DNA from: an uncultured Spirochaetales bacterium
GTDB lineage: Bacteria; UBP6; UBA1177; JAKLFG01
DNA length: 64,000 bases
Assembly (NCBI GenBank): GCA_964415795.1
Contig: CAYQBN010000007.1
Span: 14,546-78,545 of the forward strand
Direction: 5' to 3'
Made by a program: the position numbers and the translations under genes. Shown in pieces: positions 1-64,000 of this stretch. Position 1 is the stretch's first letter. Every line of letters starts with the position of its first letter. The notes beneath the pieces are model-generated. The model did no database searches. It worked only from the letters and a program-made list of their open reading frames with translations, and had not been told where the DNA came from.

Positions 1-1
1 C

Positions 2-607
2 ATCTACGAGAAAAAGATAGCCGATTACTTTGTTGCTCAGCGGACACCTTCCACCGCCGATCGTGAGCTTATCGATTTCATCATCCGTCGTGTTTACGGA
101 GGGGAACCTTCACCGCAGACACACGAGAAACTAGCGGGATGGGTACTGAACGCCTTTGCGGTGATCCCGCCCAAGAACGGCGCCGCGTCGTCAGTCGCTC
201 CCACGCCCGCATCGGCGGTCGCTCCTGCCGAGGAACCTCTCGAAGAACTCGAGATCGTGCGCCCGGTAAAGAAGGGTCCCGCCGCAACGGAAAAAGCCGC
301 CTCTTTTTCGCCAGAAGCACGCATTACCGTCATCTCAGGAGAAGATCAGGGGAAATCAGCGACAGTCAAAACGACGGAATTCGTCGTTGGGCGCAATCTC
401 GACCTGAATCTCGTGCTGGCCGATCCGTCCGTCTCTCGCCGCCACTTCCGGATACTCTTCGAAAATGGATCCTTTTGGGTCGAAGACCTCGGAAGCGGTA
501 ACAAGATAAAGGTGAACGGCGTCAAGACGACCCAGCGAAGACAACTTACCCACAACGATGTTATTCAGGCAGGGAATACGACTCTGCGCTTCGAGATAAT
601 CTCTTAA
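2..607 (+). CDS. FHA domain-containing protein (5' partial; the ORF runs off the window start)
   Basis: The frame is open from nt 2 (IYEKKIADYF...) with no upstream stop. The C-terminal 100 aa read as an FHA domain (VVGRNLDLNLVLADPSVSRRHFRILFENGSFWVEDLGSGNKIKVNG). Confidence 0.6.
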   Translation: MYEKKIADYFVAQRTPSTADRELIDFIIRRVYGGEPSPQTHEKLAGWVLNAFAVIPPKNGAASSVAPTPASAVAPAEEPLEELEIVRPVKKGPAATEKAASFSPEARITVISGEDQGKSATVKTTEFVVGRNLDLNLVLADPSVSRRHFRILFENGSFWVEDLGSGNKIKVNGVKTTQRRQLTHNDVIQAGNTTLRFEIIS

Positions 608-659
608 AACACACCGAAATCGCTGAAAAGAAAAAACGAAAGATACCTACCTACTACGA

Positions 660-839
660 CTACACCGTCCGATCAGGCGGCGGCGGCGGCGGCGGCGGAT
701 TGGGAGAATCGGGAGGACTCGGAGGCGGATCGGGACTGAGCCCGTAAGCCAGAGCCCCTTCGTAGCCGGGCACCTGAGATCCCGGCATACCTAACCACAC
801 AGCCGCGAAGAGCACCGTGACGAAAACAAAAACCTTCAT
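660..839 (-). CDS. hypothetical small secreted proline-rich protein
   Basis: MKVFVFVTVLFAAVW looks like a signal peptide and is followed by a PPPSPPDSPNPPPPPPPP tail encoded by a (GGC)n tract. No recognisable homology, so the call is weak. Confidence 0.25.
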   Translation of the reverse strand: MKVFVFVTVLFAAVWLGMPGSQVPGYEGALAYGLSPDPPPSPPDSPNPPPPPPPPDRTV

Positions 840-985
840 TGGTACGATGCCTGTTCCGTTACTCAGTACAACTTCAGTATAGGACGCAAAAAACGGCAAG
901 TCAATAGCTGGCAGAAAAAAGTTCCTTTGATTTTTGTTTTCTTTTTTGGTAGCGTCTTTTCGCAGGAACGGCACGGAAAAGGTTC

Positions 986-3589
986 ATGACGGAACAGGCA
1001 CTTCAGAAAGCGCTCGACACGCCGGTTATGGAGCAGTATCGTGCCTGCAAAGAGCAATATCCTGACGCCATTCTCCTTTTTCGTCTCGGCGACTTCTATG
1101 AAATGTTCTTCGACGACGCGGTGACGGCCGCGGAGATCCTCGGCCTTACCCTCACCTCACGCCACAAGGAGGCTGGCATCCCGATGGCCGGTGTCCCTTA
1201 CCATAGTGTCGATGGGTATATCCGCAAACTGCTCGACGCCGGTAAGAAAGTCGCTCTCTGCGAACAGATGGAGAAAGCCGACAAAAAAAAGAAAATGATA
1301 GCACGCGAGGTGGTCCGCATTTTCACGCCGGGAACCATCGTCGAAGAGGAAGCGCTCGACGAGTCGCGCCCCAACTACCTTCTCGCCGTTGCCGTCCGGA
1401 ACGACACGGTGGCTCTTACTTGGTGCGATGTCTCGTGCGGCGATTTATTCTACGCCATCGTTGAACGATCGCGTCTCTCCGATACCGTTCGCTCGATCGC
1501 GCCCGCCGAGGTCATAGCCTCTTCAGAGATCCCCGAATTCAGCGCTCATCTCGTTGCGCCGGAAGAGTGTCTTCCCCTTTCTGCACCGGCAGCCCTCTAC
1601 CTAGGGCGAATTGTGCCGATAACGGATCAAGACCCTGTTCTTGCCGAAGCAATACACCTCATTGTCGGCTATGTCGACCGTCTCTATTTCGGCAAGTTTC
1701 CGCCGCTCCGCGATCCCCAACCGGGGAGAGATACCCGATATGCCCTACTCGACAGCAACACGGTCATGAACCTCGAGATAGAGCAGACGCTCCTCGGCGG
1801 CGAGCGGGTCGGTTCGCTTCTCTGGGCGATAGACCGGACCACGACGGTGATGGGTAAGCGTCTTCTCCGCACCATCGTCCTATCGCCGCTCCGCGACCAT
1901 GCGGAGATCGTCCGCCGCCTCAATACGGTGGAACGATTCTTCGAGAACTCCTTTCTCCGCCGTACAACCCGCGAAACGCTCCGCGCGGTCAAGGATATCG
2001 AGCGAACACTCGCGCGACTTCTCGTCAAACGAGGCGGTCCCCGGGAGGTCATCTCGCTCTGCTCATCGCTTGAAGCGGTGATCGAACTGCTGAAGATTCT
2101 ACGAGAAAGCGGCGAACGGCTTCCCGTTCTCGAACCGCTCATAGACTTCTGTACCCTTTCCCCCGATGCGATCCGTCAGTGGCACGAAACCTTTATCGAA
2201 GAACCGCCGCTCAACTGGCGCGAGGGAGGATTCGTGCGACCTATCCATTCGGAAGAGACGGCTCGGCTGGATCGACTCGTCCACGACTCGAAAGGGCTCC
2301 TTCTCGAACTCGAAGAGCGGGAACGGAAAGCGAGCGGCATACCGACGCTCAAGCTCGGCTATACGAAGGTGTTCGGTTATTATTTGGAGGTGAGCAAACG
2401 GTTCGCCGACAAGGTGCCTTCGCACTACATCCGCAAGCAGACCACGGTGAACGGCGAACGCTACTTCACCACGGAACTCAAGGAACTCGAAGAGACCATC
2501 CTCACCGCACGCGAGCGCCTCGTCGAGGAAGAGCTTCGCATCCTCGAAGAAACGGTAAATGCAATCGCCCGACACGAAAAGGAGATACAAGCAGCGGCGC
2601 GCTTTGCCGCATGGTGCGACCTTTGCGCCGCTTTTGCGGAGCTCGCCGCCACGAGCGGTTGGGAGCGACCGCTGGTCACCGAGGAGGAAGGCATCGAGAT
2701 AACGGAGGGGCGTCACCCGGTCGTCGAACAGATACTTGGTCCGGGACGCTATGTGCCGGCAAGCCTCTCCATCGGAGGACCCAACGCTCGCATGAGCATC
2801 ATCACCGGTCCCAACATGGGAGGAAAATCGACGCTCATGCGCGCCGTCGCACTCATTACGCTTCTCGCCCAGAGCGGATCGTTCGTCCCGGCAAAACGGG
2901 CACGCATCGGTATAGTGGACGCCATTTTCACGCGGGTCGGCGCCTCCGACAATCTCGCGCGGGGACAGTCCACTTTCCTCGTCGAAATGCAGGAAACGGC
3001 CTTCATCCTCCGTAACGCGACCGCGCGGAGTCTCATCATCCTCGATGAGATCGGCCGTGGAACCGGGACCTACGACGGAATTTCGCTCGCCCGCGCCATC
3101 GCCGAATACCTTGTCCGCCGCATCGGCGCAATCGTTCTGTTCGCTACCCACTACCATATCCTCACCGAACTGGCCGACGAACTGCCGAGCGTGAAGAACT
3201 ATCACATGACGGCGCGCGAGTACCGCGGCGGTATCCAGTTCCTCTATCAACTTGCCGAGGGCGGATCGAACCGCAGTTTCGGCGTGGAGGTGGCACGACT
3301 CGCCGGTCTTCCTCCCGAGGTGGTCAGGGAAGCCGAAAAAACGCTCCGAGAACTCGAACGAGCCGATCGTCAGATCAGACTCGAACGGGGCGGTTCGATG
3401 CAAATGGACCTCTTTTCCCTTAGCGCATCGACCACATCCTCTCACGGCACCCCTGCGTGGGCGGACGAGGTCCGAGAACTGATCATGGCGAAGGATCCCG
3501 ATCATCTGACACCCAAAGAGGCGTTGGATCTTTTTTATACCTTGCGATCAACCATCCATAACGAGGTGACATCATGCCCGTCAAAGTAG
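986..3589 (+). CDS. mutS: DNA mismatch repair protein MutS
   Basis: 867 aa. The N-terminal mismatch-binding region reads GDFYEMFFDDA and the Walker A site reads GPNMGGKSTLMRAVAL, with a typical MutS domain order. The 3' end overlaps hisC by 16 nt. Confidence 0.95.
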   Translation: MTEQALQKALDTPVMEQYRACKEQYPDAILLFRLGDFYEMFFDDAVTAAEILGLTLTSRHKEAGIPMAGVPYHSVDGYIRKLLDAGKKVALCEQMEKADKKKKMIAREVVRIFTPGTIVEEEALDESRPNYLLAVAVRNDTVALTWCDVSCGDLFYAIVERSRLSDTVRSIAPAEVIASSEIPEFSAHLVAPEECLPLSAPAALYLGRIVPITDQDPVLAEAIHLIVGYVDRLYFGKFPPLRDPQPGRDTRYALLDSNTVMNLEIEQTLLGGERVGSLLWAIDRTTTVMGKRLLRTIVLSPLRDHAEIVRRLNTVERFFENSFLRRTTRETLRAVKDIERTLARLLVKRGGPREVISLCSSLEAVIELLKILRESGERLPVLEPLIDFCTLSPDAIRQWHETFIEEPPLNWREGGFVRPIHSEETARLDRLVHDSKGLLLELEERERKASGIPTLKLGYTKVFGYYLEVSKRFADKVPSHYIRKQTTVNGERYFTTELKELEETILTARERLVEEELRILEETVNAIARHEKEIQAAARFAAWCDLCAAFAELAATSGWERPLVTEEEGIEITEGRHPVVEQILGPGRYVPASLSIGGPNARMSIITGPNMGGKSTLMRAVALITLLAQSGSFVPAKRARIGIVDAIFTRVGASDNLARGQSTFLVEMQETAFILRNATARSLIILDEIGRGTGTYDGISLARAIAEYLVRRIGAIVLFATHYHILTELADELPSVKNYHMTAREYRGGIQFLYQLAEGGSNRSFGVEVARLAGLPPEVVREAEKTLRELERADRQIRLERGGSMQMDLFSLSASTTSSHGTPAWADEVRELIMAKDPDHLTPKEALDLFYTLRSTIHNEVTSCPSK

Positions 3590-4704
3590 CGCCCTACATC
3601 GAGAGCATTTCCCCCTATCGTCCGGGAAAACCGATCTCTGAGGTCGAGCGAGAGCTTGGTATCTATGACACGGTCAAGTTGGCAAGCAACGAAAATCCTC
3701 TGGGGCCGAGTCCTCGCGTCCTGCAGGCCATCAAAGACGATCTCAAGTACATCCACCTCTATCCCGACGGCAACGCCTTCTACCTCAAGCATGCCATCAT
3801 GAAACATCTTGCCAAATACCGGCTCCATATCGAAGAGATCATGGTCGGCAACGGATCAAACGAGGTGATAGATGTCCTCATACGGACATTCTGTACGCCG
3901 GAGGAGGAACTACTCATCTCCGAAAAGGCATTTCTCATCTACGAGATCATCGCAAAAGCGGCGAACATCCCGGTGAATCTCGTGCCACTTGCCAAGGACT
4001 ATCGTGTCGATATACCCGGGTATATCGAACGGATAAATGAGAAGACCAAGCTCATCTGTCTCGTCAACCCGAACAACCCGACCGGCACCTACTACACCAA
4101 GAAGGAATTTGAAGAACTGCTCGCCAATGTGCCGGAGCGGTGCATCGTCCTTGTGGACGAGGCCTACCACGAGTATGTCGACGCCCCCGATCTTCCAAAC
4201 GCGCTCGACTACCGAAAGGACTTCGAGAACCTCATCGTTTGTCGCACCTTCTCGAAGGCTTATGGACTGAGCGGCCTGCGTCTGGGATACGGCATCGGAA
4301 CCCGCGAGATCGGCAACCTCTATAGAAAAGTGCGTCCACCGTTCAACACCAACGAACTCGCGCAGGTTGCCGGCATCGCCGCACTGGAGGACCAAGAACA
4401 TGTTCAAAAGTGCGTCGAGATGAACCGCATCGGCAAGGAGTACTTCTACGCGGAACTCCGCCGTCTTGAACTCACCTTCCTGCCGACGCAGGGCAACTTC
4501 ATCCTCATCCATGTCGGCGGCGGCGAGACGGGCGGCGTGGACTGCTACAAGGCGCTTCTCCAAGAAGGCATCATCATCCGCCCGGTCACCAACTACGGGT
4601 TCCCCGACTGGGTGCGCATCACAATAGGACTTCCCGAACAGAACGAGCGGTGTATGAGGGCGCTCGAAGCCTATCTGCGCCGCGAAGGACGCATCACCAT
4701 CTAG
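3574..4704 (+). CDS. hisC: histidinol-phosphate aminotransferase
   Basis: 376 aa. LASNENPLGPSP and the PLP-lysine region FSKAYGLSGLRLGY match the class-II aminotransferase fold of HisC. Confidence 0.9.
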   Translation: MPVKVAPYIESISPYRPGKPISEVERELGIYDTVKLASNENPLGPSPRVLQAIKDDLKYIHLYPDGNAFYLKHAIMKHLAKYRLHIEEIMVGNGSNEVIDVLIRTFCTPEEELLISEKAFLIYEIIAKAANIPVNLVPLAKDYRVDIPGYIERINEKTKLICLVNPNNPTGTYYTKKEFEELLANVPERCIVLVDEAYHEYVDAPDLPNALDYRKDFENLIVCRTFSKAYGLSGLRLGYGIGTREIGNLYRKVRPPFNTNELAQVAGIAALEDQEHVQKCVEMNRIGKEYFYAELRRLELTFLPTQGNFILIHVGGGETGGVDCYKALLQEGIIIRPVTNYGFPDWVRITIGLPEQNERCMRALEAYLRREGRITI

Positions 4705-4705
4705 G

Positions 4706-5164
4706 TCACTTCCCGCCGGACGGCGACGAATCTTTTTCCGGTTTCTTCTCGAGCAGGTTCTTGAGCACGACGATAAACTTCAGGCGCAGTTCCGCTTCTT
4801 CTTTCGAAAGGTCGAGCGCCTTCATGTTCTCGACGATGAAGGTGGCACGATCGAGCGCCTTCAGGCGCTCCTCGTCGGTCGGCACATAACCCTGCTCGAT
4901 GCGGTTGCGCAGAACGATGAGCGCGTCGAAGTAGCGTTCGGCAAGGCTTTGGGTAAGAAGTTTGTGATTTTCCTCTAGTGCCTCTTTGTAATCCTCCATC
5001 AGTTTGACCTGCTCCGCCTTGAGCCGCTCGACCTCGGCCGAAGTGCGCCGGAGATAATAGAGCATGATGAGCGAGACAATCGCGACCGCCGCGAAAAGGA
5101 TGGCGAACACGATCGCCGTCCTCCGCGCCGTCATCGTCCCCGAGTTTTGGTTTTTTTCCGTCAT
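4706..5164 (-). CDS. hypothetical membrane-anchored coiled-coil protein
   Basis: One N-terminal TM helix (AIVFAILFAAVAIVSLIMLYY) followed by a charged helical region. It is convergent with hisC. Confidence 0.4.
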   Translation of the reverse strand: MTEKNQNSGTMTARRTAIVFAILFAAVAIVSLIMLYYLRRTSAEVERLKAEQVKLMEDYKEALEENHKLLTQSLAERYFDALIVLRNRIEQGYVPTDEERLKALDRATFIVENMKALDLSKEEAELRLKFIVVLKNLLEKKPEKDSSPSGGK

Positions 5165-5174
5165 AGGTCACCTA

Positions 5175-7748
5175 TCAAAATACCAGTGAGCACCCGCACC
5201 CATCATCCTTTTTCTTTGCCTCATCGTCGGGCACCACGATGTCGTCGGCCAGTTCGTCATCGTCTTCTCCAGCGATATCGTCGCTGGAAAGCACATCGTC
5301 ATCCACCACGAGGACATCCTCGTCGCCGCCGCCGGTGCCTTTTACGATACAGGTCCCGTTGTCGCATTCGGCGTTTTCGTCGAAGCAATCTTCATCGGTC
5401 GAACAGGGCATGAAGCATACATCGCTCTTGCCGTTCAGGTTCTTGTGACATTTGAGTTGCATACCGCCCATATTGCGGCAGTCGCTGTCCTCCTTACACG
5501 GCGGAACGCACATGTCCGTCTCACCCATCTGCGGGATGTTGACATGCACGCATTTGGACCCCTGATCGCCGCAGTAGTCGTCTATGCCGTTCGCGCATTG
5601 AACGAAGCAGAACCCACCCGGCACCATCGTGACGCAGTAGCCGTTATAGAGGCAATCCTCGTTGGTCTCGCATTCGCCGCCCGGTTCGGAGGGATTTCGG
5701 CGGCAGTGCCCCTCGTCGTCGCAGTAAGCACCTTCGGTGCAATCGTCGTTGGTCTTGCAGGAGGCGGTGCAGAAGCCGAGGTTCTCCTCGGTGCAGTAGT
5801 AGCCTTCCCGGGCGCATTTGTACTCGTTGTTGCAGTCCTTGAGACAGTAGGTTCCCATGTCGCCCGGCGTCCGGGTGCCATCAGGACAGTCGGTCTTCTG
5901 GGGAAGAATGGCGCAGTAGCCGCCGGCGAACTTGGTGGCGCCGTGCGCGTCGAGGCACTGCACCTCGTTCTCGGCGAAATCGGCGGTCACACAGTCGGCC
6001 GCCGCGGTGCAGGGCATGCCCACCTTCGAAAGGTCCGGCGCGAATCCTTCGTCCACCCAACCGTCGCAGTCGTCATCGAGCCAGTTCTCCGTCTCTTCGG
6101 CCACCGCATTCGGGTCACACATCTCAAGGCCCATCGCAAGGCGCACTGCCTTCAACAGATTGGCGCGGCCATAGCCGAACTTGGGACTATGCGCATCGCC
6201 CGCCGGCTCGTCCGTCGTCTTGCTCCAGAAGCCGGTTTCGGGATGTATCTTATCGGAAGCGACCTTGATGATCTCATACGCTTCCTCGAGGGTAAGGTCC
6301 GGGTTGACCGAGAAGATCACGCCCATGACGCCGGTCGCGAACGGCGCCGCCGCCGAGGTCCCCGAGAATTGATTGGAGTAGTCATTATCGAGGTCGCCGT
6401 AACCTTGGATGTAGGTCGTCGCGATGCCCAGCAGCGGCGACTGGGTGAGCGTCGGCGTCACCATGTCTATCTCTTGCCCGTAGTTCGAGTAGGAGACGCG
6501 GTTGTCCCATGCGCTCGTACCACCGATCGAGAAGACCTGATCGACCACATCGACGCCATCGCGCTGGAATTTGAATTCGTAACGGTGGAGCACCATGTAG
6601 TTGGTATCCACGCCGTCGTTGCCCGACGCGTAGAGGATCGCGCCCCCCTTGCCGCCACGGCCATTCTGGAAGAAGTTGAGGTGCGATTCCTCCTCGCCCG
6701 GCATGAGCGGAACCTCGCCCATCCCCGCCATCGGACCGAAGGAGCAGTTGACCGCGACGATCTTCTCGTCGGCGACATACTTCTCGTAGGACTCGATGTA
6801 TCCCTGCTCGGAACTTACCGAACCGACGCCGCCTTCCATGAACTGCACCGGGTAGATGCCGCACCACGGACACACACCGGTGACGCCGATCTCGTTGCCC
6901 TCGGCCGCCGCGACGCCGGCGCAGTTGGTGCCGTGCGAGTAGCCGGCCGTCCCGTAGGGATCGTTCGGGTCTATCGTGCCGTAATCGCCGCCCGGCTCAT
7001 GGTTGACCGCATCCCATCCCTCGTCGAGTTTGTTCTTGAGGTCGGGGTGCGTAAGGTCAACGCCGGAATCCATGATCGCGACCTTGGTCGCACCGTCGAA
7101 GCCGATCAGTTCGTTCGCTCCCAGTTTGTCGACGATGAACTGCATCGCCGTCTCGAAGCGGATATCGGCGTTCTCCTTGGTCGGCAGGGTCGGGTTCGAT
7201 ATGCCGATCGCGGTGCCGGTGTTCTTGAGCGCCCACTGGTAGCCCTCTTTGTAGTACTTGTCGGGGATCGGCATGACCGGTTCGGCACGAAACCGCTGTT
7301 CGCGGACCATGTCAGGGAACGCGAAGCCATCGCCCGCCTCGACGATCCGCTGGGCGATCTCGACGGCATCCCCTTTTACCGTAAAGCGATAGAGGTTAGT
7401 CGAGGGATAAATTTCCTGAAGAGTAAGCCCGTACTTTTTGGCAAGCACGGCAACCGGCAGGTTCCCCCGCCAGAATATCTGGCTGTTCGCCACATAGGGA
7501 CGAACCCCGAAATGATAGACCGGAAGCGGACCGTTCAGCTTCTCACCGATGGCAAGGTGCCTTCCCTCGGCACGCCATACCGCCTTTACCTCGCGGAGAA
7601 GCGGCAGTTCGCTGCGCACGACGAAGCGCGCCGTAAGCGTCGGCGATTTCTTGAACTCGATGAACGAGCCGTCGCGGCGATAGACCTTTGCCGCCGAGAG
7701 CGACGATGCCGCGAGCACCATCACCAAGAAAGAGACGAGAATCCGCAT
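5175..7748 (-). CDS. secreted subtilisin-like serine protease (peptidase S8) with a C-terminal cysteine-rich repeat region and an acidic tail
   Basis: Signal peptide MRILVSFLVMVLAASSLSAA. The S8 triad motifs are all present: DSGVDLTHPD (Asp), HGTNCAGVAAA (His) and GTSAAAPFATGV (Ser). The C-terminal 300 aa carry repeated C-x-DC...YC modules, then a poly-D/E stretch, and the protein ends GCGCSLVF. Confidence 0.85.
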   Translation of the reverse strand: MRILVSFLVMVLAASSLSAAKVYRRDGSFIEFKKSPTLTARFVVRSELPLLREVKAVWRAEGRHLAIGEKLNGPLPVYHFGVRPYVANSQIFWRGNLPVAVLAKKYGLTLQEIYPSTNLYRFTVKGDAVEIAQRIVEAGDGFAFPDMVREQRFRAEPVMPIPDKYYKEGYQWALKNTGTAIGISNPTLPTKENADIRFETAMQFIVDKLGANELIGFDGATKVAIMDSGVDLTHPDLKNKLDEGWDAVNHEPGGDYGTIDPNDPYGTAGYSHGTNCAGVAAAEGNEIGVTGVCPWCGIYPVQFMEGGVGSVSSEQGYIESYEKYVADEKIVAVNCSFGPMAGMGEVPLMPGEEESHLNFFQNGRGGKGGAILYASGNDGVDTNYMVLHRYEFKFQRDGVDVVDQVFSIGGTSAWDNRVSYSNYGQEIDMVTPTLTQSPLLGIATTYIQGYGDLDNDYSNQFSGTSAAAPFATGVMGVIFSVNPDLTLEEAYEIIKVASDKIHPETGFWSKTTDEPAGDAHSPKFGYGRANLLKAVRLAMGLEMCDPNAVAEETENWLDDDCDGWVDEGFAPDLSKVGMPCTAAADCVTADFAENEVQCLDAHGATKFAGGYCAILPQKTDCPDGTRTPGDMGTYCLKDCNNEYKCAREGYYCTEENLGFCTASCKTNDDCTEGAYCDDEGHCRRNPSEPGGECETNEDCLYNGYCVTMVPGGFCFVQCANGIDDYCGDQGSKCVHVNIPQMGETDMCVPPCKEDSDCRNMGGMQLKCHKNLNGKSDVCFMPCSTDEDCFDENAECDNGTCIVKGTGGGDEDVLVVDDDVLSSDDIAGEDDDELADDIVVPDDEAKKKDDGCGCSLVF

Positions 7749-7885
7749 GACAACCTCCTCAATCTCACCATGTTTCCATTGTTCTGTCCGCCTCTCGTGA
7801 GAACGAGCCTAGTAGTGCTCGTTGCCGATGTCAAGGAGTTTTTTGAGCCATTGATCGGGTTGCCTTTCCCCCGCCGATCGGTATA

Positions 7886-8641
7886 GTGCCCTCAGGTACG
7901 GAGGAAACGATGCCGTTTACCGAACGGACAGCCATCATTTACGGGAAAGAGGCGCTCGATCGGCTCGCGCGGAGCACCGTCGCGGTCTTCGGCCTCGGTG
8001 GGGTTGGCGCAGCGGCGGCGGTCGACCTCATTCGCTGTGGTGTCGGGAGGCTCATCGTCACCGATTTCGATGTCGTGCAAGAGAGCAACCTCAATCGGCT
8101 CGTCTTGGGGTTCACCGACACCGTCGGAAAAGAGAAGATAACCGTCCTCCGCGAGACGGCCGCAAGGATAAACCCGCAGGCAGTTATCGAAGGAAGCGTG
8201 ACTTTTCTTCACGGCGACGACGCCCACCTTCATGTCCCCGCGGCCGATTGTTACCTCGATGCGATAGATGCGCTCAATCCGAAGGTGAACCTCATCATCG
8301 CACTCATCGCCACCAACAAGCCCTTCATCTCCGCCTTCGGCACGGCAGGCCGACGCGACCCCACGCGCCTTGCCGTCGCCGATGTGTGGAAGACGCGCGG
8401 CTGTCCCCTCGCCTATTTCGTCCGCAAGCGGCTTCGCAAGCGCGGCATCACGGCGCACTTTCCCGCCATCTTTTCGAACGAACCTCCTGTTGGACCGGTG
8501 GAAAACGCCGACGCCACCGACGACGGACGCGGCCGTATCCGCAAACTGCAAGGCTCGGCCCCCTTCGTGCCACAGACGGCGGGACACATCGCCGCGTGGT
8601 GGATCGTCGAGCAACTCGTGAAAAAAGGGGCCGGCGTATGA
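7886..8641 (+). CDS. tcdA: tRNA threonylcarbamoyladenosine dehydratase (ThiF/MoeB E1-like, TcdA/CsdL)
   Basis: The Rossmann motif VAVFGLGGVGAAAAVDLIRCGVGRLIVTDFDVVQESNLNRL and the overall layout match TcdA. The start could alternatively be the M at 7910. Confidence 0.75.
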   Translation: MPSGTEETMPFTERTAIIYGKEALDRLARSTVAVFGLGGVGAAAAVDLIRCGVGRLIVTDFDVVQESNLNRLVLGFTDTVGKEKITVLRETAARINPQAVIEGSVTFLHGDDAHLHVPAADCYLDAIDALNPKVNLIIALIATNKPFISAFGTAGRRDPTRLAVADVWKTRGCPLAYFVRKRLRKRGITAHFPAIFSNEPPVGPVENADATDDGRGRIRKLQGSAPFVPQTAGHIAAWWIVEQLVKKGAGV

Positions 8642-9291
8642 GCCCCATTCGCGGCGTCATCTTCGACATGGACGGAACACTCCTCGACACGATGGAGCGC
8701 ATCGCACTCGTGATGAACACGGTGCTCGAGCGGCACCGTTTGCCAGCCCACGAGATGGTGAGATACCGCCGCTTCGTCGGCGACGGCATCCGCGTTCTCG
8801 TCACTAAGGCGCTTCCCGAAACGCACCGTGACGAGGAAACGATCCGGCGCTTCATCGCCGAGGTGAAAGAGATCTACGACGGCGAACGGCTCAAAGGCAC
8901 CCCGGCCTACCCCGGCATCCCCGGACTGCTCGCTGAACTCGACCGGCGCGGCATCCGCAAAGCGATACTCAGCAACAAGGAAGAGAAGTTCACGATCGCC
9001 CATGCCGAAATAGACCTCCCGCAGTTCACCTTCGACCCGATCATCGGAGCACGCCCCGATCTTCCTCTGAAGCCAGCGCCCGACGGTGCGCTCCTCATCG
9101 CGCGGCAGTGGGGACTCTCCCCCACCGAGATACTGCTTGTCGGCGACATGCCGGCCGATGTGCTCACCGCTCAGGCCGCCGGAATGCCATGCGTCGCCGC
9201 GCTCTGGGGCTTTTCCGATAAAGAGGACCTCGTCGCAGCGGGGGCGACGGTGTTCGCGGAACGACCGGAAGAGATTATCAACTTCTTGTAA
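8638..9291 (+). CDS. HAD-family hydrolase (phosphoglycolate phosphatase-like)
   Basis: HAD motif I (GVIFDMDGTLLDT) sits at the N-terminus and there is a C-terminal DxxxD-type motif (LVGDMPADV). An ATGA overlap with the tcdA stop makes the internal Met at 8638 the likely start rather than the longer six-frame ORF. Confidence 0.75.
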   Translation: MSPIRGVIFDMDGTLLDTMERIALVMNTVLERHRLPAHEMVRYRRFVGDGIRVLVTKALPETHRDEETIRRFIAEVKEIYDGERLKGTPAYPGIPGLLAELDRRGIRKAILSNKEEKFTIAHAEIDLPQFTFDPIIGARPDLPLKPAPDGALLIARQWGLSPTEILLVGDMPADVLTAQAAGMPCVAALWGFSDKEDLVAAGATVFAERPEEIINFL

Positions 9292-9297
9292 AAGATC

Positions 9298-9885
9298 TCA
9301 CCACCCGTTCCAGTGGACCTGTTTCGGGTTCCACTTGTCCTTCGGCTTCTCGACGCCGGTCGGGATGCCGATCGGGATGAGGGCAAGCGGCATGATGTGC
9401 GAGGGCATTTTGATGATCTGACGCACCGGTTCGATGCGGTCCTGATTCGGATAGATCGCGGTCCAAACAGCCCCGAGACCGAGCGATTCGACCGCGAGGA
9501 GTATGTTCTCTATCGCCGCCGAGCAGTCCATGATCCAGTAAACCGAATCGCGCCCACCATGCTGACGCTCGAGATCGCCCGCCACGAGGATCGCCGCCCC
9601 CGCCTTCTCGGCCATCTTCGCGTAGGGAAGGACATCGGCGAGTTTCTTGAGAAGCGCTTTGTCGGTGATGACGATGAACTCCCACGGCCGCTTGTCCACG
9701 GCGGTCGGCGCCGCCATGCCAGCCCGCACGATGAGCTCGAGTTGTTCCTTGGGGACAGCGCCCTCCTTGTAGGCGCGAACGCTCTTACGGTTGAAGATGG
9801 TCTTCAGCGTTTCATTCATCGGTTCACCTCCGAAAAGCAGTGACGCAACAAAGCACAGCGTCATAAAGGCGATCGTTCTTTTCAT
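9298..9885 (-). CDS. nitroreductase-family protein with an N-terminal signal peptide
   Basis: Nitroreductase fold signature (NRKSVRAYKEGAVPKEQLELIVRAGMAAPTAVDKRPWEFIVI) preceded by MKRTIAFMTLCFVASLLFG. It overlaps the upstream gene stop by 4 nt. Confidence 0.75.
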   Translation of the reverse strand: MKRTIAFMTLCFVASLLFGGEPMNETLKTIFNRKSVRAYKEGAVPKEQLELIVRAGMAAPTAVDKRPWEFIVITDKALLKKLADVLPYAKMAEKAGAAILVAGDLERQHGGRDSVYWIMDCSAAIENILLAVESLGLGAVWTAIYPNQDRIEPVRQIIKMPSHIMPLALIPIGIPTGVEKPKDKWNPKQVHWNGW

Positions 9886-10415
9886 CGTTCCTCCGCTCTT
9901 TTGCACAGTTCCTTCAACGCTATCCGTGACTGTTCATGATACTTTTTCTGGGGGAGCGACGCGACGAACTCGCGGTTGATGGCATAGAGTTCGGCGTTGA
10001 GTTCCTCGATATCGAGCACCGTCTCGTCGGTAAACTCGTGGGGACCCGGTCCGGTGAAGTTGCGCTCGCAGAAGGAGACCTCCCATTTGAGCGCGCCGCC
10101 GGTGTCGTCGAGGTAGAGTATCGGCAGACCGTGGGTACGACAGATGATCGGGCGGTACCGGTAGATACGGCAGAGCCCTTTGTGCAGAAAACCACACGGC
10201 GCAGACTCATCGAACGAAATGCCAGCAGGATCGACGCCGTCCCTCTCCATCTCGCGCAGGATGGCAAAGAACTCGACCGGGAAGACGGTGAGGTTGGTGC
10301 AGCACGCCGCGCACCCCTCGCGGCAGGTGATCGCCTCGCCGTGAAGCGCCGTGAGTCGCGCCGATTCTTCGTCAACATTCTGTCGCAAAATCAGATAACG
10401 ATCGAGCGGATCCAT
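9882..10415 (-). CDS. YkgJ-family cysteine-cluster protein (putative zinc/iron-chelating domain, CxxCxxCC)
   Basis: CREGCAACCTN motif plus additional Cys residues. The start is taken at the internal ATG (MDPLDRY) at 10415, just downstream of the lpdA stop. The longer six-frame ORF would overlap lpdA. Confidence 0.6.
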   Translation of the reverse strand: MDPLDRYLILRQNVDEESARLTALHGEAITCREGCAACCTNLTVFPVEFFAILREMERDGVDPAGISFDESAPCGFLHKGLCRIYRYRPIICRTHGLPILYLDDTGGALKWEVSFCERNFTGPGPHEFTDETVLDIEELNAELYAINREFVASLPQKKYHEQSRIALKELCKRAEER

Positions 10416-10422
10416 ATACGCT

Positions 10423-11793
10423 TTATTTATGGAGCACGCGGCCCAGTGCATCGAGCACCGCTTCGAGCGAGGCCTCGCAGAGGGTCGGGTGCGGGTGGAT
10501 CGCTTCCACGATATCCTCTGCCTTCGCTTTGAGCCGCAGGGCCGGGAGGAACTCGGCGATGAGGTCGGTCGCACCGTGGCCGATGATGTGGGCACCGAGA
10601 AGTTCATGGGTGTCGGCGGCGATGAGCACCTTGACCAGCCCGGCGGTTGTTCCTGAGGCCACTGCCTTGCCATTCGCCGCGAACGGGAAGCGCCCCACCG
10701 TGTAGGCGATGCCGAGTTCTTTCGCCTTTTCCTCGGTCAGCCCCACCGACGCAATGGCCGGCTCACAGAAGGTACAACCGGGGTTCTGTCGGTAGTCTAT
10801 CGGATGGGGATGGAGCCCCGCGATGTGCTCGACCGCGTGGACGCCTTCGTGTTCGGCGGTGTGGGCGAGCATCGGCGTCGCGATGAGATCGCCGATGGCG
10901 TAGATGCCGGCGACCTTCGTCTCGTAGTGCTCGTTCACCGGGATGAAGCCACGCGGGTCGGTCTCGATGCCGGTCGCCGCGAGGTTAAGCGGCGCGCTGT
11001 TGGGACGCCGACCGACCGCCGAGAGTATCTTCTCGACCGTGATACTCTTCTCGCCCGAGAGGGTGACGACCATGCCGCCGTCCGTTCTTTCGGCTTTTTC
11101 GACGCAGGTGCCGGGATAGCATTTTATCTTTCGTTTGCGGAACTCCTTGAGCAATTCTTTACTCATTTCGCCATCCTCGAGCGGAACGAGCCGGTCGAGC
11201 GCCTCGATGAGGTGCACCTCGACCCCAAACACCGAGAAGATGTAGGCGAACTCGACGCCGATGGCCCCCGCTCCGATGATGGCGATGCTTTTAGGCAGGG
11301 TTTCGCAGAACAAGGCGTGGTCGCTCGACCAAATGTGCTCGCCGTCAACCTTGAGATGTGGAAGATCCTTGACCGCCGAGCCGGCGGCGATGAGGATGCG
11401 GTCGGCGGTGTAGCTGTCGTTCCCTACCGTCACCTGTTTCGGCCCGGTGAAACGCGCTTCGCCACGGATGACCCGAATACCGTGCTTCTTGAAAAGGAAC
11501 TCGATCCCTTTGTTGTTCTTGGCCACCGCACCTTTCGCATGAGCGACCACCTCGTTCCAGTTGAACGACGGGGTGGCGTAAACGCCGAAGCGGCATGCCT
11601 CTTTCGCCTCTTCAAAGGCCTCGGCGGCGCGGATAAGCGCCTTTGCCGGGATACATCCCCAGTTGAGGCAGGTGCCGCCGAGAGTTTGGGTCTTTTCGAT
11701 GACGACCGGCGAAAGGCCGAGTTGCGCCGCCCGTATCGCGGCGACATAGCCGCCGGGACCGGCGCCGATGATGAGCAGGTTCAGATGTTCCAC
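10423..11793 (-). CDS. lpdA: dihydrolipoyl dehydrogenase
   Basis: 456 aa. Redox-active disulfide GGTCLNWGCIPAKAL, FAD and NAD Rossmann motifs, and the C-terminal dimerisation region HAHPTLSE. Confidence 0.9.
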   Translation of the reverse strand: MEHLNLLIIGAGPGGYVAAIRAAQLGLSPVVIEKTQTLGGTCLNWGCIPAKALIRAAEAFEEAKEACRFGVYATPSFNWNEVVAHAKGAVAKNNKGIEFLFKKHGIRVIRGEARFTGPKQVTVGNDSYTADRILIAAGSAVKDLPHLKVDGEHIWSSDHALFCETLPKSIAIIGAGAIGVEFAYIFSVFGVEVHLIEALDRLVPLEDGEMSKELLKEFRKRKIKCYPGTCVEKAERTDGGMVVTLSGEKSITVEKILSAVGRRPNSAPLNLAATGIETDPRGFIPVNEHYETKVAGIYAIGDLIATPMLAHTAEHEGVHAVEHIAGLHPHPIDYRQNPGCTFCEPAIASVGLTEEKAKELGIAYTVGRFPFAANGKAVASGTTAGLVKVLIAADTHELLGAHIIGHGATDLIAEFLPALRLKAKAEDIVEAIHPHPTLCEASLEAVLDALGRVLHK

Positions 11794-11846
11794 GAGAATG
11801 CTCCCTTCGCAGTTGGCGTAGAGCCATCATAACCGCCACCGAAAAA

Positions 11847-11875
11847 TTTACAACCCCTCCTCGACGGCGTAGGAT
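11847..11875 (+). promoter_or_regulatory. candidate sigma70-type promoter upstream of uvrA (TTTACA-17-TAGGAT)
   Basis: TTTACA at 11847-11852, a 17-nt spacer, and TAGGAT at 11870-11875, ending 33 nt before the uvrA ATG. The same architecture recurs upstream of other genes in the window. Confidence 0.35.
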
Positions 11876-11907
11876 AGCCTCACAGAGTTGTCTCAAACGG
11901 AGCCACC

Positions 11908-14694
11908 ATGTCCCGTTCCATACTGCTCAAAGGGGTTCGCCACCACAACCTCAAGGGATTCGACCTCGCCATTCCCCACGAGAAATTGGTCGTTATCACC
12001 GGTGTCTCGGGATCGGGCAAGACCTCGCTCGCCTTCGATACCATCTATGCCGAAGGACAGCGCCGCTATGTCGAGTCGCTTTCGAGTTACGCGCGTCAGT
12101 TCCTCGAACTGTCGGCAAAGCCCGATGTCGAGCACATCGAAGGGCTGTCGCCCTCCATCGCGATAGAACAGCGTGGCCTCAACAAGAGTCCCCGTTCTAT
12201 CGTCGGAACGACGACCGAGATCTACGACTATCTCAGGCTCCTATTCGCCCGCGCCGGAACGGTCCACTGCCACCAGTGCGGCCGCGTGATAGAAAAGACG
12301 CCCGCCGCTCGCATCGTCGAGGAGATACTCCACCTCACCGGCGAGAGGCTTTACCTCATCGCGCCGGTCATCGCCGGACGCAAAGGGACCTACGAGAAAC
12401 TCTTCGAGGACCTGCGCGGCGAGGGATTCGTGCGCGTCATCGTGGATGGGACCGAATACCGGCTTGACGAGCCGTTGCCAAGACTCGACAAGCAGAAAAA
12501 GCACGACATCGGTGTCGTGGTCGATCGTCTCGTCATTCGCGAAGGCGCAGACACGAACCGTATCCGTGCCTCGGTCGAAACGGCGCTCCGCGTCGGGGAA
12601 GGAAAGGTCGTTCTCCGCTTCGGTGACGGTCGCGAAAAGCTCTACAGCGAAGAATTTGGCTGTCCCTACTGCGGCATCTACTACGACGAGATCGAGCCGC
12701 GCTCCTTCTCGTTCAACAGCCCCGCCGGGGCCTGTCCCGCCTGCAACGGGCTCGGCTTCACCTTGCGGATGGACGAGAACCTCATCGTCACCGATCCTGC
12801 GAAGCCCCCCTCTCGCGGCGCGATCGCCGGGCTCGGCAACATGACCGCCCAGATGGTCGAGCAGGTGCTCGCCCATTACGGCGTAGACAAGAAAACCCCT
12901 TTCAACAAACTTCCCGAAAAGATACGCCGCTACCTTCTCTACGGAACGCCCGAGGAGATAACCTTCTCGGTACGCACCGAGCACATGAAACACGACTTCA
13001 CGCGGCCCTTCGAGGGCATCGTCACCGCGCTCGAGCGGCGCTACCGCGAGACGACGAGTGAGATGATCCGCGAGGAACTCGCCAAATACCTCGTCGAGGG
13101 CGGCTGCGAGACCTGTGGCGGCAAACGGTTGCAACCAAAAGCGCTCGCAGTGCGCATCGCAGGCAAGAACATCTATGAAATGGGCGAACTACCTGTTGAG
13201 GAACTCGCCACCTTGTTCAGCGACATCGATGCGCTCGGGTTCACCCCCTTTCAGCGCGCCGTCGCCGAGAGGCCGGTGCGCGAGATCGCCGCACGGCTCG
13301 GTTTCCTCGTCAAGGTGGGTCTTGGCTACCTCACCCTCAACCGAAAGACGGCGACCCTCTCGGGAGGCGAAGCGCAACGCATCCACCTCGCGACCCAGAT
13401 CGGCAGTGCCCTCACGGGTGTCACCTATGTCCTCGACGAACCTTCGATCGGCCTCCACGCCGCCGACACCGAGAAACTCATCGCGATACTGCGCGCGCTC
13501 CGCGATCAGGGGAACAATGTCATCGTCGTTGAACACGACCGCGACATCATCTCCGCCGCCGACTTCATCGCCGACCTCGGTCCCGGTGCCGGACGCAAAG
13601 GCGGAGAACTTATCTACGCCGGCCCGGTCTCAGGAATCGTTCGCGAGCCGCGTTCGCTCACTGGCCGATATCTCTCCGGCGAACTCTCGATACCGGTTCC
13701 CGACAAACGCCGCCGTCCAGCCGGCTGGATGCGGATACGCGGCGCGCACGCCAACAACCTCAAGAACATCACCATTGACATCCCACTCGGCGTGCTCTGC
13801 GTCGTGACCGGCGTCTCCGGATCGGGGAAATCGTCGCTCGTCATGGAGACACTCCTGCCGGCGCTCGAGGGGAAACCGGCGCCGCTCAAAAAGTTCGTGG
13901 TCGAGGGAGACCTCGACGAATTTCTCGAGATCGACCAATCGCCCATCGGTCAGACACCTCGCAGTAATCCGGCGACCTACACGCAGGCCTTCGGCCCGAT
14001 ACGCGATCTCTTCGCGCAACTCCCCGAGTCACGGGCCCGCGGCTATCGGCCGGGACGCTTTTCGTTCAATGTGAAAGGAGGCCGCTGCGAGCGGTGCGAG
14101 GGCGCCGGCGTCATCCGCATCGAAATGAACTTCATGCCCGACACCTATGTCACCTGCCCCGACTGCGGCGGAAAACGGTTCAACCCCGACACACTCGAGA
14201 TACAATTCAAAGGCAAGAGCATCTATGATGTGCTCGAAATGGAGGTTGACGATGCCCTTGAACTCTTTCACCCTTTTCCGGCAATACGACGCAAACTCGA
14301 ACTGCTCCACGAGATCGGGCTCGGCTACCTCGCGCTTGGCCAACCGGCACACACCCTCTCGGGCGGCGAGGCCCAGCGTATCAAACTATCGAAGGAACTC
14401 GCCAAGAAGAAAGCCGACCGGACGCTCTACATCCTCGACGAACCGACGACAGGGCTCCACTTCGACGACATCAAGAAACTGCTCGCGATCCTGAACCGGC
14501 TTGTCTCCCGCGGCGCCTCGGTCCTCATCATCGAGCACAACCCCGACATCATCAAATCGGCCGACCATGTGATAGACCTCGGGCCGCTCGGCGGCGACAA
14601 GGGAGGCGAGATCGTCGCCGTCGGCACCCCCGAAGAGGTGGCAAAAAGCGCCCAATCGCTCACGGGACAATTGCTCACAAGGATACTGCGATAG
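11908..14694 (+). CDS. uvrA: excinuclease ABC subunit A
   Basis: 928 aa. Two ABC ATPase modules ([23 protein letters not shown] and [11 protein letters not shown]), zinc-finger Cys pairs and LSGGEAQRI signature motifs. Confidence 0.95.
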
Positions 14695-14704
14695 GAGAGC
14701 CTCT

Positions 14705-15403
14705 ATGAAAACGAAAGATGTCCTTTTCGCCATCGGTGTGGCGGTGTTCTTCTCACCATTCTTTTTCTCGGATGCAGTGCTCGCATGGTACAAGACCTTC
14801 AACGCCGAGCATGGGCTCATCATGGGCGGGCTCAAGTTCGCGGTTCTCGCGACGCTCGGTGAAGTGATTGGCCTCAGGATACGGACCGGCAACTACAATG
14901 CCCCGAACTTCGGCATCCTGCCGCGCGCCGTCGTCTGGGGCGCTCTTGGCGTCACGATCGCCTACGCCTTCATCGTCTTTCCGGCAGGCACCATCCGGTT
15001 CCTTTCCTACCTCGGCCTGCCGGTGACCCCCGACACGCTCAAGGGAGCGGTGACCGGTCTGCAGGTGCTCACCGCGTTCTCCGTCTCAGTGGGCATGAAC
15101 CTCATCTTCGCACCGTGGATGATGACGCTCCACAAGATAACCGACGAACACATCGCCCGCGGCGGGGGAACGCTCAGGGGACTCTTCCGTCCCATTCAGT
15201 TCGGCGAGATACTCGCCTCGCTCAACTGGAAGGTACAGTGGGGTTTCGTCTTCAAAAAGACCATCCCGTTTTTCTGGATACCAGCACACACCGTGACTTT
15301 TCTCTTGCCGGAACAGTACCGTGTCCTGTTCGCCGCGATACTCGGCGTCGTTCTCGGTGTCTTCCTCGCGATCGCGAGTCTGATGGGGAAACAGCAACGA
15401 TAA
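14705..15403 (+). CDS. hypothetical polytopic membrane protein
   Basis: Five or six predicted TM helices and no recognisable motif. It lies 10 nt downstream of uvrA. Confidence 0.4.
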   Translation: MKTKDVLFAIGVAVFFSPFFFSDAVLAWYKTFNAEHGLIMGGLKFAVLATLGEVIGLRIRTGNYNAPNFGILPRAVVWGALGVTIAYAFIVFPAGTIRFLSYLGLPVTPDTLKGAVTGLQVLTAFSVSVGMNLIFAPWMMTLHKITDEHIARGGGTLRGLFRPIQFGEILASLNWKVQWGFVFKKTIPFFWIPAHTVTFLLPEQYRVLFAAILGVVLGVFLAIASLMGKQQR

Positions 15404-15439
15404 GAGACCCGTTACGGCGTCGTAACGCGCGCGCTCCTA

Positions 15440-17155
15440 CTAGAACGGATTTCGCATCGGCAATATCTCAATGAGACCAATCAGCGAAGAATCGGAGTCC
15501 CCCAACAGATCCTGTATGCCGCCGATGATATAGGTCATGTCGGGATCGCCGCTTGCCACGACAAGACGATGGGCGCCACGGGGGACAGCGGTATCGCTCC
15601 ACTTCTGATAGGGGTTAAAGCTGAGCGTATCAAGCGGTGCGTACTCGTAGAAAGTAGTCCCCGCTATCTTCCCTTCCCCGTTTTCCTTGAACTCGTTGAA
15701 CCCGCAGATGCTCACCAGATACCCGTCGGCCGCATTGAGCACCACATCGCCGAGCCATCTCCCCCAGTAGAGCGGTCCGTTTCGTTGAGCCACGTTCGTC
15801 GGATCGAACAGGTAGGCATCGCCGCTGAGCGAGAACTCGCTGCCGCCCGCCGCGAGCACCATTCCCCCGGCCACGACGATCGTACCGTCGGTCCCGTTCA
15901 CCGCGAACGAGGCACCGAACAGGTTCGGCGCCGTATGAGGCCAATCGGTATACGCACTTTTGGTGATCATTGTCGCGAACTGGGAAGCGGATGCCTTCCG
16001 GCCGCCGATCACGAGGACCCGCGGATTGCCGAATTCGTCAAGCCCCGCCGGCGCGACGACCGGCATGACGAAGGTCTCGCTCTTATCGCTATGATATTCA
16101 TTGACCGTTACCGCAACTTCCGCACCGTTCACCGTGACCTCGGCACCCCAGATCTTCGATTGCGCCACACCGTCCCGCACACCGCCGACCATAAAGAGAG
16201 TGCCACTGCCGGTCTCAGGATTGCTCATGACATAGGCATAGCTCTGGTAAATCATGGCGAAATCCATCTCCTCGGTGTTGCCAAGGTACACTGCGGTGCT
16301 CTGGTCGTTGGTGATGACATCGCCGTTTTCGTCGCGGGGCCGCTGATTCCTCTTCGGAAGATCGACGGTGTAGAGTTCGACGCCGTTCATCGGGATGGAC
16401 AAAGTCATCGGCAGATCGGGGTAACCATCAACGGTCATCGGTGTCACCTCCATGTCCCGCACACCTCCCGCGATAAGGACACGACCGTCAGGGAGTACCA
16501 CCATATGATGGAACGCCCGAGGATTCTTCATATCAGCAATGCGATCGACCGTCCCCGTCTCGGGATCGAGCAGTTCTACATCTAGCGTTGCTTTCCATCG
16601 GGTGTTTTCCCGGCTGGTGAAGCCGCCGGTAACGAGGATGCGCCCGTCGGGAAGAAGAGCGGCGGCGTGGCCGAAGCGCGACGTGACAAGTGGGTTCGGG
16701 AAACAGCCTTTTCCCTCGATCGGATAGAGCACCGTCTGCACTTTCGTCTCTTTTTTCTTTTCGAAGGTCACATCACGCACCTCGCCGCGCCACTTCGGGG
16801 TACTCGTGTTCCCTTCCTCGAAACCCGAAAAGACCACCCGAGCGCCGGTCATCGGCGGGATACCGGTTATCTTTATTTCATTCGAAAGATCCTCTTTGGA
16901 GAATGACACCGCGTTCTTCCCGTTCACCTGAACGAGTTTTCCGCTCTCATCGTAGAATTGGATGGCAAGCGAGCCGAGCTTCTCGGATATGTTGGTTTTG
17001 CCGACATACTCCGAGCATTCGCCCGAAAGAATGGCGATCCCTATTTGGGGAGAGCCCTCTTCAGTATCGTCTTCAGAGATAGAGCCGCTACAGGCAAGAC
17101 CAAACAGCGCAACCACCACCACACCGATAATCAGTGTCACCCAAATCTTTGCCAT
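15440..17155 (-). CDS. Kelch-repeat beta-propeller lipoprotein
   Basis: Lipobox signal MAKIWVTLIIGVVVVALFGLAC|SGS, preceded by an AAGGAGAG RBS at the ATG at 17155 (the six-frame track begins at an upstream GTG). There are repeated Kelch-like blades (GHAAALLPDGRILVTGG, PRAFHHMVVLPDGRVLIAGG). Confidence 0.7.
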   Translation of the reverse strand: MAKIWVTLIIGVVVVALFGLACSGSISEDDTEEGSPQIGIAILSGECSEYVGKTNISEKLGSLAIQFYDESGKLVQVNGKNAVSFSKEDLSNEIKITGIPPMTGARVVFSGFEEGNTSTPKWRGEVRDVTFEKKKETKVQTVLYPIEGKGCFPNPLVTSRFGHAAALLPDGRILVTGGFTSRENTRWKATLDVELLDPETGTVDRIADMKNPRAFHHMVVLPDGRVLIAGGVRDMEVTPMTVDGYPDLPMTLSIPMNGVELYTVDLPKRNQRPRDENGDVITNDQSTAVYLGNTEEMDFAMIYQSYAYVMSNPETGSGTLFMVGGVRDGVAQSKIWGAEVTVNGAEVAVTVNEYHSDKSETFVMPVVAPAGLDEFGNPRVLVIGGRKASASQFATMITKSAYTDWPHTAPNLFGASFAVNGTDGTIVVAGGMVLAAGGSEFSLSGDAYLFDPTNVAQRNGPLYWGRWLGDVVLNAADGYLVSICGFNEFKENGEGKIAGTTFYEYAPLDTLSFNPYQKWSDTAVPRGAHRLVVASGDPDMTYIIGGIQDLLGDSDSSLIGLIEILPMRNPF

Positions 17156-17253
17156 TACTCTCTCCTTCCCTTCTTTCTTACGCACCCGTCCGGGTCAACC
17201 GGCGGAAAGTGCCTTATCATATAGTTGGTTTACGCAAAATGCAACAATTCGGG

Positions 17254-17805
17254 TCAGATACTCGGAGGCCACATGAGAATCGGGGACTCCGACGCCGTCC
17301 CATACACCTCGACACGGATCGCCTTTCCTCCACGCAGGGTCACCACGGCGTATGTCCCCGGAGTCCCGGTCGGGTCCCCTGCCAGCGCACCGGGATTGAC
17401 ATATACCACGCCGTTCTGTTCGCACACGAGCGGCCGGTGCGTATGCCCGAACACCACCACCCGCGGGCGCCACTGCGCGAGGATCTCCGCGTTGCTCGGC
17501 ATGAGACGATGCGGCGAAGTAAGATTATGGACGATGAAGAAACGAACGCCTCCTATCGTGATGCGGAGCGTCTCGGGGAGATCCGGGAGCGCGCCATCTA
17601 CATTACCCCGCACCACATGGATGGTCTCGTAACCATGGAGAAGGGTCAGCACTCGTTCCCCGCCGACATCCCCTGCATGGAGAACCGCGTCGAACGGCCG
17701 TTCCCCCACCCATTCGGGAAGAGTGCCATGGGTGTCGGAGATGATGAGTATGCGCTGCTCAGGGGCCTCGTTCGGCGTACGATGCGCATCGCTCACGACT
17801 ATCAC
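17254..17805 (-). CDS. metallophosphoesterase (YfcE-like calcineurin-type phosphodiesterase)
   Basis: MPP motifs ISDTHG, HAGDV, GNVD and GHTHRP are present. A 4-nt overlap with the upstream HD-GYP gene stop suggests co-transcription. Confidence 0.75.
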   Translation of the reverse strand: MIVVSDAHRTPNEAPEQRILIISDTHGTLPEWVGERPFDAVLHAGDVGGERVLTLLHGYETIHVVRGNVDGALPDLPETLRITIGGVRFFIVHNLTSPHRLMPSNAEILAQWRPRVVVFGHTHRPLVCEQNGVVYVNPGALAGDPTGTPGTYAVVTLRGGKAIRVEVYGTASESPILMWPPSI

Positions 17806-19545
17806 CTCGTTGCCGCCGAAGAACCGTTCCCTTTACTCATCATCTCGAGAAATGCCTTGCCAGTTTCTGGACAGAACTGCTTGCCGAGATTCTCACGGAT
17901 GATCTGGAGCGCGTCCTCCTTCGAGAGCGCCTTTCGATACGGTCGATCGGAGGTTATCGCGTCATAGGTATCGGCGATCGCGATGATGCGGGCCCCAAGC
18001 GGAATCTTTTCTCCTTTTATCATAGACGGATAGCCGCGGCCATCCCACCGTTCGTGGTGAAAGAGGATGAGTGGGATGATGTTCTCGAGCAGCTTGAGCG
18101 GGCGCAGGATCTCGGCACCGATGATCGCGTGTTCCTGTATCTTCGCGTATTCCTCGTCGGAAAGGCGTCCCGGTTTGAGCAGGATGTCGTCTCGCACGCC
18201 GATCTTGCCGACATCGTGAAGATTGGCGCCGATCTCGAGATCGCTCAACGCATACGAAGAGAGGCCGAGGTATTTGCCGAGCCGCACCGCATACTCGCTT
18301 ACCCGCTGGGTATGCCCCTTGGTATACTGGTCGCGCGCCTCGAGCGCCGTAATAAGCGACTTTATCGTCGAGAGCATGTACTCGTACTCTTTCTTGTAGA
18401 TGTTGTACTTCTCGAGGAGCAGCTGCTCGACGACGATGACCAGCTTCTCGACATCGAACGGCTTGATGAAGTAGCGCGAGATGCCGAATTTCTCTCCCTT
18501 CTTAATGTCGCTTCGCCGATCGCGAGCGCTCATCATGATGAGCGAGGTCTCCTTGAGATCGGGATTCTCGCGGACCTTCTTGGCAAGTTCATAGCCGTCC
18601 ATCCCCGGCATCTCGATGTCGGTGATGATGATCTCGGGACGCTCGCGCGCCGCTATCTCATACGCCTCCTTTCCGTCGGTCGCATGGAGCACATTGAGGC
18701 TGTTCTTCAGGAGCGCATGGGTGATGATCTCGTTCGAGACCTTGCTATCATCGACGAGAAGGACCTTGTTGCGCTTCTTGCGGTCGAGCACCGAGAAGTA
18801 CTCGTCTATCTTGTGGTTGAGTTCCTCGGGCGTCGTCGGCTTGACGAGGTAGTCATCGGCACCGATGTCGAAGGCGGTATCGATATCTATCGGCTTCTTC
18901 TTGTTCGAAAGTATGACCACGGGAATGAAGCGCCCCTGATTGTTCTCTTTGATCCGCTTGCAGAGTTGAAGACCGTCCATACGGGGCATTTCGATATCGG
19001 TGATGACAAGATTCGGAAGATGCTTCTGATAAAGTTCCCACGCCTCCTCCCCATCGGCAGCAATGTAGACATCAAAATCACGGTCGGCAAGGGTCTTACG
19101 GAAGAAGTGGCGCATCACCGCGCTGTCGTCCGCCAGCAGGATGGAACGACGGATCCTCTCTTTGGTCGCCCCGTTTTCTCCGTTCGAGCGGGAAACAAGA
19201 AGATCTTCGAAACGACGGGTAAAGTCCTGTTTCGTATAGAAATAGAGGTTGCCATCCTTTTGGGCGATCCGCTCGATGTTCCCCGAAATGTCTCGTGTTT
19301 CCTTCAGGACAAAGACGACCAGAGGAACCGCCGTAAGCGAACGAACGAACGAGACCATCTCCTCGAGGGAAAAATTGTGGTAGTGGTGCTGAAGCAGGAC
19401 CATATCGGGGTTGAACTGCGGCAGGTGCCTTTCGATGGTTTCACGGTGCGGTACGAGGAAGAGATAATCGAGACCGTGCGCAAGATAGAACTTGTTGAGG
19501 AATATCTTGAGGAGGTTGAGGTCAATGATGTTGAGAACCTTCATC
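17802..19545 (-). CDS. response regulator with two canonical receiver (REC) domains, an N-terminal degenerate REC-like region and a C-terminal HD-GYP phosphodiesterase domain
   Basis: REC1 reads LLADDSAVMRHF...ITDIEMPRMDGLQLCKRIK. REC2 reads VLLVDDSKVS...ITDIEMPGMDGYELAKKVR. The HD-GYP motifs are HTQRVSEYA...HDVGKIGV...HHERWDGRGYP. The start is taken at the ATG at 19545, which has a GAGGAGG RBS 5 nt upstream. Confidence 0.85.
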
Positions 19546-19808
19546 ACATCCTCCTCTTCGGTCTCGAATGATGAGTATAATAAAAAAAAAGTGAACAAGC
19601 AAGAAGAAAATGAACTGCCAGCCAAGAAACTTATATCTTACGAGAGGAACTGGGTTTTCCATAGAGCCACTTCCGTTTCAGAGGAAGCAATGAATGTTTA
19701 CAATAATGAACATGACTTTCGCTTTATTCTTATCGTATCCTTAGGTCCTGTTGTTACCTCCGGATAAAAATAAAAAAGCCGATAAGATGCGTAATTCACC
19801 TCGGTCAA

Positions 19809-19836
19809 TTGACAATCCCCCCCATCCCGTTATAGT
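19809..19836 (+). promoter_or_regulatory. candidate sigma70-type promoter for purM (TTGACA-16-TATAGT)
   Basis: TTGACA at 19809-19814, a 16-nt spacer, and TATAGT at 19831-19836. A GAGGAG RBS sits ahead of the purM ATG at 19873. The promoter lies in the 250-nt divergent region shared with the HD-GYP gene. Confidence 0.4.
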
Positions 19837-19872
19837 AGCATCGCTTTGACATGTCATTGTGAGGAGATCAGC

Positions 19873-20898
19873 ATGACAAATGGAGCCTATCGCAAGGCAG
19901 GGGTCAACATTGAGGAAGGAAATCGCCTCGTTCCCCTGATCAAGGAACTGGTGAAAAAGACCCACCGCCCCGAGGTGCTTGCCGGTATCGGCGGCTTTTC
20001 GGCGATGGTGACGATACCCAAAGGAATGAAGAGACCGGTGCTTGTGAGCGGCACCGACGGCGTCGGCACGAAACTGAAGCTCGCCTTCATGGCGAAACGC
20101 TACGATACGGTCGGCATCGACCTCGTCGCCATGTGCGTGAACGATGTCCTCGTCCTCGGTGCCGAGCCGCTCTTCTTTCTCGACTACTTCGCGACCGGCA
20201 AGCTCTCGGCCGACATTGCGGCCTTTGTCGTCAAAGGGATCGCCGAGGGATGTGCGCAGGCCGGCTGTGCCCTCGTCGGGGGCGAAACGGCCGAGATGCC
20301 CGATTTCTATCCTCCGGGCGAATTCGATCTCGCCGGCTTCGCGGTCGGCGTGGTAGACCGCGACAAGATCGTCGACGGATCCACGATAAAGGCAGGCGAT
20401 GTGCTCATCGGCATTCCCTCGAGCGGGGTACATTCGAATGGGTATTCGTTGGTACGACGCATTCTGTTCACTCAGCAGAAGCTCAAGATACACAGCCGCA
20501 TACCCGAACTCGGCGGGACCGTCGCCGACATTTTCCTCACCCCGACCATCATCTATGTGAAGACCATCAAGAAGGTGTTGAAAAAGATACCGGTCAAGGG
20601 GATGGTGCACATTACCGGCGGCGGCTTCTATGACAACATCCCGCGGGTGATCCCCGAGAAACTGGCGGTCGAGATACACGGCGATTTTTCCGTGCCGCCG
20701 CTCTTTCATTGGCTCAAGGGAGCGGGAGGCGTCTCGGAACGCGAGATGTTCACCGTCTTCAACTGCGGCACCGGGTTCATCTGCGTCGTCGCCAAGGAGC
20801 ATGCCGAAACGGCGATGCGCCTCACCGGGGGACATCTTGTCGGCACGGTCGTGAAACGCCGTGATAAGGCGGTCACCTTTGTGAAGAAATACTTTTAA
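19873..20898 (+). CDS. purM: phosphoribosylformylglycinamidine cyclo-ligase (AIR synthetase)
   Basis: The N-terminus [16 protein letters not shown], the [10 protein letters not shown] motif and the AIR-synthase C-terminal domain are present. Start at the ATG preceded by the GAGGAG RBS. Confidence 0.9.
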
Positions 20899-20907
20899 GG
20901 AGATCCC

Positions 20908-21480
20908 ATGCGCCGGTTCATTCTTTTCGCCATTATCCTCTCTCTCTGCGGGACATGCTCGAAGAGAACCGAAGAAGGCGTCGCGGTTCCCTCGACCCAA
21001 CCGAAACTTCCCGATCCGATCGAAGCGGCCGGCCGGGAACTCGACAAGGAACTCACCGAAGAGGACTTCCAAAAGGGGAAGAATCTCCTCGGCATCACGA
21101 TGAGATCTCTCTCGAGCGACAAGCTGGTGAAATTCTCCGATTACAAAGGAAAGAAGATCATCGTGGACTTCTGGTCGAGCTGGTGCGTCCCGTGTATCGA
21201 GATGTTCCCCGACATCGAAAGGATAAAGAAAGATTTCGAGGAAAGAGCCGGTACAGTGAAGGTGCTTTCCATCAGCGTTGATCCGATCGCTGAGAATGCC
21301 CGAAAGATCATGAGGAAGCAAGGCGTTTCCTTCGAAGTCCTGCAGGCTCCCGAGTCGCTCCAAGCGGCGGGCATACTCCTTCCCTACACCGTGTTCACCG
21401 ACGAGAAGGGAACCGTCGTGGCCGTCACCAACGGGAAGCATACCTATGCGGAAATAAAGAATCTGGCGGGGATCCCGTGA
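20908..21480 (+). CDS. TlpA/ResA-like thiol-disulfide oxidoreductase lipoprotein (thioredoxin fold)
   Basis: Lipobox signal MRRFILFAIILSLCG|TC and the thioredoxin active site WCVPC (KKIIVDFWSSWCVPCIEMFPDIE). Confidence 0.75.
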   Translation: MRRFILFAIILSLCGTCSKRTEEGVAVPSTQPKLPDPIEAAGRELDKELTEEDFQKGKNLLGITMRSLSSDKLVKFSDYKGKKIIVDFWSSWCVPCIEMFPDIERIKKDFEERAGTVKVLSISVDPIAENARKIMRKQGVSFEVLQAPESLQAAGILLPYTVFTDEKGTVVAVTNGKHTYAEIKNLAGIP

Positions 21481-22442
21481 TCCCGTGCGACTTCTGCGAA
21501 CACCGCTGTCGGATCGAAGAAGGCAAACGGGGTCGTTGTGGCATTCGAGAGAACCGGAACGGAACAATCGTTACGGTGAATTATGGACGACTGGTATCTC
21601 TCGCGCTCGATCCCGTCGAGAAAAAACCGCTCTATCATTTCTTGCCCGGGACCAAGACGCTGTCGCTTGCTCTACACGGTTGCAACTTCTCCTGTCGCTT
21701 TTGCCAGAATTACTCGATATCGCAAAGAGAGTTCTTCGATCCTGACGCCGGCGAGGCGATGTTCCCCGCCGAAGTGGTACGACTCGCCAAGGAACGACGA
21801 ACACCGAGCATCAGTTTCACCTACAGCGAGCCCACCGTGTGGCAGGATTATCTCCTCGATACCGCCCGTCTTGCCCACGCGGAAGGTATACGCACCATCA
21901 TGGTCACGAACGGCTACTGTACCGAGGAGGCGCTCGATCGTCTCCTCCCTGTCGTGGACGCTTTCAACATCGACCTCAAAGGAAGCGATACCTTTTATCG
22001 TAACCAGTGCGGAGCAATGCAAGAACCCGTGCTCCGTAACATTGCCCGCATCGCCGCGGATCCCGGCAAGGTGCTCGAGGTGACGACGCTCGTCATCGAC
22101 GCGCTTCATGACGACGACGAGATCCTGTCGCTCGGACGCGCCCTTGTCGAACGCGGCGTTCAGGTGTGGCACCTCTCGGCGTATCACCCCGCATACCGCG
22201 CCACCGAACCGCCGACCGATCCACGGTATCTTGTGCGTCTCTTCGACCGGATACGAAAAGAGGTCCCCCTCCCCCACCTCTACCTCGGTAACCTCTGGAG
22301 TACCGAAGGAAGCGAAACGCGGTGTGCATCCTGCGGGACCCCTCTCATCGCCCGCCGAGGGTTCACCGTTACCTCCTCTGCTCTCCAAGAGGGGAATTGT
22401 CCCTCATGCGGTGCTCCCCTCTACGGCATCTTTCGCGTTTAG
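21477..22442 (+). CDS. amrS: AmmeMemoRadiSam-system-type radical SAM enzyme (AmrS, PflA-like activase family)
   Basis: GTG start overlapping the tlpA stop (GTGA). It has the N-terminal Cys cluster CDFCEHRCRIEEGKRGRCG, the DPVEKKPLYHFLPG motif, the radical SAM site GCNFSCRFCQNYSIS and C-terminal CASCG/CPSCG pairs. This is the AmrS hallmark layout. Confidence 0.7.
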   Translation: MIPCDFCEHRCRIEEGKRGRCGIRENRNGTIVTVNYGRLVSLALDPVEKKPLYHFLPGTKTLSLALHGCNFSCRFCQNYSISQREFFDPDAGEAMFPAEVVRLAKERRTPSISFTYSEPTVWQDYLLDTARLAHAEGIRTIMVTNGYCTEEALDRLLPVVDAFNIDLKGSDTFYRNQCGAMQEPVLRNIARIAADPGKVLEVTTLVIDALHDDDEILSLGRALVERGVQVWHLSAYHPAYRATEPPTDPRYLVRLFDRIRKEVPLPHLYLGNLWSTEGSETRCASCGTPLIARRGFTVTSSALQEGNCPSCGAPLYGIFRV

Positions 22443-22457
22443 GATTGCTCAGTAGTC

Positions 22458-22889
22458 TCAGCAGGCGTCGAGTTTCTTCACTCGTCGCTCGTGACGACCT
22501 CCCTCGAACGGCGTCGAGAGGAATACCGTCACCAGCCGTTCCGCCTCTGCGGCAGCGAGGAACCGTCCGCCGAGACAGATGATGTTCGCATCGTTGTGCT
22601 CGCGCGCCAGTTTCGCATACTCCTCCCGGTGCACGAGCGCCGCCCGGATACCGGCATGGCGGTTCGCCGCGATCGACATCCCGATACCGGTGCCACAGAC
22701 GAGAATGCCGAAGTCGGCTTTCTTCGCGAGGATATCCTGCACGACAAGCGCCGCGTAATCAGGATAATCAACCGAGGCTTCGTCAGGACAACCATGATCG
22801 ACGACCTGATGCCCGTTTTTTCCGAGGAACACGACCAGATGCTTCTTGAGCGCAAAACCGCCGTGATCCGATGCAATGGCAACGATCAT
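22458..22889 (-). CDS. rpiB: ribose-5-phosphate isomerase B
   Basis: 143 aa. The MIVAIASDHGGF and LVCGTGIGMSIAANRH motifs match the RpiB/LacAB fold. Confidence 0.9.
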   Translation of the reverse strand: MIVAIASDHGGFALKKHLVVFLGKNGHQVVDHGCPDEASVDYPDYAALVVQDILAKKADFGILVCGTGIGMSIAANRHAGIRAALVHREEYAKLAREHNDANIICLGGRFLAAAEAERLVTVFLSTPFEGGRHERRVKKLDAC

Positions 22890-22924
22890 TTTCTCTTCTC
22901 CCTTATCGGTTCACCTCTCACGAC

Positions 22925-23851
22925 TCACGAGACGAACTCTACGGTAGCATCCACCGGGAAACGGCCGCTTTTACGCGCGATGGCAAGGCTCGTCTCCCAT
23001 GAGGCCGGGACATGGAACACCCGTTCGCCGCGCACTGCCAGTTCGATGAGCGCTTCGGCGATCACCACCTGACCAAGATTATCGGGATAGGGCGTTCCAG
23101 CAAGATTCTCTGTAGGCAAACCGACCCGTATCGTGGGGATGCCCGCTTCCTGCGCCGCAAGGAACAGGTCGGCGGCCCGTGCTATAGCAATCTCCGGACT
23201 GAACGCGGCCTCACTGCGCAGCAGTTTTTCGGCGATCCTCGTTCCCGTTAGCGGCATAAAAGGATAGATGCGTATCGCGTCAGGGCGCATCGCGGGGATG
23301 GCATGGCAGGTCACGGCGACATCATCCGGTTCCTCGTCGGGGTATCCGCTCATAAATTGAAGAACAACTAAGAGACCTGCATCCTTGAGAATCTTCACCG
23401 CACGCCGCGTATCGTCGGCAGTATGCCCCCGTTCCATTGCCTCGAGCAATCGGTCGGACATCGTTTGGGCACCGAGCTCCACCACGGAAAACCCGTTTTC
23501 CTTGAGGAGCCGCGCCCGCTCCCGGTCAATCGCATCGGGCCGCGTCGAACAGCGAAGCGCTCCCACGAGGCCTTTTGCAAGAAGCTCTTTTCCGACCGCG
23601 AGATATTCGTCCCGTTCGCGCACCGGCAAGGCGGTGAAACTGCCGCCATAGAACGACAGCTCGACCGGCCGGTCACCCGCCGACCAGCGGCGGTACTTTT
23701 CGACGACGGCGAAGATCCCCTGCGGAGCATCGCCTTCTCCCGCGATCGCCTTCTGATCGCAGAAAGCACACCGGTGAGGGCATCCACGGTGCGTGATGAA
23801 AATGGGGACAACGAGCGGCCGCCCGCTGGGCGCAACGCCACGAAAAACCAT
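22925..23851 (-). CDS. radical SAM family protein
   Basis: CxxxCxxC site (GCPHRCAFCDQ) near the N-terminus with a TIM-barrel-like remainder. The subfamily is not assignable by eye. Confidence 0.6.
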   Translation of the reverse strand: MVFRGVAPSGRPLVVPIFITHRGCPHRCAFCDQKAIAGEGDAPQGIFAVVEKYRRWSAGDRPVELSFYGGSFTALPVRERDEYLAVGKELLAKGLVGALRCSTRPDAIDRERARLLKENGFSVVELGAQTMSDRLLEAMERGHTADDTRRAVKILKDAGLLVVLQFMSGYPDEEPDDVAVTCHAIPAMRPDAIRIYPFMPLTGTRIAEKLLRSEAAFSPEIAIARAADLFLAAQEAGIPTIRVGLPTENLAGTPYPDNLGQVVIAEALIELAVRGERVFHVPASWETSLAIARKSGRFPVDATVEFVS

Positions 23852-23942
23852 GCCGCCTCCTTAGAACGGCTCCCTTTATCAGAAAGAGGAGTAGATGTCA
23901 AAAAAAGTCCTGTTTTCGGAAGGTTACCTGCCTCAAAAAAAC

Positions 23943-23970
23943 TTGTCTTCCTTCAGAAAGAACATAGTAT
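23943..23970 (+). promoter_or_regulatory. candidate promoter for the 24018 gene (TTGTCT-16-TAGTAT)
   Basis: -35-like TTGTCT at 23943-23948 and -10 TAGTAT at 23965-23970. An AAAGGAGG RBS precedes the ATG at 24018. Confidence 0.3.
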
Positions 23971-24017
23971 CGCGCCGGGATGGTTCTCTGATCATAAACA
24001 AACTTTGGTAAAGGAGG

Positions 24018-24479
24018 TTGTTCATGCGTTCGGTGTTCTTTGGTCTGCTCGTTACGGTGTTGTGCACGGTCATTTCGGCACAGGATGCGGTCAAACCGGC
24101 TGATCTCAAGAAACAGCAAAAAGCCGAAATGGAAGAGCTCGTGAAAAAGCACAAAGAGGCGAAGGCCGAGATGGACAAGCGGCACAAGGAGGAGATGAAG
24201 GCGCTCGATGAAGAGTGCAAGACGAAGAAGGCCGAGATGAAAAAGACCCACGAGGAGGCGCTCAAGGCCGAGACCGACAAGGCAAAGAAAGAAGAGCTCA
24301 AGAAGACGCAGAAGGCCGAAAAGGAAGCCGCCGAGAAAGAGATGAAGACCAAGAAAGAGGAACTCAAGAAGAAGCACGCCGACGAGAAAAAGGCGCTCAA
24401 GGAGTCGCAGGATGCCGAGGTGAAGGCTCTCAAGGAACAGCACAAGGCAGCACTCGACGCGCTCAAGCCGGCGAAGTAA
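24018..24479 (+). CDS. small secreted K/E-rich LTXXQ (Spy/CpxP-like) family protein
   Basis: Signal peptide MFMRSVFFGLLVTVLCTVISA|QD, then about 130 aa of charged helical repeats (KKQQKAEMEELVKKHKEAKAEMDKRHKEEMKAL...). It is a paralogue of the 51008 gene, and both carry a single Cys. Confidence 0.4.
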   Translation: MFMRSVFFGLLVTVLCTVISAQDAVKPADLKKQQKAEMEELVKKHKEAKAEMDKRHKEEMKALDEECKTKKAEMKKTHEEALKAETDKAKKEELKKTQKAEKEAAEKEMKTKKEELKKKHADEKKALKESQDAEVKALKEQHKAALDALKPAK

Positions 24480-24482
24480 TCA

Positions 24483-25910
24483 TCACCCTTTTCCGCTCTT
24501 TTTGGCCCGGGCGTGTTGCCCGGGCTTTTTTTCACGGGTTCCTTTCGCCGCCGGCTCTACCACGGCAACCGTTTCGATGTGGCCGGTGTGAGGAAACAGG
24601 TCGACCGGCTGCGCCTCTCGGGTGACGAATCCATGCGCCTCGAGGACCCCGAGGTCGTGCGCCAGCGTTCCCGGTTCACAGGAAACATAGACGATACGGC
24701 GGGGTCGTGCCGCGGCGAGCATCGCAAGGAGCCGTTGCGAACAGCCGGCTCGCGGCGGGTCGAGAATCACGACGGAGGGCCGCAGATCCTTTTGGAGCAA
24801 AGAAGAAACGGCCGGCGTCACATCACCGCACATGAAGCGCGCGTTCCGTACCTTATTGAGGATCGCGTTCCGTTCCGCGTCGGCGATCGCTTCCGGAGAA
24901 AGGTCAACGCCCCACACCATGTGTGCATTCGCGGCGGCGAGCACCGCGAGCGTTCCGATACCGGTGTAAAGGTCGAAGATGATGTCCTTTTTCGTGATCT
25001 CCGCATAGGAGAGCACTGTCCGATAGAGCGTCTCGGTCTGTGCGTGGTTCACCTGATAAAAGGCATTGGGGGAGACTTCGAACGAGGATCCGAGCAGTCG
25101 ATCGGTCAGCCGATCTTTGCCCCACACGAGCCGGTTCTGCGGCGAGAGAATCACGCGGGTCCGGCGCGTATTTTTGTTGACGATCACTCCGACGAGACTG
25201 GGAACCGCCGCACGCGCCGCCGTAACGAACGCCTCCTCAGCGGGAAGCCGTTCGCCGTTGAGCACGAGGATGCACAGCACCTCTCCGGTCGCCTCTCCCT
25301 TCCGCGTCATGAGATAGCGTACGAGTCCGGTCCCCCGCTGGTCATCGTAAGGAGAGATATGATGCGTTTCCATGTGGGCAAGGAGGACCTCTTTCAGGAT
25401 GTCGGCTTCCGGATGCTGAATAGGACAGCCGCGATTCGGCACAATGTGGTAACTTACCGGCGCATAGAAGCCGATGAGCGGGAATTTGCCGCTTGACCCG
25501 ACTGGATACTGCACCTTGTTGCGATAGTGCCACGGATCGCTCATCCCGATGACCGGGAGAACGGGGACCGATCGGTCCTCGAGCTCACGGCGAAGAGCGT
25601 CCCGCACCCGTCGCCGTTTCCATTCGCGCTGCGCCTCATAGGAAAGCATCTGGAGCGTACACCCACCGCACTTGCCAAAGACGGGGCATCGCGGGGGAAC
25701 GCGCGTCGGCGACGGCGAGAGGATGCGGACCACCTCCGCCTCGGGATAGACCGCCTGCGGGTTTTTGACCCGAACGATCGCCTGCTCGCCGGCAATGAGG
25801 TTCGCGATCAGGATCTTCTTGCCGAACGCATGAACGATGCCGGCCCCCGAGGCATCCTGCCCGTCAACGGTCACGCGTATTGTTCGATCGCTCTCGCCTC
25901 GGCGAGGCAT
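24483..25910 (-). CDS. rlmD: 23S rRNA (uracil-C5)-methyltransferase RlmD/RumA family
   Basis: N-terminal TRAM domain, a Cys cluster (CPVFGKCGGCTLQ), the SAM-binding MTase motif DLYTGIGTLAV and the catalytic C-terminal region. Confidence 0.85.
   Translation of the reverse strand: MPRRGESDRTIRVTVDGQDASGAGIVHAFGKKILIANLIAGEQAIVRVKNPQAVYPEAEVVRILSPSPTRVPPRCPVFGKCGGCTLQMLSYEAQREWKRRRVRDALRRELEDRSVPVLPVIGMSDPWHYRNKVQYPVGSSGKFPLIGFYAPVSYHIVPNRGCPIQHPEADILKEVLLAHMETHHISPYDDQRGTGLVRYLMTRKGEATGEVLCILVLNGERLPAEEAFVTAARAAVPSLVGVIVNKNTRRTRVILSPQNRLVWGKDRLTDRLLGSSFEVSPNAFYQVNHAQTETLYRTVLSYAEITKKDIIFDLYTGIGTLAVLAAANAHMVWGVDLSPEAIADAERNAILNKVRNARFMCGDVTPAVSSLLQKDLRPSVVILDPPRAGCSQRLLAMLAAARPRRIVYVSCEPGTLAHDLGVLEAHGFVTREAQPVDLFPHTGHIETVAVVEPAAKGTREKKPGQHARAKKSGKG
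24505..24532 (+). terminator. rho-independent terminator (GCCCGGGC-GTGTT-GCCCGGGC + T7)
   Basis: Perfect 8-bp GC stem with a 5-nt loop followed by TTTTTTT, 26 nt after the stop of the 24018 gene. The hairpin falls inside the last codons of the convergent rlmD ORF. Confidence 0.5.
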
Positions 25911-25998
25911 GAAAAGCCTCCTTTTATCCCGACACTTTCCCTATCGTTCACCGAGTCATGAAAGTCAAGGAATATGTCTCTTTCCGTTCTTTCTTTTC

Positions 25999-26026
25999 TT
26001 GCCACCGTCGCACGGCATGTTAGGAT
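25999..26026 (+). promoter_or_regulatory. candidate promoter for rnj (TTGCCA-16-TAGGAT)
   Basis: TTGCCA at 25999-26004, a 16-nt spacer, and TAGGAT at 26021-26026. This puts the transcription start after the first in-frame ATG at 26030, so the ATG at 26054 is favoured. Confidence 0.35.
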
Positions 26027-26053
26027 GAGATGCCCTTAACGATGAGGTGTCTC

Positions 26054-27682
26054 ATGCGTGAACAACTGTCCCTCGTGCCGCTCGGTGGTCTGCGCGAGGT
26101 CGGCAAGAACTGCCTGCTTGTCATCTATGGCAAGGACGCGCTCATGATCGATTGCGGCATGGGGTTCCCCGGAAACGACGACTTCATGGACGACGATTTC
26201 TTCATTCCCGACTTCGACGCGATACGCCAACTCGAGGTCGATCTCGCCGGCGTCGTCGTGACGCACGGCCACGAAGACCATATCGGGGCGATCCCCTATC
26301 TGCTCCGCGACCATGAGGTCCCCGTCTACCTCACCGAGTTCCCCGCCGAACTGCTCAAGGAACGGATGGCGAAGGTATCGCGGTACAACACGCTCGTACC
26401 ACTCCCCGCCAAACGCAAAAGCGCGTTCGATGTCGGCCCCTTCTCGGTCAAGATGTTGCCGGTGCCGCATAGCATTCCCGAGGCAAAGGCTCTGCTCGTC
26501 TCCGTGGGCCCCTTCACGATCCTCCATACCGGCGATTTCAAGTGCGATGGATCGGGACATTCGCCATTTCACCAGAAGGTGCCCGAAGAGATCGATCTTA
26601 TGCTCGTCGATTCGACGAACATCGAACGGGAGGGCGCCTCCATTCAGGAAGAGGACATCATCCCCAACCTGCGACAGATCATCGCTGAGGCTGCGGGGCG
26701 GGTCATTGTCACTGCCTTTTCCTCGAACATCGAACGGATCCGCAACATCATTGCAATAGCCCGCGAAGAGGGGCGCGTCGTCGGTCTCATGGGACGAAGC
26801 GTCCACACCTACACGCGCATCGCCGAGAAACTCGGGCACTTAAAACTGCCCGCCTCGGTCATCACCGACGAAACGAAGTTCTCAACGATACCCGACGAGA
26901 AACTGCTCATGATTGTGACAGGGTCGCAGGCCGAACCGCGTTCCATCATGAAACGCCTCTCGCTCGATATGCTCAAGGCGGTGCCGCTCAAGTACGGAGA
27001 CACCATTCTCTTCTCGTCACGCATGATACCGGGCAACGAGACCGCCATCGGGCGGATGATGGACACCCTCGTCGAGAAGGGGGTCAATCTCTTCTACGAG
27101 GCGACCGCGCAAGTGCACGCCTCGGGCCACGGACGACAGGCTGACCTTCTCCTCGCGGCGCGCGAGGTGAATCCGACGCTCGTCGTGCCGGTACACGGCC
27201 ATCTGCGCTTCATTGCGCACCACTGCCGCCTGCTCGAGCGTGAGGGTTTCGCGACGCGCATGATCTCCGACGGCGATGTGCTCGTCTATACGAAAGAGTT
27301 CTCGGAACTGACGCGGCGCATAGATCTGCGCAAGCGCATCGTAAGCAACTACGACCCGGACCTCGTGGACATCGAGACGATCCGCGACCGCAAGCGGCTC
27401 GCGCGCGCCGGCGTCATGACGATCCTCCTCACCGTGAACCTCATCGAGGGGCGCCTCGTCACTCCACCGCGCTTCATCTCCGCCGGTATCGCCTCGGCCA
27501 CCGCGATGAAGAACATCGAGCACGAGTTGCGTACCCAGATATACGATTACTTCTCCGAAAAGAAAGGGATCGATCGCGACCTCGAGGCGATCGAAGAGGA
27601 CATGCGCATCCTCGCGCGCCGCTATCTCATGGAACTCACCGACAAGAAGCCGGTCGTCAATGTGCTGGTCGTGAAGGGCTGA
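26054..27682 (+). CDS. rnj: ribonuclease J (beta-CASP metallo-beta-lactamase RNase)
   Basis: LSLVPLGGLREVGKNC, HGHEDHIGAIPYLL and the beta-CASP motifs are present. The six-frame ORF begins at 26030. The start at 26054 is chosen because of the promoter position and the typical RNase J N-terminus. Confidence 0.9.
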   Translation: MREQLSLVPLGGLREVGKNCLLVIYGKDALMIDCGMGFPGNDDFMDDDFFIPDFDAIRQLEVDLAGVVVTHGHEDHIGAIPYLLRDHEVPVYLTEFPAELLKERMAKVSRYNTLVPLPAKRKSAFDVGPFSVKMLPVPHSIPEAKALLVSVGPFTILHTGDFKCDGSGHSPFHQKVPEEIDLMLVDSTNIEREGASIQEEDIIPNLRQIIAEAAGRVIVTAFSSNIERIRNIIAIAREEGRVVGLMGRSVHTYTRIAEKLGHLKLPASVITDETKFSTIPDEKLLMIVTGSQAEPRSIMKRLSLDMLKAVPLKYGDTILFSSRMIPGNETAIGRMMDTLVEKGVNLFYEATAQVHASGHGRQADLLLAAREVNPTLVVPVHGHLRFIAHHCRLLEREGFATRMISDGDVLVYTKEFSELTRRIDLRKRIVSNYDPDLVDIETIRDRKRLARAGVMTILLTVNLIEGRLVTPPRFISAGIASATAMKNIEHELRTQIYDYFSEKKGIDRDLEAIEEDMRILARRYLMELTDKKPVVNVLVVKG

Positions 27683-27695
27683 GGCGCGTCGAGGG

Positions 27696-29123
27696 CTAGT
27701 GTAGATTCTCCGATATCTCCCGTATCCGGTCTGCATGCGCGAGGATGAACAGGATATCGTTCTCTTGCAATTCGGTATTCCCCTTGGGCAGAAGTATGCG
27801 TTCCTCCCGGATAATGGAACTTATCAGCACATCCTTCCCGAGGGGGAGTTCCGATATCTTACTGCCGATGCAGTGAGCGTTCGGCCGGACATGGAGTTCG
27901 AACATGTCGATGTCGCTTTTCCGGGTGGTGTGCAGTTCGACCGTGTAGGGCGAAGCCGCCTGTTTCGGCGCGGTGAACCCTAAGAGCCGGGCAAGCGGCG
28001 CGAGCGTCAATCCTTGGAACAGGCACGAGAGGAACACGGCGAAGAAGATGAGGTTGAACACCATTCCCTGCGGATCGACATGAAAGGCGGCGGGGTAGGT
28101 CGCCAGCACGATAGGGACCGCCCCTTTGATGCCGCCCCACGCGATGAAGGCCTTCTCTTTGAGGGAATAGCCGAACGGCGCGGTCGACACGATGACGGCG
28201 AAAGGACGGGCGACGAAGATCAGGAACACCGCGACCAGAAGGCCGTCCTGCCAGATATGGACGAACTCGCGGGGAAAGGCCAGCAGGCCCAGCATGAGGA
28301 ACAGCGAGACATTGCCGAAGGTCGATATGCCTTCGAGAAAATTGCTTACCCCCCGCTTGGCGGCGAACTCCGAATTGCCCAGCCAGTAGCCCATGAAAAA
28401 GACCGCGATGATGCCATTCGCTTTGAGCAGGTCGGCCACACCATACGCAAGCAGGATCACGCCGACGATAAGCACATAGTAATTGCCGCGGTTCTCCGAT
28501 CTCAAATGGTCGAAGAGGAGTTTGGCGATGTGGGTGAAGACGAACCCGAGTAGAAGGCCCCCGGAGAACTGCCAAAGCAGATCCGCGATGAGCTGCGCCG
28601 TCGAGGCATAATTGCCGGTCAGCAGTTCCACGAAGGCGAGTGTCAGCAGTATGGCCATGGGATCGTTGGCGGCCGACTCCACATTCAGCGTGGTCGAAAG
28701 CCGTTCTTTGACGGGATGCTGTTTGGTGATCATGAAGACCGCCGCCGCATCGGTGGAAGAGATGATGGAGGCGATCATCATTGAATAGAGGAGTTCATAG
28801 CCCAAAAGAAGATGTATGAGCGAACCGAGCACCAGCGCGGTGAGAACAACGCCGAGCGTGGCGAGCGTGATCGCGGGGGCGGCGACCTGTTTGAATTGTC
28901 GTTTGGTGGTGCGGAAACCGCCCTCGAACAGAATGAAGATGAGCAGAATATCGGCTATCTTCTTGGTGAGATCGGCATCGCTGAAGTAGAACAGATTGAG
29001 AACATCGCTCCCGACGATCAGGCCGATCGCAAGAAAGACGAGGAGCAACGGGACGCCAAGTTTTGAACTTATCTTGGTCGAATACACGGCCAGCACTATC
29101 AGGAACGCGAAAAAAAGAAGCAT
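27696..29123 (-). CDS. K+/H+ antiporter (CPA1/NhaP2 family) with a C-terminal RCK_C (TrkA-C) domain
   Basis: About 11 TM helices typical of Na/H-exchanger family transporters, followed by a cytoplasmic TrkA-C-like domain (NTELQENDILFILAHADRI). Confidence 0.8.
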   Translation of the reverse strand: MLLFFAFLIVLAVYSTKISSKLGVPLLLVFLAIGLIVGSDVLNLFYFSDADLTKKIADILLIFILFEGGFRTTKRQFKQVAAPAITLATLGVVLTALVLGSLIHLLLGYELLYSMMIASIISSTDAAAVFMITKQHPVKERLSTTLNVESAANDPMAILLTLAFVELLTGNYASTAQLIADLLWQFSGGLLLGFVFTHIAKLLFDHLRSENRGNYYVLIVGVILLAYGVADLLKANGIIAVFFMGYWLGNSEFAAKRGVSNFLEGISTFGNVSLFLMLGLLAFPREFVHIWQDGLLVAVFLIFVARPFAVIVSTAPFGYSLKEKAFIAWGGIKGAVPIVLATYPAAFHVDPQGMVFNLIFFAVFLSCLFQGLTLAPLARLLGFTAPKQAASPYTVELHTTRKSDIDMFELHVRPNAHCIGSKISELPLGKDVLISSIIREERILLPKGNTELQENDILFILAHADRIREISENLH

Positions 29124-29211
29124 CGGTTCTCCGGTGCGTTATCCATCCACCCATTGAATGTATCAAAACCGGAAGGGTAAGACAAGAGTATCGGTCGAAG
29201 ATCTTTCGCGC

Positions 29212-30123
29212 TCAGCCGCCCATCAGCACTATGGCGATAAGCACCACCGCGATGGCGCCGAATTCGCGCCGCGTGGGTCTCTCGCCGAAGAGTGCCACGC
29301 CGCCCAGAGTGATCAGCGCGATGCTCCCGGCGCTGTAGAACGGGAATACGACCGATGCGTTCAGCATTGCGAAAGCCTGTATCAGGAAATAGCTCGAGAA
29401 CAGATTCGGTATCCCGACGGCGATACCGGCGACGAATTCTTTCATGCTCGGTCTGCCCCGTTCCAGAAAAAGGGCCGCCGTCGCGATGAGAAACGCGATA
29501 AAAAAAACGGTGAAGAGGAACAGTTCCTTGTACTGAGGCAGGGCGTACTGCTGAAAGACCTTGTTCGAAAGTTCGGCGGAGCCCACCGCGAGGAACATCA
29601 GAAGAAGACTGATGCTGACCCGACCGCACCCGTTTCCCTTGCCGCTCTGTGACAACGCGATCGCGACGAAGGTGAGGATGATGCCGCCCCACTGCGGCGC
29701 GGTCGGCCGTTCATGCCACAGCAGGACCGACACGAGGATGGGTATGAGTATGGCCGACTTCGAGAAGGCGCCGGTGATGCCGACGCCGCTTTCACGGATA
29801 CTGCGCTGAATGCCGATGAGGCCGAGGAAATAGAGCAGTCCCGACGGCATGCCCCAGAGGATGGCCCACGCGCTGCTGGCATCGGTCGAGAAGATGCCGC
29901 CGTCCGCGAAGACCCGTCCCGCCTCTGCGAAGAAGTTCCCGAAGATATCGCCCGAAGTTCGGCCGGGTACGAGCGCGCCGCCCGCGAGGATGACCGACAG
30001 AAGCGCCGCGGCGAGGTAGTTCGCCACGATGATGGGCATTCGGCGGTAGGAACGCGACTCGGCGAATTTCAGGATGAGCGCCACTGCGCTGCTCGACAGT
30101 ATGGCACAGAAGAGGAACAGCAT
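29212..30123 (-). CDS. DMT-superfamily (EamA-like) transporter
   Basis: Ten TM helices in two five-helix repeats. The start is taken at MLFLFCAIL (30123). Confidence 0.65.
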   Translation of the reverse strand: MLFLFCAILSSSAVALILKFAESRSYRRMPIIVANYLAAALLSVILAGGALVPGRTSGDIFGNFFAEAGRVFADGGIFSTDASSAWAILWGMPSGLLYFLGLIGIQRSIRESGVGITGAFSKSAILIPILVSVLLWHERPTAPQWGGIILTFVAIALSQSGKGNGCGRVSISLLLMFLAVGSAELSNKVFQQYALPQYKELFLFTVFFIAFLIATAALFLERGRPSMKEFVAGIAVGIPNLFSSYFLIQAFAMLNASVVFPFYSAGSIALITLGGVALFGERPTRREFGAIAVVLIAIVLMGG

Positions 30124-30235
30124 GCAGCAACGATAGCGGAACTTCCGTCTCGGGACAACTTTTCGCCAGTTTGACCGTCGCATCGTTTTCTGCTATGGTG
30201 CCTCGGCACATAAGAAAAACGGAGAATGACCGCCG

Positions 30236-30583
30236 ATGCCGAAGAAAGAGACCGAAGTGCTCTGCAAGATTATCTGCTCCCGCTGCGGCAAGGAGGATTT
30301 TGTCCCCTTCGTCGCCGACGGATCCCGCAACTACTACTGCAACGACTGTCTCCGCGCGTTCAACGCCGAAAAGAAGCGCGGCGTCGTCAAAGAGTGCATC
30401 GACGCCAAGGGGAACCTCCGTTTCGAGTTCATCTGCGATGTCTGTGAGAAGTTCCTCAAGGACCTCAAACCGCCGAAACGGGTCCGCGGACGCCTTGTCT
30501 GCGCCGAATGTGCCGAAAAGGAGCGGCGTGAACGCCGTTCAGCCTCCCGCAAACGGATCGTGATCGCAAAAAAAGAAGACTAG
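30236..30583 (+). CDS. small zinc-ribbon protein with four CxxC pairs and a basic tail
   Basis: 115 aa. Cys pairs at CKIIC/CSRCG, CNDC, CDVC and CAEC form two zinc ribbons. The C-terminus is RRERRSASRKRIVIAKKED. Confidence 0.45.
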   Translation: MPKKETEVLCKIICSRCGKEDFVPFVADGSRNYYCNDCLRAFNAEKKRGVVKECIDAKGNLRFEFICDVCEKFLKDLKPPKRVRGRLVCAECAEKERRERRSASRKRIVIAKKED

Positions 30584-30918
30584 CCGCGCACCTTGTGCGG
30601 CATGTCGTGCGGTATTTCCATCGATATCTCGACAAGCCCCTTGAAAACGCCGTTCTCGAACCACGGCGCCTGATAGATGAGCTTCTTCACGCCCTTCTTT
30701 TCTATCGTGTACACATTCGGTATCCGGCGCGTCATCATCTCGCGGATCTTTTCCCGCGATGCGGGCTGGTGGCAGTCGAACATGTCCTTCCCGACGAGCG
30801 GCGCGTTCTCCGGCGTCTCGAAGGTGCGCCGCGCCTTGTCATTCATGGCGACAATAATGCCGTTCTCGTCGCACACCGTTATCGCGGCACCGAATTCTTT
30901 CACCCAATCGGGCATCAT
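30580..30918 (-). CDS. stand-alone PAS-like domain protein
   Basis: 112 aa. The pattern AITVCDENGIIVAMNDKARRTF...GKDMFDCH...G.F.G.VEI reads as a single PAS fold. An ATGA overlap with the thyX-like gene stop suggests translational coupling. Confidence 0.4.
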   Translation of the reverse strand: MMPDWVKEFGAAITVCDENGIIVAMNDKARRTFETPENAPLVGKDMFDCHQPASREKIREMMTRRIPNVYTIEKKGVKKLIYQAPWFENGVFKGLVEISMEIPHDMPHKVRG

Positions 30919-32429
30919 GAGTTATTCTCCCCTTCAAAAATGGTATCACGGCGCCTCTCGAAATCGCTCTTGCCGCACAGCATCATGAGCGTGAACGGCG
31001 CTACCTTCTCAGCCTCCTCTCGCATACGCCTCGCCGTTTCACGGATATCCCACTGGGCATGCTCGTCCTCGCGAAGCGCCGAGAAGTGGTAGAGCTCCCG
31101 CGCGTTGAGCACAAGGAGCACCCGCCGCCGGTGAGCATTGGTAAGAATGTAATCTTTCTCTTCGGGGACCCTCTCGGCGAGCGTACGGTAAAGCTCTTCG
31201 CTTCGTTCGACCGCCGCAGAGAACTCTTTTTCCCTCCCGATCTCGACGATGTTCGGCGGCATCGTCACGCCGAGCCCGAGATCATAGTCTTGTACGATCT
31301 GGGTCGTCATACGGTGGCGTTTGAGTTGCGCGTAATTGGTGGCGCTCACGACGAGTTCGAAGGTGAACGAAACGGTCTCGAACGCCCGATCCACCTTATC
31401 CCAGCAGGCACGATGGGCAAGAGAAAGGCGTATGAGTTCACGCCGTTCCTCCGGCGGCATGGTCGCTACACGGGCCACCGCCGCCTCATAGGGACCACCT
31501 CCATAGGCGAAGAGGATCGCCGCGCAGAGTCGGCCATCGGGATCGGGGTCGTGCGTGACAAGCCGCACCGGCACATCGGAAGCGAACCCCAGACCCTGCG
31601 CGATCGTTACCTGTCGGCGGATCGTCTCCGGCCGTTCGCTATCGTAGGGCGTCGGTCGGGTATATTTGATGATGGAAGGCGACAGTGCCGCGACCTCACG
31701 GTAGAGCGCCTCGGCGAGGGCGCGTACCTCGCTGCGCCGGTCGGCACGGAGGCGCCGGAGTAGGTGCTCCAGTTCTCGCGCGTTCACCGTCATGCCGAAC
31801 TGCGTCGCGGTGGCGAGGCTTACCACATAGCGGGCATCCTCTTTCGCCCAGCCGTCCACCGTCCGTTCACCGTTCTTTTCAGCAAGACGGTGAGCATGCT
31901 TTTTGAAGAGGTGCTCACGGAGAGCCCGGTAGAGTGTCCGGTAGGTTTCGTTCTGAAACGCGACCGCCGCATGAAACTCTCGTCCCAGCCCCGTTGCGAT
32001 GATACCGGGCGGCGTCACGAAGTCGCCATCGAGGGTGATGTATCGCTGCGACTTCTCGGTGTAGGCGGCGAGCCGGAACTGCTGGACCGCCTCGGCGGCG
32101 AGGCGCGAGACACCGATGATGTCGAGATTGAAAACGGCATGTTCGGCAACTGACGCGTGGCCGAGTCCGAAGATGATCGTTTCGTTGGATTTGCGCGCCT
32201 TATCGGTCGCGGTGCGCGACTCGGCGCGCAACTGCTCGATGTCACGCGGATCGCGCGAAATGCGGGCATAGGCCGCCGAGAGCGTCTCGGGCGTCACATT
32301 GTCGGCCTCCCAGCGGGCACGATCCTTGAGATCCCTTAGTATCTCGGCATCAACATTGTATCCTGCCAGAACCACCTTCATACGGATCTCTCCCGTCGAA
32401 CGGCAAAGTATAGCGTACTGGCCCATCAA
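30915..32429 (-). CDS. tandem-domain ThyX-like protein (FAD-dependent thymidylate synthase family, two ThyX folds in one chain)
   Basis: The first half reads GLGHASVAEHAVFNLDIIGVSRLAAEAVQQFRLAAYTEKSQRY, which is ThyX-like but with RHR replaced by QFR. The second half retains RHRMTT and NAHRRRVLLVLNARELYHFSALR. It is 504 aa, about twice the ThyX size. Confidence 0.6.
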   Translation of the reverse strand: MMGQYAILCRSTGEIRMKVVLAGYNVDAEILRDLKDRARWEADNVTPETLSAAYARISRDPRDIEQLRAESRTATDKARKSNETIIFGLGHASVAEHAVFNLDIIGVSRLAAEAVQQFRLAAYTEKSQRYITLDGDFVTPPGIIATGLGREFHAAVAFQNETYRTLYRALREHLFKKHAHRLAEKNGERTVDGWAKEDARYVVSLATATQFGMTVNARELEHLLRRLRADRRSEVRALAEALYREVAALSPSIIKYTRPTPYDSERPETIRRQVTIAQGLGFASDVPVRLVTHDPDPDGRLCAAILFAYGGGPYEAAVARVATMPPEERRELIRLSLAHRACWDKVDRAFETVSFTFELVVSATNYAQLKRHRMTTQIVQDYDLGLGVTMPPNIVEIGREKEFSAAVERSEELYRTLAERVPEEKDYILTNAHRRRVLLVLNARELYHFSALREDEHAQWDIRETARRMREEAEKVAPFTLMMLCGKSDFERRRDTIFEGENNS

Positions 32430-32503
32430 CGCAAGGAAAGGCGTTCCTTTGTCCTTGACACGCTCTTGGGGGTCGCTTATAGTCGTTTCACGAAAAATAC
32501 CCT

Positions 32504-33448
32504 GTGGAGGATCCTATGGCGGAGCGGAAGTTCAGGTTGGTTACTCGAAGCGATTTCGACGGGCTCGTATGCGGCGCCATCTTCAAGGAATTGGGGCTCA
32601 TAGACGAAGTGCTCTTTGTTCATCCCAAGGACATGCAGGACGGCCTCATCAAGATAACCGATCGCGACATCACGACCAACCTCCCCTATGTCGAAGGGGT
32701 TCACCTCTGCTTCGACCATCACCTCAGCGAGACGATCCGCGTCACGATGCGCCGCTCGAACCACATCATAGACCCCGACGCGCCGAGCGCCTCGCGCGTC
32801 GTCTATAACCACTACCATGGCAAGAAGACCCTACCGCGCATTACTGAGGAGATGATGGCAGCGGTGGATAAAGCCGATGCCGCGCAGTTCACCATCAACG
32901 AGATACTCAACCCTGAGCGCTGGGTGCTTCTCAACTTCCTCATGGATCCGCGCACCGGCCTTGGACGGTTCCGCGACTTCCGCATCAGCAACTACGATCT
33001 CATGATGCTCCTCATTGACCTCGTCCGCGAAAGATCCATCGAGCAGATACTCGAACACCCCGATGTGAAGGAGCGCAGCGTCCTCTACTTCGAACACCAA
33101 GATCTTCACCGCGCGATGATGCAGCGCAACGCCAAGGTGAGCCGTAACCTCGTCAAAGTGGACCTCACCCGCGAGACGGTCATCTATGCCGGGAACCGTT
33201 TCGTCATCTACGCGCTCTTCCCCTACTGTAACATCAGCCTCACGAAGATGTGGGGGGTGCGGAAAGAAAAGGTCGTCTTCAGCGTCGGCAAATCCATATT
33301 CAACCGCACCTCGAAGACGAACATCGGAGAACTCATGCTCAAGTATGGGGGCGGTGGACATCGCAACGCCGGGACCTGTCAGATAGAGCCGGAACGGGCC
33401 GAAGCCGTCGAGAAGGAGATCGTCGAGGCGATACTGAAGGACGGTTGA
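32504..33448 (+). CDS. DHH-family phosphoesterase (NrnA/exopolyphosphatase-related)
   Basis: DHH motifs SDFDGLVCGAIF and FDHHLSE are present. The C-terminal region is DHHA1-like. Confidence 0.6.
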   Translation: MEDPMAERKFRLVTRSDFDGLVCGAIFKELGLIDEVLFVHPKDMQDGLIKITDRDITTNLPYVEGVHLCFDHHLSETIRVTMRRSNHIIDPDAPSASRVVYNHYHGKKTLPRITEEMMAAVDKADAAQFTINEILNPERWVLLNFLMDPRTGLGRFRDFRISNYDLMMLLIDLVRERSIEQILEHPDVKERSVLYFEHQDLHRAMMQRNAKVSRNLVKVDLTRETVIYAGNRFVIYALFPYCNISLTKMWGVRKEKVVFSVGKSIFNRTSKTNIGELMLKYGGGGHRNAGTCQIEPERAEAVEKEIVEAILKDG

Positions 33449-33528
33449 TTCGCGTCGCTGGGAATAACAGGACGAGATTCGTTGTTTCTACGCTTGTAGT
33501 TTAGTTACGCAAGAGAGGGAGCACCACG

Positions 33529-34506
33529 ATGACCACCGCGACACTCACCGAACAGATAAAGCAGGAAGCAGCCAAGATACGCGCCTTGAAAAGCGAGATA
33601 CAGAAGATCATCGTCGGGCAGGACGAGATGGTGGACGCCCTCATCATGGGCATCATCGCCGACGGCCACATCCTTCTGGAGGGCGTTCCCGGCCTCGCCA
33701 AAACGACCAGCGTGCGTGCCTTCGCAGCGGCGTCCGACCTCGAGTTCAAGAGGATACAGTTCACGCCCGATCTGCTTCCCGCCGACATCATGGGAAGCCG
33801 CATCTTCAACATGGAGAAGCGCGAGTTCGAGGTGAAGACCGGTGTCATCTTCGCCAATGTCATCCTCGCCGACGAGATAAACCGCGCCCCGGCAAAGGTG
33901 CAGTCGGCGCTTCTCGAGGCAATGCAGGAGCGGCAGGTGACGATCGGCGACAAGACCTTCCCGCTTCCCGATCCGTTCATCGTGCTCGCGACCCAGAACC
34001 CCATTGAGCAAGAGGGCACCTATCCGCTTCCCGAGGCGCAGGTAGACCGGTTCATGTTCAAGGTGCTCATCAGCTATCCTTCGCGCGAAGAGGAGATGCG
34101 CATCATCGAACGGCACGAACGGCGTGAGTTCGATCAGCGACTGGCCAAGATCGTGAATCGCGAGACGATCAAAACATGGCGCACCATCGTCGACAACCTT
34201 TACACCGACGAGCGGATCCGCCGGTATGCCGTCTCGCTCGTTTTCGAGACCCGCGAGGCGCGAAAGAACGATCTGCGGAACCTCATCGAGGTCGGGGCGA
34301 GCCCCCGCGCGAGCATCTACCTCGTACTGGCCGCCCGCATCCGCGCTTTCATGGAAGGGCGCGCCTTCGTGACCCCCGACGATGTCAAAGAGGTCGCCTA
34401 TCCGGTGCTGCGCCACCGTATCATCCCGAGTTTCGAGGCAGAGGCCGAGAAACTTTCTACCGACGAGATCATCCGTCGCGTCCTCGAACAGGTCGAAGTG
34501 CCCTGA
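33529..34506 (+). CDS. MoxR-family AAA+ ATPase
   Basis: Walker A GVPGLAKTT, Walker B ILADEINRA, and PAKVQSALLEAMQERQVTI. Confidence 0.9.
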   Translation: MTTATLTEQIKQEAAKIRALKSEIQKIIVGQDEMVDALIMGIIADGHILLEGVPGLAKTTSVRAFAAASDLEFKRIQFTPDLLPADIMGSRIFNMEKREFEVKTGVIFANVILADEINRAPAKVQSALLEAMQERQVTIGDKTFPLPDPFIVLATQNPIEQEGTYPLPEAQVDRFMFKVLISYPSREEEMRIIERHERREFDQRLAKIVNRETIKTWRTIVDNLYTDERIRRYAVSLVFETREARKNDLRNLIEVGASPRASIYLVLAARIRAFMEGRAFVTPDDVKEVAYPVLRHRIIPSFEAEAEKLSTDEIIRRVLEQVEVP

Positions 34507-34511
34507 GCATC

Positions 34512-35375
34512 ATGCTGCAGGAAGAACTCCTCAAACAAATACGCCTCATCGACCTCAGGGTCCGTCGGCAGGTCGAATCGTCCCTGCAGGGGTCCTACCA
34601 CTCGCTCTTCAAGGGACATGGACTCGAATTTCAAGAGGTGCGCGAGTACGCCGACGGCGAGGATGCGCGGCTCATCGACTGGAATGTAACGGCGCGCATG
34701 GCAAAACCGTTCGTGCGTGTCTATCGGGAAGAACGCGAACTGACGGTGCTCGTCATCGTGGACATCTCGGCTTCGACCCGTTCCGGGCGCGCGTGGTCGG
34801 CGCGCGAGGTCATGGCGACGCTCGGCGCCGCACTCGCCTTTTCGGCGATACGCAACGGCGACAAGGCTGGATTGCTCCTTTTCAGCGACCGCATCGAGGA
34901 ATACATCCCGCCGCGCCGCGGCCGCAACCATCTTCTCACCATCATTCGGGCGCTCCTTGCCACGACGCCTCACGGGAAAGAGACGCATCCTGATGTCGCG
35001 TTCCGCTTCGTCACCAAGGCGCTCAAGAAACGGTCGCTTCTCTTCTTTCTTTCCGACATGCAGTTCCCCGGGCTTCCAGAGAGCGCTGCCCTTGCCGTGC
35101 GCCGGCACGAGATGATCCCCATCGCCGTCTTCGATCGTCTCGACTACGACACATTCCCTTGGGGAGCGGTCCGGGTCCGCGATCCCGAGCGGAACGGCTC
35201 CCGCATCGTTGACTTCGCTGCGGCTGCGGCATCGTCGTGGCAACGGTTCCGAGAGGACAAGAACGATGCGTTCCGTCGTCTCGACGCGCCTCCCCTGTGG
35301 GTCGAGAATCGTCCCGACTTCATCAACGACCTCGTCGTGGGATTCAAGCGGCTCGCCCGGGAGAGACGACGATGA
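34512..35375 (+). CDS. DUF58-family protein (MoxR partner, VWA-like fold)
   Basis: FQEVREYADGEDARLIDWNVTAR...LTVLVIVDISAST is the DUF58 signature. It starts 6 nt after the moxR stop. Confidence 0.8.
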   Translation: MLQEELLKQIRLIDLRVRRQVESSLQGSYHSLFKGHGLEFQEVREYADGEDARLIDWNVTARMAKPFVRVYREERELTVLVIVDISASTRSGRAWSAREVMATLGAALAFSAIRNGDKAGLLLFSDRIEEYIPPRRGRNHLLTIIRALLATTPHGKETHPDVAFRFVTKALKKRSLLFFLSDMQFPGLPESAALAVRRHEMIPIAVFDRLDYDTFPWGAVRVRDPERNGSRIVDFAAAAASSWQRFREDKNDAFRRLDAPPLWVENRPDFINDLVVGFKRLARERRR

Positions 35376-36241
35376 GGCGCGCGGCACTCGCGAACATCTT
35401 CCTTCTTCTCGCCGCCTTCGCGATCCACGCCGAAACACTGACCCCTACCCTCGAGAAAAGTACGCTCTTCTTCGGCGAACCGGTGACGCTCCTCATCCCG
35501 GTCGCCCCCGGGGAAACGCTTCGCGCCACCGTAAAAGAAGAGGACAAGAACTTCGCCGTCATTCGTACCGAACCAGCTGATGGAAAGATACGCATCGTCC
35601 TCTCGGCGCTCGAGACCGGATCATTCACGACGCCGCCCCTCATCCTCTTTGTCGATGGGAGATCCTACGAAATCGCACCGGTCGCCGTGACCGTCACCCC
35701 CAATACGACCGAGGCCGACACGAGCCTCCGCGATATCAAGCCGCCGGTGAAGGCCTTCGAGACCGACTATACGCTCCTGTGGGTGCTCGGGGCGATCACC
35801 GTCGTCGCCCTTCTCCTGTTCCTGTTCTGGCGCCTCTCGAAACGACGGCGGCGCGAAGCGACGATCTCGGCGAGCGAGAAGACCCCGTACCAAGTGGCCC
35901 TCGAGTACCGGCGCCGTGCTGAACAGCAACTTCAGGAGATGGACTACGAGGCCTTCGCCGACACGGTGACGGCGGGATTGCGCCATTACCTTGAACTCGT
36001 GAAACACCGTCCCTTCCTCGAGATGACGACGGGCGAGATACGGCGTGTCCTCAAGAAAACCGATATCTCGGCCGAAGAGGCGGAGCGGATCGTCGCCTTC
36101 CTCTCCGATGCCGACCGCTTCAAGTACGCCGACGAGCCCCTTTCGAGCGACCGCTTTTCGGCTCTTCTCGACGAGTTCTCTCGCATCGTGGACAAGATCG
36201 AACGAACGCGGAGCGTCTCGACCCTGCCGGGGAACGGCTAA
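35372..36241 (+). CDS. hypothetical bitopic membrane protein (third gene of the MoxR/DUF58 module)
   Basis: Starts at ATG 35372, overlapping the DUF58 stop (ATGA). It has a signal peptide MRRAALANIFLLLAAFAIHA, a periplasmic domain of about 120 aa, a TM helix WVLGAITVVALLLFLFW, and a cytoplasmic domain of about 140 aa. Confidence 0.45.
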   Translation: MRRAALANIFLLLAAFAIHAETLTPTLEKSTLFFGEPVTLLIPVAPGETLRATVKEEDKNFAVIRTEPADGKIRIVLSALETGSFTTPPLILFVDGRSYEIAPVAVTVTPNTTEADTSLRDIKPPVKAFETDYTLLWVLGAITVVALLLFLFWRLSKRRRREATISASEKTPYQVALEYRRRAEQQLQEMDYEAFADTVTAGLRHYLELVKHRPFLEMTTGEIRRVLKKTDISAEEAERIVAFLSDADRFKYADEPLSSDRFSALLDEFSRIVDKIERTRSVSTLPGNG

Positions 36242-37512
36242 CCGTCCTTCTGACACAGGCGAGCAAGGTCCTCGAAAAAGGCAGGGTACGATTTGGCGAC
36301 CGCGGAGGCGCCGCGTATCGTGATCGGGCCAAACCGAAGCGCCGCTATCGCCACCGCCATGGCGATGCGGTGATCACCACGGGCATCGAGGGTTACCGTT
36401 CCATTGTTTGGCCGCACCGCGAGTGACGGAATCACAAGGTCATTTCCTTCTATTTGTATCTGTGCTCCCATTTTGGAAAACTCTTCTTGAAGCACCGTCG
36501 CACGATCGCTCTCTTTGTGGCGAAGGCGGGAAACGCCGGTGAGCCGCGAGACGCCGGAAGCAGTGAGCGCAAGCGCCGTGAGCACGGGGAAAAGGTCGGG
36601 CGCATCGGTGAGATCGACAGTGAATGAACGGAGCGGCCGCGCGGTGATGGTAATCTTTCCCTGCCCGCATTCCACCCGAGCACCTGCCTCACGCAACACC
36701 TCGAGCACGAGGCTGTCAGCCTGTCGAGAAGGAATCGAAAGCCCCTGCACGGTGACAGTTCCCGCGACCGCACCTGCCACGAGCAACGCCGCCGCGCTCG
36801 ACCAATCACCTTCCACCACATAGTGACCGGGCCGGTACCGCTGGCCTCCCGGAATGATGAACCGATCGCCCTCTTCCCATAGTACGGTGATACCGAACGA
36901 GGCGAGGACATCGAGAGTCATCGCCACATAGGGGCGGCTCGTGAGACCGGCGACCGTAAGTACCGAATCTTTCTCGGCACAGGGAAGCGCCATGAGAAGG
37001 CCGGTGAGCCCCTGAGAACTGATGCTTCCATCCACCACGGCTTCTCCGCCTCGCAACGGACCATGCACGGTGATCGGCGGAAAACCGCCGGCCGTCTCGC
37101 ACCGGGCGCCGAGCGTCGCAAGCGGCGCCACCAGCATCGAAACCGGTCGTTTGAGAAGCGATCCCTCTGCAGTAAGCCGCACCGATTGGTCGGCAAGCGC
37201 AGCGATTGGAGCGAACATCCGGAGTGCCAGTCCCGACTCACCACAGTGAACGGGCGTACCCGAGGGGACAAGACCGCCACGTATGACAAGCCTCTCCTCC
37301 TGATGAGATATGACCCGTGCACCGAGGGCGACCGCAGCACCGAGCGCCGCGCGCGTATCGTCACACAGGCCCCCGGCGGTTAGTACTGTCTCGCCGGCGG
37401 CAAGAAGCGCCGCCGCGGTCGCGCGCTGAAAGTAGCTCTTCGAGGGGGGAGCAGTAACGGCGCCGTTGACCGTCCCCGGAACAATAACCACCGGAGTATC
37501 GTCCACGCTCAT
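36238..37512 (-). CDS. aroA: 3-phosphoshikimate 1-carboxyvinyltransferase (EPSP synthase)
   Basis: 424 aa. PPSKSYFQRATAAALLAAGETVL corresponds to the LPGSKS...R motif. The two-domain enolpyruvyl-transferase layout is present. Confidence 0.8.
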   Translation of the reverse strand: MSVDDTPVVIVPGTVNGAVTAPPSKSYFQRATAAALLAAGETVLTAGGLCDDTRAALGAAVALGARVISHQEERLVIRGGLVPSGTPVHCGESGLALRMFAPIAALADQSVRLTAEGSLLKRPVSMLVAPLATLGARCETAGGFPPITVHGPLRGGEAVVDGSISSQGLTGLLMALPCAEKDSVLTVAGLTSRPYVAMTLDVLASFGITVLWEEGDRFIIPGGQRYRPGHYVVEGDWSSAAALLVAGAVAGTVTVQGLSIPSRQADSLVLEVLREAGARVECGQGKITITARPLRSFTVDLTDAPDLFPVLTALALTASGVSRLTGVSRLRHKESDRATVLQEEFSKMGAQIQIEGNDLVIPSLAVRPNNGTVTLDARGDHRIAMAVAIAALRFGPITIRGASAVAKSYPAFFEDLARLCQKDG

Positions 37513-37521
37513 GACGCCCCG

Positions 37522-38574
37522 CTACTCGGTAACGACAGTAAACGGGCACTGAGGATCGTCTTCAAGAGGATCCCCTCCCAGTGCCGCGACGAGTGCCCGA
37601 CATCCGACACACCCTTCATAGCCGCATTTTCCACACGATTTTCCCTTCAATCGGGACACAACGACCATCGGATCATAGGTGGCGAGCCGGTCGAGCACCA
37701 CCGTCATCGGATCGCGGGGAATTTGCGCCACCGCATGGGGAAAACGCCGACACGGGTACACGGAACCGTCAGGCATGAGCGCCATCGAAGAGCGGCCGAG
37801 ATTGCAGAGCGCTCCGCGGAGCGGCTCCTCGCCGCTAGCGGGGTTGGTAGTAACCCAAAAGGCACGGTAGGGCAGAAGGTCACGCCACTCGGCGTCGCTG
37901 CCGGTCTCGCGGCAAATCGCTTCAAGCACCGCGCGCCACTCTAGCGGTCGGAGAACCTGCGCCACATCACGGCCCTGAGCAAGCGGCACATAGCGCTCGA
38001 AGATGACGCCCGCGACGCCGAGCGACCGGGCAAGCGCGCAGATCCCCGGAACGGCATCGGCGTTCGCGCGTTGGAGCGTCGCCATGAGGACGACCGGTTT
38101 TCCCGTCGCCACGAAGCGAGGGATGTTCTCCATCGCCGCAGTAAAGTGGCCGACGCCACGGATCGCATCGTTCACTGTCGGCTCATGCGACTCGAGAGAT
38201 ATTTTCATCATCGAAAGACGATCGAGCGACGTAATACCGCGCAGGACGCCATCGTCGCATACGGTCCCATTGGTGATGATGTTGAGTTCGCCGAGGTTCG
38301 AAAAGCGAGACAGAGCCGCAAGGAGATCGAAGATGCCGGGAAAGACGAGCGGCTCACCGCCGGTCACATTCACCGACACTTCTCCGGAAAAGAAGGAGAA
38401 GACATGCTCGGCCATGGCAACGAGCGCCTGCAGTGACGGCTCCCGCGACGCATCGAAGCGTTCCTGATAGCAGTGCCGGCACCGCCGGTTACAGCGGTCG
38501 GTAATATGCCACTGAAAACCGAACGATCCTTCTTCCTTCGGCCAGTTCTCCCGACACACCGGTACATGCTCCAT
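37522..38574 (-). CDS. radical SAM / SPASM-domain enzyme (anSME-like maturase family)
   Basis: WHITDRCNRRCRHCYQE is the CxxxCxxC site. The C-terminal SPASM cluster reads CGKCGYEGCVGCRAL...DDPQCPF. The start is taken at the ATG at 38574. The six-frame ORF extends to 38742. Confidence 0.7.
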   Translation of the reverse strand: MEHVPVCRENWPKEEGSFGFQWHITDRCNRRCRHCYQERFDASREPSLQALVAMAEHVFSFFSGEVSVNVTGGEPLVFPGIFDLLAALSRFSNLGELNIITNGTVCDDGVLRGITSLDRLSMMKISLESHEPTVNDAIRGVGHFTAAMENIPRFVATGKPVVLMATLQRANADAVPGICALARSLGVAGVIFERYVPLAQGRDVAQVLRPLEWRAVLEAICRETGSDAEWRDLLPYRAFWVTTNPASGEEPLRGALCNLGRSSMALMPDGSVYPCRRFPHAVAQIPRDPMTVVLDRLATYDPMVVVSRLKGKSCGKCGYEGCVGCRALVAALGGDPLEDDPQCPFTVVTE

Positions 38575-38698
38575 TTCAGCCAGTCGTTCACGGCGCTTAC
38601 TGTAACGCGAGAACACACAAAAGCAACCACCCCGATGGACCATCCGAGGAAGATTTTTTGACAACAGCACTGTTTTTCGGAAAATAAAACATTGTCTG

Positions 38699-39790
38699 AT
38701 GGAGAGTCCTATGGAAAGCGAGCGAAAATTCCGGCTGGTCAACGACGAGCGGATCTACACCTTCGAAGAGATTGCAGAAAAGATTCTCTCCGCAGAAATT
38801 TCGTGTGACACCCTTATCTGGGAGCCGGCACTTCCCAACTGGGTGAAGGTCTGCGATTATCCCGATTTTACGGAAGTGCTCGCCGAGCGGGAGCGTCTCG
38901 CCCAAGAGGCGCTTGCCAAGGCGATGGGCACCGATAAAGAGTCGATCGAACGAAAAGAGATGAGATCCCTCTTCGAGGATGTCGAACGCGAGAAACAGCG
39001 CCTTGCGTTCTCTCATACTCCATGGCTTCGCTGGACGGTGACCGTGTTCGCCTGCACCGCGATGATCGCATCGACCGCCAAGTTCCTCTATACGCTCTTC
39101 TACACCACGGAAGGACAACAACTTCTCGGGACCGTCATTGAAGACGTGCCGGAAGAAACGATAGATATCGAAAAGGTTCGCATGGCATCGGGCGTTACGA
39201 AGCTCGACGAAGTGAAGGGCATCACCATCAAGAAGGTCGAGAAGAAGCAGGAAAAGGACCTTCTTGCCGTGGTTATCGCCGAAATGAAAGCTGAGGAAGA
39301 TGCCGAAAAGAAACAAGCCTCCGCTCCGAACGCCACCGCAAAGGAGGAAAAGAAAAAACTGGTCAGTCTCTTCGACAAGGTCTCTGACGAGGAAGTGGAG
39401 CAGTTCCGCCGCGCGCTTCTCGCAAAGACCGGCTATAGCGGCTCGAAGAACGCTATCGTGAAGGACAATGCCGCAAAAATGGCGGCGCTTCCCGAGGAAC
39501 TCTCCTCGAAACAGGTCGCAGCGGTCGTCAAAGAACACTCGAACTCGACCATCGCCTACTGTTACAACAAGTCGCTCAAACTCGATGCCTCGCTTTCAGG
39601 TAAACTCGAGGTGACCGTGAGCGTCCTCGGTAATGGCCGCGTCGCCAAGGTCGAGACCACCACCCAAAAGTTCAAAGGAACCAACCTCGAGCGCTGCGTG
39701 AAGGACCTCATAAAGAAAAAGTGGGTCTTTCCCGAATTCAATGGGACCGTGACCGAAGTAACAATACCGTTCGTGCTCTCGTCCGAATGA
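38699..39790 (+). CDS. GltJ-like membrane protein: N-terminal GYF-like (DUF4339) domain, one TM helix, low-complexity K/E linker and C-terminal AgmX/PglI (TonB-C-like) domain
   Basis: The GYF-like end reads YTFEEIAEKILSAEISCDTLIWEPALPNWVKVCDYPDF. The TM helix is WLRWTVTVFACTAMIASTA. The C-terminus STIAYCYNKSLKLDASLSGKLEVTVSVLGNGRVAKVETT...LERCVKDLIKKKWVFPEF...VTIPFVLSS matches the AgmX/PglI C-terminal domain consensus. Confidence 0.55.
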   Translation: MESPMESERKFRLVNDERIYTFEEIAEKILSAEISCDTLIWEPALPNWVKVCDYPDFTEVLAERERLAQEALAKAMGTDKESIERKEMRSLFEDVEREKQRLAFSHTPWLRWTVTVFACTAMIASTAKFLYTLFYTTEGQQLLGTVIEDVPEETIDIEKVRMASGVTKLDEVKGITIKKVEKKQEKDLLAVVIAEMKAEEDAEKKQASAPNATAKEEKKKLVSLFDKVSDEEVEQFRRALLAKTGYSGSKNAIVKDNAAKMAALPEELSSKQVAAVVKEHSNSTIAYCYNKSLKLDASLSGKLEVTVSVLGNGRVAKVETTTQKFKGTNLERCVKDLIKKKWVFPEFNGTVTEVTIPFVLSSE

Positions 39791-40425
39791 TCCGTTCCGC
39801 AGGCAATAACGGAGAAACACTGAGCATGTCGGCGCACCTCAATGACGAACGAGAACTCGTTGCTGCGGCACGTGCCGGTGACGTGCGCGCTTTCGAGACA
39901 CTCGTGCGACGCCACTATGCGACGCTCTACCGTTTTGCTCTGGGAATAACGCATGGAAACGAGGCTGAGGCAAGCGATCTTCTCCAGGAGGCGCTCGTCA
40001 AAGCCTTCCTCGCGATGGGCTGTTTCGAGGGAAGATCGAGTTTCCCTTCATGGCTCTGGCGCATCATTCGGAACGAATATACCGACCACCTCCGGCGAAC
40101 CCATGGGGAATCTACCCCAATCGACCAGATCGAACACCTTCCCGATCATAGCGAAGACCCTGAAGAGGCCGCCCTCGCCGAAGAACGGCGACAGATACTC
40201 TGGCGCCTGCTCGCCGCCTTACCGGAGATCTTTGCCGACGTCATCATCCTCGTGGAGATCATGGGCCTCTCTTACGAAGAAGCAGCCGAATATCTTGGGA
40301 TTCCGATTGGATCGGTACGGAGCCGTCTTTCCCGAGCCCGCGAGCGACTCGCCAAACTGGCGGCACAAGAACGGGAACTTTTTACGCGGCTGGCGCGTCT
40401 TACGGAACGAGGAGGTCGGGTATGA
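39787..40425 (+). CDS. ECF (sigma-70 family group IV) RNA polymerase sigma factor
   Basis: Region 2 reads LYRFALGITHGNEAEASDLLQEALVKAF. Region 4 reads ADVIILVEIMGLSYEEAAEYLGIPIGSVRSRLSRARERL. The ATGA overlap with the upstream gene puts the start at 39787. The alternative ATG at 39826 is also possible. Confidence 0.85.
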   Translation: MIRSAGNNGETLSMSAHLNDERELVAAARAGDVRAFETLVRRHYATLYRFALGITHGNEAEASDLLQEALVKAFLAMGCFEGRSSFPSWLWRIIRNEYTDHLRRTHGESTPIDQIEHLPDHSEDPEEAALAEERRQILWRLLAALPEIFADVIILVEIMGLSYEEAAEYLGIPIGSVRSRLSRARERLAKLAAQERELFTRLARLTERGGRV

Positions 40426-41057
40426 AAGACGAACGAAAAAATCAGGCGGAACGGCTCGTCGCCGACCTCCTTTCTTTTTCGAAGCTCCCCCAGAAACCGC
40501 TTCCCGACGATTTCGAAGCGACACTTCATCGGCGGCTCGTCGAAGCGGCGGCGACACATCCTCGACCGAAACAAGAAAGCAGTTTCCGCCTCATGATGCG
40601 GCCGCTCTTCATCGCAGGAGCATTCACCGCTGTGTTCTTTCTGGGTCTCATGATCGGGCGGATGCTGCCCGCTCCCCGCACTGTCGAACCTGAGCAGATA
40701 CCGCTCGCTGATCGGAGCACTCCGACACCGGCACCAGTGGTTGCCGCGAAGACAGTGGTCCAGCGCGGTGAACCGGTCACCATTCGCCTTGTGTACGAAT
40801 CGGCGAAAGATATTGAAGAGGTACGCTTTACCGTGGTGCTCGATGAGGGGGTTCGTTTCCGCGCGAACGATCCCGATATCGCGTCACAGCGCGAATTGGC
40901 ATGGAAAGGATCGCTCACCGCAGGACGCAACGAGATACCAATCGTCGTGACGGTGGAAGAGGCGGGAGAACGCACCATTCGCGCCCTTGCCCAATTCAAC
41001 GGTACCACACTCGAACAGGTGGTCACCCTCGTCGCCAAGGAGACTCCTCATGCGTAG
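40422..41057 (+). CDS. putative anti-sigma factor (single-pass membrane protein)
   Basis: ATGA overlap with the sigma gene stop. It has a cytoplasmic N-terminus of about 60 aa, a TM helix LFIAGAFTAVFFLGLMIG and a periplasmic domain of about 130 aa. The position and topology are typical of ECF anti-sigma factors. Confidence 0.5.
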   Translation: MKDERKNQAERLVADLLSFSKLPQKPLPDDFEATLHRRLVEAAATHPRPKQESSFRLMMRPLFIAGAFTAVFFLGLMIGRMLPAPRTVEPEQIPLADRSTPTPAPVVAAKTVVQRGEPVTIRLVYESAKDIEEVRFTVVLDEGVRFRANDPDIASQRELAWKGSLTAGRNEIPIVVTVEEAGERTIRALAQFNGTTLEQVVTLVAKETPHA

Positions 41058-41331
41058 CCTCGTCCTCATAGGGTTCTTTTTCCTTCTCTTCCCGCTCTTC
41101 CCTATCACGGCGGGCGATCCGGCAGTGGTTACCCCTTCGACCGAGATCGAGCCGGGAAAGGAGGTCCCCGACTGGGAAGCGCGCTTCCAAAAGCGGGAGG
41201 AAAAGAAAGAGGACAAAGAGCAACGCAGGGAAGTGAGAAAAGAACGCAAGCGCGACGAAGCGGACGAAAAGCGCGAACAAAAGAAAGAACAGCGCCGCGA
41301 GATGCGCAAAGACCATCGCGAACACCGGTAG
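41050..41331 (+). CDS. small secreted highly charged (K/E/R-rich) protein
   Basis: Overlaps the anti-sigma stop by 8 nt. Signal peptide MRSLVLIGFFFLLFPLFPITA|GD, then FQKREEKKEDKEQRREVRKERKRDEADEKREQKKEQRREMRKDHREHR. The composition resembles the 24018 and 51008 proteins. Confidence 0.4.
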   Translation: MRSLVLIGFFFLLFPLFPITAGDPAVVTPSTEIEPGKEVPDWEARFQKREEKKEDKEQRREVRKERKRDEADEKREQKKEQRREMRKDHREHR

Positions 41332-41343
41332 GAACCGATTCTC

Positions 41344-42336
41344 ATGCCGTTCCGCGCTCTGATACGATCTTTCATGCTTATCGTGTCTCTTATCTGCTTT
41401 TCCCCTCTCCTCCCTGCTGCATCACTCGAAGGAGACATCGCGTTCGGGGGTTCCTACAACACCAACGCAGGACTTCTTTCGTCGGATGAGCTTGCGGCGG
41501 CAGACCGCGTCGCCCGAACGAACCGCGCTTTCGGCGCCGATCTCGACGCCCTGCTCTCCCTCTCGTTCACCGACCTTTTCGCTATCGAATACTCCCTTTT
41601 TACCACCGTTACGCCGCCCGACATCACCTCCTCGTTCTGGTATCACTCACTCGCCTTTTCGTTTTCACATGAACTTACGGAGGTAGACATCGAGTACGGC
41701 ATCGAGGTTGGTCATCTCATGATCGGTTTCGAGAATCGTACGATCGATCCGCAACTGTTCCTGAATCTCTTCTGGTACGCCGACGACCACCTTTCCTACT
41801 ACCTCACATCTTCCCTCTCCTATGTGGTTGGACTTTCCGAGACCTACGACTATTTCACGGCGCCGGGTGGCCGCATCGAGAACGGTATCTACTGGTATCC
41901 GGTCTCCGAGAATCGCAGTTTCCTTTCACTCGGCATCGGAGAACGGCTTTTTTTCTTCGGTGAGGAGTATCTCGCCCCCGAGGAGGATCTTCCGCCGGTG
42001 TGGTCACAGCACGGTTTTTCCGAGACCTATGCTCGGCTCAAGGGGAAATTCTTCTACGAAGGATTCAGCGCTGAGGCGGTAGCACGCTACGGCCTTTTCT
42101 ACTACCTTGCCAACGACCGCTGGACCCTCAAGGGAGGTACTTATACGAAGCGGCGTATCGATCACACGATCCGACTGAAAGCAACGATCGAATACCGTTT
42201 CACCGATTTCTTTTCTCTCCTCGGCTACTACCAGTACCAGCGCCTTTTCTCCTCGATAGGAACCGAACCGACCGACTACCACGACCTTTCCTACGATCAG
42301 CACCTCGCGGGAGCCATGGTGCGATTCGTGTTCTAG
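41344..42336 (+). CDS. putative outer-membrane beta-barrel protein
   Basis: Signal peptide MPFRALIRSFMLIVSLICFSPLLPAAS. The sequence is aromatic-rich with alternating amphipathic strands, and the C-terminus ...AMVRFVF ends in Phe as is typical of OMP beta-barrels. Confidence 0.5.
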   Translation: MPFRALIRSFMLIVSLICFSPLLPAASLEGDIAFGGSYNTNAGLLSSDELAAADRVARTNRAFGADLDALLSLSFTDLFAIEYSLFTTVTPPDITSSFWYHSLAFSFSHELTEVDIEYGIEVGHLMIGFENRTIDPQLFLNLFWYADDHLSYYLTSSLSYVVGLSETYDYFTAPGGRIENGIYWYPVSENRSFLSLGIGERLFFFGEEYLAPEEDLPPVWSQHGFSETYARLKGKFFYEGFSAEAVARYGLFYYLANDRWTLKGGTYTKRRIDHTIRLKATIEYRFTDFFSLLGYYQYQRLFSSIGTEPTDYHDLSYDQHLAGAMVRFVF

Positions 42337-42348
42337 GTCGCTCCTAGT

Positions 42349-42390
42349 AAAATCTTCTCAAAAAGAAGGGCGGGCCCGAAGGCCCGCCCG
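42349..42390. terminator. bidirectional rho-independent terminator
   Basis: GGGCGGGCC-CGAA-GGCCCGCCC is a perfect 9-bp GC stem at 42367-42388. It is flanked by an A-run on the plus strand, which is a T-run for the convergent minus-strand giant gene ending at 42416. Confidence 0.6.
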
Positions 42391-42415
42391 CATCGAGGCA
42401 GGAGGCACATAACCG

Positions 42416-45400
42416 TTACAAGGTTCCGGTAAAGAAGGTGCGGAGCTCTTCGACGAGCGGGTTGCCGTCGGTCCCGTGGACACCTTTCGTAACGACCACG
42501 CCGTACCGCACGCCCGGCGCAAAGGTACTGGTAGCGGTGAAGCGGACGACCGGGTAGCCGTCCACCGTTTCAAGGGTAAAGGCGCCCGCCAGTACGACAC
42601 CGGTCTCGACTTCGTAGATGAAGATGGTCGTTTCGTCGGCCGTGAGCATGTCTATCGCCTCGGAGAAGTAGAGGTCTATCACCTGCCCGCCCGCAAGGTC
42701 TATGTCGGCACAGAGCGGCACGGGTCCGAGATCGTCGCCACCGACGGTATCGAAGGCACTCGTGAAATCGGCGCCAAGCATGTTGCCGGCAAGGTCAGCA
42801 ACTGTCCCCGCAACGGTGAGCGTGTAGACGGTCTCGTCGTGGAGATCGTTCGGGAGCGGGACGAAGGTGATGCGACGGTAGGAGTAATCGAGCGCCAGAC
42901 AGCCAAACACGTCGTCCTCGGCATCGGCACCGCAGGCAGGCGGGGTGTCGCGGGTCACCCGGAACGATCCGTCGCTGGAGGTGGTGCTCCGCGTAATGGT
43001 CGCCACCCCGAGCGGCTCGCTTGCGGCAATCCGTACGGTGGCGTTCACGCTGACACCGGCCGCGAAGTTGGCGGGAGAAACCGAGACGATCACCGGCGGC
43101 GTCTCTTCGACCTCGAACGAAACGGAGTAGGGAGCCGCGAGCGCGTTGCCGGCAGTATCAGTGATGCCGTCCATGGTGAGCGTGTAAGGATTGCCATACG
43201 AAACAAGCGGTGCGTTCGGTCTGATAACCACGAGCGTGTTCGTCACGCTGATCGTGGCGCCTATTGCCGTCCCATCGGTATCGGTGAGCGTCACGGTACT
43301 CCCCATCACGAACGAGGCAGGATCGACCGGTTCATTGAAAGAGACCATAAGCATCGTCCACGAGGCGATACCGGTCGCGCCGGCAAGAGATATCCATGCA
43401 CCCGCCTCGTCCTGCCCGAGAGCGCCGGCAACGGTGGGCACCGTGGTCTCGACCGTATAGTTCCGCACATCGTCAGGGTCGGTAGAAGCGATCGTGTAGA
43501 TGTTGGCGATCTGGTTCTTGCGGATCGTCAGTCTGACATCACCGGCACCCGCCCTCAGGAAACGGGTCGGATAGATCTCGGCGATATTACCGCTCTGTTC
43601 GGGAACAAAGTAGAGGGTAAAAGGCACCTGATCGATGAGCCGCCACGAGAGGCCACTCTGATCCGCCGCGAACGGTCGATCGAGGATCGCGTGCGTCTCG
43701 TCCACGACCGTCACGATGGTGCGGCGACCGTTGTTCCCCGCCGTTCCGGAGCCGTAGGTCTCGATGACTTTCCCCTCGTCGCCAGCGGCGAATGTTCCTG
43801 CGGTCCCAACGGTGAACGAGGGGCTTCCCGCCACCACGGTACCGTTGGTACCTGACTTATTAATTTGATCAAGATATACCGAGTACTCGTTGATACTCGC
43901 CGGTGCCATACTGTACCTGTGGTTGGAGCCGCCGTCAGGCCATTTGATGGTAAAGTGCTGATCGCCCCTTACTACGCTTCCGTCAGCCGGCGAAATGTTG
44001 AGTGTCCCATTAGGGGTGATGGCCGTCGTTGCGGGAGCATTACCGATGTCTCCCCATGTCTTCGAAGCGGCGATGACCGGGTTGCCCCGGTAATCCCATA
44101 CGCCACTCGTCACCGAGAGGGTCGCGTCAACCGCCCCATTGACGAGCGCCGGCATCGGTATCACCATGAAGCTCAGCGGCTGGCTCGAATTCACCGCGAA
44201 CAGCGCCGAGTTGATCTCCGATCCCTGCACCAGATAGATCGTCTCGTGGGTCAGACTATCACGATAGAGGGCTCGCGACGAGATGATGAGTGGATTCTCA
44301 AGGACATTGGTCGCCGGTGCATCGGGCGAGAAGCGGAGATGGGTCTCGGGACTCGTGTAGAAGAGGTACCGCGAGATGCCGGCGAAGGGGTTACCGTTCG
44401 CGGCGCGCAGGAAGATCGAGGTATTGCGGTAGGTACGTCCCTTGATGATGAGCCGGTGGTAATCGCGATCGTCGGTGATGCGCCACCGGATGTCGCTTTC
44501 ACCGACGGCGAAGGTGGTGTCGGTGGTGAGGGTGTTCGCTGCCTCGTTCACGCCGGTGATGAGAACTCGCCGCGTGTTACCCGACTGAAGACCGTAGAGG
44601 AAGAGGTACTTGCCCAGATCACGGTAGGTCGCGACCCGGTAGTTATCGCTGGTCGTCGGTATCGTGACCACATTCGATCCCGCCGTCACCGAGGCATGGA
44701 AACCGAGGTAATCGCTGTGATGTATCAGTTCCTTAGCGTGGGTCACATGGATCTCGGTGTCCTCGTTCTCGACGGTGATCGTAAGATCGGCGGGGTTCCA
44801 GTAACGCGCCCAGTTGAGATCGGTCACCGAGGCGCTGAAGGTGACGCCGCTCAGCGTGACGGTCCGATCGTCGATGACCGTTTCGATGAGGTAGAGCCCG
44901 TCGTTCTCTTCCGTGCCGAAGATCTCTATCATCTTGCCTTCGTCGCGCCCGAGGAGGAAGGTGCCCCGCTTGGCGACGGCAAATTGAGAGGATGCGGCGG
45001 TCACCGCACCGTCGATCCCCCGATCGTCCTCGAGGAGAAGGGTGTCGCCGTTCGCCGAGGTCGGGTCTATCTTTTCACGGAAGGAAATGACGAATTCGGC
45101 ATTGACCGGAACCTCGTCGGCACCGCTCAGGTTGGTGAGCCCGACGACCGCGTTGCGGTACTTGACGCTGAGGATCGCGATGCTCGGCGGCGTCGAGAAG
45201 GTGTGCAGGAATTCGTCGCCGCCACTCATCGCTTCCACATGGAGCGGGTTGTCGTTCCAGTTCGCGTTGCGGATGTAGGTAGAGACATGAACGGTGAACT
45301 CGGTGTTGAGCGGCAGGGAGAACTGGGGATCTCCCGACTTCTCGCCGCACGAGTAGAGGGCATAGATGTCGGGAGTGAAGGTGGCGACGGTGCACCCCGC

Positions 45401-48400
45401 ATTGGTGCTTGTGTCACAACCGATATTCCATGTTATCGTTCCGGGAACGACTGTCGTTCCACCGAACTCGTTTTCGTAGGTGACATAGAAGGTGCCGCCG
45501 TTCACCGAGGCGACATCCACGTCCTCGCGGAAGTAGGCGTCGATGGTGAGCGCATCGAGGTCGTCGCTATTGTTGACCACCACATAGAGGAGCAGACCGG
45601 CGGTGCCGGTGTGGAAGGTGGAGGTATAGAATCCGGTGAGCGTGCGTCCATCTATGTCCTGGATGTCCCGCGAGACGACCACTGTGTAATCGCTGTCGGG
45701 CATGAGCGTACTCTTCGGTTTGAGCGTCGCCACCGTCTCACCAGCGGTCCACTGGAGGTCTATCTCTACTGCCAACGGGTCGGAACAGTCGTACTGAACG
45801 CCCGGCAACAGGCAGATGTTGGGGACGATGCCATCGGCGTCGGCGCCAAGGTCACTTTCGACGCTCGCCGTATTGACCGGCGCGCTGAAGGTGACGGTCG
45901 GCATCACATCGAGCGGCACACCGTTCGCGCCGTTGGGAGGATAGATGAAAGCCACGAATTCACCTTGCTTGGCGGTGTGGAACGAGAAGGTGTAGGCAGG
46001 CGACGCGATGCACCCGTCATCGCTCGTGTCACCGGGCGTCTTGTCGGGAGAGCAGACGCCGTCGGCGCCGCCATCAATGGTCACCGTATAGTCGGTGTCG
46101 TAGCAGAGCGCCTCGGGGTCGCAGTCTGCATCGTCCGGCGCGATCTGTATCGTCACCGAGGCCGGATCGGCACAGGTTATCGTCGCGGCGAGTTTCTGAT
46201 TCGGATCGCTCGTCGTTCCCTTGTTGACGAAAAGGGTGGCGTCGGTGATCGTGGCACAGGCGGCCGGCTGGTTGAAGGTGATGATGATCGGCAGGTCGGG
46301 ATCGAAGGCGGAAGAACCGGCGGCGTTCGAGGAAACGACAAAGAGCTTGTCGAGGTGCTCAGTGCCGAACCCAAACGCGAACGGCGGTACGAGGTATCCC
46401 TGCGTCGGGTCGTTGGGATTGACCGCTCCACCTGCCGCTCGCTCGTCTCTCACATCGCTCGTGAGATAAACGAGGAAGTCGCGGCCGTAGCCGAACTCGG
46501 CGTCGGCGGTGAAGGTGACGGTCGCGTTCCCCGGAATGCAGTCCCACGAACCGCCCACCGGATCGCCCGGAGCGACCGGGTCAGTAACGAAGGTGCCATC
46601 ATCGTAGGTGACGAAAATGTTCTGGTCGTTTATCGTCGTGCAGTCTGGGGCATAGTTGAAGGTAACCGTTATCTGGGTCGCAGTGTGCGGCACATCGCGA
46701 TTGTCGTGGGCCGGCGAGGTTGCGATAACGCGCAGTTCTTCGAGCCGTTCCACCTCAATGAGGAACTTCGTCTCGAGCGAATGTTGCCCGCCGCGTACGG
46801 TGGCGCGATCCGATTTCACGACATTCGCCGTCGGATCGTCGGAGCCCGGTATCGTGACGCGGATGAGCGTGCCATACTGATAGGGCGTTTCAGGCGTAAA
46901 GGTCATGAAGATGTCGTCTCCGATGAGCTCGGCGTTCACCGGCGCATCGTCGGCATTGTAGGTAAGCGTCCCCGCGATTGGACCGTGAGCCGGGTCGTTG
47001 AGCGGATCGGCAAGACCGGTGACATCCTCGACGATGACCGTCTCCCCAAGCACCGCCGACGACTGGCGAATCCCTTCAGAGAAGCCAACGATGATGGTAT
47101 CGGTGCGCGGTATCGTGAAGTGGCCGCTGCCAGTGCCGATGGTGACCACGCCGAGCGGCGGCGGATCCATCGTCGAATAGCGGAAGGTGTAGCCGCCGCG
47201 GAGGTGCCCCATGAGCGGATCGGCATGTTCGTTGACCAATTTAGCCTCGGGGGTCGCCACCGCATCGGTAAGCGTCACCACCACATCACGGCTATACTTT
47301 ATCGGCGTATCGGGGACAATGGTGATCGAGGTGTCGCCCTCTGCGCAGGCAGGAGTTATCGTTGCCGGGATCGCAGCACCAGGCACCTCAGGATCGGTCG
47401 TATCGAAGGCAAGGGTGACCGTCGTCCCCAGAACAAGCGTTGTGCAATCAACCGCTCTATTGAAATTGATGGTAATGGAACCATCTATCGGCTTGCCTTT
47501 CTCGCCATCGCCGGGGAAGGTTCCAGTCACGATGAGGTCAGGCGTGGTCTCACTCTCGAAGAGATAGGTGGTCGTGATCGGCAACTGGCCGCCGCGATCG
47601 GTTGCACGGTCCGATTTCACGACATTCGCCGTCGGATCGTCGGAACCGGGCCAGACCACGCGTACCACAGTACCATACGGAAGCGGTTCCGCCAGTGTGA
47701 AGGTAACGACATTATCATCACCGATGAGAGAGGTACCGAGCGGCGCATCGTCAGCGTTGAACGAGACTGATCCGACAATGGGACCATGTGCCGGATCATG
47801 CAGCGGGTCGGCAAGACCAGTGACATCCTCGACGATGATCGTCTCTTCAGGAATCACTGTATCCTGAGCGACCCCCTCCGAGAAGGTGAACACGAGCGTA
47901 TCGGTGCGCGGCATCGGCAGGATACCGGATCCCGTCGTCGCCGATACTATCGAGAGAACGAGCGGATCCTGCATTCGGAAGAGGTAGGTGAGCGTCACCG
48001 GCAACTGACCGCCGCCGTCGGTCACGCGGTCGGACACGACAAGGCCGGTGAGTGGATGCACCGTCTGGTCATCACCGCGGAGCGTGATGCGAATGAGACG
48101 CGAGTAGTCAATGACCGAAAGCGGCGTCACCCGAATGGTCGTGTCAGCACCGGTGAGATACCGGTCATCCCAGTGGATGGTGTCCCCAGCATCGCCTGCT
48201 GGATCACCGCCATTGTCAAGCCATTCGACTGTGCACGGGATCGCTACGGCATTATCTTCTCCCTCGGTTACATCTTCAATGAGAAGCGCACCGCCCTCGT
48301 CGGCCGCGATTTCTCCATCGCCGTCAACATCTATCTCGCGCTGTTTGACCCCTTCACTGAAAGTGATGACGAACGAGGTCGCATCTCCCGAGTCGGGCGC

Positions 48401-49270
48401 AGTCTCGCGGAGGATCTCCTCGGCAGCACCGGAGGGCGTTATCGAAACGACCGCCACGGCCGGCGGGTTCTTCGTCTTGAACAGCACCACGACCTCTTTG
48501 GGCAGAAAACCACCGCTCGCGGTGGCAACCGGCGTGCGTATCGCCGTGGTGAGCGTGAGGCGTACGAGACGCGAGTAGCCGAAGGGAGCCGCCGGTGTGA
48601 TTGTGAGGATCGTATGGTCCTCGTTCCAAACGAGGCCGTCCTCCGCAGCAAGATCAACCGCCACCGCCGGATCGGCGGTCACATCTTCCACGATGAGACT
48701 TTCTCCCGCGACGACCGACGCCGGATCGACCGGATGGCTGAACACCACGCGGATCTCTCGGTACACGGAGGTATCCCACGCACCGGCCGAAGGAGTGGTA
48801 TGGACTACCATGAGGTCATCGGGATCTATCGTCCGGAAGGTCGCCCGCACCTCAACGGCCAGCTCGCCTCCTTCCGAAGAATCGGTATCAGCCTTGCGGA
48901 TATGTTTGGTGAGAACCATCCGGTAGGTGGTCGAGTAGCCGAAGGGAGAAGCCGGCGTAAAGGTCGCCGACTTTGTCGCCTCGTCATACGCGATCGTTCC
49001 CTCTACTTTGACGGGATTCTCGGGATCGGCGATATTCTCGATAAAAAAACCCTCTCCGTCGGTAACGGTCTCAGGGACTATCTTTTCCGAGAAGACCGCC
49101 GTCACTTTTGTGTCAAGTGCGACCTCGGCACTCCCATCATTGGGAGAGAGATACACCACCCGAAGCGGGTTATCGGCAACCACGACGAAATCCTTGTCGC
49201 CGCACCCGCCGACGAACAGCGTCGCCAGAACGGCAACTACCAGCAGAAGCGCACACGAGAGCGTTTTCAT
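42416..49270 (-). CDS. giant cell-surface lipoprotein (2284 aa) built of many bacterial Ig-like (SbsA/Big-type) domains
   Basis: Lipobox signal MKTLSCALLLVVAVLATLFVGGC|GD. There are repeated modules of about 100 aa with the P.DG...V.....V...FSE.I......T pattern, for example SPNDGSAEVALDTKVTAVFSEKIVPETV. It is Thr/Val/Asp-rich, has no enzymatic motifs, and ends at a rho-independent terminator. Confidence 0.8.
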   Translation of the reverse strand: MKTLSCALLLVVAVLATLFVGGCGDKDFVVVADNPLRVVYLSPNDGSAEVALDTKVTAVFSEKIVPETVTDGEGFFIENIADPENPVKVEGTIAYDEATKSATFTPASPFGYSTTYRMVLTKHIRKADTDSSEGGELAVEVRATFRTIDPDDLMVVHTTPSAGAWDTSVYREIRVVFSHPVDPASVVAGESLIVEDVTADPAVAVDLAAEDGLVWNEDHTILTITPAAPFGYSRLVRLTLTTAIRTPVATASGGFLPKEVVVLFKTKNPPAVAVVSITPSGAAEEILRETAPDSGDATSFVITFSEGVKQREIDVDGDGEIAADEGGALLIEDVTEGEDNAVAIPCTVEWLDNGGDPAGDAGDTIHWDDRYLTGADTTIRVTPLSVIDYSRLIRITLRGDDQTVHPLTGLVVSDRVTDGGGQLPVTLTYLFRMQDPLVLSIVSATTGSGILPMPRTDTLVFTFSEGVAQDTVIPEETIIVEDVTGLADPLHDPAHGPIVGSVSFNADDAPLGTSLIGDDNVVTFTLAEPLPYGTVVRVVWPGSDDPTANVVKSDRATDRGGQLPITTTYLFESETTPDLIVTGTFPGDGEKGKPIDGSITINFNRAVDCTTLVLGTTVTLAFDTTDPEVPGAAIPATITPACAEGDTSITIVPDTPIKYSRDVVVTLTDAVATPEAKLVNEHADPLMGHLRGGYTFRYSTMDPPPLGVVTIGTGSGHFTIPRTDTIIVGFSEGIRQSSAVLGETVIVEDVTGLADPLNDPAHGPIAGTLTYNADDAPVNAELIGDDIFMTFTPETPYQYGTLIRVTIPGSDDPTANVVKSDRATVRGGQHSLETKFLIEVERLEELRVIATSPAHDNRDVPHTATQITVTFNYAPDCTTINDQNIFVTYDDGTFVTDPVAPGDPVGGSWDCIPGNATVTFTADAEFGYGRDFLVYLTSDVRDERAAGGAVNPNDPTQGYLVPPFAFGFGTEHLDKLFVVSSNAAGSSAFDPDLPIIITFNQPAACATITDATLFVNKGTTSDPNQKLAATITCADPASVTIQIAPDDADCDPEALCYDTDYTVTIDGGADGVCSPDKTPGDTSDDGCIASPAYTFSFHTAKQGEFVAFIYPPNGANGVPLDVMPTVTFSAPVNTASVESDLGADADGIVPNICLLPGVQYDCSDPLAVEIDLQWTAGETVATLKPKSTLMPDSDYTVVVSRDIQDIDGRTLTGFYTSTFHTGTAGLLLYVVVNNSDDLDALTIDAYFREDVDVASVNGGTFYVTYENEFGGTTVVPGTITWNIGCDTSTNAGCTVATFTPDIYALYSCGEKSGDPQFSLPLNTEFTVHVSTYIRNANWNDNPLHVEAMSGGDEFLHTFSTPPSIAILSVKYRNAVVGLTNLSGADEVPVNAEFVISFREKIDPTSANGDTLLLEDDRGIDGAVTAASSQFAVAKRGTFLLGRDEGKMIEIFGTEENDGLYLIETVIDDRTVTLSGVTFSASVTDLNWARYWNPADLTITVENEDTEIHVTHAKELIHHSDYLGFHASVTAGSNVVTIPTTSDNYRVATYRDLGKYLFLYGLQSGNTRRVLITGVNEAANTLTTDTTFAVGESDIRWRITDDRDYHRLIIKGRTYRNTSIFLRAANGNPFAGISRYLFYTSPETHLRFSPDAPATNVLENPLIISSRALYRDSLTHETIYLVQGSEINSALFAVNSSQPLSFMVIPMPALVNGAVDATLSVTSGVWDYRGNPVIAASKTWGDIGNAPATTAITPNGTLNISPADGSVVRGDQHFTIKWPDGGSNHRYSMAPASINEYSVYLDQINKSGTNGTVVAGSPSFTVGTAGTFAAGDEGKVIETYGSGTAGNNGRRTIVTVVDETHAILDRPFAADQSGLSWRLIDQVPFTLYFVPEQSGNIAEIYPTRFLRAGAGDVRLTIRKNQIANIYTIASTDPDDVRNYTVETTVPTVAGALGQDEAGAWISLAGATGIASWTMLMVSFNEPVDPASFVMGSTVTLTDTDGTAIGATISVTNTLVVIRPNAPLVSYGNPYTLTMDGITDTAGNALAAPYSVSFEVEETPPVIVSVSPANFAAGVSVNATVRIAASEPLGVATITRSTTSSDGSFRVTRDTPPACGADAEDDVFGCLALDYSYRRITFVPLPNDLHDETVYTLTVAGTVADLAGNMLGADFTSAFDTVGGDDLGPVPLCADIDLAGGQVIDLYFSEAIDMLTADETTIFIYEVETGVVLAGAFTLETVDGYPVVRFTATSTFAPGVRYGVVVTKGVHGTDGNPLVEELRTFFTGTL
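46790..48010 (-). repeat. near-identical intragenic tandem duplication (801-nt period, core of about 400 nt) inside the giant Ig-like gene
   Basis: A DNA stretch of at least 35 nt (tccgatttcacgacattcgccgtcggatcgtcgga) recurs exactly at 46810-46845 and 47611-47646. The protein copies read ...IVEDVTGLADPLHDPAHGPI...PGSDDPTANVVKSDRATDRGGQ and ...IVEDVTGLADPLNDPAHGPI...PGSDDPTANVVKSDRATVRGGQ, spaced 267 aa apart. Confidence 0.6.
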
Positions 49271-49287
49271 CGGAACCTCCCTCTATC

Positions 49288-50076
49288 TTAGTATGTGTAC
49301 TTGTATCCCACGAGCACCATCGCTCCCCCGATATCGCCGACCTCTTTGTTGAGGTGCGGGTAATCGAAATCGAGGAAGAAACCGGAGTGACGATACTCGA
49401 CCGTGACGCCGCCCCATGGCAGGAATCGGAACTCGAGGCCGGCATACACCACATAGCCGAAGGCGACATCCTCGGCAAAGGTGTTACCGCCGAAGAGGTC
49501 ACCGTTCGAACGCGCCCAGACAGTAGAGAAACCGACGCCTCCGATGAACACGAGCCACTGGAGCGGCTTATCTATCTCCACGGCGGCACCCACGGTAACA
49601 GGTACCGAGTCTATGACCCACGAGTAGTCATACAGCCCTATCTGCGGGTCAACCTGCGTCCCTTCTCCCGAAAGGCGGTACCATGCGGCGTCAACGCCCA
49701 CGGTGAACCACGGGTTCATCCACGGGAGAATGTAACGGACATCGAGGTGGGCGCCGAAACCGGGATTCACCCGGGCGATGGGCGCCGTCATATCGGCCTT
49801 GACCGCGACACTGACATAGTGAAGCGACGGTTGTTGCGACTCTTTGTCTTTTTTGACATTATCCTCTTCTCCCCCTTTTTTCTCTTTCTTCTCTTCTGCC
49901 AGCGGAGCAGCAGGAAGGGCGGTCGCGGGGGGTTCCTGCGGGCTTACCTCGCTCCCCGTTGCCGGGGCCACCCCGGAAGAGTCACTACTGGGCCCCGCCT
50001 CGGTCGTACTCTCTTGAGCAACCACGAAGAGCGGAATGACGAGAAATGACAGGAACGATAGCCTTCTCATCTGCAC
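49288..50076 (-). CDS. outer-membrane beta-barrel protein (OmpW/OmpA-like small barrel)
   Basis: Signal peptide MQMRRLSFLSFLVIPLFVVAQE, then an acidic/K-rich linker, alternating strands and a C-terminal ...VLVGYKYTY. Confidence 0.55.
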   Translation of the reverse strand: MQMRRLSFLSFLVIPLFVVAQESTTEAGPSSDSSGVAPATGSEVSPQEPPATALPAAPLAEEKKEKKGGEEDNVKKDKESQQPSLHYVSVAVKADMTAPIARVNPGFGAHLDVRYILPWMNPWFTVGVDAAWYRLSGEGTQVDPQIGLYDYSWVIDSVPVTVGAAVEIDKPLQWLVFIGGVGFSTVWARSNGDLFGGNTFAEDVAFGYVVYAGLEFRFLPWGGVTVEYRHSGFFLDFDYPHLNKEVGDIGGAMVLVGYKYTY

Positions 50077-50082
50077 CTCCCC

Positions 50083-50826
50083 TCACTGCGCTGTTGTCGA
50101 GAAACGGATTATCACATCATCTCCGAGCGGAATGCCCCCCTTGTCGGTGATGGTACCCGCCACGAAGATCGTGTAGGTGTGGAGAGGAAGCAAGGGGCGA
50201 TCCATCGTGAATCGAGCGGTCAGAGTATCCTCATCGTAGGAAACGCTACCGTCCGTGTCGCTCACGAGGAAGGTGGCCGGCGTGATGGTCGCTGCAGCCA
50301 TCGGCTCAGAGAAGACGACCTCTATGACCGAGAGATCGGGTGCTACCGTTTCTCCGTCCGCAGGAGCCGAAGAAACAACTGCGGGTGGCGTCGCACGAAT
50401 CGAGAAAGTAGAAACGAACAGTGTGTCCACGCCCCCGAGATCGAGGGGGATACCATCCTGGTCCTGTATTTGGCGTGTCACCTCCACGGTATAGGTCTTC
50501 CCCTCCCCAAACGCCGATGACGGGGTCGCCGTTGCCGAAAGTGCATCTTCCGAGACCGCCACGCTCGCCGCCACCTCCCGTCCCTCCGCGTCCTGAATGC
50601 GGAGCGAATAGGGAGTCACCGTCGTCGGATCAATGGGCCTCGTAAAAGTGACCGTCACCACCGCGTCGGATACGACATCAACGGCACCGTCAGCCGGCAC
50701 CACCTCCGCGATCTGGGGAGCCACCGGATTCTCTTCGCCGGTCGGCGAATAGGGCGGCACACAGGCGATCAAAAAAAGAGAGAGCACTAACCACACCATA
50801 CGGATCATAGCCTTTTTCCTCTTCAT
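50083..50826 (-). CDS. Ig-like domain lipoprotein (two SbsA_Ig-type domains)
   Basis: Lipobox MVWLVLSLFLIAC|VPP. Two modules match the Ig-like pattern (VVPADGAVDVVSDAVVTVTFTRPIDPTTV and VVSSAPADGETVAPDLSVIEVVFSEPMAAATI). Confidence 0.6.
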   Translation of the reverse strand: MKRKKAMIRMVWLVLSLFLIACVPPYSPTGEENPVAPQIAEVVPADGAVDVVSDAVVTVTFTRPIDPTTVTPYSLRIQDAEGREVAASVAVSEDALSATATPSSAFGEGKTYTVEVTRQIQDQDGIPLDLGGVDTLFVSTFSIRATPPAVVSSAPADGETVAPDLSVIEVVFSEPMAAATITPATFLVSDTDGSVSYDEDTLTARFTMDRPLLPLHTYTIFVAGTITDKGGIPLGDDVIIRFSTTAQ

Positions 50827-51007
50827 GGAACACCTCCCTCGAGGTCCTTCGCTGAAGAAATGAATACTCTCAATTGTAGGACGTTTCCAGAAAAAAAAAA
50901 GTTCCCTACTCCCTCGTCAAGGACCCGTCGGGAACTTTTCCTTTACTCTCTTCGTCTTATGGGCGTGACGAGTAACCGCCGATAAGGAAAAGAAAAAGGA
51001 GGATGCC

Positions 51008-51460
51008 ATGAAAAGGATCGTCGTGCTTGTGGGGATCGTAGTGTTCATGTTGTCGCTCGGTCTTAAAGCTCAGGAAACGACCGAGCCGGTGAAGGAGCAG
51101 AAGAAGGTTGAAGAAAAACAGAAGGAAGAGACCAAGAACGCTGGCGAGGAACAGCAGCTCCGCGAGCGGGAACGGGTGCGCGAGCATCTAGGGACCGGCG
51201 AAGGGAAAGCCCCCGGGGATGAGAAAGCCATGGCCCGCGATCAGAAAGAGGAAAAGAAGGCTCTCAAAGAGGAACAAAAGGAACAGAAGCGCGAGATGAA
51301 GCAGGAACAGAAAGATGCCAAGAAGGAAATGAAAGAGGAGATGAAGGAAGAGAAGAAGGAGATGAAAAAAGAACAGAAAAAAGAGTGCAATGAACTGAAA
51401 AAACAGCAAAAGAAGGAACACAAGAAGGATTCCGACAAAGGTTCCTCCGAAGGGAAATAA
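51008..51460 (+). CDS. small secreted K/E-rich LTXXQ (Spy/CpxP-like) family protein
   Basis: Signal peptide MKRIVVLVGIVVFMLSLGLKA|QE, then about 125 aa of KEEQKEQKREMKQEQKDAKKEMKEEMKEEKKEMKKEQKKEC... It is a paralogue of the 24018 protein. An AAGGAGG RBS precedes the ATG. Confidence 0.4.
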   Translation: MKRIVVLVGIVVFMLSLGLKAQETTEPVKEQKKVEEKQKEETKNAGEEQQLRERERVREHLGTGEGKAPGDEKAMARDQKEEKKALKEEQKEQKREMKQEQKDAKKEMKEEMKEEKKEMKKEQKKECNELKKQQKKEHKKDSDKGSSEGK

Positions 51461-51488
51461 GCCTTACCTTTTTCCCATCATCCTCTCA

Positions 51489-51517
51489 GTTGACAAATCT
51501 TCCGTGACTCCCTAGAA
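51489..51517 (+). promoter_or_regulatory. candidate sigma70-type promoter for glyA (TTGACA-17-TAGAAT)
   Basis: TTGACA at 51489-51494, a 17-nt spacer, and TAGAAT at 51512-51517. The RBS CAGGAGG lies 8 nt before the glyA ATG. Confidence 0.45.
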
Positions 51518-51559
51518 TCGTTTTTCGTAACAAGAGTACCATAAACAGGAGGAATTCCC

Positions 51560-52849
51560 ATGCTCGATCTCAAGTACATCCCGCAAGTTGACCCCGAAGT
51601 CGCAAAGATCCTCGAAGAGGAGGCAGAGCGGCAGGAATACGGTCTCGAACTCATCGCGAGCGAGAACTTCACCTCGCGTGCCGTCATGGAGGCGCAAGGC
51701 TCCATTATGACCAACAAGTACGCCGAGGGATATCCGGCGAAGCGCTACTATGGCGGATGCGAGGTGGTGGACAAGGTCGAGAGGTTGGCGCAACAACGGG
51801 CGTGCGAACTCTTCGGCGCCGAATACGCCAATGTCCAGCCCCATAGCGGCACACAGGCGAACATGGGAGTCTATTTCGCCGCGCTCAAGCCGGGCGACAC
51901 CATCCTCGCGATGAACCTCGACCACGGCGGTCATCTTTCCCACGGAAGCCCTGCCAACTTTTCCGGGAAACTCTACAAGATCGTCCCCTATGGCGTTTCA
52001 AAAGAAACGGGACGCATAGATTACGATGAACTGGAGCGGTTGGCCGTTGAACACAAGCCGCAGATGATTGTTGCCGGTGCTTCAGCGTATCCCCGTATCC
52101 TCGATTTTCCACGGTTCCGCGCCATCGCCGACAAGGTGGGAGCGCTCCTTTGCGTCGACATGGCCCACATCGCGGGACTTGTCGCCGCAGGACTTCACCC
52201 ATCACCGGTCCCCTATGCCGATTTTGTGACAACGACCACCCACAAGACGCTCCGCGGCCCACGCGCCGGGCTTATCCTTGCGAAGAAACAACACGAAAAG
52301 GCGCTCAACTCGGCCGTCTTCCCCGGCATGCAAGGCGGTCCGCTCATGCATGTCATCGCCGCCAAGGCGGTTTGCCTCAAGGAAGCGATGAGCCCCGCGT
52401 TTAAGGCCTATCAAGCCCAAGTTGTGAAAAATGCCGCGGCTATGGCCGACGAGTTCAAGAAACTCGGCTACAACCTCGTATCGGGCGGAACCGACAACCA
52501 TCTCATGCTCGTCGATCTGCGGAGCAAGGGACGAACTGGCAAGGTGGTACAGACGGTGCTCGACCTCGCGCACATCACGCTCAACCGTAACATGGTTCCC
52601 TTCGACACCGAAAGCCCCTTCGTAACAAGCGGTATTCGCGTTGGCTCGCCGTTTATTACGACGCGCGGCCTGAAGGAAGAAGAAGCACGGCACGTCATAC
52701 GCCTCGTAGACAAGGTCATTTCAGCGATTAAAACCAACGACATACCGAAGACCGGCGTTGACGAAACGGTCGTTCCCAAGGCGGTACTCAATGAAGTTGC
52801 CGCCGAGGTAAGGAAGATCTGCGACCGGTTCCCACTCATACGGAAGTGA
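51560..52849 (+). CDS. glyA: serine hydroxymethyltransferase
   Basis: 429 aa. The PLP-lysine motif [15 protein letters not shown] and overall SHMT conservation are present. Confidence 0.95.
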
Positions 52850-53325
52850 CAATGTCTTCCATCTCCCGTCCTCCCCGTCCCTCGTGGGACGAATACTTCA
52901 TGGAGTTCGCGCGGCTCGCCGCGCGGCGTTCCTCATGCCTTCGACGCAGCGTCGGCGCAGTGCTCGTCTGTGACAAACGGGTTCTTGCTACCGGCTATAA
53001 CGGCGTTCCCAGCGGAATTACCCACTGTAGCGAGACCGGTTGTCTTCGCGAAAAACTCAAGGTGCCCTCGGGTGAACGACACGAACTCTGCCGTGGCCTT
53101 CATGCCGAGCAGAATGCCATCATACAAGCAGCACATCATGGGATCCGCATCGAAGGATCGGTCTTGTACTGCACCACCCACCCGTGTGTCATCTGTACCA
53201 AGATGCTCATTAACGCTGGCATCACCGAGATCGTCTATGCCGAAGGCTATGCCGATGAACTTTCCGCCGAAATGCTCAGAGAGTCAGGCCTTGTGCTCCG
53301 CAAGTACGAGGAGAAAGCCCCGTGA
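52846..53325 (+). CDS. dCMP deaminase (ComEB-like cytidine/deoxycytidylate deaminase)
   Basis: Zinc-binding motifs HAEQNAI and [14 protein letters not shown] are present. It overlaps the glyA stop by 4 nt. Confidence 0.85.
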
Positions 53326-53780
53326 AGTGCCCCTTCTGCGGAAGTGACGAAGACAAAGTAATCGACAGCCGCGCCATCAAAGACTTTACCGAGATCCGCC
53401 GGCGCCGCGAATGTGTCATCTGCGGTCGCCGTTTCACCACTTATGAGCGGATAGAAGAGATGATGCCGCAGGTGGTGAAAAAAAACGATGTCCGTGAACC
53501 GTTCGACCGCAACAAAATCGTGAGGAGTCTCGAGATCGCCTGCCGCAAGCGGCCAGTCTCGCAGGAACAGATAGAAAACATCGTCAAAGAAATCGAGCGA
53601 AACATTCAGGAGCTCGACCGGCGTGAGGTTTCATCGCAGGTCATTGGCGAGTTCGTGATGCGCCATCTCCGCAAGGTAGACAAGGTCGCCTACATTCGCT
53701 TTGCGAGCGTTTACCGCGAATTCAAAGATGTAGACGAGTTCATCGATCACGTCCAGGAACTGGAGAAAGAAGAACACTGA
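53322..53780 (+). CDS. nrdR: transcriptional repressor NrdR
   Basis: N-terminal zinc ribbon [17 protein letters not shown]...[15 protein letters not shown] followed by an ATP-cone domain. It overlaps the deaminase stop by 4 nt. Confidence 0.9.
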
Positions 53781-53792
53781 CTCGCTAAAAAC

Positions 53793-54790
53793 TCAGCGGG
53801 CACACCGGAAACCGTAAGAAACACCGGTATCATCTGCCGGTGCCCCGTAATGACCATAGGCAAGGAATTCGAACGCTTCGTTGTTTCCGACCATGAAAGA
53901 TCCGCCGCGCTGAACACGATTCGCCGGATGGGACACGTCAACCCATGCACTGCCGTCGGTCGGCGCACCTTCGTAGGTATCGTGCCAGTCGTCTTCGACC
54001 CACTCCCAGACATTTCCCGCCATGTCATAGAGACCGAACGGGCTTTTCCCCGCCTCTTTGCTGCCGACCGACATCGCGAAACCGCTGTCGCACCCCCAAT
54101 CGGAGTCACCCTCCATCACGACGGTATCACACGAAGGCCCCGGTGTATTGCCCCACGGGTACCACCGATCATCGGTCCCGCGCGCCGCGAATTCCCATTC
54201 AGCCTCGGAGGGAAGCCTCTTTCCCACCCATGCACAGTAAGCACGGGCACCATGCCAACTCACACAATTCGCCGGCATCGTATCGGACACCTCGGTGTTC
54301 CCGACCACACAGAAAGGATGTTCATCATCATAACCGACATAGCGGACCAAGGTTCCGGAATTCTTACATTCCCCTGCCGCCACGCAGGCTTCGAAATCCT
54401 TTTTGGTTACCTCATACACATCGATCTCGAAGGTTGCAACGGTTACCTCGTGACGCAATGTCGCATTGGCCTCGGCACAGTTGGGCATCGCTCCCTCTTC
54501 GCATCCCATCATGAAGGAAGCCCCTTCTATGAGGACCATGTTCTCGGCGGGCAGGATCGTTTCTGCGTCAGGCAGTTGGTCCTCATCCACTTCTTCATCT
54601 GCGATCTCACCATCGTCAGATATCACCACATCAGGGTATGTCGTATCTTGGTCCCGAGGTACTACCGGCGAATCGGTTCCATAGCGGACCCCCTTCGACA
54701 CATCGACCCCGCAATACACGCAATCGTCCTCCACGCAGCCGAAACAGAAAAGGAGGATCGTCGTTCCCATCAGTACCAACACATTCCGCA
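53793..54790 (-). CDS. formylglycine-generating-enzyme (FGE/SUMF1) domain lipoprotein
   Basis: Start at the ATG at 54790 (MRNVLVLMGTTILLFCFGC), which is a lipoprotein-type signal. The FGE-sulfatase domain motifs are CVSWHGARAYCAWVGKRLPSEAEWEFAARG...GNVWEWVEDDW...RVQRGGSF...GFRCAR. Confidence 0.75.
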
Positions 54791-54847
54791 TCGTTCCCTC
54801 CTTCTTCCTCACGTGACGGCACCACATCCAACCTCTATTACGATAGA

Positions 54848-55771
54848 TTATGCCTCTTCCTCCGGTTCCTTCGGTTCTTCCGGAGCCTTGTAGGGGCAAC
54901 AATTCCATGTCGAGAAGAGGGCCTCTAACGCCTCGGCATAGCCGTTGGCGGTGTAACAATCGACAAGGCCATAGTCCTGCCCCGGGGCACATCCGACGAG
55001 GTGATCGGTGGAGAAATCGCAATAGGACATTATGGTGTCGTACTTATCTTTGTCTCTTTCGTACTTCTTCTGGTCCCAATCGGCCGGCGGATACTGAGCC
55101 TCTATCTCCTCGTCGGTAGGCCACCCTTTATCGGGATACAGTGCCCCAAACCGAACCGAGGAACCGAATTGCGGAACGAGGTTAAATCGAAGCTTATTGG
55201 TACGGATCACATCTCCGCCGCCCTGTTTAATTCCTTCGGCTTGAACCGTTACGATGATCGGGTATGATCCCCAATCGAAGGTCGCGTTGTTCGCCGCGAA
55301 CAAAGCAAAGATCGACCGCAGATTGTCCGCCATTTCCCAAGTGAGTATCTGCACCATTCCCACCAGTTCCCCTTCCGCATTGTCCACCATCATCTCGGCG
55401 ATAACTTCGCGGCGTTCCCATACTCCTTCGTCGACGCCGGGGACCGGGGGAAGTTCGTACCAAAGGATCATCTTCTTGAGGAGCCAGTAGTTCGCTTCCG
55501 CCGTATCGTATGTGGATCCCTCCACGCCCTGCCCCGTCTGCATCGATGTTACCATCTCATTGACGATCTGGAAAGGAAGCCAGTATTCGTTGGTAAAATA
55601 GACATCGACATAGCCGGTGCTATATGCCTCGGAAGTACCGGTACTTATTTTGCAACCCGCATCCTCTGTCCACGGAATGAACTTTTTCAAGAATACCGAC
55701 TGTTCGCTGTTGGCACAGGCAACGACACCTGCCGCCATCAGCACGAGGATGACCCACTTCATGCCTTTCAT
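54848..55771 (-). CDS. hypothetical lipoprotein
   Basis: Lipobox MKGMKWVILVLMAAGVVAC|AN. 307 aa with no recognisable motif. It lies between pilQ and the FGE-domain gene on the same strand. Confidence 0.45.
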   Translation of the reverse strand: MKGMKWVILVLMAAGVVACANSEQSVFLKKFIPWTEDAGCKISTGTSEAYSTGYVDVYFTNEYWLPFQIVNEMVTSMQTGQGVEGSTYDTAEANYWLLKKMILWYELPPVPGVDEGVWERREVIAEMMVDNAEGELVGMVQILTWEMADNLRSIFALFAANNATFDWGSYPIIVTVQAEGIKQGGGDVIRTNKLRFNLVPQFGSSVRFGALYPDKGWPTDEEIEAQYPPADWDQKKYERDKDKYDTIMSYCDFSTDHLVGCAPGQDYGLVDCYTANGYAEALEALFSTWNCCPYKAPEEPKEPEEEA

Positions 55772-55795
55772 GGCTCGCTCTCCCCTATATTCTCT

Positions 55796-58228
55796 TTATT
55801 CCTCTTCCGATTTTAGCAACGGTATCGAAGACTTCACCTTGTTCATGATGCGGGGGGTTATGAAAATGAGCAGTTCAGAACGCTCGACCCGCTCATCTAT
55901 CTGCTTGAAGAGCCACCCAAGCACCGGGATGTCGCCAAGGAGCGGCACCTTGCGCACCGTCTTACTCACCTTGTTGGTATAGACGCCGCCGATGACCACC
56001 GTGTCTCCGCTCCGTACCAGTATCTCAGTCTGTGCTTCTTTCTTAAGCACCGCCGGTTCGCCAAGATAGTTGGTGTTCGAATAGTCGGGCTCCGACTTGT
56101 TGACATTGAGTTTCATGAGTATCGAACCGTCCGAGGTAATGTGCGGCGTCACTTTGAGAACCAGTGTCGCGTCAACGAACTTGGTGGTAACCTCTCCTCC
56201 CTGTGAACGTGTCGTTATCGGGATACTGACACCCTGTTGAATCATTGCATCGCTGTTATCGAGTGTTGCCACTTTCGGTGAACTAATGATCTTAATGCGC
56301 CCCTCCGACTCCATGACATTGAGCGTGAGGTTGAGATCGGCCACATTGCCGATACTTCCCAGAGAGAGGCCTATGCCCGCAGAACGATCGCCCGGACCGG
56401 GAACGCTTACCGATCCTCCGATACCGAGATTGTAGGGGAACATCACGCCGGTCGGGTTTCCGTGCGCCGCGTCGGCGGTGTATCCGGTGCCCCACTCGAC
56501 ACCAAGACCGAGGGCCGATTGGTTCGTCGCCTCGATGATCTTCGCCTCGATGAGCACCTGCGGCGTCTGGGTATCGAGGTAGGCAACTAGCTGTTCTACC
56601 TTGTCGAGAACTTCCTCGACATCTTTTACGATGAGCACATTGGTTCGCTCGTCGGTCGTCACCGAGCCGCGTTCCGAAAGAAGATCCTTCACCTGCGGCA
56701 TCAGTTTCGACGCCATCGCATAGTTGACCGCGATGAGGCGCACCTTGACCGGCTCCAGTTTTTGATCCGCCTTCATCTTGGCAAGTTCCGCCTCTTTTTC
56801 CCGTTGAATGGTGCCGAGCGTCGCTACTCGGATGATGCTTCCCATCCGTTCCTTACCAAGCGATTTCGACTTGAGAATGACATCGAGCGCTTCGTCCCAC
56901 GGGATATTGATGAGCCGCACCGTGATCGTGCCGCGCACATCGTCTCCGGCGATAATGTTCAGTTTGCTTATCTCAGACATGAGGCGAAGCACATCGAGAA
57001 TATCCACCTCTTTGAAATCGAGGCTTATCTTCTTACCACGATAGGTCTTCGCGCCGTCGGCGACATCCACCGCCGTCACCGCATCGCCCTCTTCGGCGGC
57101 AGCCGTAGCGCTCCGCACCATGGCCGCTTGGCCTTCGCTATACCCCGCAACCTTCTCCGGCACCGGAGTACGCGGTCCCGCAAAGGTCATCTCCACTCCC
57201 CCCTCTTCGGGACGCATCGCAAACTCACAGGAGGGGCGCTTGAGCTTAGCAACAACCTTCACATCTCCTTTTTCGTTGAATATCGCTACCTCTTTCACCG
57301 GCCCCGGAAGAGAGCCGGCATCGATAAGCTGCTCCTTTTCTTTTGCCACAAAGGCATTCTTCAAGAGGACCGTAATCTTTCCCTCTTGGATCTCCTTCGA
57401 AATCTCTACGCGCCCTGTCGTCGAGATCTTGAGTATCTGCGGATCTTCTCCCGCAAAGACGAGACCTTCTACCTCGACGCGTTTATCCGTCTGTTCCGTA
57501 GCCGACGCAGGAAGACCCTGCTTGTCGGCACTTTTCTCCTCACGAAACGAAGCAAAGAGGTCATTCCGGTCAGCGATCGCAAAAAATACCTCTCCATGCC
57601 GCACATCGAGAGAGAATTGCCCGGGTATCGGGCGTTCGAGCACGATACGAAAACCGGCGGGGTGATTCGCGAACCTGACGCCATCCTGCTTTTTCATCTT
57701 TCCCCGGATACCAAGAAGGTCGAACACCAAGCGTTCGGGGTCACTAAGAACGAAGTAGCGTACCGCGGTCGGCATCTCACTTACCGAAATGAAAAGGCCA
57801 CCGTCGTTTTCCTTGATACCAACCGACGCCGCCTTCAGCGGCTTTTCTTCTTTAAGGGAAGTGATCATCTCTATATCGCCCGCCTTCAGCACGAGATTGT
57901 TCCCAGTACGTTCGACGGCGAACGCACCGCCCTCGAGGTCGACCGAAACCAATCCTGCCGATCGGGCACCTGCGGTCCCCACTTGCACCATTGCGAGCGA
58001 TCCTTTCGGACGCTCAGTCATCCCCGGGATGAGCATCTTGAGCGCCCCGGTATCAGCCCGAAAGAGCACCGGACCATCAATGGGTGTTTCCCATGACTCA
58101 GTCGAACCGCCCCTTACCACCGTCACGGTGGAAGCGACAGGTTTTGCCGATGCCGATCCGGCCGCCGCGATAGCGAACGCAAGCAGAACCGTCACCACCA
58201 TACTTCTCATCACACGCTCCCTATGCAA
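55796..58228 (-). CDS. pilQ: type IV pilus secretin PilQ
   Basis: 810 aa. It has a signal peptide, N-terminal AMIN-like beta domains, an N0/N1 region and a C-terminal secretin domain (LVLKVTPHITSDGSILMKLNV...VPLLGDIPVLGWLFK...LLIFITPRI). Confidence 0.9.
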   Translation of the reverse strand: MHRERVMRSMVVTVLLAFAIAAAGSASAKPVASTVTVVRGGSTESWETPIDGPVLFRADTGALKMLIPGMTERPKGSLAMVQVGTAGARSAGLVSVDLEGGAFAVERTGNNLVLKAGDIEMITSLKEEKPLKAASVGIKENDGGLFISVSEMPTAVRYFVLSDPERLVFDLLGIRGKMKKQDGVRFANHPAGFRIVLERPIPGQFSLDVRHGEVFFAIADRNDLFASFREEKSADKQGLPASATEQTDKRVEVEGLVFAGEDPQILKISTTGRVEISKEIQEGKITVLLKNAFVAKEKEQLIDAGSLPGPVKEVAIFNEKGDVKVVAKLKRPSCEFAMRPEEGGVEMTFAGPRTPVPEKVAGYSEGQAAMVRSATAAAEEGDAVTAVDVADGAKTYRGKKISLDFKEVDILDVLRLMSEISKLNIIAGDDVRGTITVRLINIPWDEALDVILKSKSLGKERMGSIIRVATLGTIQREKEAELAKMKADQKLEPVKVRLIAVNYAMASKLMPQVKDLLSERGSVTTDERTNVLIVKDVEEVLDKVEQLVAYLDTQTPQVLIEAKIIEATNQSALGLGVEWGTGYTADAAHGNPTGVMFPYNLGIGGSVSVPGPGDRSAGIGLSLGSIGNVADLNLTLNVMESEGRIKIISSPKVATLDNSDAMIQQGVSIPITTRSQGGEVTTKFVDATLVLKVTPHITSDGSILMKLNVNKSEPDYSNTNYLGEPAVLKKEAQTEILVRSGDTVVIGGVYTNKVSKTVRKVPLLGDIPVLGWLFKQIDERVERSELLIFITPRIMNKVKSSIPLLKSEEE

Positions 58229-58268
58229 TAATGAATTTTCTCATCATCCCTGTAACATTTCGTGGAGT

Positions 58269-58913
58269 TCATTCCTCTTTTTTCGCCCCTTCTTTCTTCT
58301 TTCCAGCGGCATCGTCGGAAGCAGGCGCCTCTTCCTCCACATCCCGGATCTCCTGTTCCTGTTCCTGTCCCTCGGTCAATATCGTCTTCACGGGAAGTTC
58401 TAGGTACAGCTTATTGAGGATCTTTCTTCCCAACGGATCCTTGTACACTTCGGTGATCTCGAGTTTGTCCGGGAAAATGGCGCTGATCTTCCCCCAATTC
58501 TTTCCAATGAAACTGCCCCGCTTGACAATGATGCTCTTGCGATCGGGCGTCACTACCACGGCACGCGGTTCAGTGATGCCCCACACTATCGCCGTCACAT
58601 TAAGGTCGGAGATATCGTACTTCTGAAGTTCGCTCACCGGCTCCCGCTCTTCTTCGACCGCCCGCATATCACCGAAATAGCTCCGGAAGGGGTCTCGTTT
58701 ACCGACTGCCGAATAGATGTAGGTCGAGCGCTTTTTGATGATGTCGGTAATGTTTTTTTCGATATCGCTACGAGGCACCGTTACCGCCGTTTTGCTCACT
58801 CGATCATATTCGGCCTTATAGTCGAAACGCTCTATTTCATACTCATTGACGCAGGAAACAACCGCCGTCGCGATGCCTATCAAGAGAACGAAACGATATA
58901 CGCGTCTTCTCAT
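58269..58913 (-). CDS. pilP: type IV pilus assembly lipoprotein PilP
   Basis: Lipobox LLIGIATAVVSC, the conserved RDPF motif (GKRDPFRSY), and a position between pilO and pilQ. Confidence 0.65.
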   Translation of the reverse strand: MRRRVYRFVLLIGIATAVVSCVNEYEIERFDYKAEYDRVSKTAVTVPRSDIEKNITDIIKKRSTYIYSAVGKRDPFRSYFGDMRAVEEEREPVSELQKYDISDLNVTAIVWGITEPRAVVVTPDRKSIIVKRGSFIGKNWGKISAIFPDKLEITEVYKDPLGRKILNKLYLELPVKTILTEGQEQEQEIRDVEEEAPASDDAAGKKKEGAKKEE

Positions 58914-59596
58914 TTGCTTCCTCCGCCCCCAGTTTCGGCGTCGCTTATGAAACGATAGGTGGTCGCCTTGAAAGCAACATCCAACTCGATCTTGTTCGGC
59001 TGGAACGCGGCAAAAGCGTCCTCGGTTGCCGCAGCCTTCTTTACTCGTCCTTGCCGCTGCTCCGCTTTTTGTGAACTCTCTGCTATCGCCTTCATCGAAA
59101 TGTCACTTATATTGACGATCCGCGCGAACTTGTTCACCGAATCGAAGAAGCTAAGCACCTCGTGGAAGGCACCTTTCAGTTTGATGGAAACAGGGACCTT
59201 CGCGATGAATCCTTGAACGCTCTCCCCTTGCGGTTCGAAGTAGTATACCTCCAAACCGAACTTCTCGGCCTCTTCGGACAGTTTCTTCAGTAGCGAAGGG
59301 ATCTCCTTTTTGTCAGGAAGAACCGTTATCGCATACTTGAACTCTCTGTCGAGGTTCTCCACCTCCTCCATGAATTGTCCCCGATCGCGTACCAGCACCA
59401 CCATTTTCGAGAATTCGGCCTTCTTTTGACTGAACTGTTCAGCCATCTCTTCCATACGCGTTTGATGCGGAAGAAAGGTGGTGACGAAATAGATCACCGT
59501 GAGAATGACCATCACCACGGCAAGAAGCCCCCAACGGTACAGTGGTTTCTGTTTGCCAATCAGCGCAAGCACCATTTTGAGGTTGAGATTCTTCAT
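58910..59596 (-). CDS. pilO: type IV pilus assembly protein PilO
   Basis: Single N-terminal TM helix and a coiled-coil plus ferredoxin-like periplasmic domain. It overlaps pilP by 4 nt. Confidence 0.7.
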   Translation of the reverse strand: MKNLNLKMVLALIGKQKPLYRWGLLAVVMVILTVIYFVTTFLPHQTRMEEMAEQFSQKKAEFSKMVVLVRDRGQFMEEVENLDREFKYAITVLPDKKEIPSLLKKLSEEAEKFGLEVYYFEPQGESVQGFIAKVPVSIKLKGAFHEVLSFFDSVNKFARIVNISDISMKAIAESSQKAEQRQGRVKKAAATEDAFAAFQPNKIELDVAFKATTYRFISDAETGGGGSK

Positions 59597-59609
59597 TCGT
59601 CGTCTCCGC

Positions 59610-60242
59610 TTACGGTTGTTTTACCGGCGCTGATGGCGCTGACGGCGCCGCCGTTGCCTCCGCCGGTTTCGCGGACACTTCGGTCGCCTGTTTCCCGGTC
59701 AGCACAACTTCGGTGACCAAATTGAATTTAAGAACCGGGACCTTGTTCACCGCCGAATCCTTTTGAATTCTTTGAAGTTCTACCTTGGTGAAAAACATCG
59801 AGGATTCGAGTTGTTTCATGAAATTTGCCACCTCTTGATTCTCAAGGCTCTTGCCCTCCATCTGCATCCGATTTCCAGAAAGACCGAGGCTCTCCAACCA
59901 GATCTTCGTCGAGGGAAGCTTCAGGGACAGTTCGTCAAGAACCCTTACCGGACCGATGTTCTCCTCTTGCAGTTTGATTATCATGTTTATTTTCTCTTGT
60001 AATTTTGCCTTTTTTTCCTTGAGCTCGTTAATTTTTCCCACGATCTGCTTGAGGTTCTCGATCTCACGATCGGCTTCCTCGATGCGCGCCTTGCTTTCTG
60101 CCTCGCGTTCGGCCAGTATGCGGCTGTTAGCGAACAAAATTCCCAGCAGAAAAACGATCAGCACCAGAGAAAAGATCAGGAACACTCGCGCCGATGCAAT
60201 AAACTTTTCATCGCTTGGTGGTAAGAGGTTTATCCGTATCAT
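59610..60242 (-). CDS. pilN: type IV pilus assembly protein PilN
   Basis: The N-terminal MIRINLLP motif, a TM helix and a coiled-coil periplasmic domain. It abuts the pilM stop. Confidence 0.75.
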   Translation of the reverse strand: MIRINLLPPSDEKFIASARVFLIFSLVLIVFLLGILFANSRILAEREAESKARIEEADREIENLKQIVGKINELKEKKAKLQEKINMIIKLQEENIGPVRVLDELSLKLPSTKIWLESLGLSGNRMQMEGKSLENQEVANFMKQLESSMFFTKVELQRIQKDSAVNKVPVLKFNLVTEVVLTGKQATEVSAKPAEATAAPSAPSAPVKQP

Positions 60243-61300
60243 TATTCCTCGTCCAACCTCCGTAACGCTAATCCAAGACTTACGGCGGCAATATGCGCAT
60301 CTTCTTCCATCTGCTCATGAGAAAGAACATTGGGAGGCACGATGATCTCCTTGAAGGGATTCATCTTTTCCACGGATACCGCCATAAGCGACTTCACCGT
60401 GGTCACGAAGGTGTGGCTTCGGGTGGTCCCGCCGGTCAGGAATATTTTCTGTATCTTGTCCTCGGCATTGATGTTCCCGTAATAATCGAATACCCGCTGG
60501 ATATCGCTCACCATGTTCTTGGCGACGTCGGCAACGACCTCTTCTACCTGTTGCGGAAGTATTGAGTCATCGCCGCTTTGCTCTCCCGACTTGAGGCTTT
60601 CCGCCTGCTGGAAAGAGACCTTAAGCCGGCGGGTTATCTCTTCGGTGATAAAGTTGCCCCCGTTGGGGATGTCTCTGAAGAAACTGATAACACCTTTCGA
60701 AAGAATGACGACATTCACTTTAGATGCGCCGATGTTGAGGATGGCAACGGTTCCCCCCAACTCCTCCGGATAGTTTATTTCGAAGATGTTGGCCAGCGCG
60801 GAGGCGTCTATTTCGACCGACATCGGCCTAATGCCGGCTGTCTGGGCCACCTGAATGAAATCGCCGACCAGATCTTGTCGCGCGGCAATGAGGATGACCC
60901 TTTCCTTGTTATCCTCTATAACCCCGGTACGGATCCCGTCGTAATAGATTTCGTTGATGTCATGCGGGATATGCGCCTCCACCTCGCTTGAGAGGGCCTT
61001 CCTGAACTCGGCGGGCGGCACGGGAGCCATGTTGATGATACGGCTGATGATACCATGACCGGCGATGCTGATGGCACAGTATTTATCGCTGATGTGCTCT
61101 TTCGTGAGCAATGTCTTTATCGCATCGTTCATCTCATAGGTGTTCATGATGCTACCGTCTACCACCGTGTTAACGGGGATCGGGATAGCACCGAACCGCT
61201 TCAAGCGATACTTCTTGCCAACCTTTGCGAGGCGGGCCGCCTTGAGATAAAAAGAGCCCATATCGAGCCCGAGCATCTGTTTGCTAAGGAATAATGCCAT
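60242..61300 (-). CDS. pilM: type IV pilus assembly ATPase-like protein PilM (actin/FtsA fold)
   Basis: 352 aa. GLDMGSFYLKAARL and VNVVILSKGV...FLTGGTTRS match the actin-like nucleotide-binding fold. Confidence 0.9.
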   Translation of the reverse strand: MALFLSKQMLGLDMGSFYLKAARLAKVGKKYRLKRFGAIPIPVNTVVDGSIMNTYEMNDAIKTLLTKEHISDKYCAISIAGHGIISRIINMAPVPPAEFRKALSSEVEAHIPHDINEIYYDGIRTGVIEDNKERVILIAARQDLVGDFIQVAQTAGIRPMSVEIDASALANIFEINYPEELGGTVAILNIGASKVNVVILSKGVISFFRDIPNGGNFITEEITRRLKVSFQQAESLKSGEQSGDDSILPQQVEEVVADVAKNMVSDIQRVFDYYGNINAEDKIQKIFLTGGTTRSHTFVTTVKSLMAVSVEKMNPFKEIIVPPNVLSHEQMEEDAHIAAVSLGLALRRLDEE

Positions 61301-61316
61301 CTCCCCGCCTCAATCG

Positions 61317-61523
61317 CTATTCTTCGTCGCCAGAAAACACCTTGCCCTTCTCTTCCAACGAAAGACCGAGTGCGAGCAGGATCTTTCGTTTGGTCTCCAT
61401 ACGACACTTGCCCCCCTTCTCGACTCGGTCTATCGTAAGCACCGAAACCCCCGCTTTTCTCGCGAGTTCTGATTTACTGAGCAAGAATCTCTCACGATAC
61501 TTGCGCAAGTTGTTCTTTACCAT
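61317..61523 (-). CDS. XRE-family helix-turn-helix transcriptional regulator
   Basis: 68 aa. LSKSELARKAGVSVLTIDRVEKG is a classic HTH_XRE. It lies immediately upstream of pilM. Confidence 0.75.
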   Translation of the reverse strand: MVKNNLRKYRERFLLSKSELARKAGVSVLTIDRVEKGGKCRMETKRKILLALGLSLEEKGKVFSGDEE

Positions 61524-61666
61524 CAGCTTCTCCCTCAGAGCATTCGTCCCATTCTATGACCGATGGTATGTTAAGTAACAACAAAAAGCAAGTAAATTTT
61601 GCATAATTTCATATCATTGACATATAATTGTATGTAATTAGGCTAAAATATGGAATGTTTTCAATA

Positions 61667-62956
61667 TCATTTTTCCTCGCATCGGCGTATGGAGACGCCC
61701 AGCTTCTGTAACTTTTCCTCTATATGTTCATAGCCACGGTCTATTTGCTGTATGTTATTGATTCTACTATTACCTTTCGCCACAATAGCGGCTATCACGA
61801 GCGCCATTCCTGCTCGGATATCAGGGGACTCCAGCGTCGTCCCGTAGAGAGGGGAAGGCCCGCTTACAACGGCCCGATGAGGATCACAGAGTATGATTTG
61901 AGCCCCCATTGCGATGAGTCGGTCAACAAAATAGAGGCGGCTCTCGAACATCTTCTCGAAAAATAGGATCGTTCCTTCGGCCTGTGTCGCGGCAACAATG
62001 GCGATGGACATAAGATCGGAAGGAAAAGCCGGCCACGGCCCATCGTCGATCTTAGGGATAGCATGATGCAACTCCCGTCGAACGATCAGTCTCTCATGTT
62101 TGGGAACAACGATATCGCTCTCCTCGGAACGCGCTTCTATGCCCAGCGAAGAGAAGACCTGTCTGACCCGATGCAGGTGCTCCGGCGCCGCGTTGCGTAT
62201 GCGCACCGAGCCTCCGGTAACCGCCGCCAACGCGATGAGGCTACCAACCTCAACATGATCTGGGCCGATCGTATGTTCGGCCCCTCTCAGCGTTTTCACT
62301 CCTTCCACTATCAGCCGATTGGTCCCGACTCCCTCTATCCGAGCACCCAACAGCGAAAGGAAACGACAGAGCCCTTGGACATGTGGTTCACATGCGGCAT
62401 TGTGAATGATCGTGCGACCTTTCGCGCGAACTGCGGCCATAAGGATGTTCTCAGTCGCAGTGACGCTTGCCTCGTCGAGGTGGATCTCCGCGCCGGTCAA
62501 CTGCGACGCTTCAATCCGATAGCCCCGCTCATCCTCCCTCCATATGGCCCCCAGCGCAGAAAATCCGAGGGCATGCGTATCGAGGCGGCGCCTTCCTATG
62601 ATGTCGCCACCGGGTGCCGGCAAAAGAAGATGGCCAAAACGAGCTAGGAGCGGCCCTGCGAACAAAATAGAGGTCCGGATACGGCTACAGAGAGCCTGAT
62701 CCAAGGGACGATCAACAAGGTTTCTCGCATCAACTGTCACAGTCCCCGGAACCGGCCTCTCTACTGAGGCTCCCATCGAGCGCATAAGCTCGATCATGAT
62801 GCGGACATCGAGTATGTCCGGCACATTATGAATGACTACCGGTGTTTCAGCAAGAAGAGATGCCGCGAGTACCGGCAAGGCTTCGTTCTTGTTTCCCGAG
62901 GAGGTAACTTCACCGTGTACAACCCCTCCTCCTTCAATCTCGAAGTACGGCCGCAT
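61667..62956 (-). CDS. murA: UDP-N-acetylglucosamine 1-carboxyvinyltransferase
   Basis: VTSSGNKNEALPVLAASLL corresponds to the GAKNAALP motif. A Cys in the catalytic loop region and two-domain EPT layout are present. Start at the ATG at 62956 (MRPYFEIEGG). Confidence 0.9.
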   Translation of the reverse strand: MRPYFEIEGGGVVHGEVTSSGNKNEALPVLAASLLAETPVVIHNVPDILDVRIMIELMRSMGASVERPVPGTVTVDARNLVDRPLDQALCSRIRTSILFAGPLLARFGHLLLPAPGGDIIGRRRLDTHALGFSALGAIWREDERGYRIEASQLTGAEIHLDEASVTATENILMAAVRAKGRTIIHNAACEPHVQGLCRFLSLLGARIEGVGTNRLIVEGVKTLRGAEHTIGPDHVEVGSLIALAAVTGGSVRIRNAAPEHLHRVRQVFSSLGIEARSEESDIVVPKHERLIVRRELHHAIPKIDDGPWPAFPSDLMSIAIVAATQAEGTILFFEKMFESRLYFVDRLIAMGAQIILCDPHRAVVSGPSPLYGTTLESPDIRAGMALVIAAIVAKGNSRINNIQQIDRGYEHIEEKLQKLGVSIRRCEEK

Positions 62957-63071
62957 CGAACCTCCGGATCGTGGCAAAATGTGAAAAAATGGTAATGAGT
63001 ACTCGGCAGAAGTCAATTTTACGGAAAAAGTTGCTTTTTGACTTTTTGCTACTAGATTGATGCCGATTTCG

Positions 63072-63147
63072 GGGCCTATAGCTCAGTTGGTAGAGCCCCC
63101 GGCTCATAACCGGATGGTCGGAGGTTCGACTCCTCCTGGGCCCACCA
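63072..63147 (+). tRNA. tRNA-Met (anticodon CAT; elongator-type or possibly Ile2-lysidine type)
   Basis: 76 nt. The acceptor stem is GGGCCTA/TGGGCCC with a 3' ACCA tail, D-arm GCTCAGTTGGTAGAGC, anticodon loop CT-CAT-AA and T-arm GGAGGTTCGACTCCTCC. The G1-C72 pair argues against an initiator tRNA. Confidence 0.85.
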
Positions 63148-63212
63148 CCATGTGATGGAGGCGTGCGATCCGGTCTTTATACGATATAATCCACGGCTCA
63201 TGCTTGCAAGAG

Positions 63213-63243
63213 GGCACTTGTTCGCGAACAAGTGCCTTTTTTT
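63213..63243 (+). terminator. rho-independent terminator downstream of tRNA-Met
   Basis: GGCACTTGTTCG/CGAACAAGTGCC is a perfect palindrome followed by TTTTTTT. Confidence 0.6.
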
Positions 63244-63271
63244 ATCCCCTAATTTTGAAAAGGAGGATTCC

Positions 63272-64000
63272 GTGATCGAAGAGTTGCGCAAATTGAAGAA
63301 ACTTCAAGCGTACGATGAACAGATATATCGGCGAGAGGAAGAACTCGATGCCCTGCCGGAGGAGAACGCGGCTCTCGAGGCGCGTATCGCAGAAATGGAA
63401 GGAAAATTGGCGGAACTTCGCAACGGTATCGCCATGCAACAGGAAGAGATCCGCAAACGGGCCGATATCCTTGCGCGCGGCGAGGAGAAACTTAAGACGA
63501 TCACCGGAAAACAGGCGGCGATCCGCAACAAAGAGGAGTACAACGCTCTTCTGCGCGAGATAGACAACATCAAGCGATTCAACAAAGAGATTGAGGAAGA
63601 ATCTGCTGAACTAGCCCGCGAGATGGAGATAAGGGCGCAGGAACTCAAACTGGTGGAAGAAGAACATCTGGCAAAGATCGCCGAATGCCGTCAAAAACTG
63701 AACGAGAACAAGAAGCGAATGACTCTTCTGGAACGCGAGATAGAGAAGATGTACGAAGAGCGCGACAAATTGACCGCCGGTATTCGGCCGGTCGTTTTGC
63801 GTAAATACGAACGCATTCTTGAGAGTTCGCCTTCGGGAAGAGCGATCGCCGAAGCCGAGAAATACCTGTGCCGTGGATGCAACATGACGTTGCCGCCGCA
63901 ATTGTACCATAATGTTCTCAAATCGGAGCGCATCGAAACCTGTCCCAACTGCCAGTGTATCCTTATACCGCCTGAGAACCGCCGCGGAGAAAAAGAAAAG
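63272..64000 (+). CDS. coiled-coil protein with a C-terminal C4 zinc ribbon (zf-RING_7 / HP0958-like family; 3' partial)
   Basis: GTG start 9 nt after an AAAGGAGG RBS. The frame is open to the window end and was read manually (243 codons) as VIEELRKLKKLQAYDEQIYRREEELDALPEE... It is heptad-rich and ends ...AEKYLCRGCNMTLPPQLYHNVLKSERIETCPNCQCILIP. It is absent from the six-frame track because it has no stop within the window. Confidence 0.6.
   Translation, partial: MIEELRKLKKLQAYDEQIYRREEELDALPEENAALEARIAEMEGKLAELRNGIAMQQEEIRKRADILARGEEKLKTITGKQAAIRNKEEYNALLREIDNIKRFNKEIEEESAELAREMEIRAQELKLVEEEHLAKIAECRQKLNENKKRMTLLEREIEKMYEERDKLTAGIRPVVLRKYERILESSPSGRAIAEAEKYLCRGCNMTLPPQLYHNVLKSERIETCPNCQCILIPPENRRGEKEK

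Follow-up and report, generated by a model that had tools for sequence, protein, structure and literature searches.

Five genes follow one another in close succession within the 64-kb stretch of DNA analysed here (the window), which raises the question of whether they make up a single operon with a single function. The initial annotation had answered that they form a translationally coupled operon, hard-wired into one trans-envelope system. All five open reading frames are present, exactly these products are found in a public protein collection, and the domain reading of each product was borne out by profile matches, homology and structure prediction (Table 1). The junctions can likewise be seen in the sequence: ATGA at 39787–39790 and at 40422–40425, an 8-nt overlap at 41050–41057 and a 12-nt gap at 41332–41343. 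Probably, the supposed five-gene operon consists of two independent units lying end to end: gene 1, and a four-gene cassette comprising an ECF sigma factor, an anti-sigma factor, a small secreted charged protein and an outer-membrane barrel. A neighbourhood not conserved in relatives had been set in advance as the refuting result, and this was the outcome.

Table 1. Coordinates of the two units, the convergent adhesin operon and associated sequence elements in the window.
Feature	Position	Strand	Remarks
Sigma-70-like promoter of gene 1	38658..38685	+	Predicted; TTGACA-16-GAAAAT; sole such site in 38400-42500
Gene 1	38711..39790	+	GYF domain, one TM helix, periplasmic AgmX/PglI (TonB-C-like) C-terminal domain
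ECF sigma factor	39826..40425	+	Sigma-2 and sigma-4 regions; alternative start 39787
Motif GGAACTTTT-N13-CGTC	40374..40399	+	Within last codons of sigma gene, 22 nt before anti-sigma ATG
Anti-sigma factor	40422..41057	+	Candidate; short cytoplasmic helices, TM helix at residues 61-79, periplasmic domain
Small secreted protein	41050..41331	+	Signal peptide, G-x3-P-D-W-E-A-R-F motif, K/E/R polyampholyte tail
Outer-membrane beta-barrel	41344..42336	+	About 14 strands (predicted), signal peptide, invariant C-terminal RFVF
Intrinsic terminator of adhesin operon	42368..42389	-	Hairpin, 9 G-C pairs, T-run on minus strand only
Giant Big_5 lipoprotein, 2284 aa	42416..49270	-	Last gene of adhesin operon; Big_5, lipobox
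OMP_b-brl outer-membrane protein, 262 aa	49288..50076	-	Middle gene of adhesin operon; PF13505, 30.6 bits
Big_5/CopC lipoprotein, 247 aa	50083..50826	-	First gene of adhesin operon; conserved in L011
Motif GGAACTTTT-N13-CGTC	50880..50905	-	53 nt before ATG of 247-aa gene
Motif GGAACTTTT-N13-CGTC	50931..50956	+	51 nt before ATG of 150-aa gene
Secreted K/E/Q-rich protein, 150 aa	51008..51460	+	Predicted regulon member; orthologue in L011

Gene 1 adjoins the sigma gene only in the window and at loci L010/L014, L027 and L006/L007 (gene 1 identity 73–92%). This adjacency, seen in just four close relatives (at least 73% identity), is confined to one shallow clade, which speaks against a hard-wired system. 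Of the 17 species genomes with gene 1, about 13 lack the adjacency; in these, gene 1 stands alone or has radA next to it. In deeper relatives (L003, L004/L026, L019–L025), radA lies immediately 3′ of gene 1, while the neighbour is a convergent, unrelated ECF/zf-HC2 pair in L008/L015, L016 and L018, and ABC-F in L001/L017 and L028. Conversely, the cassette occurs without gene 1 alongside in at least nine loci (L011/L012, L013, L037–L040, L041, L042). In one MAG, GCA_964412895.1, both units are present on different contigs, the cassette as locus L013 and gene 1 as locus L008. A loose functional link between the two units is still conceivable, since their junction has been retained across the clade although the upstream flank changed, and since L003 carries a cassette, albeit a distant one, 7 kb away from gene 1.

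The start of gene 1 is probably at 38711, as in the database form and with GGAG 6 nt upstream; the start given initially, 38699, lies 12 nt further upstream. The TM helix spans residues 105–131 of the 359-aa form and is not conserved in sequence across the family. It is followed by a conserved periplasmic stretch before the C-terminal domain, and the periplasmic domain has two invariant cysteines. Both domain assignments held up: the C-terminal domain matches the AgmX/PglI model NF033768 (72.5 bits against a cutoff of 40), and GYF_2 is matched by all 21 family members, the window copy scoring 21.8 bits. The family profile also matches PDB 7z3c, the structure of the GltJ GYF domain (E 0.016). 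In an hhalign comparison, the core of the C-terminal domain aligned with residues 171–216 of E. coli TonB at 31% identity over 45 columns, while Pfam TonB_C gave no match to the product at E ≤0.1.

The cytoplasmic GYF domain, single TM helix and periplasmic AgmX/PglI domain are shared with GltJ (AgmX) of the Myxococcus xanthus Agl-Glt gliding system (PMC11135422; PMC11761067). The GltJ-like architecture proposed initially therefore stands as a type, but gene 1 is not GltJ itself. It scores 55 bits against the cutoff of 450 of the GltJ equivalog model, lacks the N-terminal zinc ribbon and the MglA-binding linker, is about 360 aa long against about 670, and has radA as its neighbour in deeper relatives; the window ORFs that were scanned include neither agl/glt nor mglA genes. 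N-terminal GYF domains followed by a membrane module are common in bacteria and have varied partners (PMC11135422). The likeness to TonB lies in the N-in single-pass topology and the C-terminal domain, but gene 1 has no Pro-rich spacer and an extra GYF domain, and no ExbB/ExbD genes lie near it. A TTTGACA-spacer-A/T-rich element corresponding to its predicted promoter is found 5′ of the homologues in L010, L006, L008, L016, L001 and L003, and is kept with or without a downstream cassette. As one half of the two-unit reading, gene 1 is thus probably a lineage-wide, stand-alone inner-membrane protein with its own conserved sigma-70-type promoter.

The ECF assignment of the second gene is strong (Sigma70_r2, 1e-16; Sigma70_r4_2, 5e-16; TIGR02937, 115.6 bits against a cutoff of 42.9). 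Alignment with relatives makes ATG 39826 a likelier start than 39787. The former is preceded by a GGAG, about 11 nt 5′ of it, that L010 and L027 share; the ATGA of L006 is not in frame, and the sigma gene there begins 31 nt past the gene 1 stop. The claimed chain of translational coupling is consequently doubtful at the first junction. Only the window has the ATGA at 40422: in all six relatives read at this junction, the sigma stop lies about 9–11 nt before the ATG. The overlap between the anti-sigma and small-protein genes is the robust link of the chain, being 8 nt in L010, L006, L011, L013 and L041 and 11 nt in L033, and it suggests that translation of the small-protein gene is coupled to that of the anti-sigma gene. 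The gap between gene 1 and the sigma gene is at most 35 nt and holds no terminator, and in this clade no separate promoter serves the sigma gene. Transcription from the gene 1 promoter probably continues into the sigma gene, so that gene 1 would belong to the operon by position and not as a component; co-transcription of the two genes and the transcription start sites are predicted from these sequence elements.

The candidate anti-sigma factor aligns end to end with proteins of L042 and L033 that carry zf-HC2 (1.3e-12 in L042), a homology that upholds the original call. Binding to the sigma factor is putative for the window form, which is without the zf-HC2 insert. Its periplasmic domain is probably a beta-sandwich (weak Wzt_C matches in 7 of 10 family members). 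The tiny secreted polyampholyte is real; its sequence and motif recur in L010, L006, L011, L013, L041, L042, L033 and L003, and it matches no Pfam or NCBIfam family. Structure prediction confirmed the outer-membrane barrel, modelled as about 300 residues with 14 strands, in which no Plug, STN or TonB-box region was found.

A promoter-like motif of the ECF type, GGAACTT-N15-CGTC, has three exact matches in the window against 0.05 expected, each located 22–53 nt 5′ of the start codon of a cluster gene. GGAAC-N17-CGTC is found at the sigma 3′ end in ten cassette loci, in nine of them in the strict GGAACTT form. All 13 of the 13 strict matches in 441 kb (the non-redundant window plus loci) are cassette-associated. 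The enrichment test is partly post hoc, since the intergenic copies were already known when the pattern was set; this weakness is offset by conservation of the motif in independently fetched loci. At every locus, the copy at the sigma 3′ end uses the codons GAA-CTT and CGT, which encode …E-L-F…R…, although CTT and CGT are minority codons elsewhere in these genes (16% of Leu and 13% of Arg). The 17-nt spacer and its encoded residues, in contrast, vary between loci. The distant cassettes L041, L042 and L003 have related forms, and in these the motif lies partly past the sigma stop codon. In L042 it precedes both the sigma gene and the anti-sigma gene, and in L041 it precedes the sigma operon and, as GGAAC-N17-CGTCTTAC, a K/E-rich gene resembling the 150-aa one.

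We infer that this sigma factor recognises the motif. The 3′-terminal codons of the sigma gene would then also serve as a promoter, from which released sigma would drive expression of the anti-sigma, small-protein and barrel genes in a negative feedback, and the divergent intergenic copies would place the Big_5 lipoprotein operon and the secreted K/E-rich gene in the same regulon. The periplasmic, beta-sandwich-like domain of the single-pass anti-sigma factor would be part of the sensing side. The small protein and the barrel may act there with it, a proposal to which we give somewhat less than an even chance; otherwise they would be outputs.

The latter case, in which both are envelope-protective or structural outputs and the anti-sigma periplasmic domain alone senses, appears rather unlikely. 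Its argument is that genes behind an ECF-type promoter encode induced products; the second K/E-rich secreted protein, which has the motif, would be effector-like, and envelope proteins belong to many ECF regulons. However, the anti-sigma, small-protein and barrel genes persist as a trio, together with the overlap of the first two, down to 23–27% barrel identity, and in L033 the trio has no sigma gene immediately upstream, so that a physical complex fits better than a set of exchangeable products. The short invariant G-x3-PDWEARF motif also resembles a docking peptide.

It is improbable that GGAAC-N17-CGTC is not the cognate promoter, the sigma copy being a coding constraint, the intergenic copies belonging to another ECF sigma factor, and the cassette and adhesin cluster being unrelated neighbours. 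The in-gene copy does encode conserved E-L-F and R residues, and genomes of this kind may carry several ECF sigma factors with similar AAC/CGT promoters. The average is about 10 ECF sigma factors per genome (PMC7826278). Moreover, the adhesin operon is not beside the cassette in L037, L039, L041 and L042. Against this stand the synonymous sites frozen on minority codons while the spacer drifts, the part of the motif beyond the stop codon in the distant cassettes, the exclusive association of strict matches with cassettes, and the copies in L042 and L041 in the classical autoregulatory position before the sigma gene or operon.

If cognate, the motif ties the cassette to the neighbouring giant adhesin operon. 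The giant lipoprotein has Big_5 matches in nine stretches (E 4e-100), and its gene is convergent to the cassette also in L006, L010, L027, L011 and L040; the 262-aa OMP_b-brl gene is conserved in L006, L011 and L040. L011 has an exact counterpart of the motif copy before the 150-aa gene, but on the adhesin side GGAAC-N17-CATC replaces the CGTC form. This change, together with the four loci in which the adhesin operon is not beside the cassette, suggests that control of the adhesin genes may be limited to this clade. The distant cassette of L041 has a 90-aa gene similar to the 150-aa one directly 3′ of its barrel gene.

The cassette resembles the SigX-CfrX-CmpX-OprF (ECF102) and sigmaE-RseA-RseB modules in combining an ECF sigma factor, a membrane anti-sigma factor and envelope or outer-membrane proteins, and its predicted promoter is also of the AAC/CGT type. 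Envelope and outer-membrane proteins encoded with ECF sigma/anti-sigma pairs may take part in regulation (PMC7826278). It differs from these modules in that the PDWEARF/polyampholyte protein and 14-strand barrel match no Pfam/NCBIfam family, the anti-sigma periplasmic domain is uncurated, and, in this clade, the predicted sigma-dependent promoter does not precede the sigma gene but is located at its 3′ end. Nominally, the four roles of FecI-FecR-FecA signalling can be assigned here as well: TonB-like protein, sigma factor, anti-sigma factor and outer-membrane protein. However, the barrel is not a TonB-dependent transducer like FecA (14 strands against 22, without Plug/STN), a profile search found no FecR domain in the anti-sigma product, and the TonB-like gene 1 is a non-conserved neighbour of the cassette. 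A single trans-envelope signalling or adhesion-coupled system made up of all five genes, with gene 1 as an energising or scaffolding inner-membrane component like TonB in FecA-FecR-FecI signalling, is very improbable, and the test of neighbourhood conservation has already largely refuted it: the short terminator-free junction behind the sole sigma-70-like promoter, its persistence in four relatives with differing upstream flanks, the proximity in L003 and the TonB-C-like domain speak for it, but the two units are distributed separately, the barrel and anti-sigma factor lack the Fec-type features, and the scanned ORFs of the window include no gene for an ExbBD/TolQR/AglRQS-type motor or an MglA-like GTPase.

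At the cassette's outer edge, the bidirectional terminator said to be shared with the adhesin operon is shared in the position of its hairpin, at the cassette end, but not in its T-run, which serves the adhesin strand only. At the other edge, a radical SAM/SPASM gene is divergent from gene 1 as originally reported; in L006 its position is taken by AhpC/CsgG genes.

The five genes that the initial annotation read as one hard-wired, translationally coupled trans-envelope system fall into two units, a gene encoding a membrane protein of the GYF-TM-AgmX/PglI-C type (gene 1) and a four-gene cassette encoding an ECF sigma factor, a putative anti-sigma factor, a small secreted protein and an outer-membrane barrel. 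All five ORFs are present (Table), and a public protein collection holds products of identical lengths (359/363, 212, 211, 93 and 330 aa) from a 155-kb contig; looking up their clusters by exact sequence yielded no names. Their neighbourhood is not conserved in relatives, an outcome that the initial annotation itself had named as speaking against a single system. The GltJ-like architecture beside an ECF operon is a clade-specific juxtaposition and not a new gliding- or focal-adhesion-coupled system, which corrects a tempting over-reading.

Table. Coordinates of features in the window and in fetched loci of relatives (L numbers) carrying a gene 1 homologue and/or the cassette.
Feature	Sequence	Position (nt)	Strand	Remark
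Gene 1	window	38699-39790	+	start probably at 38711
ECF sigma gene	window	39787-40425	+	
Third promoter-motif copy	window	40374-40399		in last sigma codons, 22 nt before anti-sigma ATG
Putative anti-sigma gene	window	40422-41057	+	
Small secreted protein gene	window	41050-41331	+	
Barrel gene	window	41344-42336	+	
Hairpin	window	42368-42389		
Giant Big_5 lipoprotein gene	window	42416-49270	-	2284 aa
Big_5/CopC gene	window	50083-50826	-	
Divergent -35-like elements	window	50880-50956		inverted repeat
K/E/Q-rich protein gene	window	51008-51460	+	150 aa
K/E/Q-rich protein orthologue	L011	13534-13971		same position as in window
K/E-rich gene	L041	6761-7033		90 aa, directly after barrel gene
Giant lipoprotein gene	L013	3-5261		immediately upstream of cassette
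Giant lipoprotein gene	L039	423-6473		immediately upstream of cassette
Gene of >2,000-aa protein	L038	2-6454		
Asp-rich lipoprotein gene	L011	4360-5271		between barrel gene and Big_5 giant
Asp-rich lipoprotein gene	L040	9038-10015		between barrel gene and Big_5 giant
466-477-aa protein gene	L011	124-1557	-	divergent from sigma gene
466-477-aa protein gene	L040	4888-6288	-	divergent from sigma gene
TonB-dependent receptor gene	L033	2862-3410		after barrel gene
Long ORF	window	19741-21567	-	608 aa
Long ORF	window	32504-33448	+	
Long ORF	window	35237-36241	+	
Long ORF	window	54848-55771	-	
aroA	window	36238-37512	-	EPSP-synthase fold
Type IV pilus assembly cluster	window	55796-61300	-	
Second EPSP-synthase-fold gene	window	61667-63016	-	

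Gene 1 belongs to a small family, 21 clusters out of 5.8 billion sequences, whose members come from uncultured MAGs labelled 'bacterium', 'Spirochaetales' or 'Sumerlaeota'. The expected co-occurrence of gene 1 with an ECF sigma gene failed as a general rule, since the cassette's sigma gene stands behind gene 1 in no more than four cases, the window, L010/L014 (84% identity), L027 (92%, partial) and L006/L007 (73%). Elsewhere gene 1 is followed by a convergent and unrelated ECF/zf-HC2 pair (L008/L015, L016 and L018; gene 1 identity 70-72%), by a convergent ABC-F gene (L001/L017 and L028; 63%), or by radA on the same strand within ~5-20 nt (L003, L004/L026 and L019-L025; 37-44%). All four contexts share the TTGACA-type promoter ahead of gene 1. 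The complete cassette, genes 2-5, is present but gene 1 is not in L011/L012, L013 and L037-L040 (50-54% barrel identity) and in the distant L041 (33%) and L042 (27%). Most loci being MAG fragments, absence throughout means absence within 6-10 kb. L013, with the cassette, and L008, with gene 1, are separate contigs of one MAG. In L003, gene 1 and a distant cassette on the opposite strand are 7 kb apart, separated by eight unrelated genes. The radA adjacency looks like the older context of gene 1; radA in L003, L004 and L019-L025 encodes zinc ribbon, RecA-like ATPase and Lon-like domains. The pair in L008/L015, L016 and L018, an ECF sigma factor with 33% identity to that of the window and a 268-aa zf-HC2 anti-sigma factor, lies ~100 nt downstream of gene 1, which therefore neighbours ECF pairs in two clades, differing in kind and orientation.

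The gene junctions on which the reading of translational coupling was built hold up in part. The ATGA overlap between gene 1 and the sigma gene is in the sequence but is weakened by comparison, the sigma start being most likely the ATG at 39826, which has a GGAG ahead of it that L010 and L027 share; the junction ATGA of L006 is out of frame, and the sigma gene there begins 31 nt past the gene 1 stop. The ATGA between the sigma and anti-sigma genes is likewise in the sequence but peculiar to the window, the sigma stop lying ~9-11 nt ahead of the anti-sigma ATG in all six relatives whose junction sequence was read. The 8-nt overlap of the anti-sigma and small-protein genes is deeply conserved. 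The 12-nt gap ahead of the barrel gene is real, as is the divergent radical SAM/SPASM gene. A bidirectional intrinsic terminator, as had been proposed between the barrel gene and the convergent adhesin operon, consists of a G+C hairpin with an A-run upstream and a T-run downstream. The hairpin found here has its T-run on the minus strand only (the plus strand after the stem reads GCATCGAGG) and therefore terminates the adhesin gene.

HMM searches with the gene 1 product recovered both domains attributed to it. The AgmX/PglI C-terminal domain (NF033768, residues 269-360) scored 72.5 bits against a cutoff of 40, and relatives bear this domain name at NCBI; GYF_2 was matched by 21 of 21 family members (best 1.1e-7), with the window copy at 21.8 bits, under the 25.8 cutoff. 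The family profile also matches the GYF domain of GltJ (PDB 7z3c, E 0.016). The family alignment places a TM helix at residues 105-131, whose basic N-side and acidic C-side indicate an N-in topology with the GYF domain on the cytoplasmic side, followed by a conserved periplasmic stretch (…SGV..D..KGI…) and two invariant cysteines in the C-terminal domain. This domain is a candidate TonB-C fold, as suggested by hhalign, which placed its core on residues 171-216 of E. coli TonB, and by the published statement that the C-terminal domain of GltJ/GltG has this fold (PMC11135422, PMC11761067).

The published architecture of GltJ comprises a zinc ribbon, linker, GYF domain, TM helix, disordered region and TonB-C domain (PMC11135422, PMC11761067), the zinc ribbon and an MglA-binding linker standing ahead of GYF (PMC11135422). 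Gene 1 has the last four elements in common with GltJ, the TonB-C domain as a candidate, and lacks the first two: its GYF_2 match begins at about residue 20 of the 363-aa form, too near the N-terminus for a zinc ribbon, and no N-terminal Cys4 motif was found in the protein or the family alignment. Against the GltJ equivalog NF033761 it scores 55.3 bits, compared with a curated cutoff of 450, and only the C-terminal ~150 residues align. On both grounds gene 1 is not GltJ, and the proposed likeness stands for the architectural type only, to which gene 1 adds a new member. Bacteria commonly combine an N-terminal GYF domain with a membrane module behind it (PMC11135422). None of the scanned window ORFs was recognised as an Agl motor, Glt, MglA-like, Exb or Tol gene.

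The first cassette protein is a plain ECF sigma factor (TIGR02937, 115.6 bits against 42.9), with Sigma70_r2 and r4_2 present and no match to region 3. Gene 3 directly follows the sigma gene in all cassette loci, and its product, of N-in single-pass topology throughout, is a putative anti-sigma factor by position, topology and homology: it aligns end to end with proteins of L042 and L033 that carry zf-HC2 (1.3e-12 and weak, respectively) in an insert missing from the window form. Neither the window protein nor its close relatives contain the zf-HC2 motif H-x3-C-x2-C, and a word-indexed search returned close relatives only, annotated as hypothetical. For the periplasmic domain of the anti-sigma factor, the matches to beta-sandwich families were all weak: Wzt_C, in 7 of 10 members, bMG10 and BatD. 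The small secreted protein begins with a signal peptide and ends in a K/E/R tail; it also carries the short conserved motif EVEPGKEVPDWEARF, of which L041, L042, L033 and L003 have related forms. That it might be a Spy/CpxP-like or Skp-like chaperone was considered, but no family match speaks for this. The barrel protein, of the 14-strand class, has a signal peptide, a closed antiparallel barrel and a C-terminal aromatic beta-signal. Neither the anti-sigma nor the barrel alignment found a meaningful match in PDB profile searches, and a metagenome scan with a narrower barrel alignment recovered only relatives of at least 50% identity. No Pfam or NCBIfam model was found for the barrel, the small protein or the anti-sigma periplasmic domain, and a compact uncurated cassette is now defined. 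L033, an AT-rich contig with the most distant trio found, encodes a TonB-dependent receptor with a Plug domain behind the barrel and has no sigma gene directly ahead of its zf-HC2 anti-sigma gene.

A promoter-like motif is associated with the cassette. Two divergent GGAACTTTT-N13-CGTC elements lie between the Big_5/CopC gene and the 150-aa protein gene. The pattern GGAACTT-N15-CGTC, which was chosen with the first copies already in view, matches the window at exactly three sites, where 0.05 would be expected. The third copy, at the end of the sigma gene, recurs as GGAAC-N17-CGTC in 10 of 10 cassette loci of the 50-100% range (strict GGAACTT in nine). Its spacer and encoded residues vary between loci, yet it is always written GAA-CTT and CGT, although these genes use CTT for 16% of their Leu and CGT for 13% of their Arg codons. 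All 13 strict matches in 441 kb of non-redundant window and locus sequence are cassette-associated. In L042, GGAAC-N17-CATC precedes both the sigma and anti-sigma genes; L041 has GGAAC-N17-AGTC at the sigma gene end, and GGAAC-N17-CGTC stands ahead of both its sigma operon and a K/E-rich gene of 90 aa that resembles that of the window 150-aa protein. The usual ECF promoter has AAC in its -35 element and CGT in its -10 element. Such motifs are group-specific (PMC7826278). A further ECF-type candidate upstream of the sigma gene, GGAAC-N15-CGTG in the KGTNLERCV codons of the gene 1 3' end, was rejected because it has a different spacing and L006 does not preserve it. Together, the divergent -35-like elements make up an inverted repeat, AAAGTTCC…GGAACTTT, with arms ~25 nt apart, which is conserved in L011 though the sequence between the arms differs and which could also be an operator or hairpin. 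The sharply defined candidate promoter and short predicted regulon, including a 2284-residue surface protein, are testable. In uncultured lineages such a motif is one of the few regulator-target links obtainable from sequence alone, and a feedback promoter within the last sigma codons would be a tidy example of dual coding.

We infer that the sigma gene would be transcribed from a sigma-70-type promoter, which in the window would be that of gene 1, by read-through; in L011, L040 and L037 it has its own TTGACA-N17-TAT(G/A)(C/G)T promoter. The anti-sigma factor would hold sigma at the membrane, and released sigma would drive the anti-sigma, small-protein and barrel genes as feedback, the operon encoding the Big_5/CopC protein, an OMP and the giant Big_5 lipoprotein, and the gene of the K/E-rich 150-aa protein. 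The sensing side may consist of the small protein and barrel, a reading we advance with reservation beside the alternative that they are outputs; it draws on the trio being intact down to 23-27% identity, on the overlap, which suggests translational coupling, and on the motif, which looks like a docking peptide. At its fullest the proposal is speculative and, in our judgement, rather unlikely: the cassette would then be a so far undescribed trans-envelope ECF device of scattered phylogenetic distribution, in which the barrel, the PDWEARF/polyampholyte small protein and the anti-sigma beta-sandwich domain form a physical outer-to-inner-membrane chain that reports surface state and switches on giant adhesins, with the feedback -35 written in the sigma C-terminal E-L-F codons.

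Like SigX-CfrX-CmpX-OprF (PMC7826278), the cassette is an ECF envelope module carrying an outer-membrane protein, and it differs from it in having uncurated accessory proteins and a candidate sigma-dependent promoter at the sigma gene end. FecIRA-type cell-surface signalling has a TonB-dependent transducer with Plug and N-terminal signalling domains and a FecR-type anti-sigma factor. The cassette is of another kind, since its proteins have no Plug, STN or FecR domains and its barrel is of the 14-strand class. The idea that gene 1 energises the barrel in the manner of TonB was rejected on the distribution data and the barrel class.

A giant surface protein recurs near the cassette, but its kind differs between loci. 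A Big_5 giant is convergent to the cassette in L006, L010, L027, L011 and L040, whereas L013 and L039 have a Kelch/C-type-lectin giant on the cassette strand, upstream of it. L038 encodes a protein of >2,000 aa in that same position; none was found in the L041 and L042 loci. The giants of L013 and L039 are lipoproteins with Kelch propellers, C-type lectin and Ig-like domains, and in L013 a GH9 enzyme is encoded between giant and cassette. The 150-aa protein of the window is secreted and K/E/Q-rich, with KKEMKKEQKKE-like repeat units, one conserved Cys and no family match; GGAAC-N17-CGTC precedes all three K/E-rich genes (window, L011 and L041). The Asp-rich lipoproteins of L011 and L040 have cysteine-rich repeats and a weak DUF4215 match. 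The 466-477-aa proteins of the same two loci, which have a signal peptide, an N-terminal coiled coil, a C-terminal …KLTF and no Pfam match, look like porins with a coiled-coil extension.

Four long ORFs of the window gave no Pfam match, and the 608-aa ORF among them is its largest unannotated ORF. The window remainder consists of housekeeping genes and a type IV pilus assembly cluster (pilM-pilN-pilO-pilP and a pilQ-like secretin of 810 aa). One of the two EPSP-synthase-fold genes is aroA (TIGR01356, 350 bits), and the second may be murA.

Follow-up and report, generated by a model that had tools for sequence, protein, structure and literature searches.

A conserved gene trio encoding a giant and a small Ig-like lipoprotein and a small outer-membrane protein behind an ECF-type promoter: a candidate Lig-like surface fibre

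Introduction

The Lig proteins of Leptospira are N-terminally acylated surface proteins in which binding is confined to the distal, variable domains and the proximal domains are conserved (PMC7821625). In Bacteroidetes, lipoprotein export signals with the sequences SDDFE, SDDDD and K-(D/E)2 have been described (PMC5080379). The locus described here lies within a 64-kb stretch of DNA that was analysed as a whole (the window) and encodes a trio composed of a small lipoprotein, an outer-membrane protein (OMP) and a giant lipoprotein (Table 1). The giant resembles LigA, LigB and LigC in having an N-terminal lipobox followed by a long chain of bacterial Ig-like domains. At a probability of roughly 0.5, the trio is read as an ECF-regulated, lipid-anchored adhesin fibre of the Lig kind, for which the barrel and the small lipoprotein would serve as anchoring partners.

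Table 1. Coordinates of the trio, its signals and the neighbouring genes within the window
Feature	Coordinates	Strand	Description
363-aa GYF / transmembrane / AgmX-PglI C-terminal (TonB-C-like) protein	38699..39790	+	directly precedes the ECF sigma gene
ECF (group IV) sigma factor	39826..40425	+	likely start Met36 of ORF 39721-40425
Third ECF-type promoter motif	40374..40399	+	lies within the ECF sigma gene, near its 3' end
211-aa single-pass membrane protein, anti-sigma position	40422..41057	+	syntenic in L005, L008, L014
330-aa probable outer-membrane barrel	41344..42336	+	signal peptide, C-terminal ..RFVF
Predicted intrinsic terminator	42368..42389	-	9-bp all-GC stem, TTCG loop, T-rich tail
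Giant lipoprotein, 2284 aa	42416..49270	-	signal peptide, lipobox VGGC (Cys23), Big_5 modules
Three C-terminal Big_5 modules, aa 1957-2276	42443..43402	-	least conserved end of the giant
M3, aa 1809-1882	43625..43846	-	third ~72-aa copy; i-E 5e-22
M2, aa 1525-1603	44462..44698	-	second ~72-aa copy; i-E 1e-14
M1, aa 1420-1494	44789..45013	-	~72-aa module, predicted inside Big_5 module B11; i-E 4e-17
N-terminal Big_5 array, aa 32-1419	45014..49177	-	B1-B10 + first half of B11
Signal peptide and lipobox of giant, aa 1-23	49202..49270	-	mature N-terminus C-G-D-K-D-F-V-V-V-A-D-N-P-L-R-V
OMP, 260 aa	49288..50070	-	type-I signal peptide, disordered linker, predicted 8-stranded barrel
Small lipoprotein, 247 aa	50083..50826	-	signal peptide, lipobox LIAC (Cys22), two Big_5 Ig-like domains
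Trio promoter, ECF-type	50880..50905	-	GGAAC 50905-50901, CGTC 50883-50880, 17-nt spacer (T10 + CTGGAAA)
Second ECF-type promoter, divergent	50931..50956	+	GGAACTTTT-N13-CGTC, serves the 150-aa gene
150-aa secreted K/E-rich low-complexity protein	51008..51460	+	signal peptide; divergent from the trio

Results and discussion

Organization of the trio

The three ORFs of the trio are co-oriented on the minus strand, where an earlier note on this DNA had placed them (50083-50826, 49288-50076 and 42416-49270), with only the start of the OMP gene since moved. The ATG at 50070 is assigned as the start in place of the GTG at 50076 because the Shine-Dalgarno sequence GGGGAGG lies 5 nt before this ATG and the database copy of the protein (P0001) is 260 aa long. 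The gap between the small gene and the OMP gene is then 12 nt, and the 6 nt given by the note is obtained only with the GTG start; the 17-nt gap between the OMP and giant genes stands. A strong Shine-Dalgarno site precedes each of the three genes, and 27 nt past the stop codon of the giant there is a terminator (GGGCGGGCC-TTCG-GGCCCGCCC followed by TTCTTTTT, reading 42389-42368), which sits between the giant gene and the convergent 330-aa gene. These signals agree with the single transcript already proposed in the note, and the trio is predicted to be one transcription unit ending at this strong terminator. The note had also raised the concern that re-sequencing might reveal frameshifts in the giant ORF, as an assembly artefact of repeats. 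The ORF is not considered an assembly artefact because its internal repeats are only 25-60% identical to each other and because full-length, collinear orthologues without stops are encoded in independent assemblies (L005, 2284 aa; L008, 2124 aa; L002, 2136 aa) at 68-72% identity.

Small lipoprotein and OMP

Lipoboxes were assigned where a hydrophobic signal peptide ends in [LVI][ASTVIG][GAS]C, a pattern with which LIAC22 of the small protein and VGGC23 of the giant comply, and both proteins are predicted to be lipidated on this basis. The lipobox Cys is conserved in all orthologues of the two proteins. The small lipoprotein matches Pfam Big_5 (PF13205) with 111.1 bits against a gathering cutoff of 23.6, and its Cys is followed by the tether C-V-P-P-Y-S-P-T-G-E. 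Both the lipobox and the YSPTGE tether are kept in the orthologues from L001-L017.

The signal peptide of the OMP ends in ..VVA/QE and is followed by a disordered linker of ~65 aa rich in P, E and K (aa ~20-85, nt 49816-50013). The remainder of the protein is a barrel of about 175 aa (aa 86-258, nt 49297-49815) that matches Pfam OMP_b-brl (PF13505) with 30.6 bits against a cutoff of 28.7, which bears out the small beta-barrel OMP recognized by the note between the two lipobox proteins. The protein terminates in ..GYKYTY, and the terminal aromatic residue is conserved as Y or F in the orthologues. The AF2 model contains eight long strands, and its best Foldseek matches are the OmpA transmembrane domain, NspA, Ail, OmpX and OmpW (TM-score up to 0.72, target-normalised). 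The assignment to the eight-stranded OmpA/OmpX class is a low-confidence one because the mean pLDDT of the model is only 55. Among the orthologues the barrel is highly conserved and the linker is variable or absent, being essentially absent in L015. The family is very small (9 clusters in a collection of 5.8 billion proteins), and every member with a readable gene context is located in the trio.

Giant lipoprotein

The giant lipoprotein is composed of 11 Big_5-like modules, a central region and three C-terminal Big_5 modules. Pfam Big_5 matches it in 9 stretches with 329.9 bits (cutoff 23.6, E 4.4e-100), and an iteratively built HMM found 14, so that at least 14 Big_5 modules are present; those of the N-terminal array have i-E values of 1e-15 to 6e-33 each with this HMM. 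Among solved structures, the module profile matches the S-layer protein SbsC (2ra1, E 1e-6), CopC and Sap. The description of both lipobox proteins as built from SbsA/Big-type Ig-like modules is thus upheld. These profile matches suggest, indirectly, a beta-sandwich fold for the modules; the sole AF2 model that touches Big_5-like sequence covers B10 and the first half of B11 and has a mean pLDDT of 35.

The orthologues of the giant (P0011-P0017) are 2050-3051 aa in length and collinear module by module, with gain and loss of modules in the middle of the array. Conservation is polar, being highest in the N-terminal modules at the lipid-anchored end and lowest in the C-terminal ones; identity to the distant orthologues is 42-59% in module B1 vs 31-42% in the C-terminal modules. 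The lipobox Cys is followed by an acidic motif, C-[SG]-[DE]-x-[DN]-F-V-V-x-x-D-x-P-L-R-V, which is conserved in P0011-P0014, P0016 and P0017 and kept loosely in P0019-21 and P0024.

The central region contains three modules of ~72 aa (M1-M3) that it shares with phage tail proteins. The Pfam Big_5 match scores 19.3 bits over profile positions 7-53; when M1 and M2 are deleted in silico, it scores 28.3 bits over positions 7-79 and spans the M1 junction. At least one of these modules, M1, is predicted from this to be inserted within an Ig-like module, B11. The ~72-aa sequence profile matches the phage tail nozzle 8ck1 (E 9e-4), 9n71 and 8eci, and the modules have matches among solved structures of phage nozzle, tube and decoration proteins. 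The same module is also found in proteins with 4-6 copies that weakly match phage tail families. In the AF2 model of the central region, M3 alone reaches a pLDDT of 68-83 and is modelled as a small beta domain with local matches to the small beta-barrel of phage endosialidases and depolymerases and to 9n71 and 8eci. The fold assignment of the module is of low confidence because the mean pLDDT of the central model is 35. This region, which does not belong to Big_5, and its phage-tail-shared modules had been absent from the earlier note.

Conservation of the trio

All 15 informative loci that were recovered contain the trio, and they represent at least six sequence lineages; the most distant homologues of the giant (P0019-P0024) are outside this count. 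The order small lipoprotein-OMP-giant is retained down to 37-56% identity in L015-L017, where the OMP exhibits 45-49% and the small protein 37-44% identity. The recurrence of the trio in every related locus recovered answers the question of synteny between the small OMP and giant Ig-like lipoproteins posed in the note. In the closest relatives the whole neighbourhood is syntenic, including the housekeeping genes for SHMT, dCMP deaminase and NrdR. The trio is also kept in L002, L008 and L014 without SHMT beside it, and in L016 the upstream flank is wholly different and encodes contractile-injection-system genes (sheath, Pvc16, AHH). Identity to L005 is 97% for SHMT and 88% for NrdR vs 72% for the giant, 61% for the OMP and 50% for the small protein, which is the fastest-evolving gene of the block. 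The envelope genes thus diverge faster than their cytoplasmic neighbours. Of the related MAGs, two are labelled Spirochaetales and two only "bacterium", and the trio is a conserved unit in a narrow group of uncultured bacteria.

ECF-type promoters and the neighbouring operon

The consensus -35 element of sigma-E promoters is GGAACTT (PMC1540707). The pattern GGAACTT-N13-16-CGTC occurs three times in the 64 kb against an expected 0.24, and all three matches lie within this block. The trio promoter is located ~50 nt upstream of the ATG of the small gene and has the features of ECF-regulon promoters, namely a GGAAC-type -35, a CGT-type -10 and a spacing of 16-17 nt. Its position is conserved in L001, L003, L005-7, L011 and L012. 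In L002, L008, L014 and L016 the -35 and the 17-nt spacing are kept and the -10 is TATC, CATC or AATC; the -10 differs from CGTC in three lineages. The divergent promoter of the 150-aa gene is conserved in L001, L002, L005-L009, L011, L012 and L014, and in the closer clades the gene itself is conserved together with the trio. The third motif lies 23 nt upstream of the anti-sigma-like gene, and thus upstream of that gene and not of the sigma gene; its relative position is kept in L002, L005, L008, L010, L011 and L014. These promoters, which tie the trio to the adjacent operon, are absent from the earlier note. The cognate sigma factor of the trio is presumably the adjacent ECF sigma, as judged by proximity.

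The ECF sigma factor is identified by Pfam Sigma70_r2, r4_2 and Sigma70_ECF and by NCBIfam sigma70-ECF (115 bits), and the 211-aa protein in the anti-sigma position has no match in a search of family HMMs. The operon ends in a gene that converges on the giant gene and encodes the probable 330-aa outer-membrane barrel, which is unrelated to the OMP family of the trio (hhalign probability 1.7%). The 363-aa protein contains a GYF_2 domain below cutoff (E 1.7e-4) and a C-terminal AgmX/PglI domain (NF033768, 72.5 bits vs a cutoff of 40). It is not GltJ because the NF033761 equivalog scores 55 bits where 450 are required. The "ECF/GltJ-like operon" of the note therefore holds at the level of domains (ECF sigma, GYF, AgmX/PglI) and fails for GltJ itself. 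The neighbour that the note had called Spy-like is the 150-aa protein, for which no LTXXQ/Spy match was obtained even at E <= 10.

Proposed function and alternatives

In the favoured reading, the trio operon would be transcribed from the ECF (sigma-E-type) promoter up to the strong terminator, and its expression would be tied to the adjacent ECF sigma/anti-sigma operon, which shares the promoter motif and whose other products are a second OMP, secreted proteins rich in K and E, and a TonB-C-like protein. After Sec export, the small protein would be lipidated at Cys22 and the giant at Cys23, both would be carried to the outer membrane, and the OMP would be inserted there as an eight-stranded barrel of the OmpA/OmpX class. 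Attached to the membrane by the lipid at its N-terminus, the giant would be a rod of ~16 Ig-like modules that, if extended, would measure several tens of nanometres, and it may reach out from the cell as an adhesin fibre, much as the Lig lipoproteins of Leptospira do. The conserved modules next to the membrane would be accompanied by the barrel and the small lipoprotein, and these two would form an anchoring base and not a translocon; co-occurrence is what suggests physical contact among the three proteins. The more variable distal part would carry the three ~72-aa beta modules of the phage tail, nozzle and decoration kind, which probably bind ligands, most likely glycans.

The two lipoproteins could instead face the periplasm, anchored either to the outer membrane (inner leaflet) or to the inner membrane, and serve as an envelope scaffold within a sigma-E-like stress regulon that reinforces or repairs the envelope. 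The -35 of the trio promoter equals the sigma-E consensus (PMC1540707), and the same motif would drive genes for K/E-rich secreted proteins, the anti-sigma-like protein and another OMP. The variable N-terminal tail of the trio OMP would also be periplasmic. In many diderm bacteria, outer-membrane lipoproteins face the periplasm by default. ECF sigma factors govern many surface functions beyond stress repair. A rod of ~16 Ig-like modules would far exceed the width of the periplasm, the quick divergence of the envelope genes and the most variable distal end fit exposure to the outside, the occurrence of the ~72-aa modules in phage tail and decoration proteins points to an external ligand, and the acidic motif after the Cys is similar to a surface-export signal; the scaffold is accordingly regarded as unlikely. 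The note had offered a novel adhesin or an S-layer-like assembly, of which the adhesin is the favoured inference. In the second case the Big_5 proteins would form, by self-assembly, a two-dimensional array on the cell surface, with lipid and barrel as tethers. Big_5 is defined on SbsA-type S-layer proteins, and the best solved matches of the module profile are the S-layer proteins SbsC and Sap. Known S-layer proteins, however, have a cell-wall or LPS anchoring domain, are usually not lipoproteins and are produced constitutively at a very high level, and such a lattice is improbable because both Ig-like proteins are lipoproteins and the promoter is of the ECF type and not a housekeeping one. 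The long linear chain with a variable number of modules is also typical of fibres, and a Pfam search of the trio proteins found no lattice-forming or SLH-type anchoring domain.

The strict co-location of the barrel with the two lipoproteins in every locus would be expected of a dedicated translocon that flips both to the surface in a Slam-like or two-partner-like way, and OMPs encoded beside their surface-lipoprotein substrates have precedent in systems such as Slam. This is how the "dedicated OMP" of the note may be read, but a role as an export device is most unlikely because the barrel is predicted to be of the eight-stranded OmpA/OmpX class: at ~175 aa and with eight strands, as in OmpA, OmpX and NspA, its lumen would be too narrow for a polypeptide. 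It has no DUF560, POTRA or TPR match in Pfam or NCBIfam, and its N-terminal extension is the part that varies and can be lost. An anchoring or partner role fits better than export. The least probable reading is that the genes are mere neighbours, syntenic within a narrow clade without forming a functional unit. The closest relatives do keep SHMT, dCMP deaminase and NrdR along with the trio, yet the trio persists where the flanks differ, shares one promoter and one terminator with short gaps between its genes, and contains an OMP family never seen outside it.

Comparison with known systems

The post-Cys sequence of the giant (C-G-D-K-D, in the orthologues C-S-D-[KQE]-[DN]) resembles the Bacteroidetes export signals, which have polar and then acidic residues at +2 to +5, in placing such residues right after the Cys (C-S/G-D/E-x-D/N-F), with the limit that those signals come from another phylum, since Bacteroidota is apparently not the present lineage. 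No such motif follows the Cys of the small lipoprotein. In Myxococcus, the Glt gliding platform combines outer-membrane barrels with a lipoprotein adhesin, CglB, and with GltG and GltJ, which are TonB-like. The present locus may be alike in concept, with barrels, lipoproteins and a neighbouring GYF and AgmX/PglI protein; no Glt protein reached its equivalog score, GltA/B/K and CglB gave no match, and no other Glt/Agl genes were noticed in the window.

The small eight-stranded barrels OmpA-TM, OmpX, Ail, NspA and OmpW share with the trio OMP the Pfam OMP_b-brl match, the eight strands (in the model), the signal peptide and the C-terminal aromatic residue. The trio OMP differs from them in that its variable periplasmic extension is N-terminal and not C-terminal, in having no OmpA_C peptidoglycan-binding domain, and in belonging to a very small family tied to two Big_5 lipoprotein genes. 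A Slam, two-partner or inverse-autotransporter identity was rejected, as Pfam and NCBIfam searches gave no DUF560, POTRA, TPR or LysM match and the ~175-aa barrel is predicted to have 8 strands vs 12-16; in addition, the barrel and the Ig-like proteins are separate polypeptides and not one, as in an inverse autotransporter. The S-layer proteins SbsA and SbsC of Geobacillus contain a homologous Ig-like module (2ra1, 4uic, 4uj6; E 1e-6 to 3e-5), but they form a Gram-positive S-layer without a lipid anchor and bind secondary cell-wall polymer, whereas the trio proteins are predicted diderm lipoproteins with a partner OMP.

The Lig proteins differ from the giant in being mainly composed of Big_2 domains, in an array of 12-13, whereas the giant is almost purely Big_5 and has no Big_2 match in Pfam. 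The giant is about twice as long, has ~72-aa phage-tail-shared modules inserted, and always follows a small Big_5 lipoprotein and a predicted eight-stranded barrel in one operon behind an ECF-type promoter. At the sequence level the two are not orthologous. On the side of likeness, the C-terminal extension of LigB and of LigC contains Big_5 domains, and the order Spirochaetales, with which two of the related MAGs are labelled, is a different order from that of Leptospira within the same phylum. In the favoured reading, the trio would be a further form of a known kind of adhesin and not a novel type of system.

Organization of the gene trio

The three minus-strand ORFs described in an earlier note, encoding a small Big_5 lipoprotein, a predicted outer-membrane barrel protein (OMP) and a giant lipoprotein, were all found in place and are listed below with the other features of the region. 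Each of the three genes is preceded by a GGGAGG-type Shine-Dalgarno site. For the OMP gene this site points to ATG 50070, which was therefore preferred to GTG 50076 as the start codon; the resulting 260-aa protein matches the database copy P0001 exactly. With this start, the reported 17 nt gap between the second and third genes stands, and the first gap, originally given as 6 nt, becomes 12 nt. The strong terminator proposed to end the trio corresponds to the hairpin in the table. Rfam and tRNA scans of the region gave no match.

Features of the trio and its surroundings (window coordinates)
Feature	Position	Strand	Description
Small lipoprotein gene	50083-50826	minus	247 aa
OMP gene	49288-50070	minus	Type-I signal peptide (..VVA/QE), ~65-aa P/E/K-rich segment, barrel, C-terminal ..GYKYTY
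Giant gene	42416-49270	minus	2284 aa, lipobox V-G-G-C23, Big_5 at E 4.4e-100
Terminator hairpin	42389-42368	minus	9-bp all-GC stem and T-rich tail, 27 nt past the giant stop
T10 run	50891-50900	minus	Opens the 17-nt spacer of the trio promoter
Near-palindrome	50957-50976		CGTCAC-GCCC-ATAA-GACG, on the 150-aa gene side of the intergenic region
150-aa protein gene	51008-51460	plus	K/E-rich low-complexity secreted sequence
~95-aa protein gene	41050-41331	plus	K/E-rich low-complexity secreted sequence
330-aa orphan gene	41344-42336	plus	Signal peptide, C-terminal ..RFVF; last gene of the ECF block
ECF sigma gene	39826-40425	plus	
363-aa protein gene	38699-39790	plus	Sub-threshold GYF_2, membrane segment, K/E-rich stretch, AgmX/PglI C-terminal (TonB-C-like) domain
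Proline-rich peptide gene	660-974	minus	Small, secreted (..PPPSPPDSPNPPPPPPPPD..); good sigma-70-like promoter TTGACT-N17-TATACT
Isolated GGAACTTTT	917-925		Just upstream of the proline-rich peptide gene
pilM-pilN-pilO-pilP-pilQ (secretin)	55796-61300	minus	Complete operon, 5 kb from the trio cluster
EPSP-synthase/MurA family gene	36238-37512	minus	Paralogue
EPSP-synthase/MurA family gene	61667-63016	minus	Paralogue

The giant ORF is not an artefact of repeat assembly, a concern raised with its first description, because its internal repeats share just 25-60% mutual identity and its orthologues in independent assemblies (2284 aa in L005, 2124 aa in L008 and 2136 aa in L002) are intact and collinear at 68-72% identity. 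The orthologue from L001, a low-quality MAG (positions 1934-6286), is broken at codon 475 by an in-frame stop lying in a garbled, non-aligning stretch of ~20 residues, and the NCBI annotation at this locus holds only a 474-aa protein (P0057). The stop probably reflects local misassembly or a pseudogene in that record and not a defect of the window.

Conservation of the trio

The OMP family is narrow, with nine clusters found by a word-seeded search among 5.8 billion proteins. Related loci were recovered through the OMP or the giant N-terminus and counted if long enough to judge. The order small Big_5 lipoprotein-barrel-giant is kept in every one of these (L001-L003, L005-L009, L011-L017), which bears out the synteny that the earlier note had suggested looking for. 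In the closest relatives the entire neighbourhood is syntenic, including the genes for SHMT, dCMP deaminase and NrdR, and this by itself proves little about linkage. The clade of L002, L008 and L014 has another gene in place of SHMT and retains the 150-aa gene, the trio and the ECF block. The trio is still present in the distant loci L015, L016 and L017, at 42-56% identity for the giant N-terminus, 45-49% for the OMP and 37-44% for the small protein; in L016 (positions 1256-6444), contractile-injection-system genes (sheath, Pvc16 N-domain and AHH nuclease) lie directly upstream on the opposite strand. Literature searches for this gene trio found no description of it.

The envelope genes are far more diverged from L005 than their cytoplasmic neighbours. 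The latter share 88-97% identity (SHMT 97%, NrdR 88%, dCMP deaminase 88%), against 72% for the giant, 70% for the 330-aa OMP, 69% for the ECF sigma factor, 65% for the 150-aa protein, 61% for both the barrel and the anti-sigma-like protein, and 50% for the small lipoprotein.

The giant lipoprotein

An iterative HMM built from the modules of the giant detects 11 Big_5-like modules at aa 32-1465 (B1-B11) and three more at aa 1957-2276. The module profile matches solved Ig-like domains, namely those of the S-layer protein SbsC (2ra1, E 1e-6), CopC and Sap; sequence searches of the PDB returned no relatives of the giant, the OMP family or the 330-aa protein. The region between the two sets of modules (aa ~1466-1956) has no Pfam or PDB match. 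Two central segments, aa 1636-1810 and aa 1760-1960 (spliced), were not recognised as Big_5 after in silico removal of the ~72-aa modules described below, so a total of ~16 Ig-like modules is an estimate, with 14 detected. A 41-bit CopC match in the small lipoprotein was taken as fold-level similarity within the same E-set Ig-like fold. Weak matches to GH43_C (15-16 bits, below cutoff) and fn3 were set aside as fold-level or chance similarity.

Word-seeded homologue searches returned one match for the central region and four for the N-terminal profile, and the long orthologues known from the related loci were not among them. An exhaustive search of the central region against 1.84 billion representative proteins identified 46 related proteins in total, which fall into three groups. 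The first group (P0011-P0017, 2050-3051 aa) covers the whole central region at 33-66% identity and is collinear with the window giant module by module, with B3 or B4-B5 absent or with extra modules. The second consists of other giant Big_5 proteins, similar only across aa ~1600-1810 of the window giant, and the third is described below. In NCBI, a fragment of an orthologue bears the name "Ig-like domain-containing protein", and databases have no more specific name for the giant.

Between the giant and its distant orthologues, the lipid-proximal modules B1-B2 are best conserved (42-59%) and the C-terminal modules least (31-42%). The mature N-terminus follows the conserved pattern C-[SG]-[DE]-x-[DN]-F-V-V-x-x-D-x-P-L-R-V. 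This polar-then-acidic start resembles the lipoprotein export signals SDDFE/SDDDD of Bacteroidetes (PMC5080379), a lead only, because the resemblance crosses phyla.

Modules in common with phage tail proteins

The window giant carries a ~72-aa module in three copies (M1-M3; aa 1420-1494, 1525-1603 and 1809-1882). The module follows the pattern DG..(x)..F...DvGK.i.i.GS..GNdG.Y.I..V....tv.L.......l.W.l. The third group of related proteins (P0026, P0029-P0056) comprises ~30 proteins of roughly 400-1200 aa, mostly 750-950 aa, with three to six copies of this module. Big_5 was absent from all five of the multi-copy proteins sampled, and some show a weak match to Tail_P2_I and to a PHROG annotated as pectin lyase. 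The family has the look of tail-fibre or baseplate components from phages or contractile injection systems. A profile of the module itself matches a nozzle protein of a phage tail (8ck1, E 9e-4); weaker matches are the phage tail tube 9n71 and the decoration protein 8eci.

The AF2 model of the central region was built from an alignment of two sequences and has a mean pLDDT of 35; it is locally confident (pLDDT 68-83) over M3 alone, where it forms a small beta domain. The fold search was used for this locally confident module only, because its outcome there agrees with the sequence-profile matches. Locally, the modelled fold resembles the small beta-barrel domain found in phage endosialidases and capsule depolymerases as well as 9n71 and 8eci, and these structural matches are suggestive only. 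With M1 and M2 removed in silico, the surrounding sequence matches Pfam Big_5 at 28.3 bits (profile positions 7-79), compared with 19.3 bits (7-53) when they are present; therefore at least M1 is inserted inside an Ig-like module. Through insertion of such a shared module into a bacterial Ig-like chain, receptor-binding parts of phages could come to be reused in bacterial adhesins.

The barrel protein

The barrel of the OMP barely exceeds the threshold of Pfam OMP_b-brl (30.6 against 28.7 bits). Among the nine family members the barrel is almost invariant, while the N-terminal linkers cannot be aligned. In more distant loci the linker is essentially missing (L015), K/E-rich (L017) or placed behind an extra ~150-aa N-terminal domain (L016, where it is long and A/P/K/E-rich). 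The AF2 model has eight long strands, with a mean pLDDT of 55 and values of 55-75 over the barrel part. Foldseek matched this model best to the OmpA transmembrane domain, NspA, Ail, OmpX, the OprF N-domain and OmpW. A PorV2 match (13 bits against a cutoff of 325) was set aside as fold-level or chance similarity.

ECF-type promoters and the putative regulon

Two copies of GGAACTTTT-N13-CGTC lie back to back in the 181-bp region that separates the small lipoprotein gene from the divergent 150-aa gene, with one copy directed towards each gene. A third copy falls within the ECF sigma gene, at its 3' end, and precedes the anti-sigma-like gene by 23 nt; the 330-aa gene is also downstream of this copy. 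CGTC is a -10 element of ECF promoters. In the E. coli sigma-E consensus, the -35 element reads GGAACTT (PMC1540707). The form GGAACTT-N13-16-CGTC occurs three times in the 64 kb against 0.24 expected, a count reached in 0 of 100 shuffles. The enrichment is limited to this extended form, as the looser GGAAC-N16-18-CGTC gives eight matches against four expected and is not enriched.

All three relative motif positions are matched in L005 and L011, and two of the three in L002, L008 and L014, where the -10 element of the trio promoter is TATC or CATC, with GGAACTTTT and the spacing of 17 nt unchanged. In L016, GGAACTTTTT-N12-AATC is found upstream of the small gene. We infer that the trio and the 150-aa, anti-sigma-like, 98-aa and 330-aa genes form one ECF regulon, whose sigma factor is most likely the product of the ECF sigma gene in the table. 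The isolated GGAACTTTT beside the proline-rich peptide gene was not counted as a promoter because it has no CGTC at the right spacing.

The T10 run in the trio promoter is of a type that can cause phase variation by slippage; orthologous spacers have runs of 8, 7, 5, 4 or 2 T with the 17-nt spacing unchanged. The near-palindrome, nearly invariant in five loci, overlaps the putative -10 element and 5' UTR of the 150-aa gene and may be an operator or RNA hairpin. K/E-rich low-complexity secreted sequence recurs within the putative regulon, in the 150-aa protein, the ~95-aa protein and the linker of the OMP (aa 60-85).

Searches of Pfam, NCBIfam and the PDB gave no match for the 330-aa orphan, a probable outer-membrane barrel of medium size; an origin as a paralogue of the trio barrel was ruled out (hhalign probability 1.7%). 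The gene for the 363-aa protein immediately precedes the ECF sigma gene, an arrangement also seen in L005 and L011. The AgmX/PglI C-terminal domain of this protein scores 72.5 bits against a cutoff of 40. Its likeness to GltG/GltJ, and with it the former "GltJ-like" label, holds at the level of domains only.

The window is ordinary chromosome, encoding MutS, UvrA, RNase J, ThyX, SHMT, NrdR and the pilMNOPQ operon, the last notable if the lineage truly belongs to the Spirochaetales. Two EPSP-synthase/MurA family paralogues occur within the same 64 kb.

Interpretation and comparison with known systems

Giant lipid-anchored Ig-like fibres are known adhesins, for which the Leptospira Lig proteins are the model. 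To our knowledge, the means by which the outer membrane retains and displays these lipoproteins are well understood in only a few model organisms. The best-supported reading of the trio is an ECF-controlled operon for a lipid-anchored fibre of Ig-like modules. The conserved base of the fibre would associate with the dedicated small barrel and the small Ig-like lipoprotein; modules shared with phage tail proteins, which are putative ligand binders, would sit in the variable distal part. The interpretation in the earlier note is partly supported. Of its two possibilities, the adhesin is retained as the preferred reading and the S-layer-like assembly as a rival only.

Besides such an S-layer-like lattice, the proteins could form a periplasmic scaffold; were they periplasmic, the locus would represent an unusual envelope-stress scaffold. 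The barrel could instead act as a translocon, but its model belongs to the OmpA/OmpX class, which has no lumen wide enough for a polypeptide, and this argues for an anchor or partner. It could also be held that the three genes form no functional unit and are neighbours by synteny alone; against this, the trio persists in L016 beside unrelated upstream genes. Going further than the fibre operon, the trio might be a self-contained lipoprotein-display system, in which the tiny dedicated, predicted eight-stranded barrel and the two-domain Ig-like lipoprotein would form a specific outer-membrane dock that holds, and perhaps helps expose, the giant lipid-anchored fibre under ECF trans-envelope signalling, possibly coupled to the TonB-C-like (GltG/GltJ-type) neighbour. 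We consider this improbable; if true, a lineage labelled Spirochaetales would have an energised platform for adhesion, Glt-like in kind, that differs from Slam, from autotransporters and from the LES pathway of Bacteroidetes.

The trio is a compact conserved unit of proposed fibre, small Ig-like lipoprotein and predicted eight-stranded barrel, and its family is narrow and uncharacterised whether the proteins are surface-exposed or periplasmic. Since it has a recognisable ECF promoter and an adjacent sigma/anti-sigma pair, partner contacts and regulation are directly testable. The closest known analogue of the giant is the Leptospira Lig family, whose members carry an N-terminal acyl anchor and 12-13 Ig-like domains, with Big_5 in the C-terminal extension of LigB and LigC, and whose binding activity is restricted to the distal, variable domains (PMC7821625). 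The giant itself is not a member of that family: it lacks Big_2 domains and is not orthologous to Lig proteins. We regard the locus as a lineage-restricted, uncharacterised form of giant Ig-like lipoprotein adhesin, distinguished by its obligatory three-gene set with a predicted eight-stranded barrel, an ECF-type promoter in common with the adjacent sigma/anti-sigma block, and an Ig-like chain with inserted modules that phage tail proteins share.
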